From Schizochytrium sp. TIO01 (Eukaryota; Protista; Bigyra: Labyrinthulomycetes), in the NCBI GenBank assembly GCA_004764695.1, contig SMSO01000014.1, positions 5,590,845-5,654,844 of the forward strand: a stretch of DNA of 64,000 nt, in the 5' to 3' direction. Under the pieces are notes generated by a model. The model searched no databases and was not told the DNA's origin. It saw only the letters and a list, made by a program, of their open reading frames with translations. Made by a program: the position numbers and the translations under genes. Positions 1 to 64,000 of this stretch are shown here, piece after piece. Numbering within the stretch: position 1 is the first letter of the stretch; every line of letters starts with the position of its first letter.

Positions 1-237
1 CGTCAGTCTCCTCTACTACAAAGCTCATGGATAGGCTACTGCTGCTGTATTTCTTGATTACTAACTATGATTTATTATTATTACTATGTCAGCCAGAATC
101 AATCTTTTTGTACAGTGAGGGTAGAAACGTATCTCGCAGGTCTAGGCTGCACCGGTGTTGTTGAACCTGGACATTGGGTGATAGCGGTGCCTGCAGGATC
201 TCAAAGCCACAGTCAGGCAATTTTCTACAGTAGCAAG

Positions 238-909
238 ATGCAGGTTTTGGCCTGGATGGGCCTCTCCGAGGCAGTGGCAGTGGCGCTTGTGCTGGGCATG
301 TGCCTCTTGGCGGCACCGCTCCCTCGCAGCATCACAGAAACTCTGCTTTCCGTGCGCCCTGGGCTCGTTATGCTGGTTGCCGCGGCCTCCACTTCGTTGG
401 TTCCATTCGCCGAAAGCGTAAAAGGTCTCATTGACTACCAGCCTCGAAGTGGTGCGCAAGGATACGAATCTGATCCACGCTGGCAGAACCTTGTCATTAA
501 TGTATATCGCTCTTCAATGGTGGGTGTGCTGCTGTTGAGTTTTACGATTTTCACGGTGGTCGTAAGCCGTCTCGTAAAGGCACAAGCTGCTGAAGAACGT
601 CTTGGCAAGAATTTGATGGTGTTGGAGAAGCAGGCGAAATCTGCCTCAGAGCATTCCATGAAAATGCTCGATGAGGCCTCGCTTCAGAGCGGTGACGTAG
701 CCAAAGATATCGCAGCCAAGCTTGAGAAGCTCATGACTGAGAACGCTCGCCTTAAACGCGAGGCTGAAGCTGCCACAAAGGAGTGTGAGGTCATTAAGGA
801 ACAGAGTAAGGCATTTAACAGAGAACACGATCGCCTACTTGACCAAATCGCCAAGCTTGAGGCAGCTGCAGAAAAGGGAAAGCCCTCAGAGCCCAAAAAG
901 GATCGATAA
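238..909 (+). CDS. BCAP31: B-cell receptor-associated protein 31-like ER membrane protein
   Basis: Three N-terminal hydrophobic segments, C-terminal coiled coil (KQAKSAS...EHDRLL), terminal KKDR = KKxx ER-retrieval motif. ATG at 238 (MQVLAW) preferred over 67, whose extension is a TAT microsatellite. Confidence 0.8.
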   Translation: MQVLAWMGLSEAVAVALVLGMCLLAAPLPRSITETLLSVRPGLVMLVAAASTSLVPFAESVKGLIDYQPRSGAQGYESDPRWQNLVINVYRSSMVGVLLLSFTIFTVVVSRLVKAQAAEERLGKNLMVLEKQAKSASEHSMKMLDEASLQSGDVAKDIAAKLEKLMTENARLKREAEAATKECEVIKEQSKAFNREHDRLLDQIAKLEAAAEKGKPSEPKKDR

Positions 910-1301
910 ATAGGCTATGAGCTTGGCCAGTGTACCACTCGTAAACATTGATTATGACAATAACTTAAGTAAAGAATTCTAATCATGACTGTTGAGAACC
1001 TGAACTCATTCGTGAACAAACGAGATCAAGAAACATGCGTTAAAAATAAATTCATGATACAGAGTCAGCCTACACGATTTTACTGCCAGGTACAGATTTG
1101 TAAGATAGCCTTTGTACGCTATGCACATCACCTTGCTATAAATTAAATAAATAAAAAATAAAAAATAAAGACTTTTGTATCCTTCTTTATTAGTCTAGTA
1201 TGATACATAAAGAGCAAGTGTGAATGGAAAAGGCATTACTAGAAAATCTTGGTCGTCCTCACACTACTTCCTTCTAATATTCTAAATCCAATGTAGCAAA
1301 G

Positions 1302-3449
1302 CTAAGATGAAACTGTAGCAGCCCCGGTAACCGCATCAATTTTAATATCAAGTTGCTTGTCTAGAAAGGACTCGATACGACCTAAGCCGAGTTTATTTTT
1401 AACCGACATTTTGCGAAGTGCCTCATTAAAAAATCGTGTACCAGGGTTTGAATTAAGCTTGACCGTGAGAGATGGATCTTTGGCGCCAGACTCCCTTGCG
1501 TGCTCTTTGGCAAGCGTCGCCAAGACGTTGCCAAACTGAGCGGTGAGCATCGGACTTTGGAGAGATATGACTTCCATCTCAACCAACTTTTTGTCTTGAG
1601 TAGACCTCACTAGCCGCGGTACACTCACGGGGGGGCTCTGACAAGAAGCATATAGGAAGGGTACAGGCGAAACAAGTTGGGGGCACTCATGAAGTCCCCC
1701 ACGTCGGACAACGCGGTTCAGTAGAACGTTATACAAGCCATGGACGGCGGAGGAGCCCACAAACCCTAATAAGGACCGCGATTCATCATCAAGGCCACCC
1801 ATGCTCGAAGATCGTGCAAGCTGAGTGTTGGTTGTAGCGCTAACACCTCTACTAGCTGTAGCGGATCTTGAATAAGCGCGCAGTTCATCTTGCAAATCCG
1901 GATCGATTGTCGAGACAGTGCGCTCCAATGAACTATCAAGAGGGCATTCAAATGGAACTTGACAGCGTGATAGCTGGCTTCGTAGGCTAGCTGAAGACCG
2001 CGAAAGCATTGCGCAAGGCGGGGAGTCCTTGCTTTCGCAAAGTTGTCCTTTTCCCAGAAAGAGCCCAACATGGCCATTTTCAGTATCAATAAAGTAAAAA
2101 TACGGACAATCTCCTTGCTCAAGCTGAGTCATAAGCGATTTGAAGGCTGCACCCCATGTACAGCGCCTATCAAACAGATAATTGCCTTCTCCAGTATTTG
2201 GCCCGCCAACGAAAGGCCCATTTACTTCATCGCGACGTCCACCTCTAGCGCTACTTGTCATGAAACGGTCCTGTGGTTGTCCAGCTGCTGCTGATGCATC
2301 CTGACCCATATTCGTCGCAGAACGGGACTTTTCCCCAAGCCCAATCTCATTTGGTGCGTCAGATGAACCATCCACTCGTTGTTGGCCATGTAATTTGTAT
2401 TGTGCAGAGTTTGGGCCTTGCATCTTTTGCAATTCTGGTGCACTAGGACCTGGAGCTGGGTGTTCAAAATATGTCAGCCTTGCAAAGATGCCACAATCCT
2501 CATTGGTAGAGCACCGCACAGCATGGCGAATCCCCGAAGCAATAGATGCAGGTGACCACAGGTCTTCCGTCCAATCTAACGCATTAGCTTCTTTAGATTC
2601 TACTGTGAGAGTCTGTACCAACGACCAGTCACGTGCATGCCGGGCTGCAAGCTTATCAACGGGAAGTTCATTCTTTGATTTCGCAGGGAGGGCGAATGTT
2701 TTAGCAGGAAGTTGCTCACGCAGCTTCCGGGCATGAAACGTATCACTTGTGCTTGCATCATTGCAAAAATTACCTAAAAGAGAAGAACTTCGCGCAAAGT
2801 GTGTTCCGATGTCTGCCCTAGCAGCTGTGGATTTTGAAGGATGGCTTGAGTTCATCGCACCAAGAAAATCTGCATACATGTCCACAGAGTCACTGCTAGG
2901 GCCGAAGATATCCTCCACTGGAACCTGTTTGACTCGATTTTCATGGGTCTGTGGATGCGAAGATTGAGCTGCAGAACTTGTCGAGCCTTCGACTTTTTTA
3001 TCAGGACTTGAAACATTTTCTTTTTCAACAGGCTGTTGAGATGCAACAGCGTCTGTGCTAGATGGCGTTACTTTATTCGATTTCTCAGATTTGGTAGCTT
3101 TCTCTGTTGGTGCTGTTGCCTGCAAGAATGAAGGCGAGAGGCGGCTCCTTTTGTTTTCCTGTACATTTTTAGGGACAAAGAGCGTGAATGGAGCAATCCG
3201 CTTAGCAGGTCTCTTGACACCTCTAGATATGTCAGAGATTTCATTAGGCTTTACCTTTGTCGCAGTAGGATTTGCGTCAGTTTCAACTTCTCTTGCAGTG
3301 ATCGCCTGGGTTTTTACTACAGCTTGAGGTTTCTCTATTTCCCCCTTTTGCTCATCCGCTTGTGGCGCAGGAGTCACAGGAGGCAGCGGTGGGGGTCCAG
3401 GCAGAGCAGCATCGTTACTGCTGCTATCTGAGAGAGCTTTTGGATCCAT
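1302..3449 (-). CDS. DONSON: DONSON (downstream neighbour of SON) replisome/CMG assembly factor
   Basis: DONSON-type blocks DWSL, WGAAFKSL...CPYFY, SRSSASLRSQL, V-H-G-L-Y-N-x-L, PQLVSPVPFLYAS after a long disordered N-terminus. Start placed at MDPK (3449); 3527 is also possible. Confidence 0.8.
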   Translation of the reverse strand: MDPKALSDSSSNDAALPGPPPLPPVTPAPQADEQKGEIEKPQAVVKTQAITAREVETDANPTATKVKPNEISDISRGVKRPAKRIAPFTLFVPKNVQENKRSRLSPSFLQATAPTEKATKSEKSNKVTPSSTDAVASQQPVEKENVSSPDKKVEGSTSSAAQSSHPQTHENRVKQVPVEDIFGPSSDSVDMYADFLGAMNSSHPSKSTAARADIGTHFARSSSLLGNFCNDASTSDTFHARKLREQLPAKTFALPAKSKNELPVDKLAARHARDWSLVQTLTVESKEANALDWTEDLWSPASIASGIRHAVRCSTNEDCGIFARLTYFEHPAPGPSAPELQKMQGPNSAQYKLHGQQRVDGSSDAPNEIGLGEKSRSATNMGQDASAAAGQPQDRFMTSSARGGRRDEVNGPFVGGPNTGEGNYLFDRRCTWGAAFKSLMTQLEQGDCPYFYFIDTENGHVGLFLGKGQLCESKDSPPCAMLSRSSASLRSQLSRCQVPFECPLDSSLERTVSTIDPDLQDELRAYSRSATASRGVSATTNTQLARSSSMGGLDDESRSLLGFVGSSAVHGLYNVLLNRVVRRGGLHECPQLVSPVPFLYASCQSPPVSVPRLVRSTQDKKLVEMEVISLQSPMLTAQFGNVLATLAKEHARESGAKDPSLTVKLNSNPGTRFFNEALRKMSVKNKLGLGRIESFLDKQLDIKIDAVTGAATVSS

Positions 3450-3599
3450 TACAGTTGTGATCGCAGATTCTGGACAGCTCAAGGTGGTTGGTGTTTTGCT
3501 TTGCCTGTTATAGCAAAAATATAACATCCTACAACTGGTGTCTTCTTAGTAGTAAATACCTGTTATCTCGATTTTAACTAGCATTGACATTATTAATAG

Positions 3600-3645
3600 T
3601 ATTATTATTATTATTATTAGTAGTAGTAGTAGTAGTAGTAGTAGT
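3600..3645. repeat. (TAT)n(TAG)n compound microsatellite
   Basis: Direct reading; lies just upstream of DONSON. Confidence 0.9.
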
Positions 3646-4286
3646 ATTCGCGTGCTTAGAAAAAACCGTCGCGAGTGACCTAACGACGACTCTTATTCTC
3701 ACTGTGAGCCAGAATATATCTCGTTTTGATTTTTTGATCACCCGAAGCGCTCTTCTGAACGGGCATAGACTAGGGCTATGTCAAGTATGAGCTACAAAGA
3801 GTTGTTTCCGAAAGTATTGTTTCAACATGTTGTATATATTCTATAGGTCTATATAAATTTGTTATTGCTTTAATTATATCTATCTATCTATATATATTTA
3901 TATAAATTAAATTTGAAAAAAATTAAAAAAAATTAAAAAAAAAAGAGTAATTAGAAAGATTTATTAAAAATTTAAAAATTAAATCTTACATGTCAATATA
4001 GATAGATAGAAGATGAATAAATAAATGAATATGTAGATGCAGATACGCATCATGCTTGGAAAGAAACAAAAAATGTCGAGTCTCTACGGAGGGAGAATTT
4101 ATTCATTTAACTTTTGAGGAAGGGCCAAGTCAAAAAACAATGCAGGCTTTGATCAGTGTATGAAATTTCTATTTTATTATATTGATAGTTGCTCCATAAT
4201 TGTCTTTTAAAAAATAAAATTGAGAATAATAAAGCAACCCCAAATTTCATCCCAGCAAAAGTGCAAGTAGTAGTCCATCACCGTCA

Positions 4287-5819
4287 TCAGGATGCTGTAT
4301 ACAGGTTTATGCCTCCGTTGTGTCGGCGCGATTTTCCAGAGATCAGTGGTTGTGTAGCAATGTTTTCGCTTAAGGCATGAACAACGTCATCCTCGAGCAC
4401 ATCCACGCGGAGAGAGCGTTCGCGAACATCCTTTTTGATACCCGCAAGGGCAACCAGCCCATCTTCTAAGAGCCGGCTCAAAAGAGTGTCACGAAAATCG
4501 CTAAAGGGCTGAGAAGGTAGACCCCACTCCCGCGCCATAGAAACATATTCTTTGAAGACATCAGCAACAAGCATTTTACGCTTACCGTCTCGCTGAGTGG
4601 CACGTTGTTGCCGAATGATTGCACACAATGCGTACTGTACCTGCAAAGGCATTTCTCTAATCGTTTTCACATGGCTTGACTCAAAAGCAGTTTTCATTGT
4701 CTTTAGAATCATAGGGGCGCTGACGAGGACAATGTCATCCCCTTCCTTCTTTTGGTCCGAGCCCTGCGCTGGTGAGCGCGACTTTTTGGCAACAGCTGCG
4801 TCGAGAAGCGCACGTTTACAGATATCAAGAGCCTTGCGAAGGTCACCAGATTTTGCTGCCACCTTCCGTGCACAAAGTTCGATGGCAATTGCTTCAAATC
4901 GTGCATTGCCCACAGAGGTTTCTTTGGCAAGACGTTCAGTGTGAGAGCTCAGGATATCTCGCAGCTCATCCTTCGTGTACGAGGGGAAGACCAGCATTTC
5001 AGAGGAGTAGCCCTCACGCAGGAGTTCTGGGAGAAACCTATCGTGCAAATTGACAGCATTTGCAATGCCAATGAGAATAAGTCGCGAACGAGGTAGATTT
5101 GCCCACCGGAAGATTTGATAAAGCACTTCTTGCCGTGCTGTCTGTGGTTTTTGCTGAGTAACCAGTTGATCAATTTCATCAAGCATTATTACGTAGAGGT
5201 TGCCTCTCTTGGCAGTCTTGGGACGGAAAAGGTCTTCTAAATCTGCTCTGGCAGCCTCTGGCGGAGTGCTCAAAGGGCACTCAACTCCAAGGGCCCGGAG
5301 TAGTGCGCCATATATGAGCGCTGGTTTTTCGAGTGTGTTACCATTGAGCTTACCAACATGAATCCGCGACCCCGTGGCAGATGATTTACGACCAAGTTCA
5401 GACTCCAGTACGTAGCGAACGCAAGCCGTTTTCCCCGTACCAGTAGATCCACAGACATAGAGGCTTCCACCCTGTGCTTCGTCAAGTCTCGAGCGTAGAA
5501 AACCGCGCACTTGAGCAATTTGTGTCTCGCGTCCAACGATACCGGCCTCAAGTGGGGATTGCTCATGCATCGTCGTCTGATTTTTAGATGAGCTAATAGC
5601 GGAGTTTGCAGACTGGTATTCTCGGCCTTTCCGAGTTGTTCTGGTACGTTTTACGGGAAGGTCTATGCTTGAGTCTGAGTCTTCGGCTGCTACATCTTCA
5701 TGGTTGCGTCGCCTGCTAGTTCGTGGTGCAGGGGCAGAAATACGGCGACGTTTAGGAACCTGTGATTCCTTCTCTACTTTTGTTGCAGCCCTCGTCCTTG
5801 CTCGTGTCGCTGGCATCAT
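4287..5819 (-). CDS. CDC6: Cell division control protein 6 (AAA+ ATPase, origin licensing)
   Basis: GSLYVCGSTGTGKT Walker A, LDEIDQL Walker B, LIGIAN sensor 1, FPSYTKDEL, AIELCARKVAAKSGDLRKALDIC, C-terminal winged helix. First ATG is 5819; the track start at 5891 is TTG. Confidence 0.93.
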   Translation of the reverse strand: MMPATRARTRAATKVEKESQVPKRRRISAPAPRTSRRRNHEDVAAEDSDSSIDLPVKRTRTTRKGREYQSANSAISSSKNQTTMHEQSPLEAGIVGRETQIAQVRGFLRSRLDEAQGGSLYVCGSTGTGKTACVRYVLESELGRKSSATGSRIHVGKLNGNTLEKPALIYGALLRALGVECPLSTPPEAARADLEDLFRPKTAKRGNLYVIMLDEIDQLVTQQKPQTARQEVLYQIFRWANLPRSRLILIGIANAVNLHDRFLPELLREGYSSEMLVFPSYTKDELRDILSSHTERLAKETSVGNARFEAIAIELCARKVAAKSGDLRKALDICKRALLDAAVAKKSRSPAQGSDQKKEGDDIVLVSAPMILKTMKTAFESSHVKTIREMPLQVQYALCAIIRQQRATQRDGKRKMLVADVFKEYVSMAREWGLPSQPFSDFRDTLLSRLLEDGLVALAGIKKDVRERSLRVDVLEDDVVHALSENIATQPLISGKSRRHNGGINLYTAS

Positions 5820-6361
5820 GGACGAAGTACCTGTAGCTGGAATGTCAAGGTTTAAGTTGATTTCGTGTTTTGGCGCTTCTGGGCTTGCCAAGCGAGTGTC
5901 TGGACTTTTAGTTCTGCCTCACTCAACTGTCACGATACTAGCTGAAATATAAGTGAGTCCTAGTGTACACTATACATATACATATTTTTAATCACTTATT
6001 TTTAAATTCCATGGTAACAATTGTTATTCCCTAACGACCATAGTTGGTAGTTCTCGCAGTCGTGGTTGAGAAGTGTGATTGATTCTATTATGATTGGTTT
6101 TTTCACACATATGCGTTGATCGGGACCGTGCTTCAGGTTGGGTAATGTAAGGAAAAGTTAGCGATTTTCTAATCAAAGCTAGCAAAGTCCGCGGTTTTAG
6201 TAGTGTGAGGTGTGTAGCGTGTTTGGATCTGAAAAGGGTAGAGTGAAATTGGGGCAGAAACCATCAAGAAGCTTTTGCCAATGACGAAACCTCCAGGCCA
6301 GCCAATAAGTAAGAGGTCATTTACAAAGAATCCAGGATAACATTTTATTTAGCGGGGAAAG

Positions 6362-6990
6362 TCAACGTTCCAAGCCTTCTGTAATTAACGCGTCTGCTCT
6401 TTTCTGAGTTTGCATGAATGTGGCCCGTCGTATTTTGTAGGATTTCTTAGAAGGCGCTAGCTTCATCATCGAATTAGGGAGGCCCTCATTCAAGTATAGG
6501 TTTGATGTTTTTCTTGAAATGATCAACTCAAACATGATTCTGGTCACTAGATCTAATCGATGAGTATGTTGGACAACAAAGACGTTTCCTCTGTAGGTGA
6601 GTTCTGCCTCCCCACTTCCATCTCTCTCAACCTCGTTGAGAGAGTCGAGTAAGCGCTTAATAAACTTGCATAAGGTATGGCAGTTCTGACACATTCGAAG
6701 TCAACCTATCTATATGCTCCAGCGCAAATTCCATAACTACAGGCAAGATATCTCTATTGGTGATGAGCCCAGCTTCACTTCTTGTATGATTCATTCGAAA
6801 AAGGAATTTCTGACATCTTGGTCCATTTCCATATCAGTGATGCTTTTGCTAAAGTTTTTTAGAACAGTCTATATTTTGCCAGCGTTTCCTTCTGCAAAGG
6901 TATAAAAGGTGTCCTTCTGCAGATCGAGAATTTCGACTGCTCTTGCCCTCCCACTCTTCTCCTCAACAAGTAAGTTGCCTGGCTTCTACG
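6362..6990 (-). pseudogene. Decayed coding relic, unidentified
   Basis: Protein-like minus-strand translation (KPGNLLVEEKSGRARAVEIL..., RDILPVVMEFALEHIDRL..., 110-codon ORF) broken by stops and frame changes. Confidence 0.3.
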
Positions 6991-7377
6991 ATTTCTCTCC
7001 GTTCTCCGGACTTTAACTTGAGTTTTTCATTGAGTTCTTTCTTTAGATTCTCAATCAATTTGTGAATAACTTTGACTCTATCGCTATATTGACCTTTATG
7101 GTTTTTGGTTTTTGGTTTTTTAAATTAAAACTATATTTATGCAAATCAGAATGCTTTTGACAGCCTCATGGATCTTTGCTCTGTTTCTCTCATGGTTTTC
7201 CTTTTCTTTTCTTTTTTGAAAATTAAAAATTAAAAAAATTAAAGATTGTTTTTTAAATCTTACAAGGTTTGTGTCTTCCATGTAGTTATAGGTTTGCTAT
7301 GCTTCTCTTTTTCAGTTTGAGTTTGTGTTTAATTCTTGAAATAACAAAGAGAGGGATAAAATGAGGTTAGTGAGGAC

Positions 7378-9933
7378 CTAGGCAGCCGAAGACATATACG
7401 AATCTATTGTTTTCACAGTTTTAACTGAACCCATGAATGAGTTTTGGTTTGAACCACTGCGAGAGTGAGATCCATCAGATACTGTCTTTCGCGGGCAGCA
7501 AGAACGAATGGCAGCAATCCACCAATTTCTCTCCGTACTGTCGTACGTGCGTAATGTCACAAGTTGCTTTTGATGAAGCTTGTGCGAAATGAAAATATGA
7601 GCTGTATACGCTGGTTCTACTTTCACAGATGCTAGAGAGACTGTTTCTCGAAGACTCTCCGAATCATAGTCATGCAAGTCTAGTCTCCCCGGACGTACAA
7701 CTGCATACCGTTTGATCCAGTCACCATCTCGCTTCCGGCCCACAGATTTTATCCATACAGATCCTGCCTCAACCTGAACTGTATGAGATGTCCGCATGAA
7801 CTCTTCAACCCAAGCCGTTCGCTCTGCTTCTACAGCCATGGCCAAGTATACATGATGTTTATAGCGAACGTTTGACACGGAAGTTGAAAAGGTCGATACG
7901 CTGGTACCGGATGTTGAACTGCCCGCTTCTGAGGTTAGGTCAGAGACCGAAGAGCCCATCAGCCCTGTATCGTATCCGGAGCCCTCTACAGAACTCAATG
8001 TATGGTGATCATGTTCCACCAAATGAATTTTGAAGTTGGGTCTTACCCGCTTGTGTTGGGTGCCTCCATGTACCTCTGCAGTTTCTGAAGACGATGACGA
8101 TGAGAAATTGCGCTTACGTAACCACGCCAGCATTGAGGAGCGAGCATCACTCTCTGCCTCATTTTGAGCACTTGGTCTGCGCAAAACACGGAGCTCACTT
8201 TGATCTAGGGAAATGATACGCAGAGGCCGGAAGCTTAGTTTCTTGCTCGAGCCAGCGAGCAGTGTCTTGCTGCTTGCTAAAGGATCTGCACTCTTAGTTT
8301 CCTGTTCATGTTGAGCCCAATATCCAGAATATTTGATTGCATCTGATTCTGTACGAAAAATGAACAATTGTCTGTGTGTATAGACACAAAATCTTGCGGA
8401 CCATTTGTCTGACCGACGAGCATTGGCCATTTTAACGAGCAAAGTTCCCTTTCTGGCAGTCGCCCATTCCGCTGCATATGCACTCGACTTCGTTGAGATA
8501 GATTTGGAGGACTTTTTACTGCTGCTTCCACTGCTCCGACGACTCGATTGAGTGCTTTCTCCAGTCCAAGTTTTATTTTCGCCTTCTTGAAGATCAGTAC
8601 TGATACCCTCTTTTCCTGATTCACCCTTCCGAAGATCTACCCGGCTCGGGTCTTGCTGTAAAATTTCTCGCAAATTCAAGTCATCTCTTTCAGGCTCATC
8701 TTCTTTGGTCTCCTTGAAATGGAATCCAGATTCTGCCTGTCTTTTATCACACGAATTACCGAAGGAGTCATGACTACATTCGGGGGCAGAACATACCATT
8801 TCTGACGAAATGAAATCTACTGCCGGTACGAGCTTAGGGCGCGTTGGCAGGGGAGGTGCTGGACCTCGGCGATCTGCATTGCCTGGACCACCAATCTGCG
8901 TAAGCTTCGGCAGGTCAGCCATCAAAGAAGAGCCCGTTACTGTTTCTTCGAGACGCTCCTCATCTTCCTCAATGCTCTCAGTGATCTCTCTAGACTCATC
9001 AAGTAGTAAGGATTGCTGCGCAAGCGCCTGTTCTACATCTTCAAGCATCTCATCGCGGGAAATTTCTCCAAGGTCGAGCTCGAGGGTATCAGTGGAGAAC
9101 TTTGATACGAAAGAAAGGTCTTGACGCTCTTGCCTTTCCAGCTCAAAGCTATCCATCTCGGGTAAAAATTGTGACACAAGCTGACGAGAAAATGTTTGGT
9201 TAAACGGATGGCTAGCTTGTCGCTGATGCTGCTGCATTGAAGATATGCTACTGCCAAATGAGATGGAGGGCCCAATGCTTACAGGGGTCATGGAAGATGC
9301 TAGTGACAAGCGTGACCCTTCATCTAGTTGACCCTGCACTTGCTGACGCAGAATATCCAGCTGCTGCTCCATACGCTCCATAAGTCGCCTCGTCTCCTGT
9401 TGCGAATTCTGAATATACTCTTGGATTTTCTGTTCATTGCCCTCTTTAAGCGCCACAAGCTCTTTCTCGTGAAGTTGTTTGAGCTCTTCTAATGCGTTAT
9501 TTTGGTTAAACTGCTGGACAGCTTCACGAAGCTTCGTGATGTCGTCATCATTACCTTCAATTTCTTTGCGTGCAACAACATCATGCTTCACATGTTCGTA
9601 CTTAAATTGAAGTCTCTTAAGTTCATAACGAAGCTTGTTATTTTCCTCTTCAAGTGCACGAATTGTCTTGGCAAACTCGCTGCCTTTCCCGCTTTCGACG
9701 TTGGGGTCTTTCGCTTCGCCTACGAGCATTGCCTTTTCCGCTCGCACACCAGCTACCTCTTGCTCAAGTTCTCGAATTTTTGAGTGAGCATGCTCAAGCT
9801 GTTCGGCCTGTTTAGTCTCCTTCTTCACTAGTGCCTGCCCAAGCTGTGCGGCTAGCTCAAGTTCTTCATCCTTAAGCTTGAGCTCCACCTCCAGCTCTCG
9901 TAGACGCAGCTCAAGCGCCTCCATGGAAATCAT
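7378..9933 (-). CDS. Coiled-coil protein with HAP1/BICD-like N-terminus and two C-terminal PH domains (candidate dynein adaptor)
   Basis: 851-aa ORF with DEELELAAQLGQAL, LEEENNKLR and GSSLMADL. PH1 runs KGTLLVK...WSARFCV...ERTAWVEEF with insertions; PH2 runs AGSVWIK...WIKRYAVV...ERNWWIAAI. Also a PxxP motif RRGPAPPLP. Confidence 0.75.
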   Translation of the reverse strand: MISMEALELRLRELEVELKLKDEELELAAQLGQALVKKETKQAEQLEHAHSKIRELEQEVAGVRAEKAMLVGEAKDPNVESGKGSEFAKTIRALEEENNKLRYELKRLQFKYEHVKHDVVARKEIEGNDDDITKLREAVQQFNQNNALEELKQLHEKELVALKEGNEQKIQEYIQNSQQETRRLMERMEQQLDILRQQVQGQLDEGSRLSLASSMTPVSIGPSISFGSSISSMQQHQRQASHPFNQTFSRQLVSQFLPEMDSFELERQERQDLSFVSKFSTDTLELDLGEISRDEMLEDVEQALAQQSLLLDESREITESIEEDEERLEETVTGSSLMADLPKLTQIGGPGNADRRGPAPPLPTRPKLVPAVDFISSEMVCSAPECSHDSFGNSCDKRQAESGFHFKETKEDEPERDDLNLREILQQDPSRVDLRKGESGKEGISTDLQEGENKTWTGESTQSSRRSSGSSSKKSSKSISTKSSAYAAEWATARKGTLLVKMANARRSDKWSARFCVYTHRQLFIFRTESDAIKYSGYWAQHEQETKSADPLASSKTLLAGSSKKLSFRPLRIISLDQSELRVLRRPSAQNEAESDARSSMLAWLRKRNFSSSSSSETAEVHGGTQHKRVRPNFKIHLVEHDHHTLSSVEGSGYDTGLMGSSVSDLTSEAGSSTSGTSVSTFSTSVSNVRYKHHVYLAMAVEAERTAWVEEFMRTSHTVQVEAGSVWIKSVGRKRDGDWIKRYAVVRPGRLDLHDYDSESLRETVSLASVKVEPAYTAHIFISHKLHQKQLVTLRTYDSTERNWWIAAIRSCCPRKTVSDGSHSRSGSNQNSFMGSVKTVKTIDSYMSSAA

Positions 9934-12900
9934 TAGACAGCCCGTTGCTTGATTTTACTTCCCTCCTCGCAAAACCTTCACCTCAAAGACGCCCGGCGCC
10001 TCCAAGTTCTTGCATTGATTGCCTGAGTCTTTATGGTGAACCCAGTTTACTTCAAGTTGGCGCTCCTTCTGGGCGCCATAGTGGACACGCAATTTTCTTT
10101 CATTTTGGCTTTTTTTCGAAGTTGGTTCTCTCCCCCCAAAATGTTAATTAAACAGAAAAGGTAAAAAGTGGGCTTGAACAGAATGATAATATGGAGTACC
10201 TAGTAATAAAGTAACCAAAACAGAAAACTCTGAATAAAAAATAAAAAATCTATTTGGTGGAGCCTTCTATGCAAAACCTCTACAGGTGGTTCTTCTGTCT
10301 AGCGCCCCCCTCTCTTTTTCTTTTTTTTTCAAAGTGGAGTGGGTTCTTTGACTTTAAAGTAAGGACGCCGTGTTTGATTGATCATTTGCGTAGCAACCTG
10401 CATGGAACAGGACTTTAAGATATTTCAAGGACACCGATGTGGAAGCAAGTGGTGGCTGGCCACCCAGAAGTGCCCAAGTGAAAGTTCGGGACCTTCAGTT
10501 CAGGACGATCTCCGCTTATCTTCTTTATGTAATCCGCCGGCGGACCGGCAACATCATTTTTGATTAAAAGAAAAAGAAGAAGAAAAAGAATCGAGGGACA
10601 AACAGGGTCTTAAGGTTTTTGGATAGATACATACTATTTAAAGAACCCCTCCACCTCTTGGCGGACAATCGGCAATCCGCAAGCTCGCAAATTATGTCAT
10701 GCTGTAGCACGCTATCACGATGAGCTGCTTTCATATCTATGAACAAAGAGGACCTCTTGGCCATAAAACCACCAAGGCAAAAACAATAGTCAAGTCTATA
10801 GTAAAGCACAATCAACTGAGTTGTCAGGACCAGCGACTGTGAAACGATTCCTTGGGGTTGAAAGGGTAAAAAACGGACATGCAACCACAAATTGAACAAA
10901 ATGATGCATACTAAAAGAAGCACCTCATCTAATTGAATGATCAGCCAAGTTATACTTAACACAAAGATCGAAAATTCCCTAACGAAATTGGAAAAAAAAT
11001 CAAAGAATAAAGTAATCGGAGACTCGCGCGTGCGCCCCATTTGGCGCGTGCAGATTTCAATTGCGATATGAAATTTTTCACACAGGCTTGAATTACGTGG
11101 TTTTAGCGATTTTACGGGAGTTTATTCTGGCCTCGGAGTCGAACATGTGATCGCATGCTCAAAACTTGCAGCTCAGCAGTATTTTTTCTAATTTTCCAAT
11201 TGCACAAATTTTAGCAAGAACTGTTATGTACAACGTTCGATATGGATTCATCAAGTGCTATACAGTCTGTTTGCTACGTCCGCAGATCCTGCCTTGATGC
11301 GAACCCACTTAGGACGAAAGCATAGAAAGTTATTATGCGTTTTTGAAGTGAAAGTACATGCAATAATTTATGCATGGGGACGTTGATGAGCTTCTACAAT
11401 AACAATAATAAGCAAATCTGCGTTCATAGTACGCACAAAGCAACTATATCCAGTTGTCTGTTGAGAAGAGTCAAGGGTGTGTAAGAATTTCGATCTATGC
11501 TCCAGCTCCACCTAATTATGAGAAAGAACTTCGTTAATGTTTTAGAGCAAGGTGATTCAACTGGCTCGCATATATGCAACACCTTCAAGACATCTTACCT
11601 AGGGACATTAAGTGAATATCAATGGTACGAGCATATCGTACGCTTCTTTTCAAAATATTTGCTTCACCAAATGCGTTTGTGCACTTAAGCTATATTGAAG
11701 GTAAATCACATTCAGCTAGCCCTGTTGCTCGACGGCTTTTTCAGGCTACTGTCGTCTAAGCCGCGTAGATGAATTTATAAATTTATCTGTTCCAGTCCAT
11801 AGAGGCAATAAGAAAAGACAAGGGACATAAATACCACGGATGTCCCGCACCAAGAACAGCGTGTAACGAGTCGATTCATCTTTTGCGAACAGCAGCGGGA
11901 CTCAATACAGAAAAACTGGATTCTAGCGAACAAGGGAGACTGTTGTAGCTCAAGTCCCGAAGGTCGGCTATATTGTCCTTATGTTTTCAAGATCATGAGC
12001 ACAATTCTTATTCGTCATCTTTTACATAATTGCTTGCTAGATTGACGAGAACAGGTTCTCTGATCTGGTTTCAACCTTCTCCGAAAGAAAATTCGAACAA
12101 GAGCTATATTCTCCTTGATGACAAGTTAAATCTTGAAAGTCATATCAAGGGCAGGATTTCAAGCCAGGTAATGCTGATAATCACAACATGTTATAATAGT
12201 GAGAATGATGATGATTGATTCCACTATGTAAAATGCATATGTTTAACAAGATCGCACAAGAACAAGCTGATATTTTCATGCAGAAAAAGAACTGTTTCGG
12301 TCCACATTTTGATTTGGTCTTTCTCGATCTCGAAAAAGAGGACAAAAGACTTCTCTAGCCCGTCATACATTAAAAAAATGATACTTTCCACCTCATTCAT
12401 GGCATCACACATATTTACTATTCATGTATAAGACCTTCTCGCAAATGAACTCTGCCCCCAAGCAAATGTTTTCCTCATTTTACACGATTTCCTTTTGCAA
12501 TTCAACGCGTCATTGCTCCTTTTGTTGCACTAACTTCCTCTGGTGATTGCTTAATCAACGTCCACCATTTCAATGAACTACAATCTTATGCACACCCATT
12601 TTTATTGTTAAGTATGAGCTCCCAACGCCACTGCTCATCAGTGAATGCACACTCTATGCTTACTCGAGTCCGTTATGCATCGTTTTCATCTATATGCCTA
12701 TATATACGATTTTCACGGCTCAACGCAAACAAAACTTAAGTTTGCTGTAGTTTTTGCGATTTATACAGGTGAGTGATGCTTTATTTTTCTCCGTGCTTGC
12801 TTGGTTATTTGAGGTTTGGCTTACTCTCTTAAGGTTTATTGTGAGTTATAGTCTACAGTACTAGGAATGCACAATTATGGCATTCAAATTAGCTCGATTG

Positions 12901-13689
12901 TATTTTGCAAAGTTGTGAATTTCTCACAAATCCAAGTTCTATAGCATACCAAATTCTATATCTTCAAGATACTTCTTGTATACAAAACCCTTAGTAGGAA
13001 CTTATTTCAATATTTATTGCTTTACGACGAAACGCTGCGATTCACAGAGACGTGCAACTCTTTGGTAAACTCAAGTTGACTATTAGCTTAAAGTCCGATA
13101 AGGTCAAGGTGCCTGCTTCTCCATAGGTTTGTAACAAACCAAAGCCATCAGTGCACACTACCTTTTAACACAGTGCCATTGTCATGATAACTTTCAAAGT
13201 ACGTGCATTGGTGAGATACATTTTGCCACGGCCACCTCCTTACATCAAATTGATTGCGCTGGAAAAAAATGTTCATTTACAAGGAAAGGAGTCAAAGACC
13301 CTGTCTTAACTACAACTGCATGGCCTTGGTTTTAGGCAAGAGCTTCAATTTATCAAAAACCATCGCTTTTCGAAAGAGTTGTGCAAGATGCATCTTCAAA
13401 GAAAGCTCTTTAAATATTAACCAAAATCTCCTCTTCCGGTATCCACATTCACCTTGTTAAGACCGTCGAGCACAAGAAACTCAACCACGTCTTCTTGGCA
13501 TATAAACTCCGAGGAATTTGACGCAAAACTGTTGCACCAGAACACAGAGTTGAACATGGTGTTAGGTAAAGAGAAGTTGTGAAAACGAACGAGTTCTACA
13601 AAGGCCTTCAAATTCAGACTTTCCTCTATGTTTGGATGGTCCAATAACATTAGTTCTTGGAGCATCCAAATCTAAAAATCGAGGTTTTG

Positions 13690-14952
13690 ATGACATCTAC
13701 TTCAAGTGGCGACGTGGGCTCCCGCGCCGCGAGCGTGGCTGCTGCCGCAGCAGCATCCATATACTCGCAGGAGGGCGCTAACGCTGGACCGCGCGCCGCG
13801 CAGTTGGCAAAGGAAAGGCAGCATTTACTCGAACAGGCGCAGCGCGAGCGGGATGAACTTATGGTCCGATCAGCTGTGCCAGACGCGGCGACACTGCGCG
13901 ACGTTGGGCGGCGCTTTCAGCGCGAAGTGTTGCAGACCGAGACCTCCGAACGCCCGTACGGTCTGCAGACGCAGCAAGAGTTCCTCGCAGCCCAGCAGCG
14001 CCAGGCCGAGCTTGAGGCAGGTCAACTTGCCGCTCTCGGCCATGGTCAGCTGAAGGGCCTCTCAAAGTCCTCCGATGGCGTCGCCACGAGCTCCAAAGAC
14101 GCAGAACGCAAGGAACGCAAGAAACGAAAGAAGGAGCGCCAACGTAAGGACCGTGCATTGCTCTCGTTCGAGGTTAATGGCGACGACAATGACTTTGAAG
14201 ACGGCCAAGACGATCTCAAAACCGCTCCGAAAGATGACGACTCCCCAGACAATGACGAATTCGAGTTCAAGAACGCCGACGATGAAAACAAGGCAATTGA
14301 TGACGAGAAGCACAAAAAGCGCAAACGCAAACGTATGAAAAAAAGTTCTACAAAGACCGGCTATGAAGAAGTGCGCGTGTGCAAGAACCCTGACGTGGAG
14401 ACTGGTTTCTTGCCGGACCGGGAGAGAGACGAACAGCGGAGACGCGAGGAGGAGCACCGACGTGCAGTTCGAGAGGCTGAGGAGGCAAAGGAGAAAGCGG
14501 AAATGCTCACAATCACATATAGTTACTGGACAGGTGAGGGTAACCGTGATCGAATCACAGTCACGAAGGGAACCACTGTGTCGGACTTCCTGGAAAAGGT
14601 GCGTCTTAAGATGATGAAAGTTTTTCCTAGCCTTCGTGCTGCGTCTGCAGATACTCTCATGTACATCAAGGAAGATATGATCATCCCGAACTTTCTTACC
14701 TTCTACGACCTGATCAAGTCCAATGCTCGTGGACTTACAGGGCCCCTGAATAAATTTACTGTAGAAGAGGATGTACGTCTCCAGGGTGATATCCGAGTGG
14801 CAAACCGTGAATCTCACGCTGGCAAGGTCTGTGATCGTCACTGGTACAACAAAAATAAGCATATTTACCCAGCCAGTCGCTGGGAGGTCTTTGACCCAAC
14901 AAAGCTGGAGGAAGAAGAGGAAAAGAAAAATACAAAAGCTATCTCCAAGTAG
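13690..14952 (+). CDS. FAM50: XAP5/FAM50 family spliceosome-associated nuclear protein
   Basis: KNPDVETGFLPDRERD, ITYSYWTG, LMYIKEDMIIP, TFYDLI, ESHAGKVCDRHWYNKNKHIYPASRWEVFDP. First ATG at 13690. Confidence 0.95.
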   Translation: MTSTSSGDVGSRAASVAAAAAASIYSQEGANAGPRAAQLAKERQHLLEQAQRERDELMVRSAVPDAATLRDVGRRFQREVLQTETSERPYGLQTQQEFLAAQQRQAELEAGQLAALGHGQLKGLSKSSDGVATSSKDAERKERKKRKKERQRKDRALLSFEVNGDDNDFEDGQDDLKTAPKDDDSPDNDEFEFKNADDENKAIDDEKHKKRKRKRMKKSSTKTGYEEVRVCKNPDVETGFLPDRERDEQRRREEEHRRAVREAEEAKEKAEMLTITYSYWTGEGNRDRITVTKGTTVSDFLEKVRLKMMKVFPSLRAASADTLMYIKEDMIIPNFLTFYDLIKSNARGLTGPLNKFTVEEDVRLQGDIRVANRESHAGKVCDRHWYNKNKHIYPASRWEVFDPTKLEEEEEKKNTKAISK

Positions 14953-15656
14953 ATTGGTAATGCACTCCCATAAACTGCTCCAGGAGCTCTCGTTTTATTT
15001 TAACATATTTGTCCCTTTTTGTTTTGAAAATGTAAAAAACAAGAGCTTAAACAATAGCCTGTAGTCCGTGTTTTTTGTTTGTTTTTTTGGTATATTTTGG
15101 TTTTAAAGGAATGGCTAGATTCCTTTTGCCGCTCAAGATTAGAATGAGAGATTAGGTTTTAGTTGAGGTTTTCCCACTAAACTAGTTAGAGTAGCCCATA
15201 CATTTTATAATACTTTCTAATAGAGATTCTATCCTCTGATATTTACTCAGTGCCCTTCTGTCATATTGCTCAACTAAATTAGGTACGAAATAGCCGCTGC
15301 TGCATTTAAGGCAAATTTTTTCCATTAAAAAAATAACATTCACAAAATCAAGTTATGTTTCGGTAGTAGCCTAGTATCTGGTTCAAAGTGAGCATCGAGT
15401 CCGCGAAAATATAGAATCGCAAAAGCATGTATTTTTCAATCTTTACTCATACATACTACGGTTGCTGCCCTTTATTCAGGTTCTAGTCGTCTTTGAGTAG
15501 CAAACAGCGAAAGTTGTCATAACTGCAGCCAAAATGAGTCTAAACTTCATAGATCCAAGCCTTGAGTTAAAAGTTTCTTTCTTTAGATGACATCTTAAGG
15601 ATCCATAGTTGGTGACAAAAGTACATACTAGTAGTAAACGAAGGATATAATGTATA

Positions 15657-16247
15657 CTACTGCAGATTTGCTGCGGCCATGGCATCTGCAAAGAGGCTCT
15701 CTGGACTTGATGTCTTCGGAAATCGTTTTGTACATTTAGCATCAAGCTTGGCAAATGCTGTCTCACCGACGTTCCATCCAATGGTGTGGCTTGAAACAAC
15801 AGGGTTGAGAAACTTATCGCGGGGGTTGTGAGTGAGTCGAACATTGCGCCTCGTGGCATCCTTATAAGATGTCATAGATGTATACTCTACAGGCTTGTAC
15901 TCACGCTCTCCGTGAAATGAAGGATGAACACAGCGTCCACGAGCTGCCCAGCATGCTTCAAAGAATAGCTCACGCGGGATCTCCTCTACATCTTCAGAGT
16001 GACCTCGCTTCAGTAGCTCTTCACGAATAAGCCCCTCGTCCCATACCGGCACGATTGGTCCTCGATACAGTGTGGTCAGAAACTTTTTAATCATGCTCAT
16101 ACCCATGTGATTGTGATTCTTTCCAGCAGTCTTAGTGATAGCAGCTTCAACATCATGTTTGGAAAAAAGCGTGAGATCAAGACCGTGTTCTGAGCTATCG
16201 CGAAAGTACTCCTGCTCACCTAAGAAAGTCAACCCGAAGAAAGCCAT
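15657..16247 (-). CDS. TEX49/SPMIP11-like axonemal microtubule inner protein
   Basis: N-terminal MAFFGLTFLGEQ and C-terminal S..Y...R....P...F..P..S..IGW...S....F.D pattern resemble TEX49/SPMIP11; there is an extra central helical domain. Confidence 0.55.
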   Translation of the reverse strand: MAFFGLTFLGEQEYFRDSSEHGLDLTLFSKHDVEAAITKTAGKNHNHMGMSMIKKFLTTLYRGPIVPVWDEGLIREELLKRGHSEDVEEIPRELFFEACWAARGRCVHPSFHGEREYKPVEYTSMTSYKDATRRNVRLTHNPRDKFLNPVVSSHTIGWNVGETAFAKLDAKCTKRFPKTSSPESLFADAMAAANLQ

Positions 16248-16748
16248 GATGTAAGATTTACCTTACTCGTACAGGTTGATTGCTCAAGACCAGAGTGCGA
16301 CTCCTCAATAAACCTCTTCACGTGAGTACCTGAGATTATGTTTTACTAGCATGCTCTCCTCGTCGCGTCAATAAGTCTCTTCCTTGGCACGTGCTTGTTC
16401 TCAAACCCACCAGGTTGCAACTTCCAGTGCACACTCGTCATAAAGTCGCTACATTCAGTAAACCCACCGAACAGGTCTATGTAGCTTTTTACTTTAATCC
16501 TAACCATGTGCTCGCGATGAAGATATAAATGAACCATTATCACCACCGTGATAATACTATTGATCAACGGATATAGGGTGTGTTTGCGCACCCCTATGGG
16601 GAACCTGTGGGGACTCCCCTTTCTTTCAATTTTTTTCAATTTATTGTTTTGTTTTCTGGGATTGATTGACGCTCATAGAATAGTAGGTACATACATACAT
16701 GATCATCATCTTATATCCTCTTCACCCATCATAACCATTCTCCAGAAC

Positions 16749-17933
16749 ATGGGTCGTCGTGCTACGTCGTGGAAGCGTGCGATCGCGTCCGCGCTGTCGT
16801 CATGGCCCGGTATTATCGCTGCCATCGCTGCTAGCAATGGCGGTCTTGTGATATTCGTGCGCAAAGCCGCAGTGGGCCTGCTAGTGGGTTTACTCAGGCT
16901 CCGCAAAACTGTATTTCTTCGCACACAAGGACTTGTTTTAGGCTCAGTAGGCTCTTGGCTTGGAAGTTATGTAAAGCATTACATAGAACTCCTGCGTTGG
17001 CGTAGCCGCGTGTTTTATCATCGGGTGCATCTCGTCTTGCTCTCATGGACCCCGGAAACTGCAATTTCCCACCGTGTTGAGAAACGCACGCTCTTTGAGG
17101 GCTCTCTTGAACAAACTATCATGAATGGCAACAGCGCCGCCACAAAGGTCTGTGCTCAGGCTGCTGCACAATGCTCTGTAGAAAATCCCTTCGTCACACA
17201 ACACCTTCCTCCAGGAGAGAGATACCAGATCTTGAATAACACTCTCAATTTGATTTCTTCTCTCACACCTACAGGGCACATCGCAGAGGACATATATCCT
17301 ACCTGTACAGTGGGATGCTGGTATGTATTTGCGCTGACTGTAGACAAGTATGCCTCGCCAGATCGCTTGGAGATACCAGATACCAAAATTCGGGCTTCTC
17401 TGGTCAAGGAAGAAACCGTACTATGGCTCTGCAACCCAGAAAACGCAAGAGAGATCAAACGCCTAGAAGAGGTATTCCAGCAGGATGATAATGAACGACA
17501 CTTAAATCGCTGGCGCTGTCTCTGTAAAATGGCGGAAATATACCAAAAGCAGGAGGAATGGACACTGGAACAGCACGGAGACCGAGTTTTGCATGTTTTC
17601 CGCGTCTATCTCTCAGTACCCATGGCACCGATTACAAACCAATCGACAGTATCCACCCCCCGTCTATCCACAGCACGACGTAAGTCTTTGCAGGCTACAT
17701 TTCAGGCACAGCACCCGCCAATTGCTCGTCACCAAACGTCAGATTCCCTGGAAGATACCTCGCCTCCCATCGAAGCAACCCCTCGTAGGAAAGACTCTGG
17801 ATTGGATAAGACTACCTCGTCACCAGAAATGTTTTCACCCTGGTCGCGCTCAGCCCGTACACGAGAATTCCGTCGAACACTTTCACAACCAGTTGACACC
17901 AAGACTTCACCATTGTTTATTCCAGATTCTTAG
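16749..17933 (+). CDS. Hypothetical protein with N-terminal hydrophobic segments and Ser/Pro-rich tail
   Basis: Long ORF with coding-like composition from MGRRATSW (16749); divergent from the TEX49-like gene; no family recognised. Confidence 0.7.
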   Translation: MGRRATSWKRAIASALSSWPGIIAAIAASNGGLVIFVRKAAVGLLVGLLRLRKTVFLRTQGLVLGSVGSWLGSYVKHYIELLRWRSRVFYHRVHLVLLSWTPETAISHRVEKRTLFEGSLEQTIMNGNSAATKVCAQAAAQCSVENPFVTQHLPPGERYQILNNTLNLISSLTPTGHIAEDIYPTCTVGCWYVFALTVDKYASPDRLEIPDTKIRASLVKEETVLWLCNPENAREIKRLEEVFQQDDNERHLNRWRCLCKMAEIYQKQEEWTLEQHGDRVLHVFRVYLSVPMAPITNQSTVSTPRLSTARRKSLQATFQAQHPPIARHQTSDSLEDTSPPIEATPRRKDSGLDKTTSSPEMFSPWSRSARTREFRRTLSQPVDTKTSPLFIPDS

Positions 17934-19144
17934 ATTGCTTGTTTGATGATATGTCGAAAAGGAGAACATGATGATAATGAAGAAGACTTTGTAAAGACAT
18001 CATCTACCCTTTGAGGCAATCATAGTCATAGCAGATATTTTGCTGTAACACTATAAATGTTTTAGATCTGACATATTACATGTGACAACCATGTTCTTCT
18101 GACGAAATTTAGTTAGAATACCCTACGAAAGATAAATATAACTTGAGACACTGTATCGGAGAGTGACCCAACTTTTGATGAATTGCTACATAAAGCTAAG
18201 TTAAGGTCTACTATTTATGTATCCGCTGCCATAGCTCAACTACTTTTATCCTTGACCACAAATACTCCTCTCCTATTGCACTACAAAAGGTGATGCAGGG
18301 TCCTGTTGTCTTTTCCATAGACCAGATCTTGCAATTGGGTTCTTTGTACGAGTCCTCCAATCATGGAAGGAAGTTCTTCGTGGGTTTTCTCGTGATAGCA
18401 TAATGAGTTTTTCACTCCCCCTTTAAAACCGAATCAAAAGCATGATCCCCTAATTAGAAGATCCTCACAATCTGAAGAGTTGCGAATCTCGCGTCTGAGT
18501 TCATCTTTTCGGAAATCCTATTTTGAAGCGCCCGGGGATATCAGGGATAAGAAGGAGACGAAGAATCGGTACACACGCACACCCTGAACAGAGTGAACAA
18601 AGTACGAGTTGTGGCATTTTAAAAAATAGCATGATTGCTATTCTTCTTCTGGTAAAATAGAAGCATAGCATCCCATTCTCACTAGTTCAAAGTCTGCGCC
18701 CCAGAATCCTGTAATTTAAGTAGAAACCCATGTCAAAGCGCGTAATGATTCTACCTCGTTGGCTTCCCATTTCGAGTTACCTTTTCACCTGTGGCACATA
18801 CTACTTACCTATACCTAGTTATGACATCTACTCTGAGATCCCACACTCAGTGAATCGTCAATAGTTACTCAGTATACTAAGGATTACATGAACTAGCTAG
18901 TACTACTAAAACTACTAGGTAGGTAGGTGCTACTAATGGGCCTTCAAAGGAGTTAGGTTGAAAATACCTCCGGCGGTTGCAACAAACTCGCACACAAGGT
19001 TTAGAGCAGAGTTTGAAGGTTTCAATTGTAGAGCAAACCTCGAAACTCAGTTGCAAGGTGATTTGCGCCCTGCCTGCGAGCGTTGGTTCTTTGACTGAGT
19101 CTAGCAGGTGAAGTTCTGCTCACTGAGTTTGTAGAGCGAGCAAA

Positions 19145-20581
19145 ATGATTGCTCGTATGATGGGCCTTTCAAAGCAAAACGGTGCTCAAGATGAGAACAC
19201 TGCCCCAGATGTGACAACCCAAGCCACGATAGCAGAGGGTGCGTCTTTGCGTAAAACTAGATCCCAAGCGCGAGCTGCTCAGCAAACTAAGAAGGCAACT
19301 CCGAAACGGAGTGCTCTCCGTGACACCACCAACAAAACGCCTTCTGTTGATCCAGGGGAACACAAGGACCATGAACCTGAGTTTACAAGCCCCAAATCTG
19401 AGGCCAGAATTCGGAAGAGTCTTTCCAGCGCTCGAGAAGACTGCACATCTGAGTCTGAGTTCAGCGAAAGTACAAACAAAGAAGACTCATACAGTCCGAT
19501 TTTCAAACCTCCAAAGAAAAACACTCAGCCTCTCAAACATTCTGAGGTATCCAGCTCTATTTCGCCTGGACCGAAAGCTCACCGAGACATATCAAATCCT
19601 CTTTTCGAGGCGGAAGAAAATGTATCACCATCTCACCAAAGCCTTTCAGGAAGCGCCGAGCTCAGTCCGAGCTCAGCTGCAAGCCAAGTGCGTCGGCGTC
19701 ATGGTGAAGTTGAGAATACTATGGCTAAGTCACCGGCAGTTTGCGGATCCTTAAACTTTTCAGATGTCTCTAGCTCTTACCACCAACCCCAATTTGGAGT
19801 ATGTCTGCTAAGAATGCCGCACAAGGTAATTTATCATGCTTCTGCGCGAGAGCTACTCGATACTGTCCCCATTTGGTGCAAACAGCGTCCTGTGAGTTCG
19901 GCACGAGTGTCAGAAATTGCAGACCGGTTTCGTGGTAAATTCGATTTCCCTGGTTCGATTTCAATCTTCAACTACAATGCTAGCCCCTCAGTAGGTCGTC
20001 CACAAAGTCATGCTATTTTTGACGGACAACACCGCTCTCTCGCTATGCAGAGGCTGCTTGATGAGGATCCTAATTTGAACTTTGACATTACCATCGAGGT
20101 TTTCCCTGTCAAAACAGAGGAAGATATCAAAAAGCTTTTTCGAGATCTCAACAAAGCAGAAAGCGTCCAGGAAATTGATACAACCGATGAAATCGAAGCA
20201 GAGGAAAAACTCTGCATCAACGAAGCAGTTAAAGCACTGCAAGAAAAATTTCCTGAGATGTTTGGCAATGAAAAATGTAGAGTTCCCAATTTGAACGATG
20301 CAAAATTGCGCAATGAATTGTATACTGCTGACATCACGAAAAACTTTCCTTTTATCTGGAAAGACGGTTCTTTCAAGAAAAGCCCCAAAGATAACATTTT
20401 GCTCCAATGCATTCTAGATGTTAACGACGAGATTTCACAGTGGGAGAATCACAAGTTCAAAGCACAATACCAGAAAAATGTGAAAAAGTGTCGTAGAAAC
20501 AATTGTTTTCTTGGAGTCGTGGAAGGATGGATCTATGATCTTCTAATCAAAAAACTAGAATCTTTAAAATTAAACAACTAG
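19145..20581 (+). CDS. DGQHR-domain (DndB/ParB-like) protein with disordered D-box-containing N-terminus
   Basis: WCKQRPVSSARVSEI, FPGSISI, AIFDGQHR (DGQHR at 20021-20035) and LFRDLNKA match the QR...DGQHR...F..LN signature. N-terminal RSALRDTTN. Confidence 0.8.
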   Translation: MIARMMGLSKQNGAQDENTAPDVTTQATIAEGASLRKTRSQARAAQQTKKATPKRSALRDTTNKTPSVDPGEHKDHEPEFTSPKSEARIRKSLSSAREDCTSESEFSESTNKEDSYSPIFKPPKKNTQPLKHSEVSSSISPGPKAHRDISNPLFEAEENVSPSHQSLSGSAELSPSSAASQVRRRHGEVENTMAKSPAVCGSLNFSDVSSSYHQPQFGVCLLRMPHKVIYHASARELLDTVPIWCKQRPVSSARVSEIADRFRGKFDFPGSISIFNYNASPSVGRPQSHAIFDGQHRSLAMQRLLDEDPNLNFDITIEVFPVKTEEDIKKLFRDLNKAESVQEIDTTDEIEAEEKLCINEAVKALQEKFPEMFGNEKCRVPNLNDAKLRNELYTADITKNFPFIWKDGSFKKSPKDNILLQCILDVNDEISQWENHKFKAQYQKNVKKCRRNNCFLGVVEGWIYDLLIKKLESLKLNN

Positions 20582-21063
20582 GTGGCATATGAACACCTTC
20601 CTGCACTAAATCTTTTAAGTATGCATTTCAACCACTCTCTTTTCTTATGCATTATATTTATAACTGCGCTACACAGAGTTACCCCTGGCAAACTTTCTTT
20701 TCGATTGTCCAAGCTCCTTCTTTTGCCAAAACTTATAAATATATAAATAAAAGACAATAGAAACATGTCTATCCTAATTCTGAATAGGATAGGACATGGT
20801 GAATAGAACGCAACACGTGACATCAATTTGGTACAGCAAATGTCGCAGTTGCGTTATGATGCGAAGCTTTCAAATATATAAGTTATCATTATTTTCCCGA
20901 AAAAAGCATATGTCTGCGAAGTCGTATTTTATCAACTTGTCTTAAAAGCGAATATTGTCATTATCCAACCTGCCTACTCTTCCTCCCAATTTATTGGGAT
21001 GGTTACGTCACAAATGAAAGGGCAATGAAACAATGCTAAAATAATACCAGTATTCATTCAGAT

Positions 21064-24000
21064 TTACTTTAACAGCATCTGTAAATCTCCATCTGATTCA
21101 GGCCATTCGGTATCAGATAGGCTGATTAATAAACTTTTCAAAGTTTGACTCAGTTTATCCGCAAAACGCGCTTGAGAAACATCAACGCGACTGCGAGAGT
21201 TAGCTAAACTCAAAAACGCAGGACCCAACGTCTCACGCACCAAGGCGCACAAATCACTGCGCGAGGCTAGTGTTTGTAGGCCATCCTGTAAAGCAGACAC
21301 AGCTGCAATGCGAACTTTGAAGTTCTCATGTTCTGCTGCTTGGTCAAGGAGAACTTCGATGAACTCTCGAGAGTGAGGGTTTCCGACTGACCGTGCCAGA
21401 ATCAGGCCAATGGAGGCGCATGCACTCCACTGGACTTTTGCTGAAGCATCTCCTTTGCCCGCTGCACCATCAAGTAAAGCATTTGTGACACGGGCCGCCA
21501 ACTCAGGATCAAGTCGTTGAGAAGAGAAACAGACAGTCAGAGAGCCAAGTGCGCGGTAGCAGGGGGCTGCCACCTTGTCATGGTCAGGAACATGAGTGAT
21601 GCATGCTTCAACCATGGCATGTCTAGTCTCTTCAGAAATAAGCTCGTCCCAGGAAACCGACTTGTTTGAATCATAGACCAAATTAGCTAATGCTGTTGCG
21701 GCGCGGGCGCGAACCTGAAGGTTTGATACATCTAAAGCAAGAAGTATAAGTGGAGAGGTGTCCTTCAGGAAGTCGGCTGTTCGAAATTCTGGGACCAAAG
21801 CCATGGCGCTCAGAGCTGTTAGTGTAGCACGCTGGGTTTCCTCCTTTCCACCATATGCAGAAAGAATGCCACTCACACATTCTCGACGCTGAGCGTCAGA
21901 GACTAGAGCCCAGCCTTCCGTGCGGATCTCTGATACACAGACAGCGGCACAACTGCGCACATCCGGGTCGGTATCACGAAGTGCACGAGGTAAATGAATG
22001 GAGATAATTTCATTCCATCCATTCAGATCGGCAGTAATCGGTGGTTCACTAAGTTTGTCGCGACGAAGAATGCGCTCCACAAGACCGACCGCAGCGCGGC
22101 GACTTGACGGTAGACGAGAAGCAAAACACTGCATAAGAACACAATGCGTGGCACCCCACAATGAGGTGCGACTTACCTCGCGAGCATATTGCTCGCAGAG
22201 AGATCCAACGAGCGCCATGGCCCACTCGCTGGACGCGAGATCTACCCCTTGTAGTGTCGGTACGAGGTTATTATTTACAAAGTCAGCCACACTCTCTAAT
22301 CTCTCCTTTGGAGCGCTTACCAAAGCTGCACAAGTGCCCGCAGCTCCCATGCGGACCTTGTCTTGTACCTTGGAATCAGTGAGACGCTCGCAAATAGCCT
22401 TCCCGCAACCCTTTAAAAAGTGCGACATAAAAAATTGCTCATTTCCCCTCACTTCATAAGGCACAGCACGTAGCATTGTCATGGCACATTGATGTGCCTG
22501 TTCAAGTGTGGTGGGATTTCGCTCATGACCACCTAGGACTCGGCCCAGAGCGTAATGGATTTCTTCTACAATATGTGATATTTTTACACTCATAGGAACA
22601 AAAGCACCGGCATTTTTAGCAGCAGGGCGTGGCTGGGATAGCCACACTCGCACCGGACTGTTGCTAAGCAGTTCTGATAAAAAATGAAACCCTGCAGCCC
22701 GAACACGCGGCTGCTCATCAAAGACAACAACAGTTAGCAAATTGACCGATTGCAAGTTCAAAATACATCCGTTACGTTGAGGAAGAAAGCGTTCCCACTG
22801 CGTTTGCATTATTTTTCGATCAACTTGGCATAAAACCCCCAACACCTCCAATGCCGAGAGACGGAGTTTTTCAAGTTGTTTTAGCACCCTAGACGAGCTT
22901 GACTTCCGTTCAACATCAGAATCAGACATTTCTGATTCCGAGGCAGACATATCGTTCTGCTGTCGAATACGTTTCTCCTCTTTACAAACCTGCATGGAGT
23001 CGCAGACAAGTCGGCATAACGATCCTATGAGCCATTGCAGCTTTGCTTGAAGAAATTTACTTCCGAAAGCGAGCAGGCTACCCTGAATAACGCGCAAGGC
23101 GGAGTGCAGAACTTTGAGTTTTTGAAGACGTCCATCAACGGTTTGAGTAGTAGGGTTGCTACCAGGTTTTTCCCATGCTTCGTCTAGCAGAAGGGTGATA
23201 TAATGCAAAGCGAGACGGTTTACCTCTGGAGCTTGAGATTCTTTCAAAGCTTTGCGCTGCAAGAGGTTGCCAAGACACCCAAATGCAGTTCCCACGCACA
23301 CCATATCTCCAGAGCCTTCGCTGTCTAGAACCTCGCGCAAGAGAGTCTTCACGATGTTGTCTTCAAAAGCTGAGCACCTAGATCCATCTAGGAATAAAAT
23401 GAATGATAGTGCTTGAAGTGCCTCTTGACAACCTGCTATATCATCGACGCAATGATGTATATCTCCATTAAGAAAGGGCACTACCACTCCAAGCGATTGC
23501 GGAGTAAACTCGAGGTGTTTCTTTTGTGCAAAATAAGTAACTAACTGAGCTGCACCCCTGCCTACGTCCTCCTGATGTGGCTGCGGCGAAGCCTCACCAT
23601 CTTTATGACTAGTAGATTGTGAGGATTTCTGCACAATTGTCTCAACATCCTCTATGTTATCATCTCCTCCAGCAAGCATTGCCTTGTTGCGTAACTTTGC
23701 GAGCTCCCAATTTGCCAACAAATTCACAAGATCTCCGCAATCCCTACGGGAGATCACCGAGCTCGGGAACGTGAGTTTTGATTTCATGACCTCCAATGCA
23801 ATTCCACGCGGACTTCCCCGCATTACGCGAGCTGCGGAAACCCATGCATTCCACTTAGCACGTTCCTGTTGAAGAGCTGCATTTCCACTGCTCGCTCGTA
23901 GGCTCCTCGAAAAAGTAAACTTTCGCACGCTTGACGAGGTATTTGATTTTAAATTATGCCCGCCAAGACTTGGGGGTCTCCCACGAATGCGGCCTGGAGA

Positions 24001-24234
24001 ATTAAGAATTGGTGAAGCCGAGGATTGTGTAGAGACCTGAGCGTTTTGTAGCGCTGATGGTTGTTGATATTGGCTTTGTTGTTGTTGTTGCTGTTGCTGT
24101 TGCCGATGTTGGAAATGTCCACCTTCATCAAGAGAAAGTTGCCGCGGTCGGGTAAATGCATAGTTTCCATCCCTGGGAGGGGCAGTCGGCGGTGTGCCTT
24201 TTTGCCGCCATGACTGAGTGGCCTCCCCCGCCAT
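21064..24234 (-). CDS. HEATR6: HEAT repeat-containing protein 6
   Basis: SESEMSDSD, QWERFLP, PRVRAA, AFVPMS, KVQWSAC and NFKVRIAAVSAL blocks typical of HEATR6/DUF4042; N-terminal polyQ. Confidence 0.85.
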   Translation of the reverse strand: MAGEATQSWRQKGTPPTAPPRDGNYAFTRPRQLSLDEGGHFQHRQQQQQQQQQSQYQQPSALQNAQVSTQSSASPILNSPGRIRGRPPSLGGHNLKSNTSSSVRKFTFSRSLRASSGNAALQQERAKWNAWVSAARVMRGSPRGIALEVMKSKLTFPSSVISRRDCGDLVNLLANWELAKLRNKAMLAGGDDNIEDVETIVQKSSQSTSHKDGEASPQPHQEDVGRGAAQLVTYFAQKKHLEFTPQSLGVVVPFLNGDIHHCVDDIAGCQEALQALSFILFLDGSRCSAFEDNIVKTLLREVLDSEGSGDMVCVGTAFGCLGNLLQRKALKESQAPEVNRLALHYITLLLDEAWEKPGSNPTTQTVDGRLQKLKVLHSALRVIQGSLLAFGSKFLQAKLQWLIGSLCRLVCDSMQVCKEEKRIRQQNDMSASESEMSDSDVERKSSSSRVLKQLEKLRLSALEVLGVLCQVDRKIMQTQWERFLPQRNGCILNLQSVNLLTVVVFDEQPRVRAAGFHFLSELLSNSPVRVWLSQPRPAAKNAGAFVPMSVKISHIVEEIHYALGRVLGGHERNPTTLEQAHQCAMTMLRAVPYEVRGNEQFFMSHFLKGCGKAICERLTDSKVQDKVRMGAAGTCAALVSAPKERLESVADFVNNNLVPTLQGVDLASSEWAMALVGSLCEQYAREVSRTSLWGATHCVLMQCFASRLPSSRRAAVGLVERILRRDKLSEPPITADLNGWNEIISIHLPRALRDTDPDVRSCAAVCVSEIRTEGWALVSDAQRRECVSGILSAYGGKEETQRATLTALSAMALVPEFRTADFLKDTSPLILLALDVSNLQVRARAATALANLVYDSNKSVSWDELISEETRHAMVEACITHVPDHDKVAAPCYRALGSLTVCFSSQRLDPELAARVTNALLDGAAGKGDASAKVQWSACASIGLILARSVGNPHSREFIEVLLDQAAEHENFKVRIAAVSALQDGLQTLASRSDLCALVRETLGPAFLSLANSRSRVDVSQARFADKLSQTLKSLLISLSDTEWPESDGDLQMLLK

Positions 24235-24842
24235 CTTGCGGGATCGACGGCTTTCTGGCTTGCGAGAGAAAACGGTTTTGGCGAAGTTTTTTTCTTTTTT
24301 CTTTTCTTTTTTTTAAATCGCATTTATATTTTTAAAACAACAACAACAACAACAGATATGTTTTTCATCGTCTTACCTCCGAGTCAAGTTCTTGTCGGTT
24401 CAAAACAAAAAAATAAAAACAGGTTTTGGTAGGCAGATGTTGGGAGTACTATTGAGCTCTTCTGAATCGAAATCAGATTGTGCACGTGCAAGCTCTACAG
24501 CGCGTGCTTTCATTCTGCAAACGAGAAGATGATTTCGTTCTAAAGACGAAGAAAACTGAAGCAAAGTCTTTATTTATTAATACCTACTCTAGTGCTTCGG
24601 AGCTCACCTGCTGTTCCAAGCTCAGTTGTGTAGGGACAGGAATATATTATCCAGCAAAATAACAGTATACAACAACGGCGCACGCAAGTGCTAAGAATCG
24701 TAAAATGATTAGGAGTTTTCGAATACAAAAACATTGTTCAAGCGCTTACTCAAGTTAGGACTTAATCGAAGCACTGACTTGGGCTAATTTATATCGAAAT
24801 TGCAAATGATGATAGAATCAAGAGGACATTAAGCCTTGACGT

Positions 24843-24868
24843 TAAGTAAGTAAGTAAGTAAGTAAGTA
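24843..24868. repeat. (TAAG)n microsatellite
   Basis: Direct reading; downstream of the kinesin stop. Confidence 0.85.
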
Positions 24869-24942
24869 TACACATGTCACAACACAACCTTCGCTTGCGC
24901 GTTGGGAATGTGCGCCTAGTTGAATCCTATTCCGCAGCTGAA

Positions 24943-27900
24943 TTACTGGGGAACTTTCTTACGGCGTGCACGCTCCTGTGCCAGCTTTTTACGAAGCTGC
25001 GCAGCCGTAGTCACTTGTCCCGTGGTGTTAGTACTGGTCGGTGCTGAAGCATCCGACTCCAAGGCCTTTTGCTTTTGAACTCCCGTGTAATACTTGGGAT
25101 CGGCCAGGCGTTCGTGGATGGGTTTGGCAGTTACAGACATGGCGAAAGCGCTGCCGGCAGTGATGATCTCGTCAGAAGAGTTTTCTTTTTCAGGGTTGTC
25201 ATCCGGAGTTCCGGGGGAACCACTTCGTTGCATAGATGAAGTACTACCACTATCTGTTGCATCACCTTTTTGGCCGCTACGCTTCTGGGATTCCCAGGCA
25301 AGTTGCCGAGCATGAGCTCGTTCGGGGCGTCCAGACTCATTATTTCTGTACAAGCCACCCACTTCAGATTTATACGTGCCGTTCTCTGTCTTAATTTCCT
25401 TTACATGAGGACCGGATGTTGTACTGCACATTGAGCCTGTAGAATCACGTGTTCGGTTAGCGCGCAACTTCGATTCCTGGGCGCGGCGGTTCGAATAGGA
25501 CTCCGTCATACGTGTAAATGACGGCGAGTTTGAGTCCGAACCGGTGGATGAGCGCCGAGACGCACGGGGGCTCGAGGCCGACTTACCAGTCGAGCGAGGG
25601 CTACCTCCCCTGGCATTCTTGCGCTGGATCTCTGCCAAAGCTGCCGGGTTCAAGGTGAGACCATCCACTGTGGATTCAGGGTGGGCATCTGTGAGTTGCA
25701 AAGAGTCAACCTCTAGCTCAGTAAAGGGTTTCACGACAAGTTCATCTAGAGTTTTTTCAACAGCATCGCCAAGACGTGTCTGCTGATCGATGATCTTGCG
25801 CTTGTGAATCCCCGTAAAATTCTCTGCGTTAGTTAAGCGATCAAAGACGCCGGGCGTACGAGCATGGGGCTGGAACGCCTGGACTAATGGGTTAGAAGCA
25901 AAATCAGCAGCCGAGGAGTAAGCACTGCCACTACTGCTATTGCTGTTGAAACTGGCGTTGTTGTTGAAACTGGTGCCAGCAGTATTGATAGCACCAAGGG
26001 CTTGCTGCTCCTCAGCCAGAGTTTGGGCTCTCTCCGCAGCACGTCGAACAGCTTCTGATTGCTGTGGTGTGCTGACCATGTTTGAGAAAGCAATGTTAGG
26101 ACCAAGGCTGGAGCGGCGGGCTGAGTCAAGACTACGTGGACCAGAGAAGAACGCAGATGATGTCCCCGAGACTTGGAGCTGTCGAACCTGTTCTTCCAAG
26201 GCTCGCAACTTTGCCTCATTCATATTTTCCTCGACGCCTGTGTCGGCACTAATGCCGTGCTTCTTAATAAGCGCCAAAAGACGTTGGTTTTCTTTGAGCA
26301 AGACATTGCACAGCTCACTGGATTCGCCAAGTTTGTCCTGGAGAACTCTGGCAGTGGCCGGTGTCCCATTCACAGCAGCCATAGGCGACCCAGGGTGTCC
26401 AATGGAATGTCTTGAAAGATTCGGAGTTCCAGCAATCGATGATGCCGGTGAGGTGCCCCCATTTCCGGGCATTGACGGCAGCAATGATTTGCGGCGCTGT
26501 AGATCTCGGCGTGTTCTCGACTCATCCATGTACGCTTGTTGCTTAAGCCTTTCGATGGTTTGCTTCAATTGAGACTTGGATCGCTTCGCATCGACGTACA
26601 TTTGCAACAACTCCTGGAAGACAGATTTCGCCTCCTCCAGAGAGTTGAGCTCCACCGGAAACATTGCTGCAATACTTTTGCTCGTTGGCGACCTGGTGTT
26701 GTCGTTGTTTTCCGACAATTGCTTGTTTCTACGCATATCTTCACCATCATCAACTTCTGCGACCTCCTGTTCTTCGTCTTCGTCTTCCTCGTCATCAGCG
26801 CTGATCTTGGCCGCTGCCGCCTCGCATTGCTTTTTGTGAAAGATGATCTCATATTCTGCTGCCTCCAGTCGCTGTTCAAGCTCTTCCATAGCCTCCTGTT
26901 CTTCGGGCGTCATCTTAACGTTTACAGTGAGCTCTGTTTTAGGTTTGGAAGCGCCTTGTGCATTGCTTGACGTCAACGAAGCTGACGCCGACAAAGCTGA
27001 AGCTGCCGCAGCGGTCGAAGATGAGGGCGGTGTAGCGATCGCTGCAGCTCCTTCGCGTGAAAAAGATGCGGAGGCCGCCGCAACGGGAGTCGAATGAGCT
27101 GAGTTCGAAACAGAGGTCAAGCCAGTACTCGGTGTGCCAGATTTTGGGCTCACGAAGAACGAGCTCAAGCACTGCTTCTCTTTCACTGCGGGAGCTGCAG
27201 GCGGCTGAGCCGGTGATGCATCGCTACCGCTGCCGACTGTTATGCTCCTGCTAGTCTGGCGATCCGCCGCAATACCATGGGAGGAGGTAAGAGCTTGAGC
27301 AACATTTTCTTCTGCAATCTTGGCCCGTTGCTCTGCAGAACGCTTACGTTCTTCTAGCTCGCGACAAAGCTGTTCCTTGCGCTCAATAGCAGCCTGTTTT
27401 TTGGCCAATGAGTGGTGCAGCCGCTCCACTTCCTCATCGTGTTTGATGCGCTCGCGAGCCCACTTGTCAAGGAGCTTACGCTGCTTACGTTCCTTCTCCG
27501 TGAGTTGTTTGTTGAAGGACGTTAAGCGTTGTGCCTGTCGCAGTTTGCGCTGCATGGCGGTTACCTGCTCGGTTTTTTGGCGAAGAAGTCTCTCATCACG
27601 GGTGTTGCGCATCTGTAACTTTTGTTTGTCTTGAGCAAGTACGCGTTGCTGTTTGCGAAGACGTGCAATTTCTTGCTTGCGCTGTTGCGCCTCTTCGCGG
27701 TATTTCTTCGCATTCTCCTCCATGCGGCGCTGGTACTCTACCTTTTGCTTTTTCATACTATCAATTTCACGTTGGATCTTCTGCTCCTTCACTTGCCATT
27801 TGTTTGCCATACGCTTTGCATCAGCAAGCTGCTTGCTCTCCTTCTCAAGGTTCTTGAGGCGCTCCATCTTGTCCTTAAGCTGGATCCGCAGCTTTGTGAT

Positions 27901-30147
27901 CTGGGTTCGCACAGCGTCACTGGAGGATTTGGAGTTTGATGATTCGAGTTCCTTGATCTTAGCGTCCAAAGCGTCACGTTGTTGTTGAGTGACCTGGACT
28001 TCGGCATTCATTTCTGCCATCTTAGCTTCGTAGTGCGCTTTCATGGCCTCAAACTTTTTACGCTCCTCAACGACCTTCTTCATAATCATCTGCTTTGAGC
28101 GTAAAGTCACATCATAGCTCTGGACCATGCTTCGGTAGGACTCCTGAGTCTTGTGAAACTTCTCCTTAAGTTCTCTCGTCATCTCGTCATCATCGTCGTT
28201 CACTTCCACCAGAGAAGAGTCGGCATCAATGTCCTCCATGGCAACTAAGCCCGGCATGCTATCGTCTTCGTCTCCGTCATTGTCTTCGTCACCCTCATCT
28301 TCCTCGTCCAAATCGTCAAAACCTCCACCGAGAGCTCCGTTTGATGCTCCTGCGCCAGAGCTACTGGGCCTGTGAAACCCTTCAAGGCTGCGCCGAAGAC
28401 GTGAGTTACGAACAATCTCCTTTTCAACTTCATCCAAAGAATCTGCAAAAGTAAACTCGCTCTGCAGCACCTTGAGTTCCTTGCGAGCTTGTGAAAGCTG
28501 CCAGTCACTAGTTTCTAGCTGCCTCTGGAGCTCTTCGATTTTCCGAAGATAGTTTGCGTTGGACTGAATTGCTTCATCGTCCATCTCGATATCTTTTGCT
28601 TCGCCTTCGCCCCCAAATTTACTCTTGTAAAAATCGACCTGAGCAGCTGCCATGATATACTTTTCTTGGACATCAGATCTAGATCTTTTCTCTCGTTCTA
28701 AGACTTCGTTGAGTCGCTGAATTTCTGATTCTGCACAGCTTGCTCTCGACAAGGCAGCGTCCAATTCTTGTCGAACTTGCCCAGTGTCGGCTCCGCTTGC
28801 TCCGCCCATCCAATCAAAGCCCCCGGCGGCATTTCCTGAGAAACTAGCAAAATCCATTCCTGCAGGGAGCTCTCCGTTCTGGCCGTTACCTGAGAGCTGC
28901 AGCTTGAGTTGTTGGATTTGTGCTTTAAGCATGGCAATTTGTGATGAGTTCGGGTCACGATTGACGATGGGTTTGTTTTTGATGTTTCTTGCACGATTCG
29001 CGTATCGCAGCGCGTTCAAAGTTTCTTCAAAATTAGCATCTGCGGGCGAGACGCACGCAATCATAAGAGTACGACTATTTCCTCCAAGGGAATCTTGTAA
29101 CATGCGTGTGAGTTTCGAGTCACGGTATGGCACATGTGTTCCCTTAGGTTTCGTTTCATCTCCCAGAGCGGAAATTACATTGCCAAGGGCTAGCAGGCCC
29201 TTGTTGATATTGATACCCTCTTTAAGTCGTGTGCCGGTGGCTCCGGTTCGCTTTGCGCGCTCGGATCCTGCTAAATCGACGAAGTGAAATTTAGCAATAC
29301 GATATTCTAAGTCCTCTGATGAGGATGATGTTGATGATGAGGTTGCCGAAGACGGCTCGCCTTCAGCGCCGGCATTATGTTGTTCACCCGCATTTTGCTG
29401 TCCATCCTCATTACTGTTCGTAGCTGAAGTACTTGCTGCAGCTGCTGAAGAATCAACAGCCACAGGGAGGTGTTGTTCAACGATGATAGTGAAGATAGCG
29501 TGTGACCGCGATGAGTGCAAGTTCATTTCGGTGCTACCAGTGGTACGACATAAAGATCCGCGCTCAAGGGCTTCATACATGGATTGAGTTGATTTGACAG
29601 CCTCTTCAACAGCGCCGACAATCTCCAATCCTTTGTCAGTCTCGCGGATGCTGACGACCTTACCCTCTGAAGATCCTGCCGGGTCAAGTAAGTCTCGAAT
29701 GTCTTCGCCGTAAATCTCCAAAAACTGCACACGAAGGTAGAACTCTGCGCCTGGGTTCGCTGCCTTTTTATCTTCAATGATCTCGAAGATTTCTGACATA
29801 GCGCGTGGAATCACGCCGAGCTTACTATCGTCATCATCGACGAGAGAATCTGTGGATGTGCCCATGGTGTATGTCTTACCACTACCTGTTTGGCCGTATG
29901 CAAGCACGGTGGCATTGTAGCCTTCAAAGAGTGACTTCACTAGAATTGAGACGTTTCTCTCATAGATCTCGTGTTGGTGGGAGGCCTGGCCGAAGACCTG
30001 GTCAAAGGTGAATTGTTTCTCCTTACCCATCATGACAAGCTCTGTCTCGCTCATGGGTTTTACGCATTCGCTGCATCGCTCGAGCTTCTCCTTTGAAAGT
30101 AGCGGCCGAATCCGCACCGCCACGCGGATATTCGTGGACTCGCTCAT
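24943..30147 (-). CDS. Kinesin-4 family motor (KIF4/KIF21/KIF27-like)
   Basis: GYNATVLAYGQTGSGKT P-loop, SSRSH, FHFVDLAGSER, GININKGLLALGNVISALG, HVPYRDSKLTRMLQDSLGGNS, long coiled-coil stalk with MKKQKV. First ATG at 30147 (MSEST). Confidence 0.93.
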   Translation of the reverse strand: MSESTNIRVAVRIRPLLSKEKLERCSECVKPMSETELVMMGKEKQFTFDQVFGQASHQHEIYERNVSILVKSLFEGYNATVLAYGQTGSGKTYTMGTSTDSLVDDDDSKLGVIPRAMSEIFEIIEDKKAANPGAEFYLRVQFLEIYGEDIRDLLDPAGSSEGKVVSIRETDKGLEIVGAVEEAVKSTQSMYEALERGSLCRTTGSTEMNLHSSRSHAIFTIIVEQHLPVAVDSSAAAASTSATNSNEDGQQNAGEQHNAGAEGEPSSATSSSTSSSSEDLEYRIAKFHFVDLAGSERAKRTGATGTRLKEGININKGLLALGNVISALGDETKPKGTHVPYRDSKLTRMLQDSLGGNSRTLMIACVSPADANFEETLNALRYANRARNIKNKPIVNRDPNSSQIAMLKAQIQQLKLQLSGNGQNGELPAGMDFASFSGNAAGGFDWMGGASGADTGQVRQELDAALSRASCAESEIQRLNEVLEREKRSRSDVQEKYIMAAAQVDFYKSKFGGEGEAKDIEMDDEAIQSNANYLRKIEELQRQLETSDWQLSQARKELKVLQSEFTFADSLDEVEKEIVRNSRLRRSLEGFHRPSSSGAGASNGALGGGFDDLDEEDEGDEDNDGDEDDSMPGLVAMEDIDADSSLVEVNDDDDEMTRELKEKFHKTQESYRSMVQSYDVTLRSKQMIMKKVVEERKKFEAMKAHYEAKMAEMNAEVQVTQQQRDALDAKIKELESSNSKSSSDAVRTQITKLRIQLKDKMERLKNLEKESKQLADAKRMANKWQVKEQKIQREIDSMKKQKVEYQRRMEENAKKYREEAQQRKQEIARLRKQQRVLAQDKQKLQMRNTRDERLLRQKTEQVTAMQRKLRQAQRLTSFNKQLTEKERKQRKLLDKWARERIKHDEEVERLHHSLAKKQAAIERKEQLCRELEERKRSAEQRAKIAEENVAQALTSSHGIAADRQTSRSITVGSGSDASPAQPPAAPAVKEKQCLSSFFVSPKSGTPSTGLTSVSNSAHSTPVAAASASFSREGAAAIATPPSSSTAAAASALSASASLTSSNAQGASKPKTELTVNVKMTPEEQEAMEELEQRLEAAEYEIIFHKKQCEAAAAKISADDEEDEDEEQEVAEVDDGEDMRRNKQLSENNDNTRSPTSKSIAAMFPVELNSLEEAKSVFQELLQMYVDAKRSKSQLKQTIERLKQQAYMDESRTRRDLQRRKSLLPSMPGNGGTSPASSIAGTPNLSRHSIGHPGSPMAAVNGTPATARVLQDKLGESSELCNVLLKENQRLLALIKKHGISADTGVEENMNEAKLRALEEQVRQLQVSGTSSAFFSGPRSLDSARRSSLGPNIAFSNMVSTPQQSEAVRRAAERAQTLAEEQQALGAINTAGTSFNNNASFNSNSSSGSAYSSAADFASNPLVQAFQPHARTPGVFDRLTNAENFTGIHKRKIIDQQTRLGDAVEKTLDELVVKPFTELEVDSLQLTDAHPESTVDGLTLNPAALAEIQRKNARGGSPRSTGKSASSPRASRRSSTGSDSNSPSFTRMTESYSNRRAQESKLRANRTRDSTGSMCSTTSGPHVKEIKTENGTYKSEVGGLYRNNESGRPERAHARQLAWESQKRSGQKGDATDSGSTSSMQRSGSPGTPDDNPEKENSSDEIITAGSAFAMSVTAKPIHERLADPKYYTGVQKQKALESDASAPTSTNTTGQVTTAAQLRKKLAQERARRKKVPQ

Positions 30148-31476
30148 GGTCCCGAACAAAAATCGCCAAAACGTCTATAACAGCGACTTTGGCAGCGTCA
30201 AAATTTACAGCAGGTCAGGGCACGATCTCACGGCCGAATGCGTTGTAAACACGTACGCAAGGTACGAAAATCAGGTGAACGATAACAGCCAAACTTGAAA
30301 AGATTAGCCAGATTTGGGTATCTCGCCAAAACCGCCAGCAAGGAATAGATCCCCAAACTTGCTCACAGCTTAGGAATTAGCAAAATTTTCGACACCAAGA
30401 TCAAGATGAAAAAGGGACTAGAATCGAGGAGCAGCTAGACTGTCAGGTCAGGCAGGGCGCGGACAGGCGCTTTTAGCCGTCGTTTTCGTCACAGATAATA
30501 AAAGCTCTCCAACAGCTCCAACAGCACGTTGGCACTTGATGGATGGCCTGGCTGCTACGGATCGGAGGTCTTTGTAGAGCCTTTGCCGCTCGCGGTGTGC
30601 TCGGCTCTCTGGGCGCCTTTATCGCTGCCCGTCCAAGCGCGATCCGGGAGGTTTCGTTCGTGGTCTCCTCGCTGTTGAGCAGAGTTTCTGTTTTCTGTTT
30701 TCTGTTTTCTGTTTCGATTTCTGTTTTCATCTTTTTATTTTCTTTTTTAATAAATAAATAAATAAAGTCTCTCTTTATTACTTACCCCTTCATACTATTA
30801 CGAATAACCAATACCAGAAACAAACAATCAATCATCAATTCCTTTAATTTTTATTTTTGAAAAGAAGGTTTTCTACAAATATTTAGTGTGCTCGCTTTCA
30901 AACAATATCAGGGCTGATGTTAGCAATCTCTAGAGCACTTACAAAATAATAATACAAACAAACAAATAAACAAACAAACAAACTTTCAATGTTTCTTTCG
31001 ATTTTATGAATGAACATATTATGACAAAATGAAAACTCGCGAGAAACCATAAAACCTCGTCATCAGAGGCTAACTCGCTCTTCCCTTACCTGGTAACCCC
31101 CGGCTGCTTCAAAACATTGCTGCCGACTGCCCTTGCCAGATTTCAACCCTTTGGATTATCGTCAGTTCTCTCGGCATCCACGAAAAGCAAACGACCCTCC
31201 TGGGTCCCAGCGAGTTTACACTATAAAGGGCTACAAGCACTCTTAGGCACCGCGTGAAACCGACGCCGCGCAGATGAATGCGCTGCCACTGCCATGGTGC
31301 TCAGGCACTGACTGAGCCTGCCGAGCCCTCCATGCGATGTGGAGCTCTCAAGAGCACCCGAATTCGTCTAGACGAGGCCGTCGGCGCCGGGTTCTAACTC
31401 GAGAGGCTCGGCGGCCTCGAAGATGCGAGGATCTTCCCCTGTGATCGGCGCCCGATCGGCAGGGGCCAAACTGCCG

Positions 31477-31512
<36 letters not shown>
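31477..31512. repeat. (ACA)12 microsatellite
   Basis: Direct reading. Confidence 0.9.
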
Positions 31513-31513
<1 letters not shown>

Positions 31514-34500
31514 CTACTAGAACAACGACAGCAACAGCAAAAGATAAGACCACAAAGACAGCTACGAGACAAGGTCGGTGTGGTGAAGAGGATGAGTTTT
31601 CCTCTGATGCTACTTCGACGGCCTTGAAACAGCCTGGGAGCGAGGAGTGCGCTGCTGCGCGAGGGCTTGGAATTGCAAGTTGCAGGAAGCCTAATGAACA
31701 GATAGATAGCCCTAAGGGCATGGGCGTAACGGGTCTTATGAGTCAGCAGCTAAAATAGGAGTTCTTATAAGAAAGAGAAAGCAGGATTACAGAGACCGTC
31801 AGAAATCTTCAGAACTTCCAGAGGGTCGTTGGAAATGATTGCATAGAACTTGGAGATAAATTTAATCATGGTGGTGACACTGCCCAGTGGTACTGGTGAT
31901 GGTGACGTGAAGAGTTGTTTGGGGAAGATGACATTTTAGATGAATAAACTCCAAGATGGGGGATCTAGAACACGAACTGCCGAATGAGATGAAGTAAAGC
32001 AAACCTGGGCTTGAGCTGATACTGTTCAGGTTGGAAGAATTGCAACAGAGCGCTTGAATGGGAGGACCTCAGGCTGCGAGTTTAGGAATGGCTTAGGTTG
32101 AGATACTCTCATTGTAAGTCTCATGGAGCTTGGCTTTAGCCCTGCCAGCGCCGTGCAATCTAAGCGTGCTGAGAAAGTAATCGGTGCGACGCTCTTGAAG
32201 TAGCGGCCCTGGTTTACCATCATTGCTGCCGCTGCTGCTGCTGCACTAGTCTCAATTTTTTGCAGTTGCATCCTGATTACCAGTGCTATAAGATGGTACT
32301 AGGAGGTTTTTTGTAAGAATGACCGAGTAGAGAGCGGAGTTTCAATACTGAGTTCTGGAGGAGATGTAGATCATTTTTATCGGCTCTGGTAGTGGCGCGG
32401 AAATAGATTGAATGAAGAGTATAGATCGGGGTGAACATGACAGACATAGTAAGCCGATGATTCTTGAAGGCAGCTTTCGTTTTAGTAAAATGGGAATGCA
32501 TATATTTATAGTATGCAAAAACCTACCTATGTATTTGTGGATAAAGTAATAAAAACATTTTTAAATGAATTTAAAAAAAAAAACAAAAAACACTAGTATA
32601 CTTTATGATACAGAGTTGTCGCGAGTTCTCTCTCGCTTCAACAATTGACGACCCTAGTAATTAGCAGCCGGTAATCTTGAAAAGATAGTCAAATAATTTA
32701 AAGCTAAATGAGCGTTGTTTTCGTGTTTGGTGAGTGTCGTGTATAGACATTTTCATCTGAGCCGCAAAGCCATGGTATCGCTTTCTGATTTTACTGAAGT
32801 GTTCATCAACAGAACTCGCATTTGAGTTTAAACGGAAGAGCCTATTCAGAGTTAACGCTGATCGATTCTACGTAGTCATATTAAGGAATATTTCAGGTTT
32901 CCCTACGTATGGCTTCCTCGTTTTCTTGGAATGTCTGTCTTGTTTCTTCAGAAAATTGTCGGCCGAGTCTTGAAAGAGGGCAATCACTTTTCAAAATAAG
33001 CTCGTTTAGCTTCATCGCGGTATTTTCCAAGCACCTTTATCAAAGGAGTATTCTATCCGAGATTTCAGTAATTCGCAATATCTAAGGGAAGCATGATCTA
33101 TTTCTTCAACACATCTGTCTTAAAAGCATAGTCCTTATCTTACTTTATGGACGCAGCATGGAAATTACTAAGGTCTCATTAACTCACGCGTTTTGGTTTG
33201 GATACGGTCATACGAGATTTTGTATTATAGGGTCTTTTGAGGTAATACGGTCTTTCAATATCGATGATTGCTTGAAGGATAGCAGTTCTGTAAGTTACGT
33301 TGCAGAGGTGTCAGCGCACACGCTATAAGCATGCACTGCTCTTCTAGGAGTCTATTTGGTAGCATCAGGACGGCCTAGTAGGCTTGGCCAGGAACACGGC
33401 CTTCCTTAAAATGCCAAGATCTATTCAAATAGATAAAATGTAGATCCTACTTGCATCTTTTGTTTAATTCTTGTGCTCCTCCTTTTCCCTTTTCTTTGTT
33501 TTTGCCATGTTGCTGATAGAGCAGCTCCTAGTTGACGCAGAGAATTTGACATAGACGCGGGTCTCTTCCACAGGTACATATCTGCTTCAAGTTTTAAAAT
33601 CAAGGGAGAGTCCAGAATGTGGAAATTTCTTCAAATCATTTGGAATTGAGGCTAATATATAAGTGTATAGTGCAACTATGAACAAGAGGAGTGCATATGA
33701 TTTACTAAGATTGAGAATCATGTTTGTTTGCAAAGATCGATTACCTGATGATGAACTCCTTTCAGATTGATGACATACTCGTTTTTGTTCTTTTGCTTTG
33801 CTTCTATGTTTTTCTGATCAACTACTTGAAAACAATCCTATATGAACAGCCTCCTCGCAGCCAAAGGTAGTATTGAAATCGTTTTCTAAAACTCAAAGTC
33901 CCATTGGTGAGGTAAATGAATTAGCCCATTTCAGGCACATTTCAGGCGCTCTTAAATCGGGGTTCCCAATTCCCAATTACTGCACACCTTTTCCCAATTA
34001 AATTAACGATGACTTTGGGACAGTAATCCTTAAAATCCCCATACATTTTTCAGTTTCCATCGATCCTCTTCAAATCATCGTCGCTATCAACGTAATCCAC
34101 GGCCTTGCGTCATGCCATCTTCACGTTCAACCTTCGCAAGCCCGGTTTATCACGAGTCCAAATCATTCCTTAGTTTCCCTTTCCAAGTATCAAGCACCAA
34201 GCCTAGTCTACCTACCACCTAGGACCTACATACCTAGTAGTTTATACCTAGCTACCCAATATTTTTTTCCCTCCGTTAAACAGACCTATTCCACATATAG
34301 GCCTCTTCGCCTCTAACCACGCCAGCTGCTGCTGTGCCACGCCGCTCCTCGGCTTTACCTCCCAGGGCAGCCAGCCAGCGGCCCTCTCCCGCACCCCAAC
34401 GCCTCCTTGGCCCCGCCCAGTGCCTCCTGTTCGCAGCCTGCAGCCCTCCCTGGCGCCCTTCTTGCAGGCTTCGAGCTCCCAGGCACGGCTCTGGCGCACT

Positions 34501-34885
34501 GTGCGCGGGCGGGCGTGGCGGATAGTCTATTGTAAGCATCGTTTTACACAGTAGGATTTGGGGGGATTGTGTATAGTATGTGGAGGGACGTACAGTAGGC
34601 TATAGCAGCGGAAAGGGCAGTTTGGGCGGAAGAACGTGAAAAGAAAGAAGAAGTGAGATATCATTGAGGGCAAAAGAATCAGAGAAAATCAAATCTTGAA
34701 ATCAAGTCGATTCGCTCGACGACGCGGCGGCGCGAGCGGCGAGCGGCGTGAACGACGGGGACAGAGATCCTCTCTTGCCGTCCCTCACGCAGGTTTCCTC
34801 TGTGGAAGCGGCGTCGGCGCCCGGAAGAGAAATCAAATCGTCTAAACTAGTCTAATAAATAGGGACATCGGCGGCGACGAGCACC

Positions 34886-37800
34886 ATGACTGCAGAGCGG
34901 AAGTCCGCTCGCAAGCGCACGGCGACGACGTGGTTCGTTGCTGGACCTTCAAAGCGATTATCTGCAGATGGCGATGATGACGAGGACGAAGAACAGCTCA
35001 TTGGGAACACAGGGCGCGGAATTGAGGACGAAAACGAGCTTGAGGACGAAAACGAGGACGATGATGAGGATGACGACGATGATGAGGATGACGAGGACGA
35101 TGATGAGGATGCTGCCCCTGCTCGTAAGAGGGCTAAGGACTCTTCCAAGTCAACTTCCGCCTCAAAGGGCAAGAAATCAAAGTCCGGGTCTAAGAAATCC
35201 TCCAAGATTAAGAAGCGCAGCAAGAAACACGCTCGCGTAGAGCATGGTGAAATTTTAGCGGCACTTGAGGATGAGGATGCTTCTGTTGTCCAGCTTGTGA
35301 GAGATGTTATTGATGATGAGGATGAAGAAGGTCTCACACCAGAGAAACTGAGCAGGAAACTTGTGGGCTTTCTGTTGGAGTGCAGCGGAGTGCCTAAAGA
35401 AGCAGCCACGAATGCCTTGGATAGTGAAAATCATCATGAGAACGACGTGTTGGAGGTGAATGCCGAGGAGATCAATGAACTTGCGGAAGAAATCTCTACT
35501 GACGCTGATGCATTTTTTGACAAGTACCCTCTTCAGGCATGGAAACGCTTTGACGATCGTTTCGAGCAGTTCTGGAAGGTCTTTATGGAAGAGAGTGACA
35601 CTCGTCTTGTTCTTGTTGATAAGAAGGACCCTTTCTTTGAAGTACTCCCAGGTCTTGTGCGATCTATTGCGGCTATGGCATCGGGACCTATGCTCTCTTT
35701 CAGACATACTGCAATGGAGGCCTGCGCGCACATCTCTCGTGGGCTCCTGTCGCTTGCAAACACAGAACTGGCCAAGCTCTCCATGAGCTTGAAACAGCTC
35801 TCAAGTAAAGCTAGCAAGGGCCCGGTGGAAAAGGCTACTAAGGATGCACAAAAGGCCCTCTTTAGCTTTTTGAAACCTGTCAACAGCAAGAAACCTGACC
35901 TCGCTCCTGTTCAGAATGCGCTTGGGAAGGTTGTCCAGTCCACCAGCAGTGGATCAGGCCGTGCACCGAAAGCGCTTGTGGACCTTGCCAAGAGCTGCCA
36001 GCAAATGACATCGTGCGTGCAACACCTGTTAAACATGGCCAGTAAACTTTTCTACAGATTAACCGCAGACCGCAGACAAGATATCCACGAGGAGGTTCGT
36101 CTTAGTACGCTCGCGGCCATTGAGGCATACCTTGAGTACATGCCATCCTACTTCCTCTGGATCAGTCGTCCTTACATGGCTGATTTGTTGCATGACCCGA
36201 GCCCCAAGGTTCGAGAGCTTTCGTGCATGGTAGTTGCCCATGCCATGGCTTCTACGGGCCCTGTTTTAAGCATGGAAATCGACAACAAAACGCAATCAGA
36301 TATTCTAAAGAATATTCTTGCTGTGAAAACCGATTGGGCTGAGCGCATCATCGATGACTTTACTAACGAACTTATCTCTGATGTAAACTCTGCTGTCATT
36401 GAAGCAGCAATTCGTGCAGTAAGCTCCATGCTTGACATGAATCGTAAAGCCGTTCAGATCTCCCACGAGCATGCTGTTGAACGCTGCCTCTGCTATGCAG
36501 ATACTGCAAAAGAGAACTTGGAGAACGTACGTCGTGCGGCTGCCGAATTCACGCTCAAAAGCCGACCAGAGCTTTCGGATCAGACTTCTGCCTCGCGCTC
36601 AGGTGCCTCCAGCATTGCACAAGCCAGATTGCAACTTGCCTCGATGCTCGAACTTCTTGCTAACTTAGCTGGTTCTCGGTTATCAAGCCAAGATGATGCC
36701 GATGATAATGCTAGGGGTGATGACGAGGAAGACGAAGAGGATGATGAGGATGATGAAGAGATGCAGGAGGAGTTTCTTGACATCACCGACAGTACCAGCT
36801 ATGGTGGCACCTCAACGGGTGAGGTAACCAAGACTCCAAAGGTTCTACCTTTCGAAATTCTCGCCAAGGTCGTTGAGGCCTTTTGGAATATACCCTCATG
36901 TACATTCCTGAGGAACTGGGAAGCTCTGTGCAATATGCTGCAAAGCTATGGTGAGAACAATGTTTCTGGCAATCTGGGACAAATGCGTGCACAGACTTTA
37001 GCGGGCATTCTCCGCGCTGCCTCGGACTGCATTTCTGCTGATCCTAGCTCACCTTTGGGCACTGGAGCAGGCCGAAGCAAAATATCTAGTCGCCGGCGCA
37101 ATATGGCCGCCAAGCGTGCAGCCGAAGATCAGGAATCCGCTCTGCATGAAGCTGTGGAGCGTTCTCTAACTGATCTTATTATCACTTTCCGTACTGAGAA
37201 TGCTGTGTTGCAGAATCTTATTCCGCTTTGCGCCAAACTTGACCTGTCACGTTTTACTCGTGATGTGCAACGTGAGAGCTTGAGTAAGCTTGTTAAAACC
37301 CTTGCGCACATCTTTCTCAAACACACTGATGTCGTTCTTTTGTATGAAACAGGGCGCGTGCTCGTGGAGTCATTCGCCGCAAGCGAGGAAAATCCCATTA
37401 GCCATGAGGTAGCCACTGTCTTAGCCGACACGAACCAGGATATGTTGACAAGTATCCGAAACGCTGCTAGAGAAATTGAGACAAGTACAAGTGCTGATAT
37501 GGAAGAGTCGATTACAACACTTGGCAATGGATTGCGTCGTCTTAGTATGCTTCTGCGTATTGACCCTGATCGTAAACCACTTCAGCTGCCCACACATCAT
37601 TCTGTTTGTGATGCTTTGCGCGCACTCAACCACACTCGCTCTGGCATTTTGGCAGATGGCCTTGTTCTGCTGGAGCTTGACCTTGTATCTGCATTCCGCC
37701 AAGCCTCTGCAGCCTCGCTTAAAACAGGGGGAAGTGGGGGTAATGATGATGATGACGAGATGATCAATGAAGATAACGATGATGATGAGACTAGGGATGC

Positions 37801-39148
37801 AAAGGCAAAAGAGGTGGAAGAACTGTGCAAGGATGTGGTACAGCGTCGAGATGCCCTAGCTCACTTTATGGAGCATTTGCTGAATAATTCTCTCACCCCA
37901 CGCAAGCTTCAGGAAGCCGTCTTGGCGACATGTATGGATATCCGTGTCTTATGTTCACGACGTCTTGCGGGCACAATTCTTCACAGCATAGCCTGGCGCC
38001 CGTCAAAAGCTCTTGTGACTGCGACTGATAGCGCTACGAAATTATTGCTCGAACGTACCATCGACGGTCCTGGAAGGCATGTGACGAGGCACATGCAGCG
38101 CCTTGTTCTCGGGCCAGCAGTTCGAAGTGCTTTGTACTCTGGAAGTGCACTATCTGGTTACCTGGTTGCGCAAGCAGGCAAAGGTAAACAAGAAGTGGAC
38201 GATGCAGCCAACTTTCTTCAAGACACAGCACGCAAGTCTGACTTGGAATCTCTTGTAGCGTTGCAGCACGAGGCTTTGCGTATTAAGTTCTTGACCTTGT
38301 TGAAGGCTAAAACAGAGGGTGACGATGAAGAGGAACTTGGTGTAATGCACAAAGATCTTTTGACTTATGCAACAACTATGGCCAAAGAAATTTCTGCAAG
38401 ACCAAGAAACTGTCCGGAGCGCTTTGCGGCACCTTTGCTGACTGCTTTGGAAGAGGATTTTTACTTTGCGCTCGGCAAAGAAGACAACGAGAGCCTCTAT
38501 CGCACTGGATTTCTTGAATTTGTTGAGCCCTTTGTGAGACTCTTCAAGCCACAACATCAAATTAACGATGCGCGCAAGCTTTGGACCGAACAAGTTGAAC
38601 TAGCAACAAAAGAAAGTACGACCATGCCTATCATTCTCACTGACGAGGACTTTGAGAGTTTGGACATGAGCTTTGTTGAATTGGGTCGTGAAGCATTTCA
38701 CAAATTGGAAAAGGCACTCGGTGTTGCAACCCATACGAAGAAGAAACAACAAGCTAACAATGACAGCGATGACGAGGAGTCCGAGGAGGATCAAGATGAA
38801 GATGATGAGGGTGACGAGGAAGAGGAATCCGCAGAGAAGCCGAGGCATTCTACATCATCTAAGCGCTCTCGCTCCAAGTCACATGACGGAAACTCCTCCG
38901 CATCAAGTAAGCGTCGCAAACAGGCCTCGGAAGACGAGGATGACGGTGATGATGACGATGACGATTCAAGTGCTAAGGAAATTAACAAGAACCTCTTCGC
39001 CCCGAGTGAGTCTGATGCAGGTCAAACTGCTGCAGGAGATGAGCTCTTCGAAGAAGGCGAGCAAGGGAGCGACGGGGAGGAGGCAACAGGCTCAGCCCAT
39101 GTGCAAGGTGTCCGCCCTCGCCGCCGTGGAGGGCGCGTCACAGAGTGA
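34886..39148 (+). CDS. STAG: Cohesin subunit SCC3/SA (STAG family), divergent
   Basis: STAG domain SFRHTA; stromalin conserved domain RRQDIHEEVR...YMPSYFL...LHDPSPKVR; HEAT-like helices, IFLKHTD; acidic/basic disordered termini. Confidence 0.85.
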   Translation: MTAERKSARKRTATTWFVAGPSKRLSADGDDDEDEEQLIGNTGRGIEDENELEDENEDDDEDDDDDEDDEDDDEDAAPARKRAKDSSKSTSASKGKKSKSGSKKSSKIKKRSKKHARVEHGEILAALEDEDASVVQLVRDVIDDEDEEGLTPEKLSRKLVGFLLECSGVPKEAATNALDSENHHENDVLEVNAEEINELAEEISTDADAFFDKYPLQAWKRFDDRFEQFWKVFMEESDTRLVLVDKKDPFFEVLPGLVRSIAAMASGPMLSFRHTAMEACAHISRGLLSLANTELAKLSMSLKQLSSKASKGPVEKATKDAQKALFSFLKPVNSKKPDLAPVQNALGKVVQSTSSGSGRAPKALVDLAKSCQQMTSCVQHLLNMASKLFYRLTADRRQDIHEEVRLSTLAAIEAYLEYMPSYFLWISRPYMADLLHDPSPKVRELSCMVVAHAMASTGPVLSMEIDNKTQSDILKNILAVKTDWAERIIDDFTNELISDVNSAVIEAAIRAVSSMLDMNRKAVQISHEHAVERCLCYADTAKENLENVRRAAAEFTLKSRPELSDQTSASRSGASSIAQARLQLASMLELLANLAGSRLSSQDDADDNARGDDEEDEEDDEDDEEMQEEFLDITDSTSYGGTSTGEVTKTPKVLPFEILAKVVEAFWNIPSCTFLRNWEALCNMLQSYGENNVSGNLGQMRAQTLAGILRAASDCISADPSSPLGTGAGRSKISSRRRNMAAKRAAEDQESALHEAVERSLTDLIITFRTENAVLQNLIPLCAKLDLSRFTRDVQRESLSKLVKTLAHIFLKHTDVVLLYETGRVLVESFAASEENPISHEVATVLADTNQDMLTSIRNAAREIETSTSADMEESITTLGNGLRRLSMLLRIDPDRKPLQLPTHHSVCDALRALNHTRSGILADGLVLLELDLVSAFRQASAASLKTGGSGGNDDDDEMINEDNDDDETRDAKAKEVEELCKDVVQRRDALAHFMEHLLNNSLTPRKLQEAVLATCMDIRVLCSRRLAGTILHSIAWRPSKALVTATDSATKLLLERTIDGPGRHVTRHMQRLVLGPAVRSALYSGSALSGYLVAQAGKGKQEVDDAANFLQDTARKSDLESLVALQHEALRIKFLTLLKAKTEGDDEEELGVMHKDLLTYATTMAKEISARPRNCPERFAAPLLTALEEDFYFALGKEDNESLYRTGFLEFVEPFVRLFKPQHQINDARKLWTEQVELATKESTTMPIILTDEDFESLDMSFVELGREAFHKLEKALGVATHTKKKQQANNDSDDEESEEDQDEDDEGDEEEESAEKPRHSTSSKRSRSKSHDGNSSASSKRRKQASEDEDDGDDDDDDSSAKEINKNLFAPSESDAGQTAAGDELFEEGEQGSDGEEATGSAHVQGVRPRRRGGRVTE

Positions 39149-40617
39149 TTTATGAAACAATAGTTCATCTCGCCTAATGTTTTGCGTCAGCTTTTTCCTG
39201 AGAATTGATTTGAATGAAATGTTATCGCGTGCTATTACTAGCTCATAACGCTTTCATCGTGTAAGAATCTCGGATCTATCCTATATATTCATCCATCATA
39301 ATGTTGACATCTTTTTTGTTGCGTCTTATATCCCTTTCTAAAGTATATTCATTGTAGGTAATTTCCATCAAAAGGTCATGCCTTTGTGCATGCATACATT
39401 ACGAGTCCTGGTTGCTCAGGAGCTTTCTTGAAACAGCCATGCTAAAGTTCTAGGATGTTTTGAGCCTTCATGTAAACATTGAACAATCGATTTCAAGGTG
39501 TTTAACAATATGGAACCGGGTTGCAGTAACACAATGGAGCGTATTATTCTGTTCGCGAGGAGCAGCTTGATACTATCACGGGGAAAGAACGAAGTACAAG
39601 GAATTGCGTTATGGTTGGACCAACCCTGGATATCCAGCGATTGGTTGCATATCTACTTGAGAAAACAAAGAAAGAAAAGAAGAAAATATTCATTCAATAT
39701 CTGGCAAAGGAGTATCATCATTTGTGCGAAAATTTGCCAAACTAAGGCGATTAATGTCTTGCTTTATACAGTATGGCACAGGGCCAAAGGAAGAGTTCAA
39801 TACATAAGATCCCACTAATCGCGTGCACATGATGTTCATACCTACTCTTAAAGATGACTTGAACAACACTTTCAAATCGAACTTCAAGACGCCTGCCCCA
39901 AAATATTGGAACCGAATTTAGGTTTAGCATTGTCTTTATCAATTCCACTTCAACCGCAAATTCAACCTTTGTCGTCAGCGTTCACAGTAAAAGTAGATAG
40001 GAAAAGCAATCGTAGTAATGTTTGCCAACATGACCAGGATCTTTAACCTCCAGTATTGAAGAGTATCCATTTTAAAGACGCTCCAAACAATTGGTCGTCA
40101 GAGCTTACCGGGAAAGAGACCAAAGATCTGTTGCATCGAAAGTAGTGACAACACTTTGGACACAACAGACTTCAAGATATCAAACATACATCTATATTAA
40201 ATATATTGTGCTGGTTTTTCTCTGCAAATATTCATTCCTCATTGTTCCTTCATGAGTTTTCTCCTTGGGGGAATTCAAGCTCTACTATGTGCTCCATGTT
40301 TTACCTCGTAGGCTTCGTGACATTCTTTTGAGGTTAGTAAAATCAAATTTATGTTTATCCAAATTGAAGAAGCATCAAAATTCCAAACAATCCTTTTCTC
40401 AGACTCCCTTGAAAAGGTTACTTAGACGGAGGTAGAGAGAGAGAAAAAAAAAAAGAAATAAAAAAAGAGAGACTCAACGGCTAAAAAACTAAGAAAAGGG
40501 ACTCATCGTATCGTTTTTGGCATAAAGTTTTATATGGTGTTGTCAGCTACAAGAAAAGCAGGCAACCATGCACGCGGAGACAGTGTCAGAAAGCTTTGAG
40601 GTAACTTCCTTCGTGGT

Positions 40618-41850
40618 ATGAACAAGAAAAAGGCTTCGCAACTCGCGTGGAGTGGAAGACCATGTGACGCTTGTGACCTACGCCGAAGATCAACAACTTT
40701 ATGCGTTTATCGAGTTCCTGGAGGACGCGAGTCGCGTGGTTATAACCTATGTGAAGATTGCAGGACTAAACCAAAGGCTCGAGCCCGGACTAAGCCTCTC
40801 ATAATTGCGGAGAACGCGCTGTATTGCAATCCATCAGCTATTACATCATCTCCTACAAAGGAAGAAAAGCCCTTCGCATTAACGACCATTTGTGGACGAA
40901 TGTTAACGCTAGGCATATTAAATCGCGTGCCAGCCATGTCGGCATCTCACTTAGGACCAAGGTTAGATATGCTCGCACGTGACCAGGTTCTAGATCAGGT
41001 GTTGGAGTGCGTCAATAGCAAATCAGTTGCTTTTCGCTCATTTCTACGTCAAGGTGGCTGGGGCCCACCTCCGGAATGGGATATCCCTGATATAAGCGAG
41101 GGTATCAACCCAAGCGACAACATCCACATGATAAAAGAAGGGGTAGTAGAGCAGCCATTAATTCAAGAAGAAAAACATAAAGGATCTGGATCAAATCGAT
41201 CTCTAGGATCTTCAACTTCGCAGCAAGAGCAGAAACGATATCTGCGTCTTGTGAATTGTAAACTTTCTCGTAATGAGCTCGAGATCCTAGGTTATTTCTG
41301 TGAAACCGGCACTGTGGACATGCTCAACGTATCCTGGAACCGGTTATCCGGTGCTGCAGCTGAAGAGATTGCAAATATACTTCGTTACGACGCCTGTGTG
41401 CGCTTAAAGGCTTCATGGAATGCTTTTGGGGTTCGCGGAGCACGAGCGATTGGTGCTCAGCTTCCTGCGAGCAAGACCTTGGAAGTGGTGGACCTTAGTG
41501 CAAACCAGCTTGGAGCAGAGGGTGTTGCGCTACTGTGTGATGGATTGAAGGATAATATCTCAGTAAAGTCATTAAACGTTGGTTTCAACGAAATGCGAGT
41601 AGCCGGTGCGCAAGCTGTTTCAAGGATGCTCAAAGTTAACCGCACGCTTGAGATTATTAATATCCGATCAAATGCAATCGGGCCAGCAGGGGCCATTGCG
41701 ATTGCAGATGCCTTGCGTGTGAATCGTGGGATCAAAGAACTGATTGTGGTAGACAATAATATTGGCCCCGAAGGTGCAGAAGCTATTGCGGGGTATTTTC
41801 AGGGTTCCATTTCAAAATTGTTGCAAGGCATTCGTGGAGCAAAGTCATAA
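40618..41850 (+). CDS. RI-like (NLRC3-type) leucine-rich repeat protein with N-terminal Cys cluster
   Basis: 28-residue LRRs (LEVVDLSANQLGAEG, SLNVGFNEM, INIRSNAIGPAG, NNIGPEG); CDAC...YNLCEDC at the N-terminus; intronless. Confidence 0.85.
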   Translation: MNKKKASQLAWSGRPCDACDLRRRSTTLCVYRVPGGRESRGYNLCEDCRTKPKARARTKPLIIAENALYCNPSAITSSPTKEEKPFALTTICGRMLTLGILNRVPAMSASHLGPRLDMLARDQVLDQVLECVNSKSVAFRSFLRQGGWGPPPEWDIPDISEGINPSDNIHMIKEGVVEQPLIQEEKHKGSGSNRSLGSSTSQQEQKRYLRLVNCKLSRNELEILGYFCETGTVDMLNVSWNRLSGAAAEEIANILRYDACVRLKASWNAFGVRGARAIGAQLPASKTLEVVDLSANQLGAEGVALLCDGLKDNISVKSLNVGFNEMRVAGAQAVSRMLKVNRTLEIINIRSNAIGPAGAIAIADALRVNRGIKELIVVDNNIGPEGAEAIAGYFQGSISKLLQGIRGAKS

Positions 41851-42986
41851 TCTCTTCATCAAATCTACTGTATACGGGTGACCTTCTTCTCAGATTCTAT
41901 ACGAACGAACTACTCAGACCCCAAAACATGGAATAACGTACGACTCAATCGGAGTTTTAATTGATATATTAGATTCAGTTTAAAATATTATGCTCTGCCT
42001 CATCACTTTGGAGCTGATACACTGTTGCTGCTGTGAAGGGTATTTTACTGAAAGAAATCAGGGAACCAGACGATGATAGAATGTTCCTTATCCAACTCTG
42101 TATTAATTATGCAGATTTTAAGAATGATGCCAAGATGAACATATTTAGAACATATCTTCTTTTTCTTTTCTTTTTTTGAAGGAAAAAAAACAGCATTTTC
42201 TTAATTTGTAAGGTACATTTATTTGTTGATATTTTATAATGCAAAGGAAGGGAGGCTATTACAACTTTGTCTGCATTCAGATATCTTCAATGCAAATATG
42301 ATATGGTTTAGGAAAGTAAGGAACACATCTGCGTTCTTTACATAATAAAATAAAATAAATACGATATGGGGACTGTGAGGTTTTTGATTACAGAAAATAT
42401 CAATTTCAGATAGTTTGTTGTGCATATAGTAAAATGAGAAGAACATGATCAATGTATACCTGAAAGCGAGGTGGAACAACTGACACATACTACAAGAGTA
42501 TAATAAAAAAACAAGCTTTGTTTGCAGTTTCGTGACTGTAATAGTCCTAATATTGGAGGAGACAGCATAGAAGCCAAGAGGCCAGGCAAAACACGCCTCC
42601 ATGGTCTATATCCACAGGTTGACATTTGGAATCGTGGCAAGGACTTGAGATGGGTTCTGGGTTACCAACCAGATCAAGCAGGACGCATTATTTGTTGTAG
42701 TGGAGTCAAACGACACGGTGTCCTCTACTTGGTAATGATGACTCCCGACATTCTTTGTTCCTAATATTCTTGTCAATATCTGCCTGTAACTATTGCTTAG
42801 TAACATAAGCTACGTGTGCTCATTGTGCAGATGTGCAAACACGAAGGCATGCGAGGAGACAGGAACGCGAAAACTCTTGACATAGGTCGGAGTGATGGTG
42901 TATAGGTTCTGATGATGCTGTCGTTGCTGCACTTCAGTTACTGCCTCAGTTCACCAGTTGTTTCACGGCAATGGAGGATTCACTTT

Positions 42987-44677
42987 TTATTTGTGTTCCT
43001 GGCTCTTGGAGGAGGAAGATGCAGAAGTGGATGCTGACTCCGTAGAGGATGCGTTGGGGAGCATTGGGAAGATGATGACATCGCGAATAGAAGAGCGGCC
43101 AGTCATCATCATCACAAGTCGATCAATACCAAGGCCCCAGCCAGCAGTAGGCGGGAGACCGTACTCTAAAGCCTTGCAGTAAGCTGCATCAACGGGCATG
43201 ACCTCTTCGCCGTCTTCTTCCTCAGGACGAACTTGCTCGCGACCAATGCTCTGCAGTTGGAAGCGACGCATCTGTTCTGTCGGGTCATTCAACTCTGAAT
43301 AAGCGTTGACAACTTCTTTGCCACGCACGAAAAGTTCAAATCTCTGTGAAACTCCCGGCCGGTCTTCATGGGCTTTTGCAAGAGGACTCATGGCGATTGG
43401 GTGATCGCACAGAAACGTTGGGCGGATGCACTTGGGCTCCAAGTGGCGTCCAATCATTACATCAATGAGCTTGCAGTTAGTAGCCACCGAGTGCTCTGCG
43501 GTGCTCGGTACATCCTCAAGGCCATCCTTGTCACTCCTGAGCAGCTTCAGCAAGGCTTCGCCAACCTCTTTAACTTTGGTTTCATCGTTGACATCAGGAA
43601 ATGAACCTCTGGGAATGCCGTAGTGGTCCTCAAGGCCATCGATCACACGAATTTTTTTGAAAGGTCCCTTAAGGTCCTCCGACGCAAGACCTGCACCATC
43701 GCTACCAACACCTGCGCCAGTCTTTGCAGCTTCACGAGCCATATCTCCAACAGCTTCATCAAGCTGCGAGAAGAGGTCCTCCGTGAATTTCATGAGATCT
43801 TCATAATCTGCAAATGCCTGGTACAACTCTAATGTGGTGAACTCGGGATTATGCACTGCACTAAGACCTTCGTTCCGAAAGACCTTTCCGAGCTCAAATA
43901 CCCGGTCCACACCGCCCACAACAAGCTGCTTCAGATACAACTCTGGTGCGATACGCAAACTGACCTCGCTGCCCCCGAGCGCTGCCGCTCGAGTCCTAAA
44001 GGGTCTTGCGAGTGCACCTCCCGCCGAAGGTACTAGGGAAGGAGTCTCAACCTCCAAGAACCCACGCTGGTAAAGGTACTCTCTCAGGAACCTGACGACA
44101 GCTGCTCTTACACGAAAGGGAGCTACTACAGCTGCTCCGTTTGCCAGCATGTCCACATGCCGCTGCCGGTAACGCACACCTTTATCCCGGAGCGCAAACT
44201 TTCCATCACCGCGGCCACTAGGAATATCTTGAACGCATGGAGCAAGGACACGAACTTCGCGAGGAATGATACTGAGCTCTCCTTTTTTGCTTGACCCAGG
44301 AAAACCACGCACTGCAACGGCGTCACCTTTGCGGAGGCCGCGATGCGTCTTAGCAAATACTTCCAAAGGTGTCGATATTGTAGTAGAAGAATCTCCAGGG
44401 TTGGACTCGAGGTTAGTCTCGGGCTGGTAGAAACGGGCTTCGGAAAGGATCTGGACTCGAGCGCCCTGGTCCTGGAGATGCGTGAAGAAAAGCTTCTTCG
44501 AAGCCTCGCGAGGCGCCGATGCGAGGCGGCCGCACAAAACAATCTCGCCATTATCTTCAAGACGAGCACCAGAAGAGATGTCAGAGAAAGCAGCACGGTA
44601 CGCACGGAGATCCATCGTAGGCTTCCACGCTGAGGTCAGGCTCGGGTACCGGGAAGGCCGAGCAGTCGAGCTGGGGA

Positions 44678-44708
<31 letters not shown>

Positions 44709-44810
44709 AAATGATCTCACGAGCAAGGGGATCGGGCGGGTGTGCCCTGCTGCAGTGAGTACAGGCGCCCATGTCCTCCTTACGAGCGGCACAGCTACTG
44801 CAGACATCAT
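42987..44810 (-). CDS. KARS: Class II lysyl-tRNA synthetase, probably mitochondrial
   Basis: OB fold (KKLFFTHL...GELSI), GFLEVETP, LRIAPELYLKQLVVGG, FRNEG, HNPEFT, ALEYGLPPTAGWGLGIDRL. Arg/Ser-rich acid-free presequence with polySer. First ATG at 44810. Confidence 0.95.
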
Positions 44811-44984
44811 GCCCACAATGTTCTGCTATAGCCTTCCAGTTCTATATTCCTATACGAGTTGCGAACTCCCGCGAGTGTCCGGAGCCTCTGGCACAGCTTC
44901 ACGCAGGCCTTTCGCTCCCCACAAGCGCCAGCTCCCCGCGCGAGTTCAGGTTCTTGCCCTCCGTTCAATCAATTGATTAGTCAA

Positions 44985-45037
44985 TCAATCATTCAATCAT
45001 TCATTCATTCACTCATTCACTCATTCACTTATTCACT
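44985..45037. repeat. Imperfect (CATT/CACT)n microsatellite
   Basis: Direct reading; between KARS and PCID2. Confidence 0.8.
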
Positions 45038-45901
45038 CAGGCCTGCATCACATTACATTTTCTTTCTTGCCTTTTTAATATTTACTAAAGCTTAAAGCCA
45101 CTGTATTTTTTCAATGTCTATTCATTTCAGGTATTGAATTTCTACTGTATAGTTCTGTTTATTCCTGTTGTCCACTAATAACCTCACTTCGCGGAATCTC
45201 ACTCTCATTGATTGATTGGTATAAGCGCAAGGCAGCAGTAATAGTAATCAGCGCACAGTAGAAACAATTCCCCTAAGGGCGAGATGTAATCAAAGGTGCA
45301 TCGGGGCAGTCATGCGAGCACGCTGTGTTTATGTGATGTCGTGCGCTACACTTAGTATAATCAGATTCTGTGTTGTATCAATTTAGACTGTGTTTTGCGT
45401 GCGAAGTCTATGTTTCCCAGATCCTCCTATCAAAATCGAATTAATTTTAGTCCTGGAAGAGATTGGATTTTTGTTTTTTTAATGTACGCATATAGAAACC
45501 AACGTGGTACCTATGCTACAAGAGCTTTGGTTATCATTGTAAATGACGGGTCAAAATGAGATCTGGACCTTTTATAACGAAGGCCAGGGGCAGAGAATAG
45601 ATTCGCTTAATCCAAGTATGAGATCATCACTTTGAGATAGAGATACCCTTCAAAGATCTCGGCTTCCTGTTATCCGAAGCACTTTAATCTCCCAATCGTT
45701 TTTTCTTATTTATTTTTAGAAGCAAAAATCTTCTCTATCTACAGCCATAGAACACAAAGAAAGAACAAGATAAAACATAGAAATGAATGAATTCATAATC
45801 CGAATTCGCCATCATCAGCTCCTCTTCCGCAGTTCAACTTCGATTTTGCTTTACACGATCCAAATAGCCAGCTAGCGACCTGCCCCGTTCTAGAGGGAGC
45901 C

Positions 45902-47269
45902 ATGAGTGCGTACTGTGAGGCCGTAGCAGCCGCCTCCGTGCGTGAAGATGGTGTTGCTCTGGCCTCGCTTTTGCGTCTCTCTGCTGAGCGCTCGCATCCT
46001 GGCGGGACAGCAGCGCTTGTGGCTCTTGCGTCCAGGCGCCGTCAGCTAGGATCCGCGGGAGCCCTTGCATCTGCTTCTCAGCGAGAAGCTGCCGCAGCCG
46101 GCATCGCTGACTTGGCCCCGGTCTGCGGTTTGCACGTTGCGGCGGTCGCGGCGCTCCAAATAGCCTCAGAGTTGGGTGATAACGACGTCAATAAGTCTTC
46201 GCTTTCCACGTGGCTTTCCGAGGCTTTCGATGCACAGACCCAGGCGTTCAGGAAGTTTCTCGAAGTTTTTAGGGCTGAGGGAAGCTGGTTGGTTCCTGCG
46301 TTAATGTCTTTGGTTCATGACACGCGGGTTTTGGCTGTTTGGGCGGATTCTGTACGTGGCGATGGACGGCAGGAATGCCTTCGAGAGACTAAAACGCTGC
46401 TAGAAACATGCTTTAGACTTACCACCATGGGAAGGGCGACTTCTGCAGAGGCCCAGAAGAAGCGGTCGGTGGGCTTATACATTGTGAATCACCAATTCAA
46501 GGTTTTCTTTGCGCTGAAAAGCCTCCAGCTCTGCCGTAACCTGGTGAGGTCTGTAGAGATGCCCACATTTCCAGAGCTTGACAGCTTTCCTCTTGACCAG
46601 AGAGTAATGTATCAGTTTTATCGTGGGCGCTTGTTAATTCTGGACGATCGTGTAGCAGAGGCTCGCCGTGCTCTTCAATTTGCACTTGACAATTGTCCCA
46701 CGGCTCTTCGTCATAACCGTAAGCTCATTCTTGAGTTCCTTGTGCCCATTAGCCTCTTCTGCGGACGTGCACCAACGCAGAATCTTCTTCGTGAGTACGG
46801 AATTGACTACCTTGCAGATCTCATGACGCATGTGCAAAACGGTAATGTGCGTGCTCTTACAAAACTCATTGACGACCAACAGGACCACTTTATTGCGCGT
46901 GGACTGTTTCTTACCCTCGACCAACTCAAGGTACTTGCCTATCGTAACCTTTTTCGCAACGTTATTCTTATATACCAGGACTCTGCAGCGGACCGCGCTA
47001 AAACTCGCGTCCCACTTGACATCCTCATGCGTCCCTTTGAACTTTACAGCGAGCCTGATCCGCTTGCGCAGTTTGCAGATGCTGACGGTGACGATTCTAC
47101 TGCAGTCTCCCAGGAGGAACTCATGGAGCACATTAAATGTGTACTCTCAAATCTCATCTTTCAAAGATATGTCAAGGGCTATATCTCTCATGAAAAAGCA
47201 ACACTCGTTCTAAGTCCAAAGGAACCCTTCCCCAAACTCAATACTATTCACCCGCTTGAGGAGGCATGA
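45902..47269 (+). CDS. PCID2: PCI domain-containing protein 2 (TREX-2 Thp1/CSN12-like)
   Basis: IVNHQFKVFF..K.LQLC, V.YQFYRGR, HNRKLILEFLVP, GLFLTL, AYRNLF, CVLSNLI...VKGYISH...LVLS...PFP. Confidence 0.92.
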   Translation: MSAYCEAVAAASVREDGVALASLLRLSAERSHPGGTAALVALASRRRQLGSAGALASASQREAAAAGIADLAPVCGLHVAAVAALQIASELGDNDVNKSSLSTWLSEAFDAQTQAFRKFLEVFRAEGSWLVPALMSLVHDTRVLAVWADSVRGDGRQECLRETKTLLETCFRLTTMGRATSAEAQKKRSVGLYIVNHQFKVFFALKSLQLCRNLVRSVEMPTFPELDSFPLDQRVMYQFYRGRLLILDDRVAEARRALQFALDNCPTALRHNRKLILEFLVPISLFCGRAPTQNLLREYGIDYLADLMTHVQNGNVRALTKLIDDQQDHFIARGLFLTLDQLKVLAYRNLFRNVILIYQDSAADRAKTRVPLDILMRPFELYSEPDPLAQFADADGDDSTAVSQEELMEHIKCVLSNLIFQRYVKGYISHEKATLVLSPKEPFPKLNTIHPLEEA

Positions 47270-48740
47270 TTTTTAAAGCAAAGCAATCCGGAACATTCGA
47301 ACTTTGTGTATCGATTCGTCATTTACTGCCTCGTGGTTTTTGCTTTGTTTTGCAGCCATGCATAAACTAGTTTGGCCGTAAAGAACTACTATCATTATAG
47401 ATGTGGATGTTTATCTCTGTGCGTATAAAGGATGGCCAGATCACAGACGTGTAAGTCCATCAAATATATATAAATTCTATTTCTGCATTTCTTCAGTATA
47501 GATCATCACACCGTGGTATGATGTTCTTCTCCTGCTTCCTGATTTTCCAATCTTTCTGGAATTAACTTATCCTTTTGTATCCCAAATAGTACAAGGTCCA
47601 CAATTCGGCTAGATGTAGGGGGCAACAACTAGTTTAAAGACCTCCTAAACTGAAGCATCTTGACATCTATACGAACAAACAAAAAATATGCACCAATTCC
47701 TATGTAGAAATCATCTCTAGACCCTGCTCTGGTAGAGGATTGATATACCTTTTCTCGCTCCGAAGTCAATCAAAGAATATCAAACTAAAACCCTGCTCAT
47801 ATTTCTAGACTATTTTAGAATGCCAATTTCTCTCGAGTGAGCGGCCTAAGGCATCATGATTTCCAGGCGTATAAAGATCCAAGGCAGCAGTTCTTCACCT
47901 CTACTGTTCTGTGTCTAGCACAAATTGCCTAGAGGTACCACTAACCTTGGCTCAAAACTATGGTAGTGCCCATGCTATAGAACCCTCACTGACATGTTTA
48001 AACATCAACGATTCATACACCCTATAGAATGTGCAAACAGTTTTCTCGAAGACTCTTATGTACTACCTTTTCTTTCCCCAACTTGAATCATAAGTTCCCA
48101 TAAATCTACAAAGATGAGGTAAAGCTGACTGAACTTTTTCGTATGGAACCTAAGCGTTGTTTCTGAATGCACGCATGACAAAAGTGTTTGCGATAGCAAA
48201 TGGCGGCTGTGCAACTTTATAATTAAGTTAAAATCTCTATGGATAAATTTTGAGGTCCAAAATCAGCATTTCAATTTAACCTGATACATCAGTGCGCAAG
48301 ACTACGACTCAGAGTATCCAAATGGCAATGCATGAAAGCTTGCAAATACGAAATACGGTTAATAAATAGTTTCATGTTCATACGACACCCTCTGTTTTTC
48401 CTCTGGCTCTCTTACTACACTTTAATTTCCCACCTGCTCGTACAAATATCTCCATCGATGGCTTTTCATACTCAGTGACTGGACTCGCTCATATTAGTTT
48501 TAAAATTAGATGTACGTTCTGGTCAATTGTAACTTTCGCTTTTAGTACTTCATTAAAAATAAAAATAAAAAATCAAACCAAACCAGGTGAAACCTGACCA
48601 TGGGTGAAGTAGCAAAGAACAGTATTTCTCTAAAACCATCATTTAATCGTTGCATTGGTTTAGTTCACTTTGAGGCGTCTTAAAGAGACAAGGTTCAGCT
48701 AACTATACCGACGGAGCAGGACCAATATGGGGGCTCCTGT

Positions 48741-48960
48741 TTGCTGTACAGCAAGGCTGTTGCTGCTGCTGTATTCCCCACGACTCATGACGCTGGATTC
48801 ATGCATAGAGACGTAGCTCTTCATACCATTGTCGTGGATAAAGACATCAAAGTCCGCTTCATTGATCTGGAGGTGGCAAAATCAACGTCCAAACAAAACA
48901 AATACGAAGATAATGTTTGCAAGGTTAACGATGCGACTGTCAAGATATTTGCTGAAGATA
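48741..48960 (+). pseudogene. Isolated protein kinase fragment (subdomains VIb-VII)
   Basis: HDAGFMHRDVALHTIVVDKDIKVRFIDLEVAK; no N-lobe, ORF starts at TTG and runs into a T-rich tract. Confidence 0.6.
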
Positions 48961-49399
48961 ACAACTTTGCTTCAACTATGCCTCCCCGTTTATTTTCTTT
49001 TTCTTTCTTTTTCCTTTTGCGTTTCTCTTCCTCCGCTCGAGTTCCTACTGATCCTCTCTGTCACCTTTACATTAATTTTCTTCTTTAAAAAAAATTAAAT
49101 ATTTTTATTAAAAAAAAAAATCCTATACTTAACTAGCAACAAATTAATTAAACACAACGCGTGTTGCGATAAACCTTCTCATTGAGGGTTTGCTATATTA
49201 TATATCATCACTTAAGTCTCAGTACAACAGGTAAGTTAAATAAACAAAGTAATAACATATCATTGGAATTATTCGGTCACGAGTATGTTTCAATTCACAA
49301 ATTTGAGTTGGCCTAAAGGAGCATAGAAAAATGCTGACGGTCATTAAGTCAAATTCCATATGGAATGAAACGTACGGGGCAGAAAATAGTGAAGGCTAC

Positions 49400-52010
49400 C
49401 TAAAGAAGTTCGGTTGAAGGAACTGATATCCTTGAATGAATTGAGTCTTCGAGTTCCACCATGAAAGAGCCTTCTGGTGAGCGGGCGTTTTCCAAAATAC
49501 GCCCGTGGCCTGTAAAGCACATTTTTTCAGGGGCCCAAACAGAAACGTCTTGGCCACGTTCAAAGGGGGCACGCCTTGCCAGATATGCCTGACCTCGGGC
49601 GTCAATTGTACGAGTTCCAAGGATCTCAGAAAGTGCATCCTTGAGATCTTGAAAGGATGGTCTGTTCGAGGCCTGAGAATCCCATGCTGCAGCTAGAAAT
49701 GAGTGTAAGCTGTCTGGAGCAAGAGGATCTAGATCTGGACGAAACCCACCTTGAACCTTCTCCATAATCACAGGAGTAGTCCACCGAGACGGAAACGGTT
49801 CTGCCCGCTCAAGCATCTGCCAGAAGGTCATACCGAAGGCGTAAATATCGACAGAACTATCAAGATGGTGATTGCTGTCAAAACGCTCTGGTGGCATGAA
49901 TGCTAAGCTTCCCGGTGCTTGCGCCTGCTGACTGCGTCTGTCACAGAGCTCCTCAAAGTTGCAAGAGGAGCCAAAATCAGAAATTTTAACGTTCCATGCA
50001 TGATCAAGCAGAATATTGCTTGGTTTCAGGTCCATGTGGGCAATGTGCTTACTATGCATGAAAGCTCCACCCACACATATTTGTTCAGCCCATTGCAAAA
50101 TAGTAACAATGGTGAGTCCACTCTGCAACGCACCCTTTCGCTCCACTAAGTCAGCCAGGCTATGTTCAGCCCGCTCAAGGATAAGTTGGTGTCTCCCCCC
50201 AGCAACAACAATGCCGTAGAGGCGTGTGATATTTGGATGTTGCAACGCGCGCAAACTCTCAGCCTCTGCAAGAAAAGCTTTGCGGCTTTCAACTATACGT
50301 TGGGACGTGGAAAAGTCTTTGACAGCTACTGACGAGCCTTGAAACGTGCCTGCGTAGACCCTTCCATGTGTTCCCCGGCCAAGAGTATTACCAAGACGCA
50401 AGGAATTTACATCAGCAACTACATAAGATTCGTCCATGAGAATTTGCTGAGCAGCGTTGTCAGGATCGGTCTCTTCATCCTCGGCCCGATCACGATCTCC
50501 CCCCTTTGAGTCAGAAACTCGAAGCATTGTCATCGAAACACCGAGAAGGTTGAGGGTTCCACGACGTGATACACGCTTGCCCTTTGGCATAGCTTCGCTA
50601 AACTCGGAAGCGTCGTCAGTTTGGTTCTTCTTCTTTTTTCGGCGAGTAATAAGAACATAGACAGATACTGCGAGAAGTGCAAGTACTGGCAAAACAACGC
50701 CAAGGCTCACACCTATAACTGGGACACTTGTAGGCGATCGAGTGGGTTGAGCAGTAGGTGAGGTTGGCACAATGCTCAGGGTGGTTGGTGAGCTGGTAAT
50801 TGCGGTGTCGTGAAACGAGACGCAAGATACCTGTAGCCTGAGGGTATCATTCACTACCAAGTCTACGCATGAAGATGAATTATCGTCGCTCAGTTCTGTG
50901 ATATTCACTGAAGATATTATATTTGAGCAATCTGCATCGCTATAAAGTGCGTGCGACGATGGATAATATTCATCGTCTGATGTGCTTGACGAAGAGTTTC
51001 TTGAACATTGTACCAACAAGTAGACATCATCTCCGTTGTTGTTCTCAATAACCTGACAGGACCCAGATACATTGTAGGCCGGTGTGTAAGCTACTTGGGT
51101 TGGGCTGGAGGATTCTTCGCAAACAGCAAGGAGTCCACGTTGCTCATCTGGGTAGTTTCGTAGCCGCCGCCCGCTAGTATCACCATCATACGAGGATACA
51201 ATAATCTTTGCAGCAGGTGGAAGAAGAACTGCACTTTCGGCGGATGAAAATAAGACGCGGAGCTGGGCGTCTGCGACCACAACACTGTCTGAAATGAGAT
51301 CAGACCAGCACAATGTGCTCGAGCGACTTTCAACGTAGGTATTCTCTACACCATAAACTGCATCAGACGAAGTAGATGGATGATAAAGTGGCCCCAATCG
51401 GCCATTGTTTGTTGATAATGATAATAAGGCATCAGAAGTGCAAAATGGATCAGAAAAGGTCTCCAAAGACACATACCAAGCAGAATTCCACGTTTGCCAA
51501 GATGATATGTTAAAGCGTCGGGCGAGTCCATATCGTGAACTCCATTGGCAGAAGCCAGTTGTGAAAAATTCCGTGGAGGAACCAGTTGCAAAATACTCGT
51601 CTGAATGTGAAAGCGTTGAAGGACACGTGTAATCATCAGATGATACTGAATACCGATCAAAAGCAATCCCTCCCACATGAGCCCTGTTCTCTGCAACGAT
51701 TGTAGACCCTGCCAAAGAGATTGCAATATATCCATAATCTACGAGGGAGCTGATTTCCACAAAAACATCCTCCCACGGATCTTCACTTGTGATGTTTGTT
51801 TTAGATCGAGTTTTGTCCGCGCTTACATTTCCGCAGCTAAAGAATATCAGCAATATGCTCTGCAGAACTAAGACTAGTTTCCCCCCATTGTGCGCCTTTT
51901 CCGCCCCGAGGCTTTCTCCTTCTTGGCTCAAACCTTTGCAGTTTGTTTCTCTTTGTGTCCCGACTTTCGATTCCCGTACCTTCAATACCAAGACTTCGCT
52001 CCATCTCCAT
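49400..52010 (-). CDS. Receptor-like TKL kinase (signal peptide, Cys-rich ectodomain, TM, non-RD kinase); predicted intron 51868-51979
   Basis: TM VIGVSLGVVLPVLALLAVSVYVLI followed by RRKKKK; LGRGTHGRV, VAVK, HPNI, HMDLKPSN, DFG, PPE, DIYAFG. The long ORF has no ATG near its 5' end. Splicing GTACGG (51979) to TTAG (51868) gives in-frame MEMERSLGIEVLQSILLIFFSCGNVSA. Confidence 0.85.
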
Positions 52011-54029
52011 TGAAGTTATTGAACTGTCCTTGCTTCTTAATAAAGCTCTCCTCTGAGCAGAGGTTGCACGTGCACGAAGAATGAGACTTGAACCATTGGA
52101 GCCACAAGTCCTCAAGTCTACCCTCTTCCATCGCATCTTTCCCCAAAGATGGCCTCTTAACAAAGCTCTGTATACCCTACAGAGACTCGTTTCAAGATAA
52201 TCCCTGCGATTTTGCAAGCGTAGTTTCTTGCACTTCAGCACGTGCGTTTCCTCGCGTCTTGACGTCGAGAAACCCTGAGGAAATGGCTTGTTGCGAAATG
52301 GACAAATAGGAAGGGTTCTCTGGCTCAAGCAAAAGTTAAGAGCTAAATATGAGGGGTGGAATAGTGGGGCGAGTGTTGTCCTGGCACTTATGCGAGGCCT
52401 TTGCGACGTGCGCAGAGGCCTCTCTGACACAGGAGGTAAGTTGGTTAATGAGCAAGGCGTCGAGCGGGGCTGTGAAGAGGTGAAGTGAGCGACTTTTTTT
52501 ATTGCCAATTCAGCAGGTAAAATTGTTTTCATGATTTAATTTGTGCGCACTCCTCTGATCTACACTGCGACTAAAAATACTCAGAGATGTACAGAGGGAG
52601 CATGCGCGATTGACCGCTGCGGCCATCCCGAAAAGAGGTTTTCTATGCCCTAGAAATGGGAACGTGCTGCATATTATAATATTAAGGTGCGTCGAGCGTA
52701 AGGGGGTTTTGAGGGAGTTATATAAAGTTGGAAAATGGAGATCCGCTCTATTTTAGAGCGTGTCTTTCGATCGTCCAGCTCGATGAGGACTCCGAAAGCA
52801 CCACCAATTCTGTTGGAGCTGCTACTATTGTGGTCTCTCGCGCCGCTCGCAAGAGGTTTCATTTGGAGGCATTTGCAGGGTACATTCGCACGCAATATCA
52901 TGCTACTGAGCGATTTTGGAGTATTAGACTTACATCGCACAAGGCCTTCTTGGTTGTGCTCCCGATTCATCAAACTTGCGAGACCTTGCCTTTTGGACGA
53001 CACGACAGAGTCCGTCGTCTTCATTGCTTGGAATTTGGCACCTAAGAAACCTTATTAGGTAGGGGAAATGGGTACCAGTCGCCCCACTACTTTCAAGTAA
53101 CAATTAGGTTGTATCACCTTGGTACAGCATTTTCCCACTACCTTGTTATTCGTTCATTTGCCGATTTGATCTGCAGATATGATCTCTTTGCTAGCTGCTG
53201 TAGCTCTGTAAAAGAAGAGCGCTCCTGGAGCGTGCCCCGTGGAGTGACTGCAGCTTCAAGTTGTGTCGGGCGGCTCTAAAGCCACGTTTTTATTTTTTTA
53301 TTTTTTTTATTTTTTTTAAATAACAGCCTACCTTTGTACCTTCCTACCAGTTCCACCTTTGGAAGTAGTGATCAGCAACAGAGAAGGCACATAGTTCATC
53401 AGTTTTCATTATTTGCCTAGCTAGAGGATTGTGATTTTATTTGAAGAGATAATAGTAGAAGACATGATTCGTTTGACATGAAAGAGACAAAATAATGAGA
53501 ACGAGTGTGCCGTGGGATGCTAGAAGCAGGACCATTACTTCACGTAAGAGATATCAAAATTGCCACCCTTGGCTTTTACAGGAAGACTAGGGCATGCGCA
53601 GTGACTCAAAACTGATGTACGATATTCGTTCCTGGATGTATTAACAGTATACAGGATGTAAAAACATATCTAGAGAGAAATGTGTTAAACTTGAGCAAGA
53701 GACATTGGTATTTGCTGAAGAGCAATACGCACAGAAGACTAAACAGGGCTGCAATCAGGTAAACATGGTGAATCTTGTGTTTTCATTTGAGTATCTAAAA
53801 GATGAGGGATATGTATTTGACAGACAACAGTGTCACAAACGCATTGAAACGAGTGAAAAACTAAGTAGAGTGGCTATGGTATGATGCCTTGGACACCCTG
53901 CTGGCGTAAAGAAATGTCTGTACCCAAATCTGTACATTCTATTGCTACTGGTGTCGATTGTTTGGACTGTGCAGGGATTTATCATAGGAGAAATTTTCTT
54001 AACGAAGAGTGCTTCGACAAGGGAATAAA

Positions 54030-55394
54030 TTACAAGTTGTTAAAGGCAGAAAAGTCGCTCGAGTATTTGGAATAAGTGAAAGCCATACCAACCCACATAG
54101 CAATGTAGAACGTAACAGCCATGAGAGATCGGCGAATTGACCCATTGACGGGCACAGAAAGATGGGGCTCGGCGCCAAGGGAATCGAACTGCTGGTAGTC
54201 AATGAACTCTCGCAAGAGGCTCTCCTTGCGCGCCCAACGTTCATCAAGCCAGTTTTCAAGGTTGTCCTTGTACTCTTGCCTGAGCTGACGGAAGGAGAAT
54301 CTACGGGAGTCAATGTGGCAGCGCTTAGAAGCACGCCCCAAAAACATGGTCTGAAAATTTGGCACACCAGTATCAATGTTACGTTTGAAGCCCATTTCCC
54401 AGTCGGGAACCTCGCCGGAATAAGTGTCAAAGGCCATCGTTTGATCATAGACCTCGACGTCACCAGTGGGTGAATACTTGGCGAGAGTCTCACAAATGTG
54501 TGCAAATCCACGTACGCGCGGAAGCAACACCAAGTCAAACTCAGGGCGACTCTGCTGACGAGCAAACATGCGGCACTTGTCCAAAGTCCGAGTGTTAATC
54601 GTCGAGCCCTCGGGGTAAAGAATCACTGTAAGAGGTCCGCCGTCCTTACAAAATCGAGCAAGAGAGTTTTCGATTCGAAGCTTGTCGACAGCCCAATTGC
54701 GCTTCAAAAAGACAAATTCAAAAAGCGCACAGCCCCATCCCACGATGGGAATATTTTTGACTTCCTGCTTCAGAAAAATTTTAACAGTACCACTGAGATC
54801 GGTTGTGCCAAAGTTAACAACTGTCATGGGCATGAGCTGGTAGATCCAGTCAACATCAGTTGCATGGTTGCAAATGAGGAGTTTTGGTGTGGATGAGGCG
54901 GTTGGGAAGTCACCGTGCATCTGAAGGGTGGTTGCCGGGAGCAACCACAAGAGGGCGTTCACCCAAAGGCATTCCAGGTGATCGATCAGTGTGCGCCACT
55001 TGCCTCGATGAAATGGGGCAATGACGGGCCATGCAGAGACACCAACAATGATGATCATGAGACTTATGAGTAAAAGACCCGCAATGCGAGCGTAAAAGGC
55101 GAGAAACTCAAGTCGAGAGGTGGGTTGGCGCTCAGCTTTGCCAGACCTCTCGGTCTTGCCGCCAAGCTTTGCTGCACTTGATGATGGTGTAGAGGGAGCT
55201 CCAATAGCACCATGGGTTGTTGAGCACGTTGTGTTTGATGACGTGGGAAAGCCCTTCGTGAGCATACGCCGTTTATGAGAAATCATTCTAGGACCTGCCG
55301 CAGCTGCTGTTGCACCAGGTACGATGTTTGCTGCCGCAAAGGTTGAGGTTTCGCCCTCCCCTGCAGTGTATGCTTCATTCCAATTGGCCGGCAT
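54030..55394 (-). CDS. Lysophospholipid acyltransferase (AGPAT3-5/LCLAT1-like LPAAT)
   Basis: NHxxxxD (ICNHATDVDW), FVFLKRNW..D, YPEGS, VLLPR, WL.ERW..KE..L; TM segments at both ends. First ATG at 55394. Confidence 0.92.
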   Translation of the reverse strand: MPANWNEAYTAGEGETSTFAAANIVPGATAAAAGPRMISHKRRMLTKGFPTSSNTTCSTTHGAIGAPSTPSSSAAKLGGKTERSGKAERQPTSRLEFLAFYARIAGLLLISLMIIIVGVSAWPVIAPFHRGKWRTLIDHLECLWVNALLWLLPATTLQMHGDFPTASSTPKLLICNHATDVDWIYQLMPMTVVNFGTTDLSGTVKIFLKQEVKNIPIVGWGCALFEFVFLKRNWAVDKLRIENSLARFCKDGGPLTVILYPEGSTINTRTLDKCRMFARQQSRPEFDLVLLPRVRGFAHICETLAKYSPTGDVEVYDQTMAFDTYSGEVPDWEMGFKRNIDTGVPNFQTMFLGRASKRCHIDSRRFSFRQLRQEYKDNLENWLDERWARKESLLREFIDYQQFDSLGAEPHLSVPVNGSIRRSLMAVTFYIAMWVGMAFTYSKYSSDFSAFNNL

Positions 55395-57887
55395 TTTGCA
55401 GGATACAGCGAATATTTTTCGTCGCAAGAGTAAAGGTTATACTGGAGCGGATAACGAACAGAACCGGGACTATTTATTTGAGTAAGATGATTTGAAGCGG
55501 ATCCAAATGGTGAACAATTCTATAACCCTCGGGGTAGAATTAAGTAGTATGCGTTTATTTGGTGCTCGTACTGCACGGCAGTCCGGCAATAGAATTGTCT
55601 TTCAGCAGGGCGGAGTATGAGCACTTACGAGGGCCTGGCCGCTTGGACCTATATAGGACTACACCAATGCTAGTGAGTGGTGTCTTGCGCTTCGCCTCAA
55701 TCTGAACACTGAGGCAATCAGATCCACCAACGCGAACGAAACCCTTCGACGAACGATCAAGCGAAGTCAGTCTGCGTTAGGACTAACGTGACCGCCAAGT
55801 CTTTACGCTTGGTCGTTACTCCGTTGCTTTCTTCAACGAGGTCTTTTATTATTCTCCAATAGAGAATGTAAAGATGACCTACGACTTCTAATGCCACCAC
55901 TACCGCTACGTCCCGGGACTGGTTGCGCGGGGCGAGCGTGAAGAAAACAAGGGGAGGACTTTGCAAAAAATACCTCGGCCTGGTGAGAGAAGGTTGGCGA
56001 AGAGGTTTGTGGAGGCGGGTAGTAAAGAGTTTGCTTTGAAAGCCGAAGAAGAAGGACTTGTGAGAAGGAAAGGAGGTGAAAGCAAGTTAGCAGTCGGTTC
56101 TTTGATGCCACCCGCTATTTATAGTGCTACTGTTGCCGCTGCTGCTTACGGCAGTGCAGGAGTGAGGAGAACCGGTGCGCAGGTCGTGTCCGGCGAGCAC
56201 CTGTAGAGAGCGTGGAGAGCCACGGAAGGTGTAGGTCCCGACTGCGCCGCCGTGGGAGCGGAGCAAGACCGACAATTAATAGCTTTGTTGATCTCAAGTC
56301 GCTTTCTCAAAGAAACTCTTTCTTCACAGAAAAATACGTATGTTTCTTAGAGAGAAATAAAGGTAAACACTATTAGCCTATTCATTTTCCTATATTTCAC
56401 TATCAAATTCAAGTTTTCTAAGTTTTAAAAACTCTATTATTTCTTATTTTTTATGTCGAAAACGAAAGCAGAGAGATCTAATACCTCAATTAATAACATA
56501 GGTAGGAGGGGCTTTTTGAAACTTTCTTCTTCTTCTTTCAACGATTTTCTAATTCTTATGTGTGAACCACTTTAAAGTTGAAGCGAGGAAAGAAGGAGAA
56601 AGAACATAAGAAAGAGAGAAAGAGAGAGAGTAAGACAGAGAGGGGTTTTCAATCGAAGAAGGAAATTCTGTCTGTGCCTTTTGAAACTTGCCGTCGTTAA
56701 ACAGTTTCTACGGTGCCCCCCATACGTGATGATGATGTGTGTTTAGTCCCTGTTGGAACCATACATGGGGGTATACTGGGATTTGATCTCAAGAGCCGGA
56801 GCCCTGGTGGGGGCCTTAAGGAGGGCCGGTACTAAGGGCGATTTTCAGGGGGTTTGCTGCGATATTAAGGTGGGTGAGGGCACAGGCTTGATCGAATCTT
56901 ACAAAGAAAGTCCTGGGAATGAAAAAAACATAACTGAATGGTTAGGGAGCTTTGCGTAGGACCCGAATAGGAAGCAGTAGTATAGCTAGCTACGCGCTAT
57001 TAACACGCAATGTTGTTCTTTTGAAGACCCCGAAAAGAAGAACAGTCCAGGTGAACGAACGCTTTCGTTGACCAACTCCAAAGTTTTCTGCTTTTGAAAG
57101 AAACACGCCGCCACAAGCAGGTTTCACAGGTTTGAGCAACCATTGCTTTTGCGTCATCTGCATAGCTGGTGGGATCGAGACCAAGCTTTGCCTTTCCTGG
57201 GGCTGCAGAAGGTCGAAGGCGGAACAGGGTTGAGAAGGGTGTTCAAGCTCAAGCTCGAGCAACGGTCATCTTGCCGGTGCGATTCCTGCCTGGTGATGGA
57301 GGGCATGAGGATTTATTCATGTTCAAAATACCTAATATAAGGGAAACGGACTTGGCAGTTGGTGTCATGTCATAATGATTGAATTGTTGAAGACACGTGG
57401 ATGTAGTTTGATGATAGAACCAACGACATTCCGAGATATGACCCGGATAGGTCAAACCTTGTTTGGTGAAAAATAACAGATTTGATATATTATATCTGGC
57501 TAGGTTTTTAATTGGCGGGATTTGCACATTGTCGCTCACTGCAATTCATCTTAGGTTATGTGATTTGGGTTTCCAACCTTGAATTTTGACCTTGAAAAAT
57601 GCATATCCTATCATAGTATAGATACGTCTCTCTCTATATATAGAAATAAAACCCTTTTGTATTTGAGTGATTGTTTGGGCTTGAATTTTTACTCGCTCTT
57701 TTTTTTTCTTTCTTTTTTTTCCTTTTTTTTTTTTTTTTCAACATGAAATATATCATATGAAAGGCTATATGAAATATGGAGGGACCTCTGATAAGTGAGA
57801 GGCAATGAGGCAGGGTATGGTGTATGGTACTTTGCAATATCTTGTAGCGCTGTTTCGGTCAGGTAATCGATTTGTTGACGTTGTGAA

Positions 57888-58751
57888 TTAAACCTGATTA
57901 CGGAACGTATCAAATTGAGTTTTGAGAAGCGAGTGTTTTTTACTAATATTTTGGGGAACGTCATCTCTGCATCCGTGAGGCTTGGCGAAAATTTCCACCG
58001 AAGGTACAGTAAACTCGACAGGATCTAAAGTTGGGAAGTGGCACTCAAGGCTGAGCTTGAAGATATTGGGACGTTTAAAGTGAGGAGGAAAGAGAGCAAC
58101 GTTACGAGGAGTGATAGCTATCTCCATAAAAATGAAGTGGCCTTCTTTGGTCACTCTCGAGTGCTCAACTCTGACAAACGAATTATTGGAACGAGTGCTA
58201 CCGTCCACAACATAGTTTGCACTGGGACCTTTGTACCATTTGAGTGCTTCATTGATTGGTCCAAGTTCGTACTTGTTGCGTTGACCTTGTGCGTTTGGAG
58301 TGCTCATCTTGAGTTGGGTAGAGCCTGACATATTGAACAAAATATGCTCAGGTTCCATATCTTCTGATTCAAGGCGCAGTACAAAACGCAGAAATCGGAG
58401 GTCTTTATAGGCATAATAGATCTTTACGCCATCGTGGTGCATCTCGAGAGAGATGGGAGATCTTTGTTCGCGGTCATTGTTCCCTTCAACCGAGCCGCCT
58501 TCAGTCTCGTCATCTGCATCCTGGGCATCAGAATCAGAATCATCGTAGAGATTGATATCAGGATAACATTTTGCAATGGTAAGATCCACCTCAGCCAGAA
58601 ACTTTTCGTCAACCTCTGTTGAGTTCATTTCATTTCTCTCTTCCCTACGAGGTCTGGACAGGTGTCGGTTCTGTGCACCCACGCCAAGTTCTTCCTCGGG
58701 GTTCATCCTCTTGTTGCCCACCGTCCATCTCTCGCACCTCTCGTCCGCCAT
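57888..58751 (-). CDS. Hypothetical protein, acidic N-terminus and beta-rich C-terminal domain
   Basis: 287-aa ATG-initiated ORF with coding-like composition; no family recognised with confidence. Confidence 0.65.
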   Translation of the reverse strand: MADERCERWTVGNKRMNPEEELGVGAQNRHLSRPRREERNEMNSTEVDEKFLAEVDLTIAKCYPDINLYDDSDSDAQDADDETEGGSVEGNNDREQRSPISLEMHHDGVKIYYAYKDLRFLRFVLRLESEDMEPEHILFNMSGSTQLKMSTPNAQGQRNKYELGPINEALKWYKGPSANYVVDGSTRSNNSFVRVEHSRVTKEGHFIFMEIAITPRNVALFPPHFKRPNIFKLSLECHFPTLDPVEFTVPSVEIFAKPHGCRDDVPQNISKKHSLLKTQFDTFRNQV

Positions 58752-58908
58752 CTCGCGAGCTCCGTAGTCGTCCCCTGACTTTCGCTTGGATTCCGTGTAA
58801 GACCTCCTCGAGTCCGCCGCAGACTGATGTGCTCAAGTGCTCCTTCGCGCCTGGACCTGCGGCCTTGCAAGCTTTCTACAATTGAGACTCCTGCTTCGGC
58901 ATTCCGGG

Positions 58909-58909
<1 letters not shown>

Positions 58910-58951
<42 letters not shown>
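58910..58951. repeat. (CTG)~14 microsatellite
   Basis: Direct reading; upstream of the 57888-58751 gene. Confidence 0.9.
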
Positions 58952-58952
<1 letters not shown>

Positions 58953-59973
58953 GATGGTCTGCCTAAATGGGCCTTCCAAACCTCGGGGGGCGGGGATCTC
59001 GTCTCAGTCAGCGATGATTACTCCAACAAGGTCAACACTACTTAGTAGGTAGTACTCGCTACTCTTGGAAGGTGTGAGTGAGTGAGCCGCTCCTAGCCCC
59101 AGCTAGCCACCCGCTAGTACCTACCGAAGTGATTTGACGAGTCCTCCTCAGCGTCTGCAACAGCATTTGCAACACCTCCATCGCCAAAGATTGGAGAGCC
59201 TCCGCAGGCTGCTCTGGGCGAGCAGGCAGCCTTGGGAGCTGCGCGGCCCAGCGCGGCTGAAGGCTGCGACCAGCTGGCCAGCCAGCTGCGAGAAGACCCG
59301 CCCCCGAGAGAAGAGAGTTTGTGCAGGCGATGATGATGGATGGATTGTCGACATCCCGACCAAACAAACAAACAATCAATGTAACTAACAGCACGTGCAA
59401 AGAAAGCGACCATGAGTTGATTGAAAGTGCCGCGCATTGAGTAGCGCAAGAGGTGCTAGAGCGTTGGTACGTGCTTGGAGTTTGCAAGCGAGCTCTCGCA
59501 CGCACATTGTAATTGGCGAGGCTTTCAAGAGGCTGCGAGCGGTCTTGGCCGCTTAGTCCGCCTGCTCCGTGGTCGCGCGGCGGCTCTAGGTAGAGCGAGC
59601 AATCCATTCATTCATCCATCCATCCATCCGTCCATCCGCCTGCTCTTCAGGCCGGCCAGAGAATGGTGCTCAGAGCGACGATGATTTCAAGTGCCGCGCG
59701 TGTCGAGTTCTGCGGGGCTTGCGCAGATTTTAGCCAGCCAGCCAGCCAGCCAGCCGCACGTAGCCGCACGTAGCCACTCGCAGCTGCAGCTGGAACGAGC
59801 CATCGCTCTGGCTAGACCGCACAGGGCCACAGGCCCCAGCTAAAGCCATCCCAGATTTTGAGCTCCAAGTCCGCGGACATAGCTCAGCTCTGAGGCGAGG
59901 TCTAGGTAGGCCTCGCGGTGCACACCTTTGGAAGCCTGGACATGTTCAGTGTGCGCCACACCTTCCACATAAC

Positions 59974-60058
59974 ATTCATTCATTCATTCAATCATTCATT
60001 CATTCATTCATTCATTCACTCAGCATCAATCAATCAGTCATTCAGCCATTCAGTCATT
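59974..60058. repeat. Imperfect (CATT)n microsatellite
   Basis: Direct reading. Confidence 0.85.
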
Positions 60059-63000
60059 TAACCATCTCCTCGAAGACCCCGATCGAAGGAAGCGAGCGTG
60101 TTCTGAATGCGAAGCTCTTTGGAGGCGCGCATATGTGGGCCCATGGATGGCCATGAGCAGCCATAGACATGGTGAAAAGGTCTTTTTTAATTAAACTTAA
60201 CTTGCGTCAGGGAACTCAGTGAAAACAATCACTCAATACAATTAGGGGAACTTGAAAGTGAGGAGGTAGCTGGTAGCTAGTAGTTCATAAGATAGCGATA
60301 TGGAGGATCCTGAAAACTAAGACTTTAGCTTGAAGTTCAAGCTTTCGATAAGTGATCTTTGGTGGAAACTCGGGCCGGGCACAAACGGGAGTCCCTGCGA
60401 GACGTGTTAAGGCTCCAGACTCGATGGGGCTGGCGGCTGGGAATCTGGGAGCTTTCTCAGCAGGTGCTGGCTGCATGGTAGTCACCGGTGATGACCCGGT
60501 CTTCTCCGATTCCGAATGCCAAAGCGGCTACTAACTAACTATTGTTACTTTGCTCGGGTCGAAAGTGCGGAACAATCGGAACGAGCCAAACTGAATGGTT
60601 CTTCAAGAGGATCAGTGATGAGCATTGATACACACTCTCACAAGGTGCTAACTAGCTAGGTAGTCAGAGGTAGGGAGTTTTTAAAATGAGTTAAAATCTT
60701 TTGACTTGGGTAAAAACTTGAAAGCCAACCAACATGTTTATTCGATAGGTAGGTTTCCCAAAGCTTTTCTGTACCATGTGCAAATTTCAACCCAGGCTGA
60801 CGTCGGCGATGAGCACCTACCTACCTAGGTAGATAGGTAGGTACCTACTACTTTTCAAGAAGAAAGAGTGCGAGTAATAGGTAGAGCATTATACTGGGAG
60901 TTTGAAGTTAAAGGTCGATAGGACATCTTCGCTGGGGAGGGAGAGAGAGAAGTGAAGTTTACTGTGACTCAGTGGTGAGTCTGAGCATCGTCAGGAGCTC
61001 GTCAGCATCGCACGAGACAAGGCATGGTCTCAGGATCGATTCGAATATCATACCTACGCGAATCGTTTGTCGTAGTCCCCACAACGCCTAGACTTACTAG
61101 CTAGTACCAGCACGTGCACGTGCACTGTGTGATACTTATCATCACTAGCACTTTTTCGTGTTCGACGAAAAAAAAATAGAAAAACAGAAAGAGCAGGCGA
61201 AATCCTATGAATCTCATCCACTCTTAGTACACTACGTAGGTGTGCCATTCTCAATCATTCTCAATCCTTCTCACTGTGACTGACGAGGGGGTAGACAATG
61301 TAAATTGGACACTCTTATAGTTGAACGAAATGGTGGCTATGAGAAAATAAAGAAACAAGAATAACGGATTCTATCTGACATGGTCTACTGATGTAATGTA
61401 AGCCAATTCACCGTACAATGCAGTGTTTAGGTTAGCAGGCTCTCAACTCACACGGCCCATGTTCATAGAAACCTTTTCATGCACCTTGTTTCATCGCGAC
61501 GATTAAATTTTAGGGGGATCAAAAATCAACTCTCGATGAAAAAGGCTTCTCTCATGCTCTTAGTTGAAGATGTTATGCAATATTAACGCTAGGCATCTAA
61601 TCCCTAAATAATTAATTAATGGCATTCGCAACTCGGAAAGAAAAAATTAATGAGAAGCTAGCTACCTGAACCCAGATTAAACTGTATTAAGGTGTGCATT
61701 TTAAAAGGTTAAAGACTATGTCAGACGCATCAGTTGTTTGTAAGCCTTGTATCAATATGGTGACGGAAAGATGTGCCCAGAAGCCTTTCAGCTAAAATGT
61801 TAACTTCCTAACATTTATATGAGATTTTAACTCAAGCCAAAATATCTATAAACAGTCCCAAAGTCACTTGCTTCAATTTGCCAGGTTTAAAATCGTATCT
61901 TGATATCTCAAGGACAGAAGAACACCCCCCACGATTCAACTAGTTTCTGTCTGGAAAAGTTCTTGTTGAGAACGTAACTCAACAAAGTGTAACTCATCAA
62001 AGTTCCTTGAATCTGAAAAACAAGCGAATGAACAGTTTCTTAATAGCCTATTATTTACTTGATGAAAAGCATTCGTGGTACCAAGGCTTGGCCGCTAGCC
62101 TGCACAATACAAACGAATAAATAGGGTGAAGCGATACATACATGAGAAGTTACTTTTTATTGTCAAAAATCTACATAAACTACTCAAGTAGGTACCTTAC
62201 CTTTACCTAATCTATGCTTAACCTTCCGTCGATGCACTCCACCTGCCTGTATCCAGAACCTCCAACATCTCCTTGCACAAAGTCATAAAGTACTAGTACC
62301 TTGTACATTGGTTTATAGGTACTATCCTTCATAATAGCTATGAAGTATGTACCGCCTAGGAGGAAACGTTTCTTTGTTCCCTCCTTTTCCAGAACCATGT
62401 ATTACTTTTATTAGTAGGCATAGTAGACTTGAATAGTTAGGCAGGCAGGAGTACCTTTTACTAATAATTGGTATATAAGAGTAACTTGTCGCCTTAACCT
62501 TACCAGCAGGTAGTCATAGCCTAGGCACCACCTCACTACCACCATCGTACTATGGACTCCATGTATGTTCTACCTGGCCATTTATTTATTTATTGGGAAA
62601 ATCTTACATAAAGATAACTCTCATGCCATCATGGCACCTCTTAGTAAAACAAAGGTGAAATACACTTAGTTTTTTTGTTTATTTTCTAGGGGAACACTTA
62701 TTAATATGAAGACTAAAGCAAAAACGAAATCCTTCTGTCTCGGCTGGCGGTGCTTTTGCTGCTGTTTTTGCTGTTTTTGCTGCTCTTGCTCCTGCTCTCG
62801 GTGTTGACCACCGAATTTGACGCTAAAGTCCAAGCCTGGTTCTTCAATCGAGCAACGACTTCGTATGCAGAGTGCTTTGCTGTTTGTCTCTCGCGATTTC
62901 GTGAGAGTCTAAAAGGGTTGGATCGAGTGAGCCAGGCATCAGGTCTCACTCTGTCTTTTCTTTGGTACAGCGCGCCCCTGAAGGAACAGCAAGCTCTAGG

Positions 63001-63160
63001 GTGCAAACAAGGCCTGTGTTTCTGACTTTGGGGGAAGGAGACAAGCTTTGTAATTGTTTTGTGAACTAGACTGAATACTTCGGGCTAGCGTTTGCAGTGT
63101 CCTTTCCCTCCCTTCATATATTTTCTCTTTAAATTCGTTGAAAACACGGGAAAAGAAAGA

Positions 63161-64000
63161 ATGCAATCCTCAGCAAATCCAACACAGCTAGAAAGCGCAA
63201 GTCTTGTCCGTGATGCAGATCTAGACCAGGCTCGTCAAGTAGTTGACGAGGTGGAGTAGGTTTAATTTCGGCACTGCAAGCTTTTGCTTGCACTGATGCG
63301 AGCAATCAAAGCAAGCATTTGACAAACTAACTAAACTTTCTTGTTGCAATTTGTTTTGCTGTTATGATTCACAGCCGGGATGGATATTTTCTCGGTGATT
63401 CTGGAATAAAGTCGCTGCTAGGAGCTCTTCAAACCAATCCGGGTTTTTTATCATTAAGGTAAGGCCACAATCGATCCAATCAATGGATGAAAAGTAGAAA
63501 GGAAATTCGTCTATGCTATTTTCACTGCTTGTATCTACATCACTGTCAATGTTAAGAGAAGACCTAACTTTAACGCAACTTACAGTGTACGATGGAATGA
63601 ATTGGGTCCTGAGGGTGCAAAATCTATCTCAGACTTTCTTAAACAGTCCAAAAGTCCTAGACGGCTCTAGTAAGTTTTCCTCACATGACTTTTTGGCACA
63701 ACATTTAGCACATCTAACTTGTCTTCCTGGTCTTTCACATTCTTCAGCTTGGGAAAAAATCATATATCTTGCGACGGGGCAGTGGCGCTCGCCACTGCAT
63801 TAGAAGTAAATGGAACTTTGCAAATTCTAGGGTACGTGCCTCTCAACCGGTTTCCAAGACCAACCATTCTTGCTAACATTAAATATATATATCCAAACTG
63901 CATTTACATTCTGTCTTTTAAGGCTGAACGGAAACGAGATTGGCGACACAGGGACGCAGGCTCTAGCTCAAGCCCTTCATCAGAATAAATCGCTACAGCT
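63161..64000 (+). CDS. Multi-exon RI-like LRR protein, 5' part (exons 63161-63255, 63375-63458, 63586-63669, 63748-63831, 63923->64000)
   Basis: Four GT-AG introns, all phase 2; the spliced frame is open: ...RDGYFLGDSGIKSLLGALQTNPGFLSLS VRWNELGPEGAKSISDFLKQSKSPRRLY LGKNHISCDGAVALATALEVNGTLQILG LNGNEIGDTGTQALAQALHQNKSLQ. Confidence 0.9.

Follow-up and report, generated by a model that had tools for sequence, protein, structure and literature searches.

The window analysed here is a 64,000-nucleotide stretch of contig SMSO01000014.1 of Schizochytrium sp. TIO01. As initially annotated, its positions 19145-20581 hold one open frame on the plus strand that encodes a protein of 478 aa, in which a low-complexity tail precedes a folded region. 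The features are as follows.

19145..20581, plus strand: gene of the 478-aa protein, a single open frame in which no intron was seen
19145..19792, plus strand: low-complexity tail, residues 1-216, with 8 SP/TP sites and without Pfam match
19190..19207, plus strand: degenerate KEN-type motif DENTAP (xENxxP), residues 16-21, from the sequence
19298..19309, plus strand: full CDK consensus TPKR, residues 52-55, whose Arg is common to the D-box
19307..19333, plus strand: D-box RSALRDTTN (RxxLxxxxN), residues 55-63, from the sequence
19613..19630, plus strand: second degenerate KEN-type motif EENVSP, residues 157-162, from the sequence
19793..20164, plus strand: putative ParB/Srx-fold DGQHR domain, residues 217-340, from profile matches and a model, with the predicted dimer interface
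19883..19888, plus strand: QR motif, residues 247-248 (R248 in 108/108 rows)
20021..20035, plus strand: DGQHR motif (GxxR phosphate-binding box), residues 293-297, invariant in 108/108 and 125/125 rows
20138..20152, plus strand: FxxxN motif, residues 332-336 (N336 in 108/108 rows)
20183..20578, plus strand: C-terminal helical domain, residues 347-478 (model pLDDT 93), common to giant-virus proteins

The genomic setting is that of a host gene. The neighbouring genes encode XAP5, a HEAT-repeat protein, a KIF21A/kinesin-type motor, Cdc6/Orc1, SCC3/STAG and a class II tRNA synthetase, all host proteins, and the flanking XAP5, HEAT-repeat protein and kinesin genes are single long ORFs too. GC content of the gene is like that of the window, along which it is even, so that neither a viral genome nor an endogenous viral region was recognized around the gene. 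The interval 16000-22000 is covered by a single contig of an independent run, and the contigs of four sequencing runs, whose RNA status is a guess, show no joints across the gene. Moreover, a gene-sized contig covers 19035-20633, and in three runs that are guessed to be RNA contigs start at 18994-19035, with one contig end at 20633, which gives a weak hint of transcription. Given these neighbours, the even GC, the spanning contig, the jointless runs and the gene-sized contig ends, the gene belongs to the host, has no intron and is probably transcribed. The window holds 18 ORFs of at least 200 aa, and the Pfam scan took in the query and 16 others, leaving outside an ORF at 14062-14862 that lies antisense within XAP5. 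The 16 other ORFs proved to be host genes or to have no family; no dnd gene was found among the scanned ORFs, in line with the initial annotation, and no ParA either. Cdc6/Orc1, the kinesin-type motor and SCC3/STAG (4287-5819, 24943-30147 and 34886-39148) lie within 20 kb of the gene, a closeness that is probably due to chance in a compact genome. Separately, the plus-strand ORF 16596-17933 encodes 445 aa without Pfam family, and contigs of three runs start inside it at 16705-16750, which suggests a later start codon for this ORF.

The C-terminal part had been described as a DGQHR (DndB/ParB-like) domain of about 240 aa. The folded part is real, but it spans about 262 aa (residues 217-478) and comprises two domains rather than one. 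All the motifs listed at the time are in frame and in place, namely QR, FPGSI, IFDGQHR (291-297), LF-x2-LNKA (LFRDLNKA, 331-338) and RVPNLN...LRNEL; the QR pair, the DGQHR pentapeptide and FxxxN are the motifs of DGQHR domains (PMC4619093). Profile scores are less uniform. Pfam DndB (PF14072) gave a narrow pass with 30.4 bits for a cut-off of 29.1, over residues 289-338 only (50 residues), and none of the 13 homologues scanned passed this cut-off. TIGR03187 DGQHR reached 39.8 bits, below its cut-off of 58.85, TIGR03233 DndB equivalog reached 18.4 bits against 328, and canonical ParB (PF02195) gave no match at E up to 1. The intact motifs thus mark a DGQHR domain, on which the PF14072 and TIGR03187 cut-offs disagree. 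A DndB orthologue is ruled out because the family scores are far below cut-off and dnd genes were not found among the scanned ORFs. Sulfiredoxin is also ruled out, as DGQHR stands in all rows without the catalytic Cys of F[GS]GCHR, and Tox-ParBL1 is ruled out by motif only, its [ST]...[NT][RT][RT] signature being absent.

Sequence searches of the PDB gave nothing useful. The AlphaFold2 model of residues 217-478 (pLDDT 91.6) had PadC as the top structural match of its first half (Z 8.2, rmsd 3.0, 97 aligned), followed by KorB (Z 7.7), Srx (7.7), pNOB8 ParB (7.5) and then SerK, SspE and BrxU. The top 9 VIA structural rows were all ParB-superfamily chains, and Foldseek rows 1-19 were of the ParB/Noc/KorB/Srx type, yet every E value was above 0.001. 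The predicted fold thus agrees with the ParB/Srx superfamily membership initially proposed, and residues 217-340 would form a ParB/Srx fold with intact QR, DGQHR and FxxxN motifs. By fold and motifs, the best reading is that the protein may work like a ParB/DndB nucleotide switch, although the nucleotide specificity of the ParB fold is not predictable (PMC12704722).

The second domain is helical and carries the conserved residues F373, C378, P381, R389, N427, K448, G457 and W462, among which C378 and R389 are nearly eukaryote-specific (each in 1/40 virus-like rows). It resembles proteins of Marseillevirus LCMAC202 and Pithovirus LCPAC304 (TM 0.62 and 0.59). When the domain was folded alone, its best solved match had Z 5.2 with no clear family, and no HTH match was listed in this structural search. 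With 22 K+R and 21 D+E the domain is not basic overall, and an Atlas lead to DUF6551 (0.90, 89 shared features) is weak. Modelled as two copies with ATP and Mg, the protein scored 0.49, the best of three controls reaching 0.00, with at least 68% of contacts agreeing between runs and pLDDT of at least 81. The contacts run through the ParB-like domain, including R254, G270, H296 and residues 334-341. The mark applied was reached by 21/30 solved homodimers and 0/23 monomers; 17/29 eukaryotic dimers reached it, but only 1/7 of those for which no earlier relative had been solved, so the prediction may reflect ParB dimers already known to the model. A homodimer formed through the ParB-like domain is thereby predicted by the model.

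The exhaustive homologue search yielded the best 150 of 403 representatives at E 0.001 or better, and most of the homologues listed have a long N-terminal tail and the C-terminal domain. A tree of the 125 of 154 proteins with full domain separated type A (28 rows, with the query) from type B (97 rows). Thirty proteins were looked up, and eight eukaryotic clusters bear an organism name, the remaining ones being taken as eukaryotic. The named members of type A belong to Hondaea, Mucochytrium, Thraustochytrium sp. LLF1b, Chrysochromulina tobinii and, loosely, Incisomonas, and those of type B to Hondaea, a Bacillariaceae diatom and the choanoflagellate Helgoeca. Domestication of the domain had been envisaged for this gene. 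The protist family to which the query belongs is a wide one with two types, both of which occur in Hondaea with one member seen of each, and a one-off domestication is therefore not what is observed. Type B outnumbers type A among the matches listed, and we found no published description of it. In one type B protein of Hondaea (P0130, GBG33864.1), the domain is annotated within a ribokinase, which may be a real fusion or a merged gene model, and the SAM-like look of P0181 found no Pfam confirmation.

Likeness to proteins of large DNA viruses had also been pointed out, and the nearest non-eukaryotic relatives in the collections searched were indeed found there. In the Atlas, the nearest clusters are 97-100% viral, for the most part Nucleocytoviricota, and the top predicted viral structures belong to Marseillevirus LCMAC202 (A0A481YWW6, Foldseek E 8.6e-14), Pithovirus LCPAC304 (A0A481Z845, E 3.3e-12), Megaviridae, Gaeavirus, Bodo saltans virus and CroV. 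The eukaryote profile aligned with the stand-alone viral profile over 240 columns and both domains (E 1.5e-41), and five bacterial-type DGQHR proteins aligned to the first half only (profile positions 26-149 of 257). Stand-alone homologues sit on GVMAG contigs, and the cluster of HNH-fused homologues includes Virus NIOZ-UU159. Scans of viral contigs with the query and the eukaryote profile, of metagenome contigs with the Hondaea protein, and of phages and plasmids by tblastn found no relatives; the P0191 group gave one 37% partial match to viral contigs. Type B forms a clade (100/96) in a careful tree of 51 rows, where type A is an unresolved grade with a long-branched virus-like group placed among it (87/40, the bootstrap not being settled), and quicker trees gave the eukaryotes as one group at 84-88. 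Just 2 of the 40 virus-like tree rows are tied directly to a virus. Transfer may have run in either direction. On these sequence comparisons, the gene is best placed in an uncharacterised family common to giant viruses, of which it represents the eukaryotic branch.

A nuclease domain was found neither in the query nor in the nine other eukaryotic members scanned (9/9), and homologues gave weak GmrSD_N matches. A large virus-like group (P0193, P0198, P0199 and P0261-P0289) has the same two domains plus an HNH nuclease, and resembles a compact GmrSD-type enzyme in giant viruses. On one GVMAG contig (L001), a plus-strand ORF at 871-3513 lies two genes upstream of the viral DGQHR homologue and encodes a fusion of a protein kinase domain with a cyclin N-terminal domain (880 aa).

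The N-terminal tail of the query is likely disordered, judging from its composition. The D-box and the six SP/TP sites named in the initial annotation are all present, together with two further sites, TPSV and SPSS, and TPKR is the only full CDK consensus. That account did not include the KEN-type motifs DENTAP and EENVSP; a true KEN box is absent from the query tail, which has degenerate forms only. Degrons of the xENxP type have been described, and [DNE]KEN is the published KEN preference (PMC3690534). The query also joins a looser D-box core and a TPxR..A[LMFQ] motif in TPKRSALRDTTN. Over 20,000 shuffles of the 216-aa query tail, RxxLxxxxN arose in 1.9%, at least 8 SP/TP sites in 2.6% and one full CDK site in 43%.

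Comparison of the tails between the two types was more informative. Tails of at least 80 aa with a full domain start and an initial Met were kept and two near-duplicates dropped, giving 31/45 type A and 82/109 type B proteins, with 300 shuffles each. KEN was present in 9/31 type A tails (shuffle 0.7) versus 5/82 type B tails (shuffle 4.5), within the first 40 residues in 8/31 versus 0/82, and as [DNE]KEN in 5/31 versus 0/82. Full CDK sites were present in 22/31 type A (shuffle 9.3) versus 7/82 type B tails (shuffle 12.7), and the type A counts of KEN or CDK sites were reached in 0/300 shuffles. Any strong degron was seen in 13/31 versus 9/82. The looser D-box core (9/31 versus 2/82) and the TPxR..A[LMFQ] motif (10/31 versus 0/82) also differed, both patterns having been set after seeing the sequences. 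The strict D-box, in contrast, does not separate the types, being found in 4/31 type A (shuffle 1.2) versus 7/82 type B tails (shuffle 2.7; Fisher p 0.49), and RxxLxx[ILV] is not type-A-specific (8/31 versus 20/82). Basic NLS-like clusters showed no type A enrichment (4/31, shuffle 3.9). The motifs recur among tails without BLAST similarity to each other or to the query; p values for the tails nevertheless overstate, since A versus B is a single evolutionary contrast and the tails of close relatives are not independent. Thus the CDK and APC/C-type signals proposed from the query seem to be kept in homologous tails, with KEN and CDK sites as the family-wide signal; the strict D-box exceeds the shuffles in type A but not the level of type B.

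The N-termini of type B point elsewhere. According to our own simple rules, which are heuristics rather than a trained predictor, organelle-type or myristoylation N-termini occur in 54/82 type B versus 5/31 type A proteins, including signal peptides (15/82 versus 0/31), mitochondrial-type presequences (35/82 versus 5/31) and MG myristoylation starts (5/82 versus 0/31). The five myristoylated-looking type B proteins fit poorly with a DNA-only role. Subgroups can be seen within type B, which are mitochondrial-like, plastid-like (signal peptide then Phe) or myristoylated (e.g. P0046, P0102, P0114 and P0130).

Expression data were available for a haptophyte homologue, C. tobin Ctob_006015, which falls in the same 90% cluster as the type A protein P0005. 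Its FPKM was 8.0, 8.4, 1.2, 3.6, 7.8, 9.1 and 10.9 at D6, D10, L1, L4, L6, L10 and D1 (PMC4580454 S1), a 9-fold swing from 1.2 (L1) to 10.9 (D1), and division in this alga spans L10-D6 (PMC4580454). Among 11 division genes searched by name, log r was 0.95 with CKS1, 0.92 with CDK1, 0.88 and 0.86 with condensin subunits, 0.87 with Top2 and 0.82 with FtsZ; the remaining values were 0.70, 0.60, 0.50, 0.45 and -0.02, with weak or no correlation for MCM5 (0.60), CDC6 (0.50), BUB3 (0.45) and a gene annotated cyclin B2 (-0.02). Five core genes were also averaged, having been picked once their profiles had been viewed, and r with this mean was 0.93. As background, 39 rows were read, 6 were dropped as unexpressed and 33 kept; 0/33 reached r 0.93 with the core mean (best 0.89), and an L1 minimum occurred in 10/33, a 9-fold one in 0/33. 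The homologue mRNA thus cycles with CDK1, CKS1 and condensin in one light-cycle series of one species, with seven time points of one value each. The expression table was covered up to row ~7,900 of ~16,800 genes, and a single family member is present in these rows. The published model of Ctob_006015 (501 aa) is without the first 57 residues of its cluster mate P0005, and these extra 57 residues hold an RxPL D-box-like motif and SP/TP sites.

Taken together, we consider it quite probable that the protein is under cell-cycle control. More tentatively, we hold it plausible that the protein is a dimeric NTP switch acting on DNA, with CDK and APC/C setting its timing. It would be synthesised ahead of division, then phosphorylated by CDK and, at mitotic exit, destroyed by APC/C. 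By analogy with ParB/DndB biochemistry, NTP, most likely ATP, might bind at QR/DGQHR/FxxxN and close the dimer, and its hydrolysis would reset it; DndB is described as a repressor that depends on ATP, and both ATP and GTP are bound by a DndB-like protein (PMC12704722). Following degron rules, the KEN-type and D-box motifs may recruit Cdh1/Cdc20, with phosphorylation of T52 beside the D-box timing this recruitment. The target would be DNA or chromatin, with type B paralogues serving mitochondrial and plastid DNA. This is the weakest step; action on DNA or chromatin is nevertheless likely, counting the organelle-type N-termini of type B, the viral HNH fusions and the DndB biochemistry.

It is rather unlikely, though to be weighed seriously, that the protein is a cell-cycle-regulated nucleotide or phosphoryl enzyme and not a DNA switch. 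Its activity would resemble that of Srx, SerK or ParB-fold NTPase effectors, with hydrolysis of NTP/dNTP or phosphate transfer onto a protein or small molecule, in cytosol, mitochondria and plastids, and CDK and APC/C control would still hold. The Srx match (Z 7.7) ties with PadC and KorB, with SerK next, but the catalytic Cys of the Srx GCHR motif (PMC4619093) is Gln here. Copies placed in several compartments by the heuristics, myristoylated forms included, suit a soluble enzyme, as do the want of a listed HTH match and of NLS enrichment, and DndB itself might degrade or limit nucleotides (PMC10853773); on the other hand, the HNH fusions of viral relatives point to DNA, and it is the ParB-like domain that makes the contacts of the predicted dimer.

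We hold it improbable that the protein serves as an antiviral or conflict effector which was exchanged with giant viruses. As such it would deplete nucleotides or sense viral DNA, its degrons curbing a toxic activity during part of the cycle. Its nearest relatives are giant-virus proteins, bacterial DGQHR, GmrS and SspE domains have a defence role (PMC4619093, PMC10853773) and the viral HNH fusions resemble GmrSD-type enzymes, but the eukaryotic members scanned are without nuclease domain. In addition, the C. tobin homologue tracks CDK1/CKS1 in uninfected culture, residue conservation is strong, the neighbours are ordinary host genes, and members are seen in ones, with one per type in Hondaea and one in the C. 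tobin rows covered. We also regard as quite improbable that the tail motifs are incidental in a Ser/Pro-rich disordered region, that cell-cycle control is absent from the protein and that the C. tobin profile is a light-cycle effect. The frequency of a full CDK site in query-tail shuffles, a strict D-box as frequent in type B and an L1 trough common to 10/33 background genes would all agree with this, but the type A excess of KEN (9/31 for 0.7 expected, mostly near the N-terminus), the 0/300 shuffles and the recurrence of motifs in tails without mutual BLAST similarity argue against it. Finally, although the virus-like domain and the missing intron might speak for it, the gene is very improbably an assembly contaminant or a passive viral gene of endogenous kind, and an endogenous virus was rejected, given the host neighbours that are single long ORFs too, the even GC, the spanning contig of an independent run and the homologues in several eukaryotic groups.

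The observation made from this gene is thus confirmed as real and is broader than first seen, and a dimeric NTP switch timed by CDK and APC/C is the reading we carry forward. As had been suggested, the family appears undescribed: we found no published description of it, of the paralogue split or of the degron link in print, although the datasets of a 2025 ParB-fold survey or Maindola et al. 2014 may list these proteins. The term DndB/DGQHR was absent from the available content of four supplements of an Aurantiochytrium proteome (PMC12221091), and the 'ParB' text matches in the accessible text of PMC3493329 and PMC11512752 were unrelated words. The domain call is already on record, since the Hondaea protein carries the UniRef name 'DGQHR domain-containing protein'. 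Sulfiredoxin is the main eukaryotic representative of the ParB fold according to the 2025 survey (PMC12704722; bioRxiv 2025.10.10.680097); this survey searched with PF02195 (PMC12704722), which the query does not match, and therefore likely missed the family. The gene likely encodes an undescribed protist cell-division protein. More speculatively, and unlikely as a whole, the family could be an ancient ParB/DndB-type NTP clamp, common with giant viruses and kept in parallel copies by many protists, among them stramenopiles, haptophytes and a choanoflagellate, with one copy for nuclear chromosomes under CDK and APC/C and others for mitochondrial or plastid DNA. If true, a ParB-fold switch of DNA segregation or replication would be part of the eukaryotic chromosome cycle and would have been lost from animals, yeasts and plants. 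A protist ParB-like family with a CDK- and APC/C-wired form and organelle-aimed forms points to a possible division factor that the usual model organisms do not have. A handle on an uncharacterised giant-virus gene family is gained as well, and the claim is directly testable in thraustochytrids and haptophytes.

Among known systems, the giant-virus 'DNA-sulfur modification-associated' proteins, which carry automatic names only, share both domains and the same motifs, but they are stand-alone (about 260 aa) or HNH-fused (Megaviridae forms) and have no degron tail. DndB/DGQHR proteins (PF14072, TIGR03187, TIGR03233) share QR, DGQHR, FxxxN and the ParB superfamily, whereas their bacterial rows align to the N-terminal half only and the query is a nuclear protist gene with no dnd operon. 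With the ParB/Noc/KorB/PadC CTPases the query has in common the predicted fold (Z 7.5-8.2), the GxxR box and a dimer predicted through the nucleotide-binding domain; it differs in having no PF02195 match, no HTH match listed for the second domain and no ParA among the scanned ORFs. Srx and Tox-ParBL1 are likewise cases of a ParB fold in a eukaryote, but Srx is a one-domain protein in this respect, with a catalytic Cys in its GCHR, and Tox-ParBL1 bears its [ST]...[NT][RT][RT] signature in place of DGQHR (PMC3482391). GmrSD, SspE and BrxU (DUF262 + HNH) have a similar ParB-like NTPase domain, together with the nuclease domain that the query and the other eukaryotic members scanned do not have. 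Lastly, APC/C substrates of the cyclin B/securin type resemble the query in that the folded domain is preceded by a likely disordered N-terminal tail bearing D-box, KEN-type and CDK motifs; they have no sequence kinship with the query, whose place beside them is suggested by these motifs.
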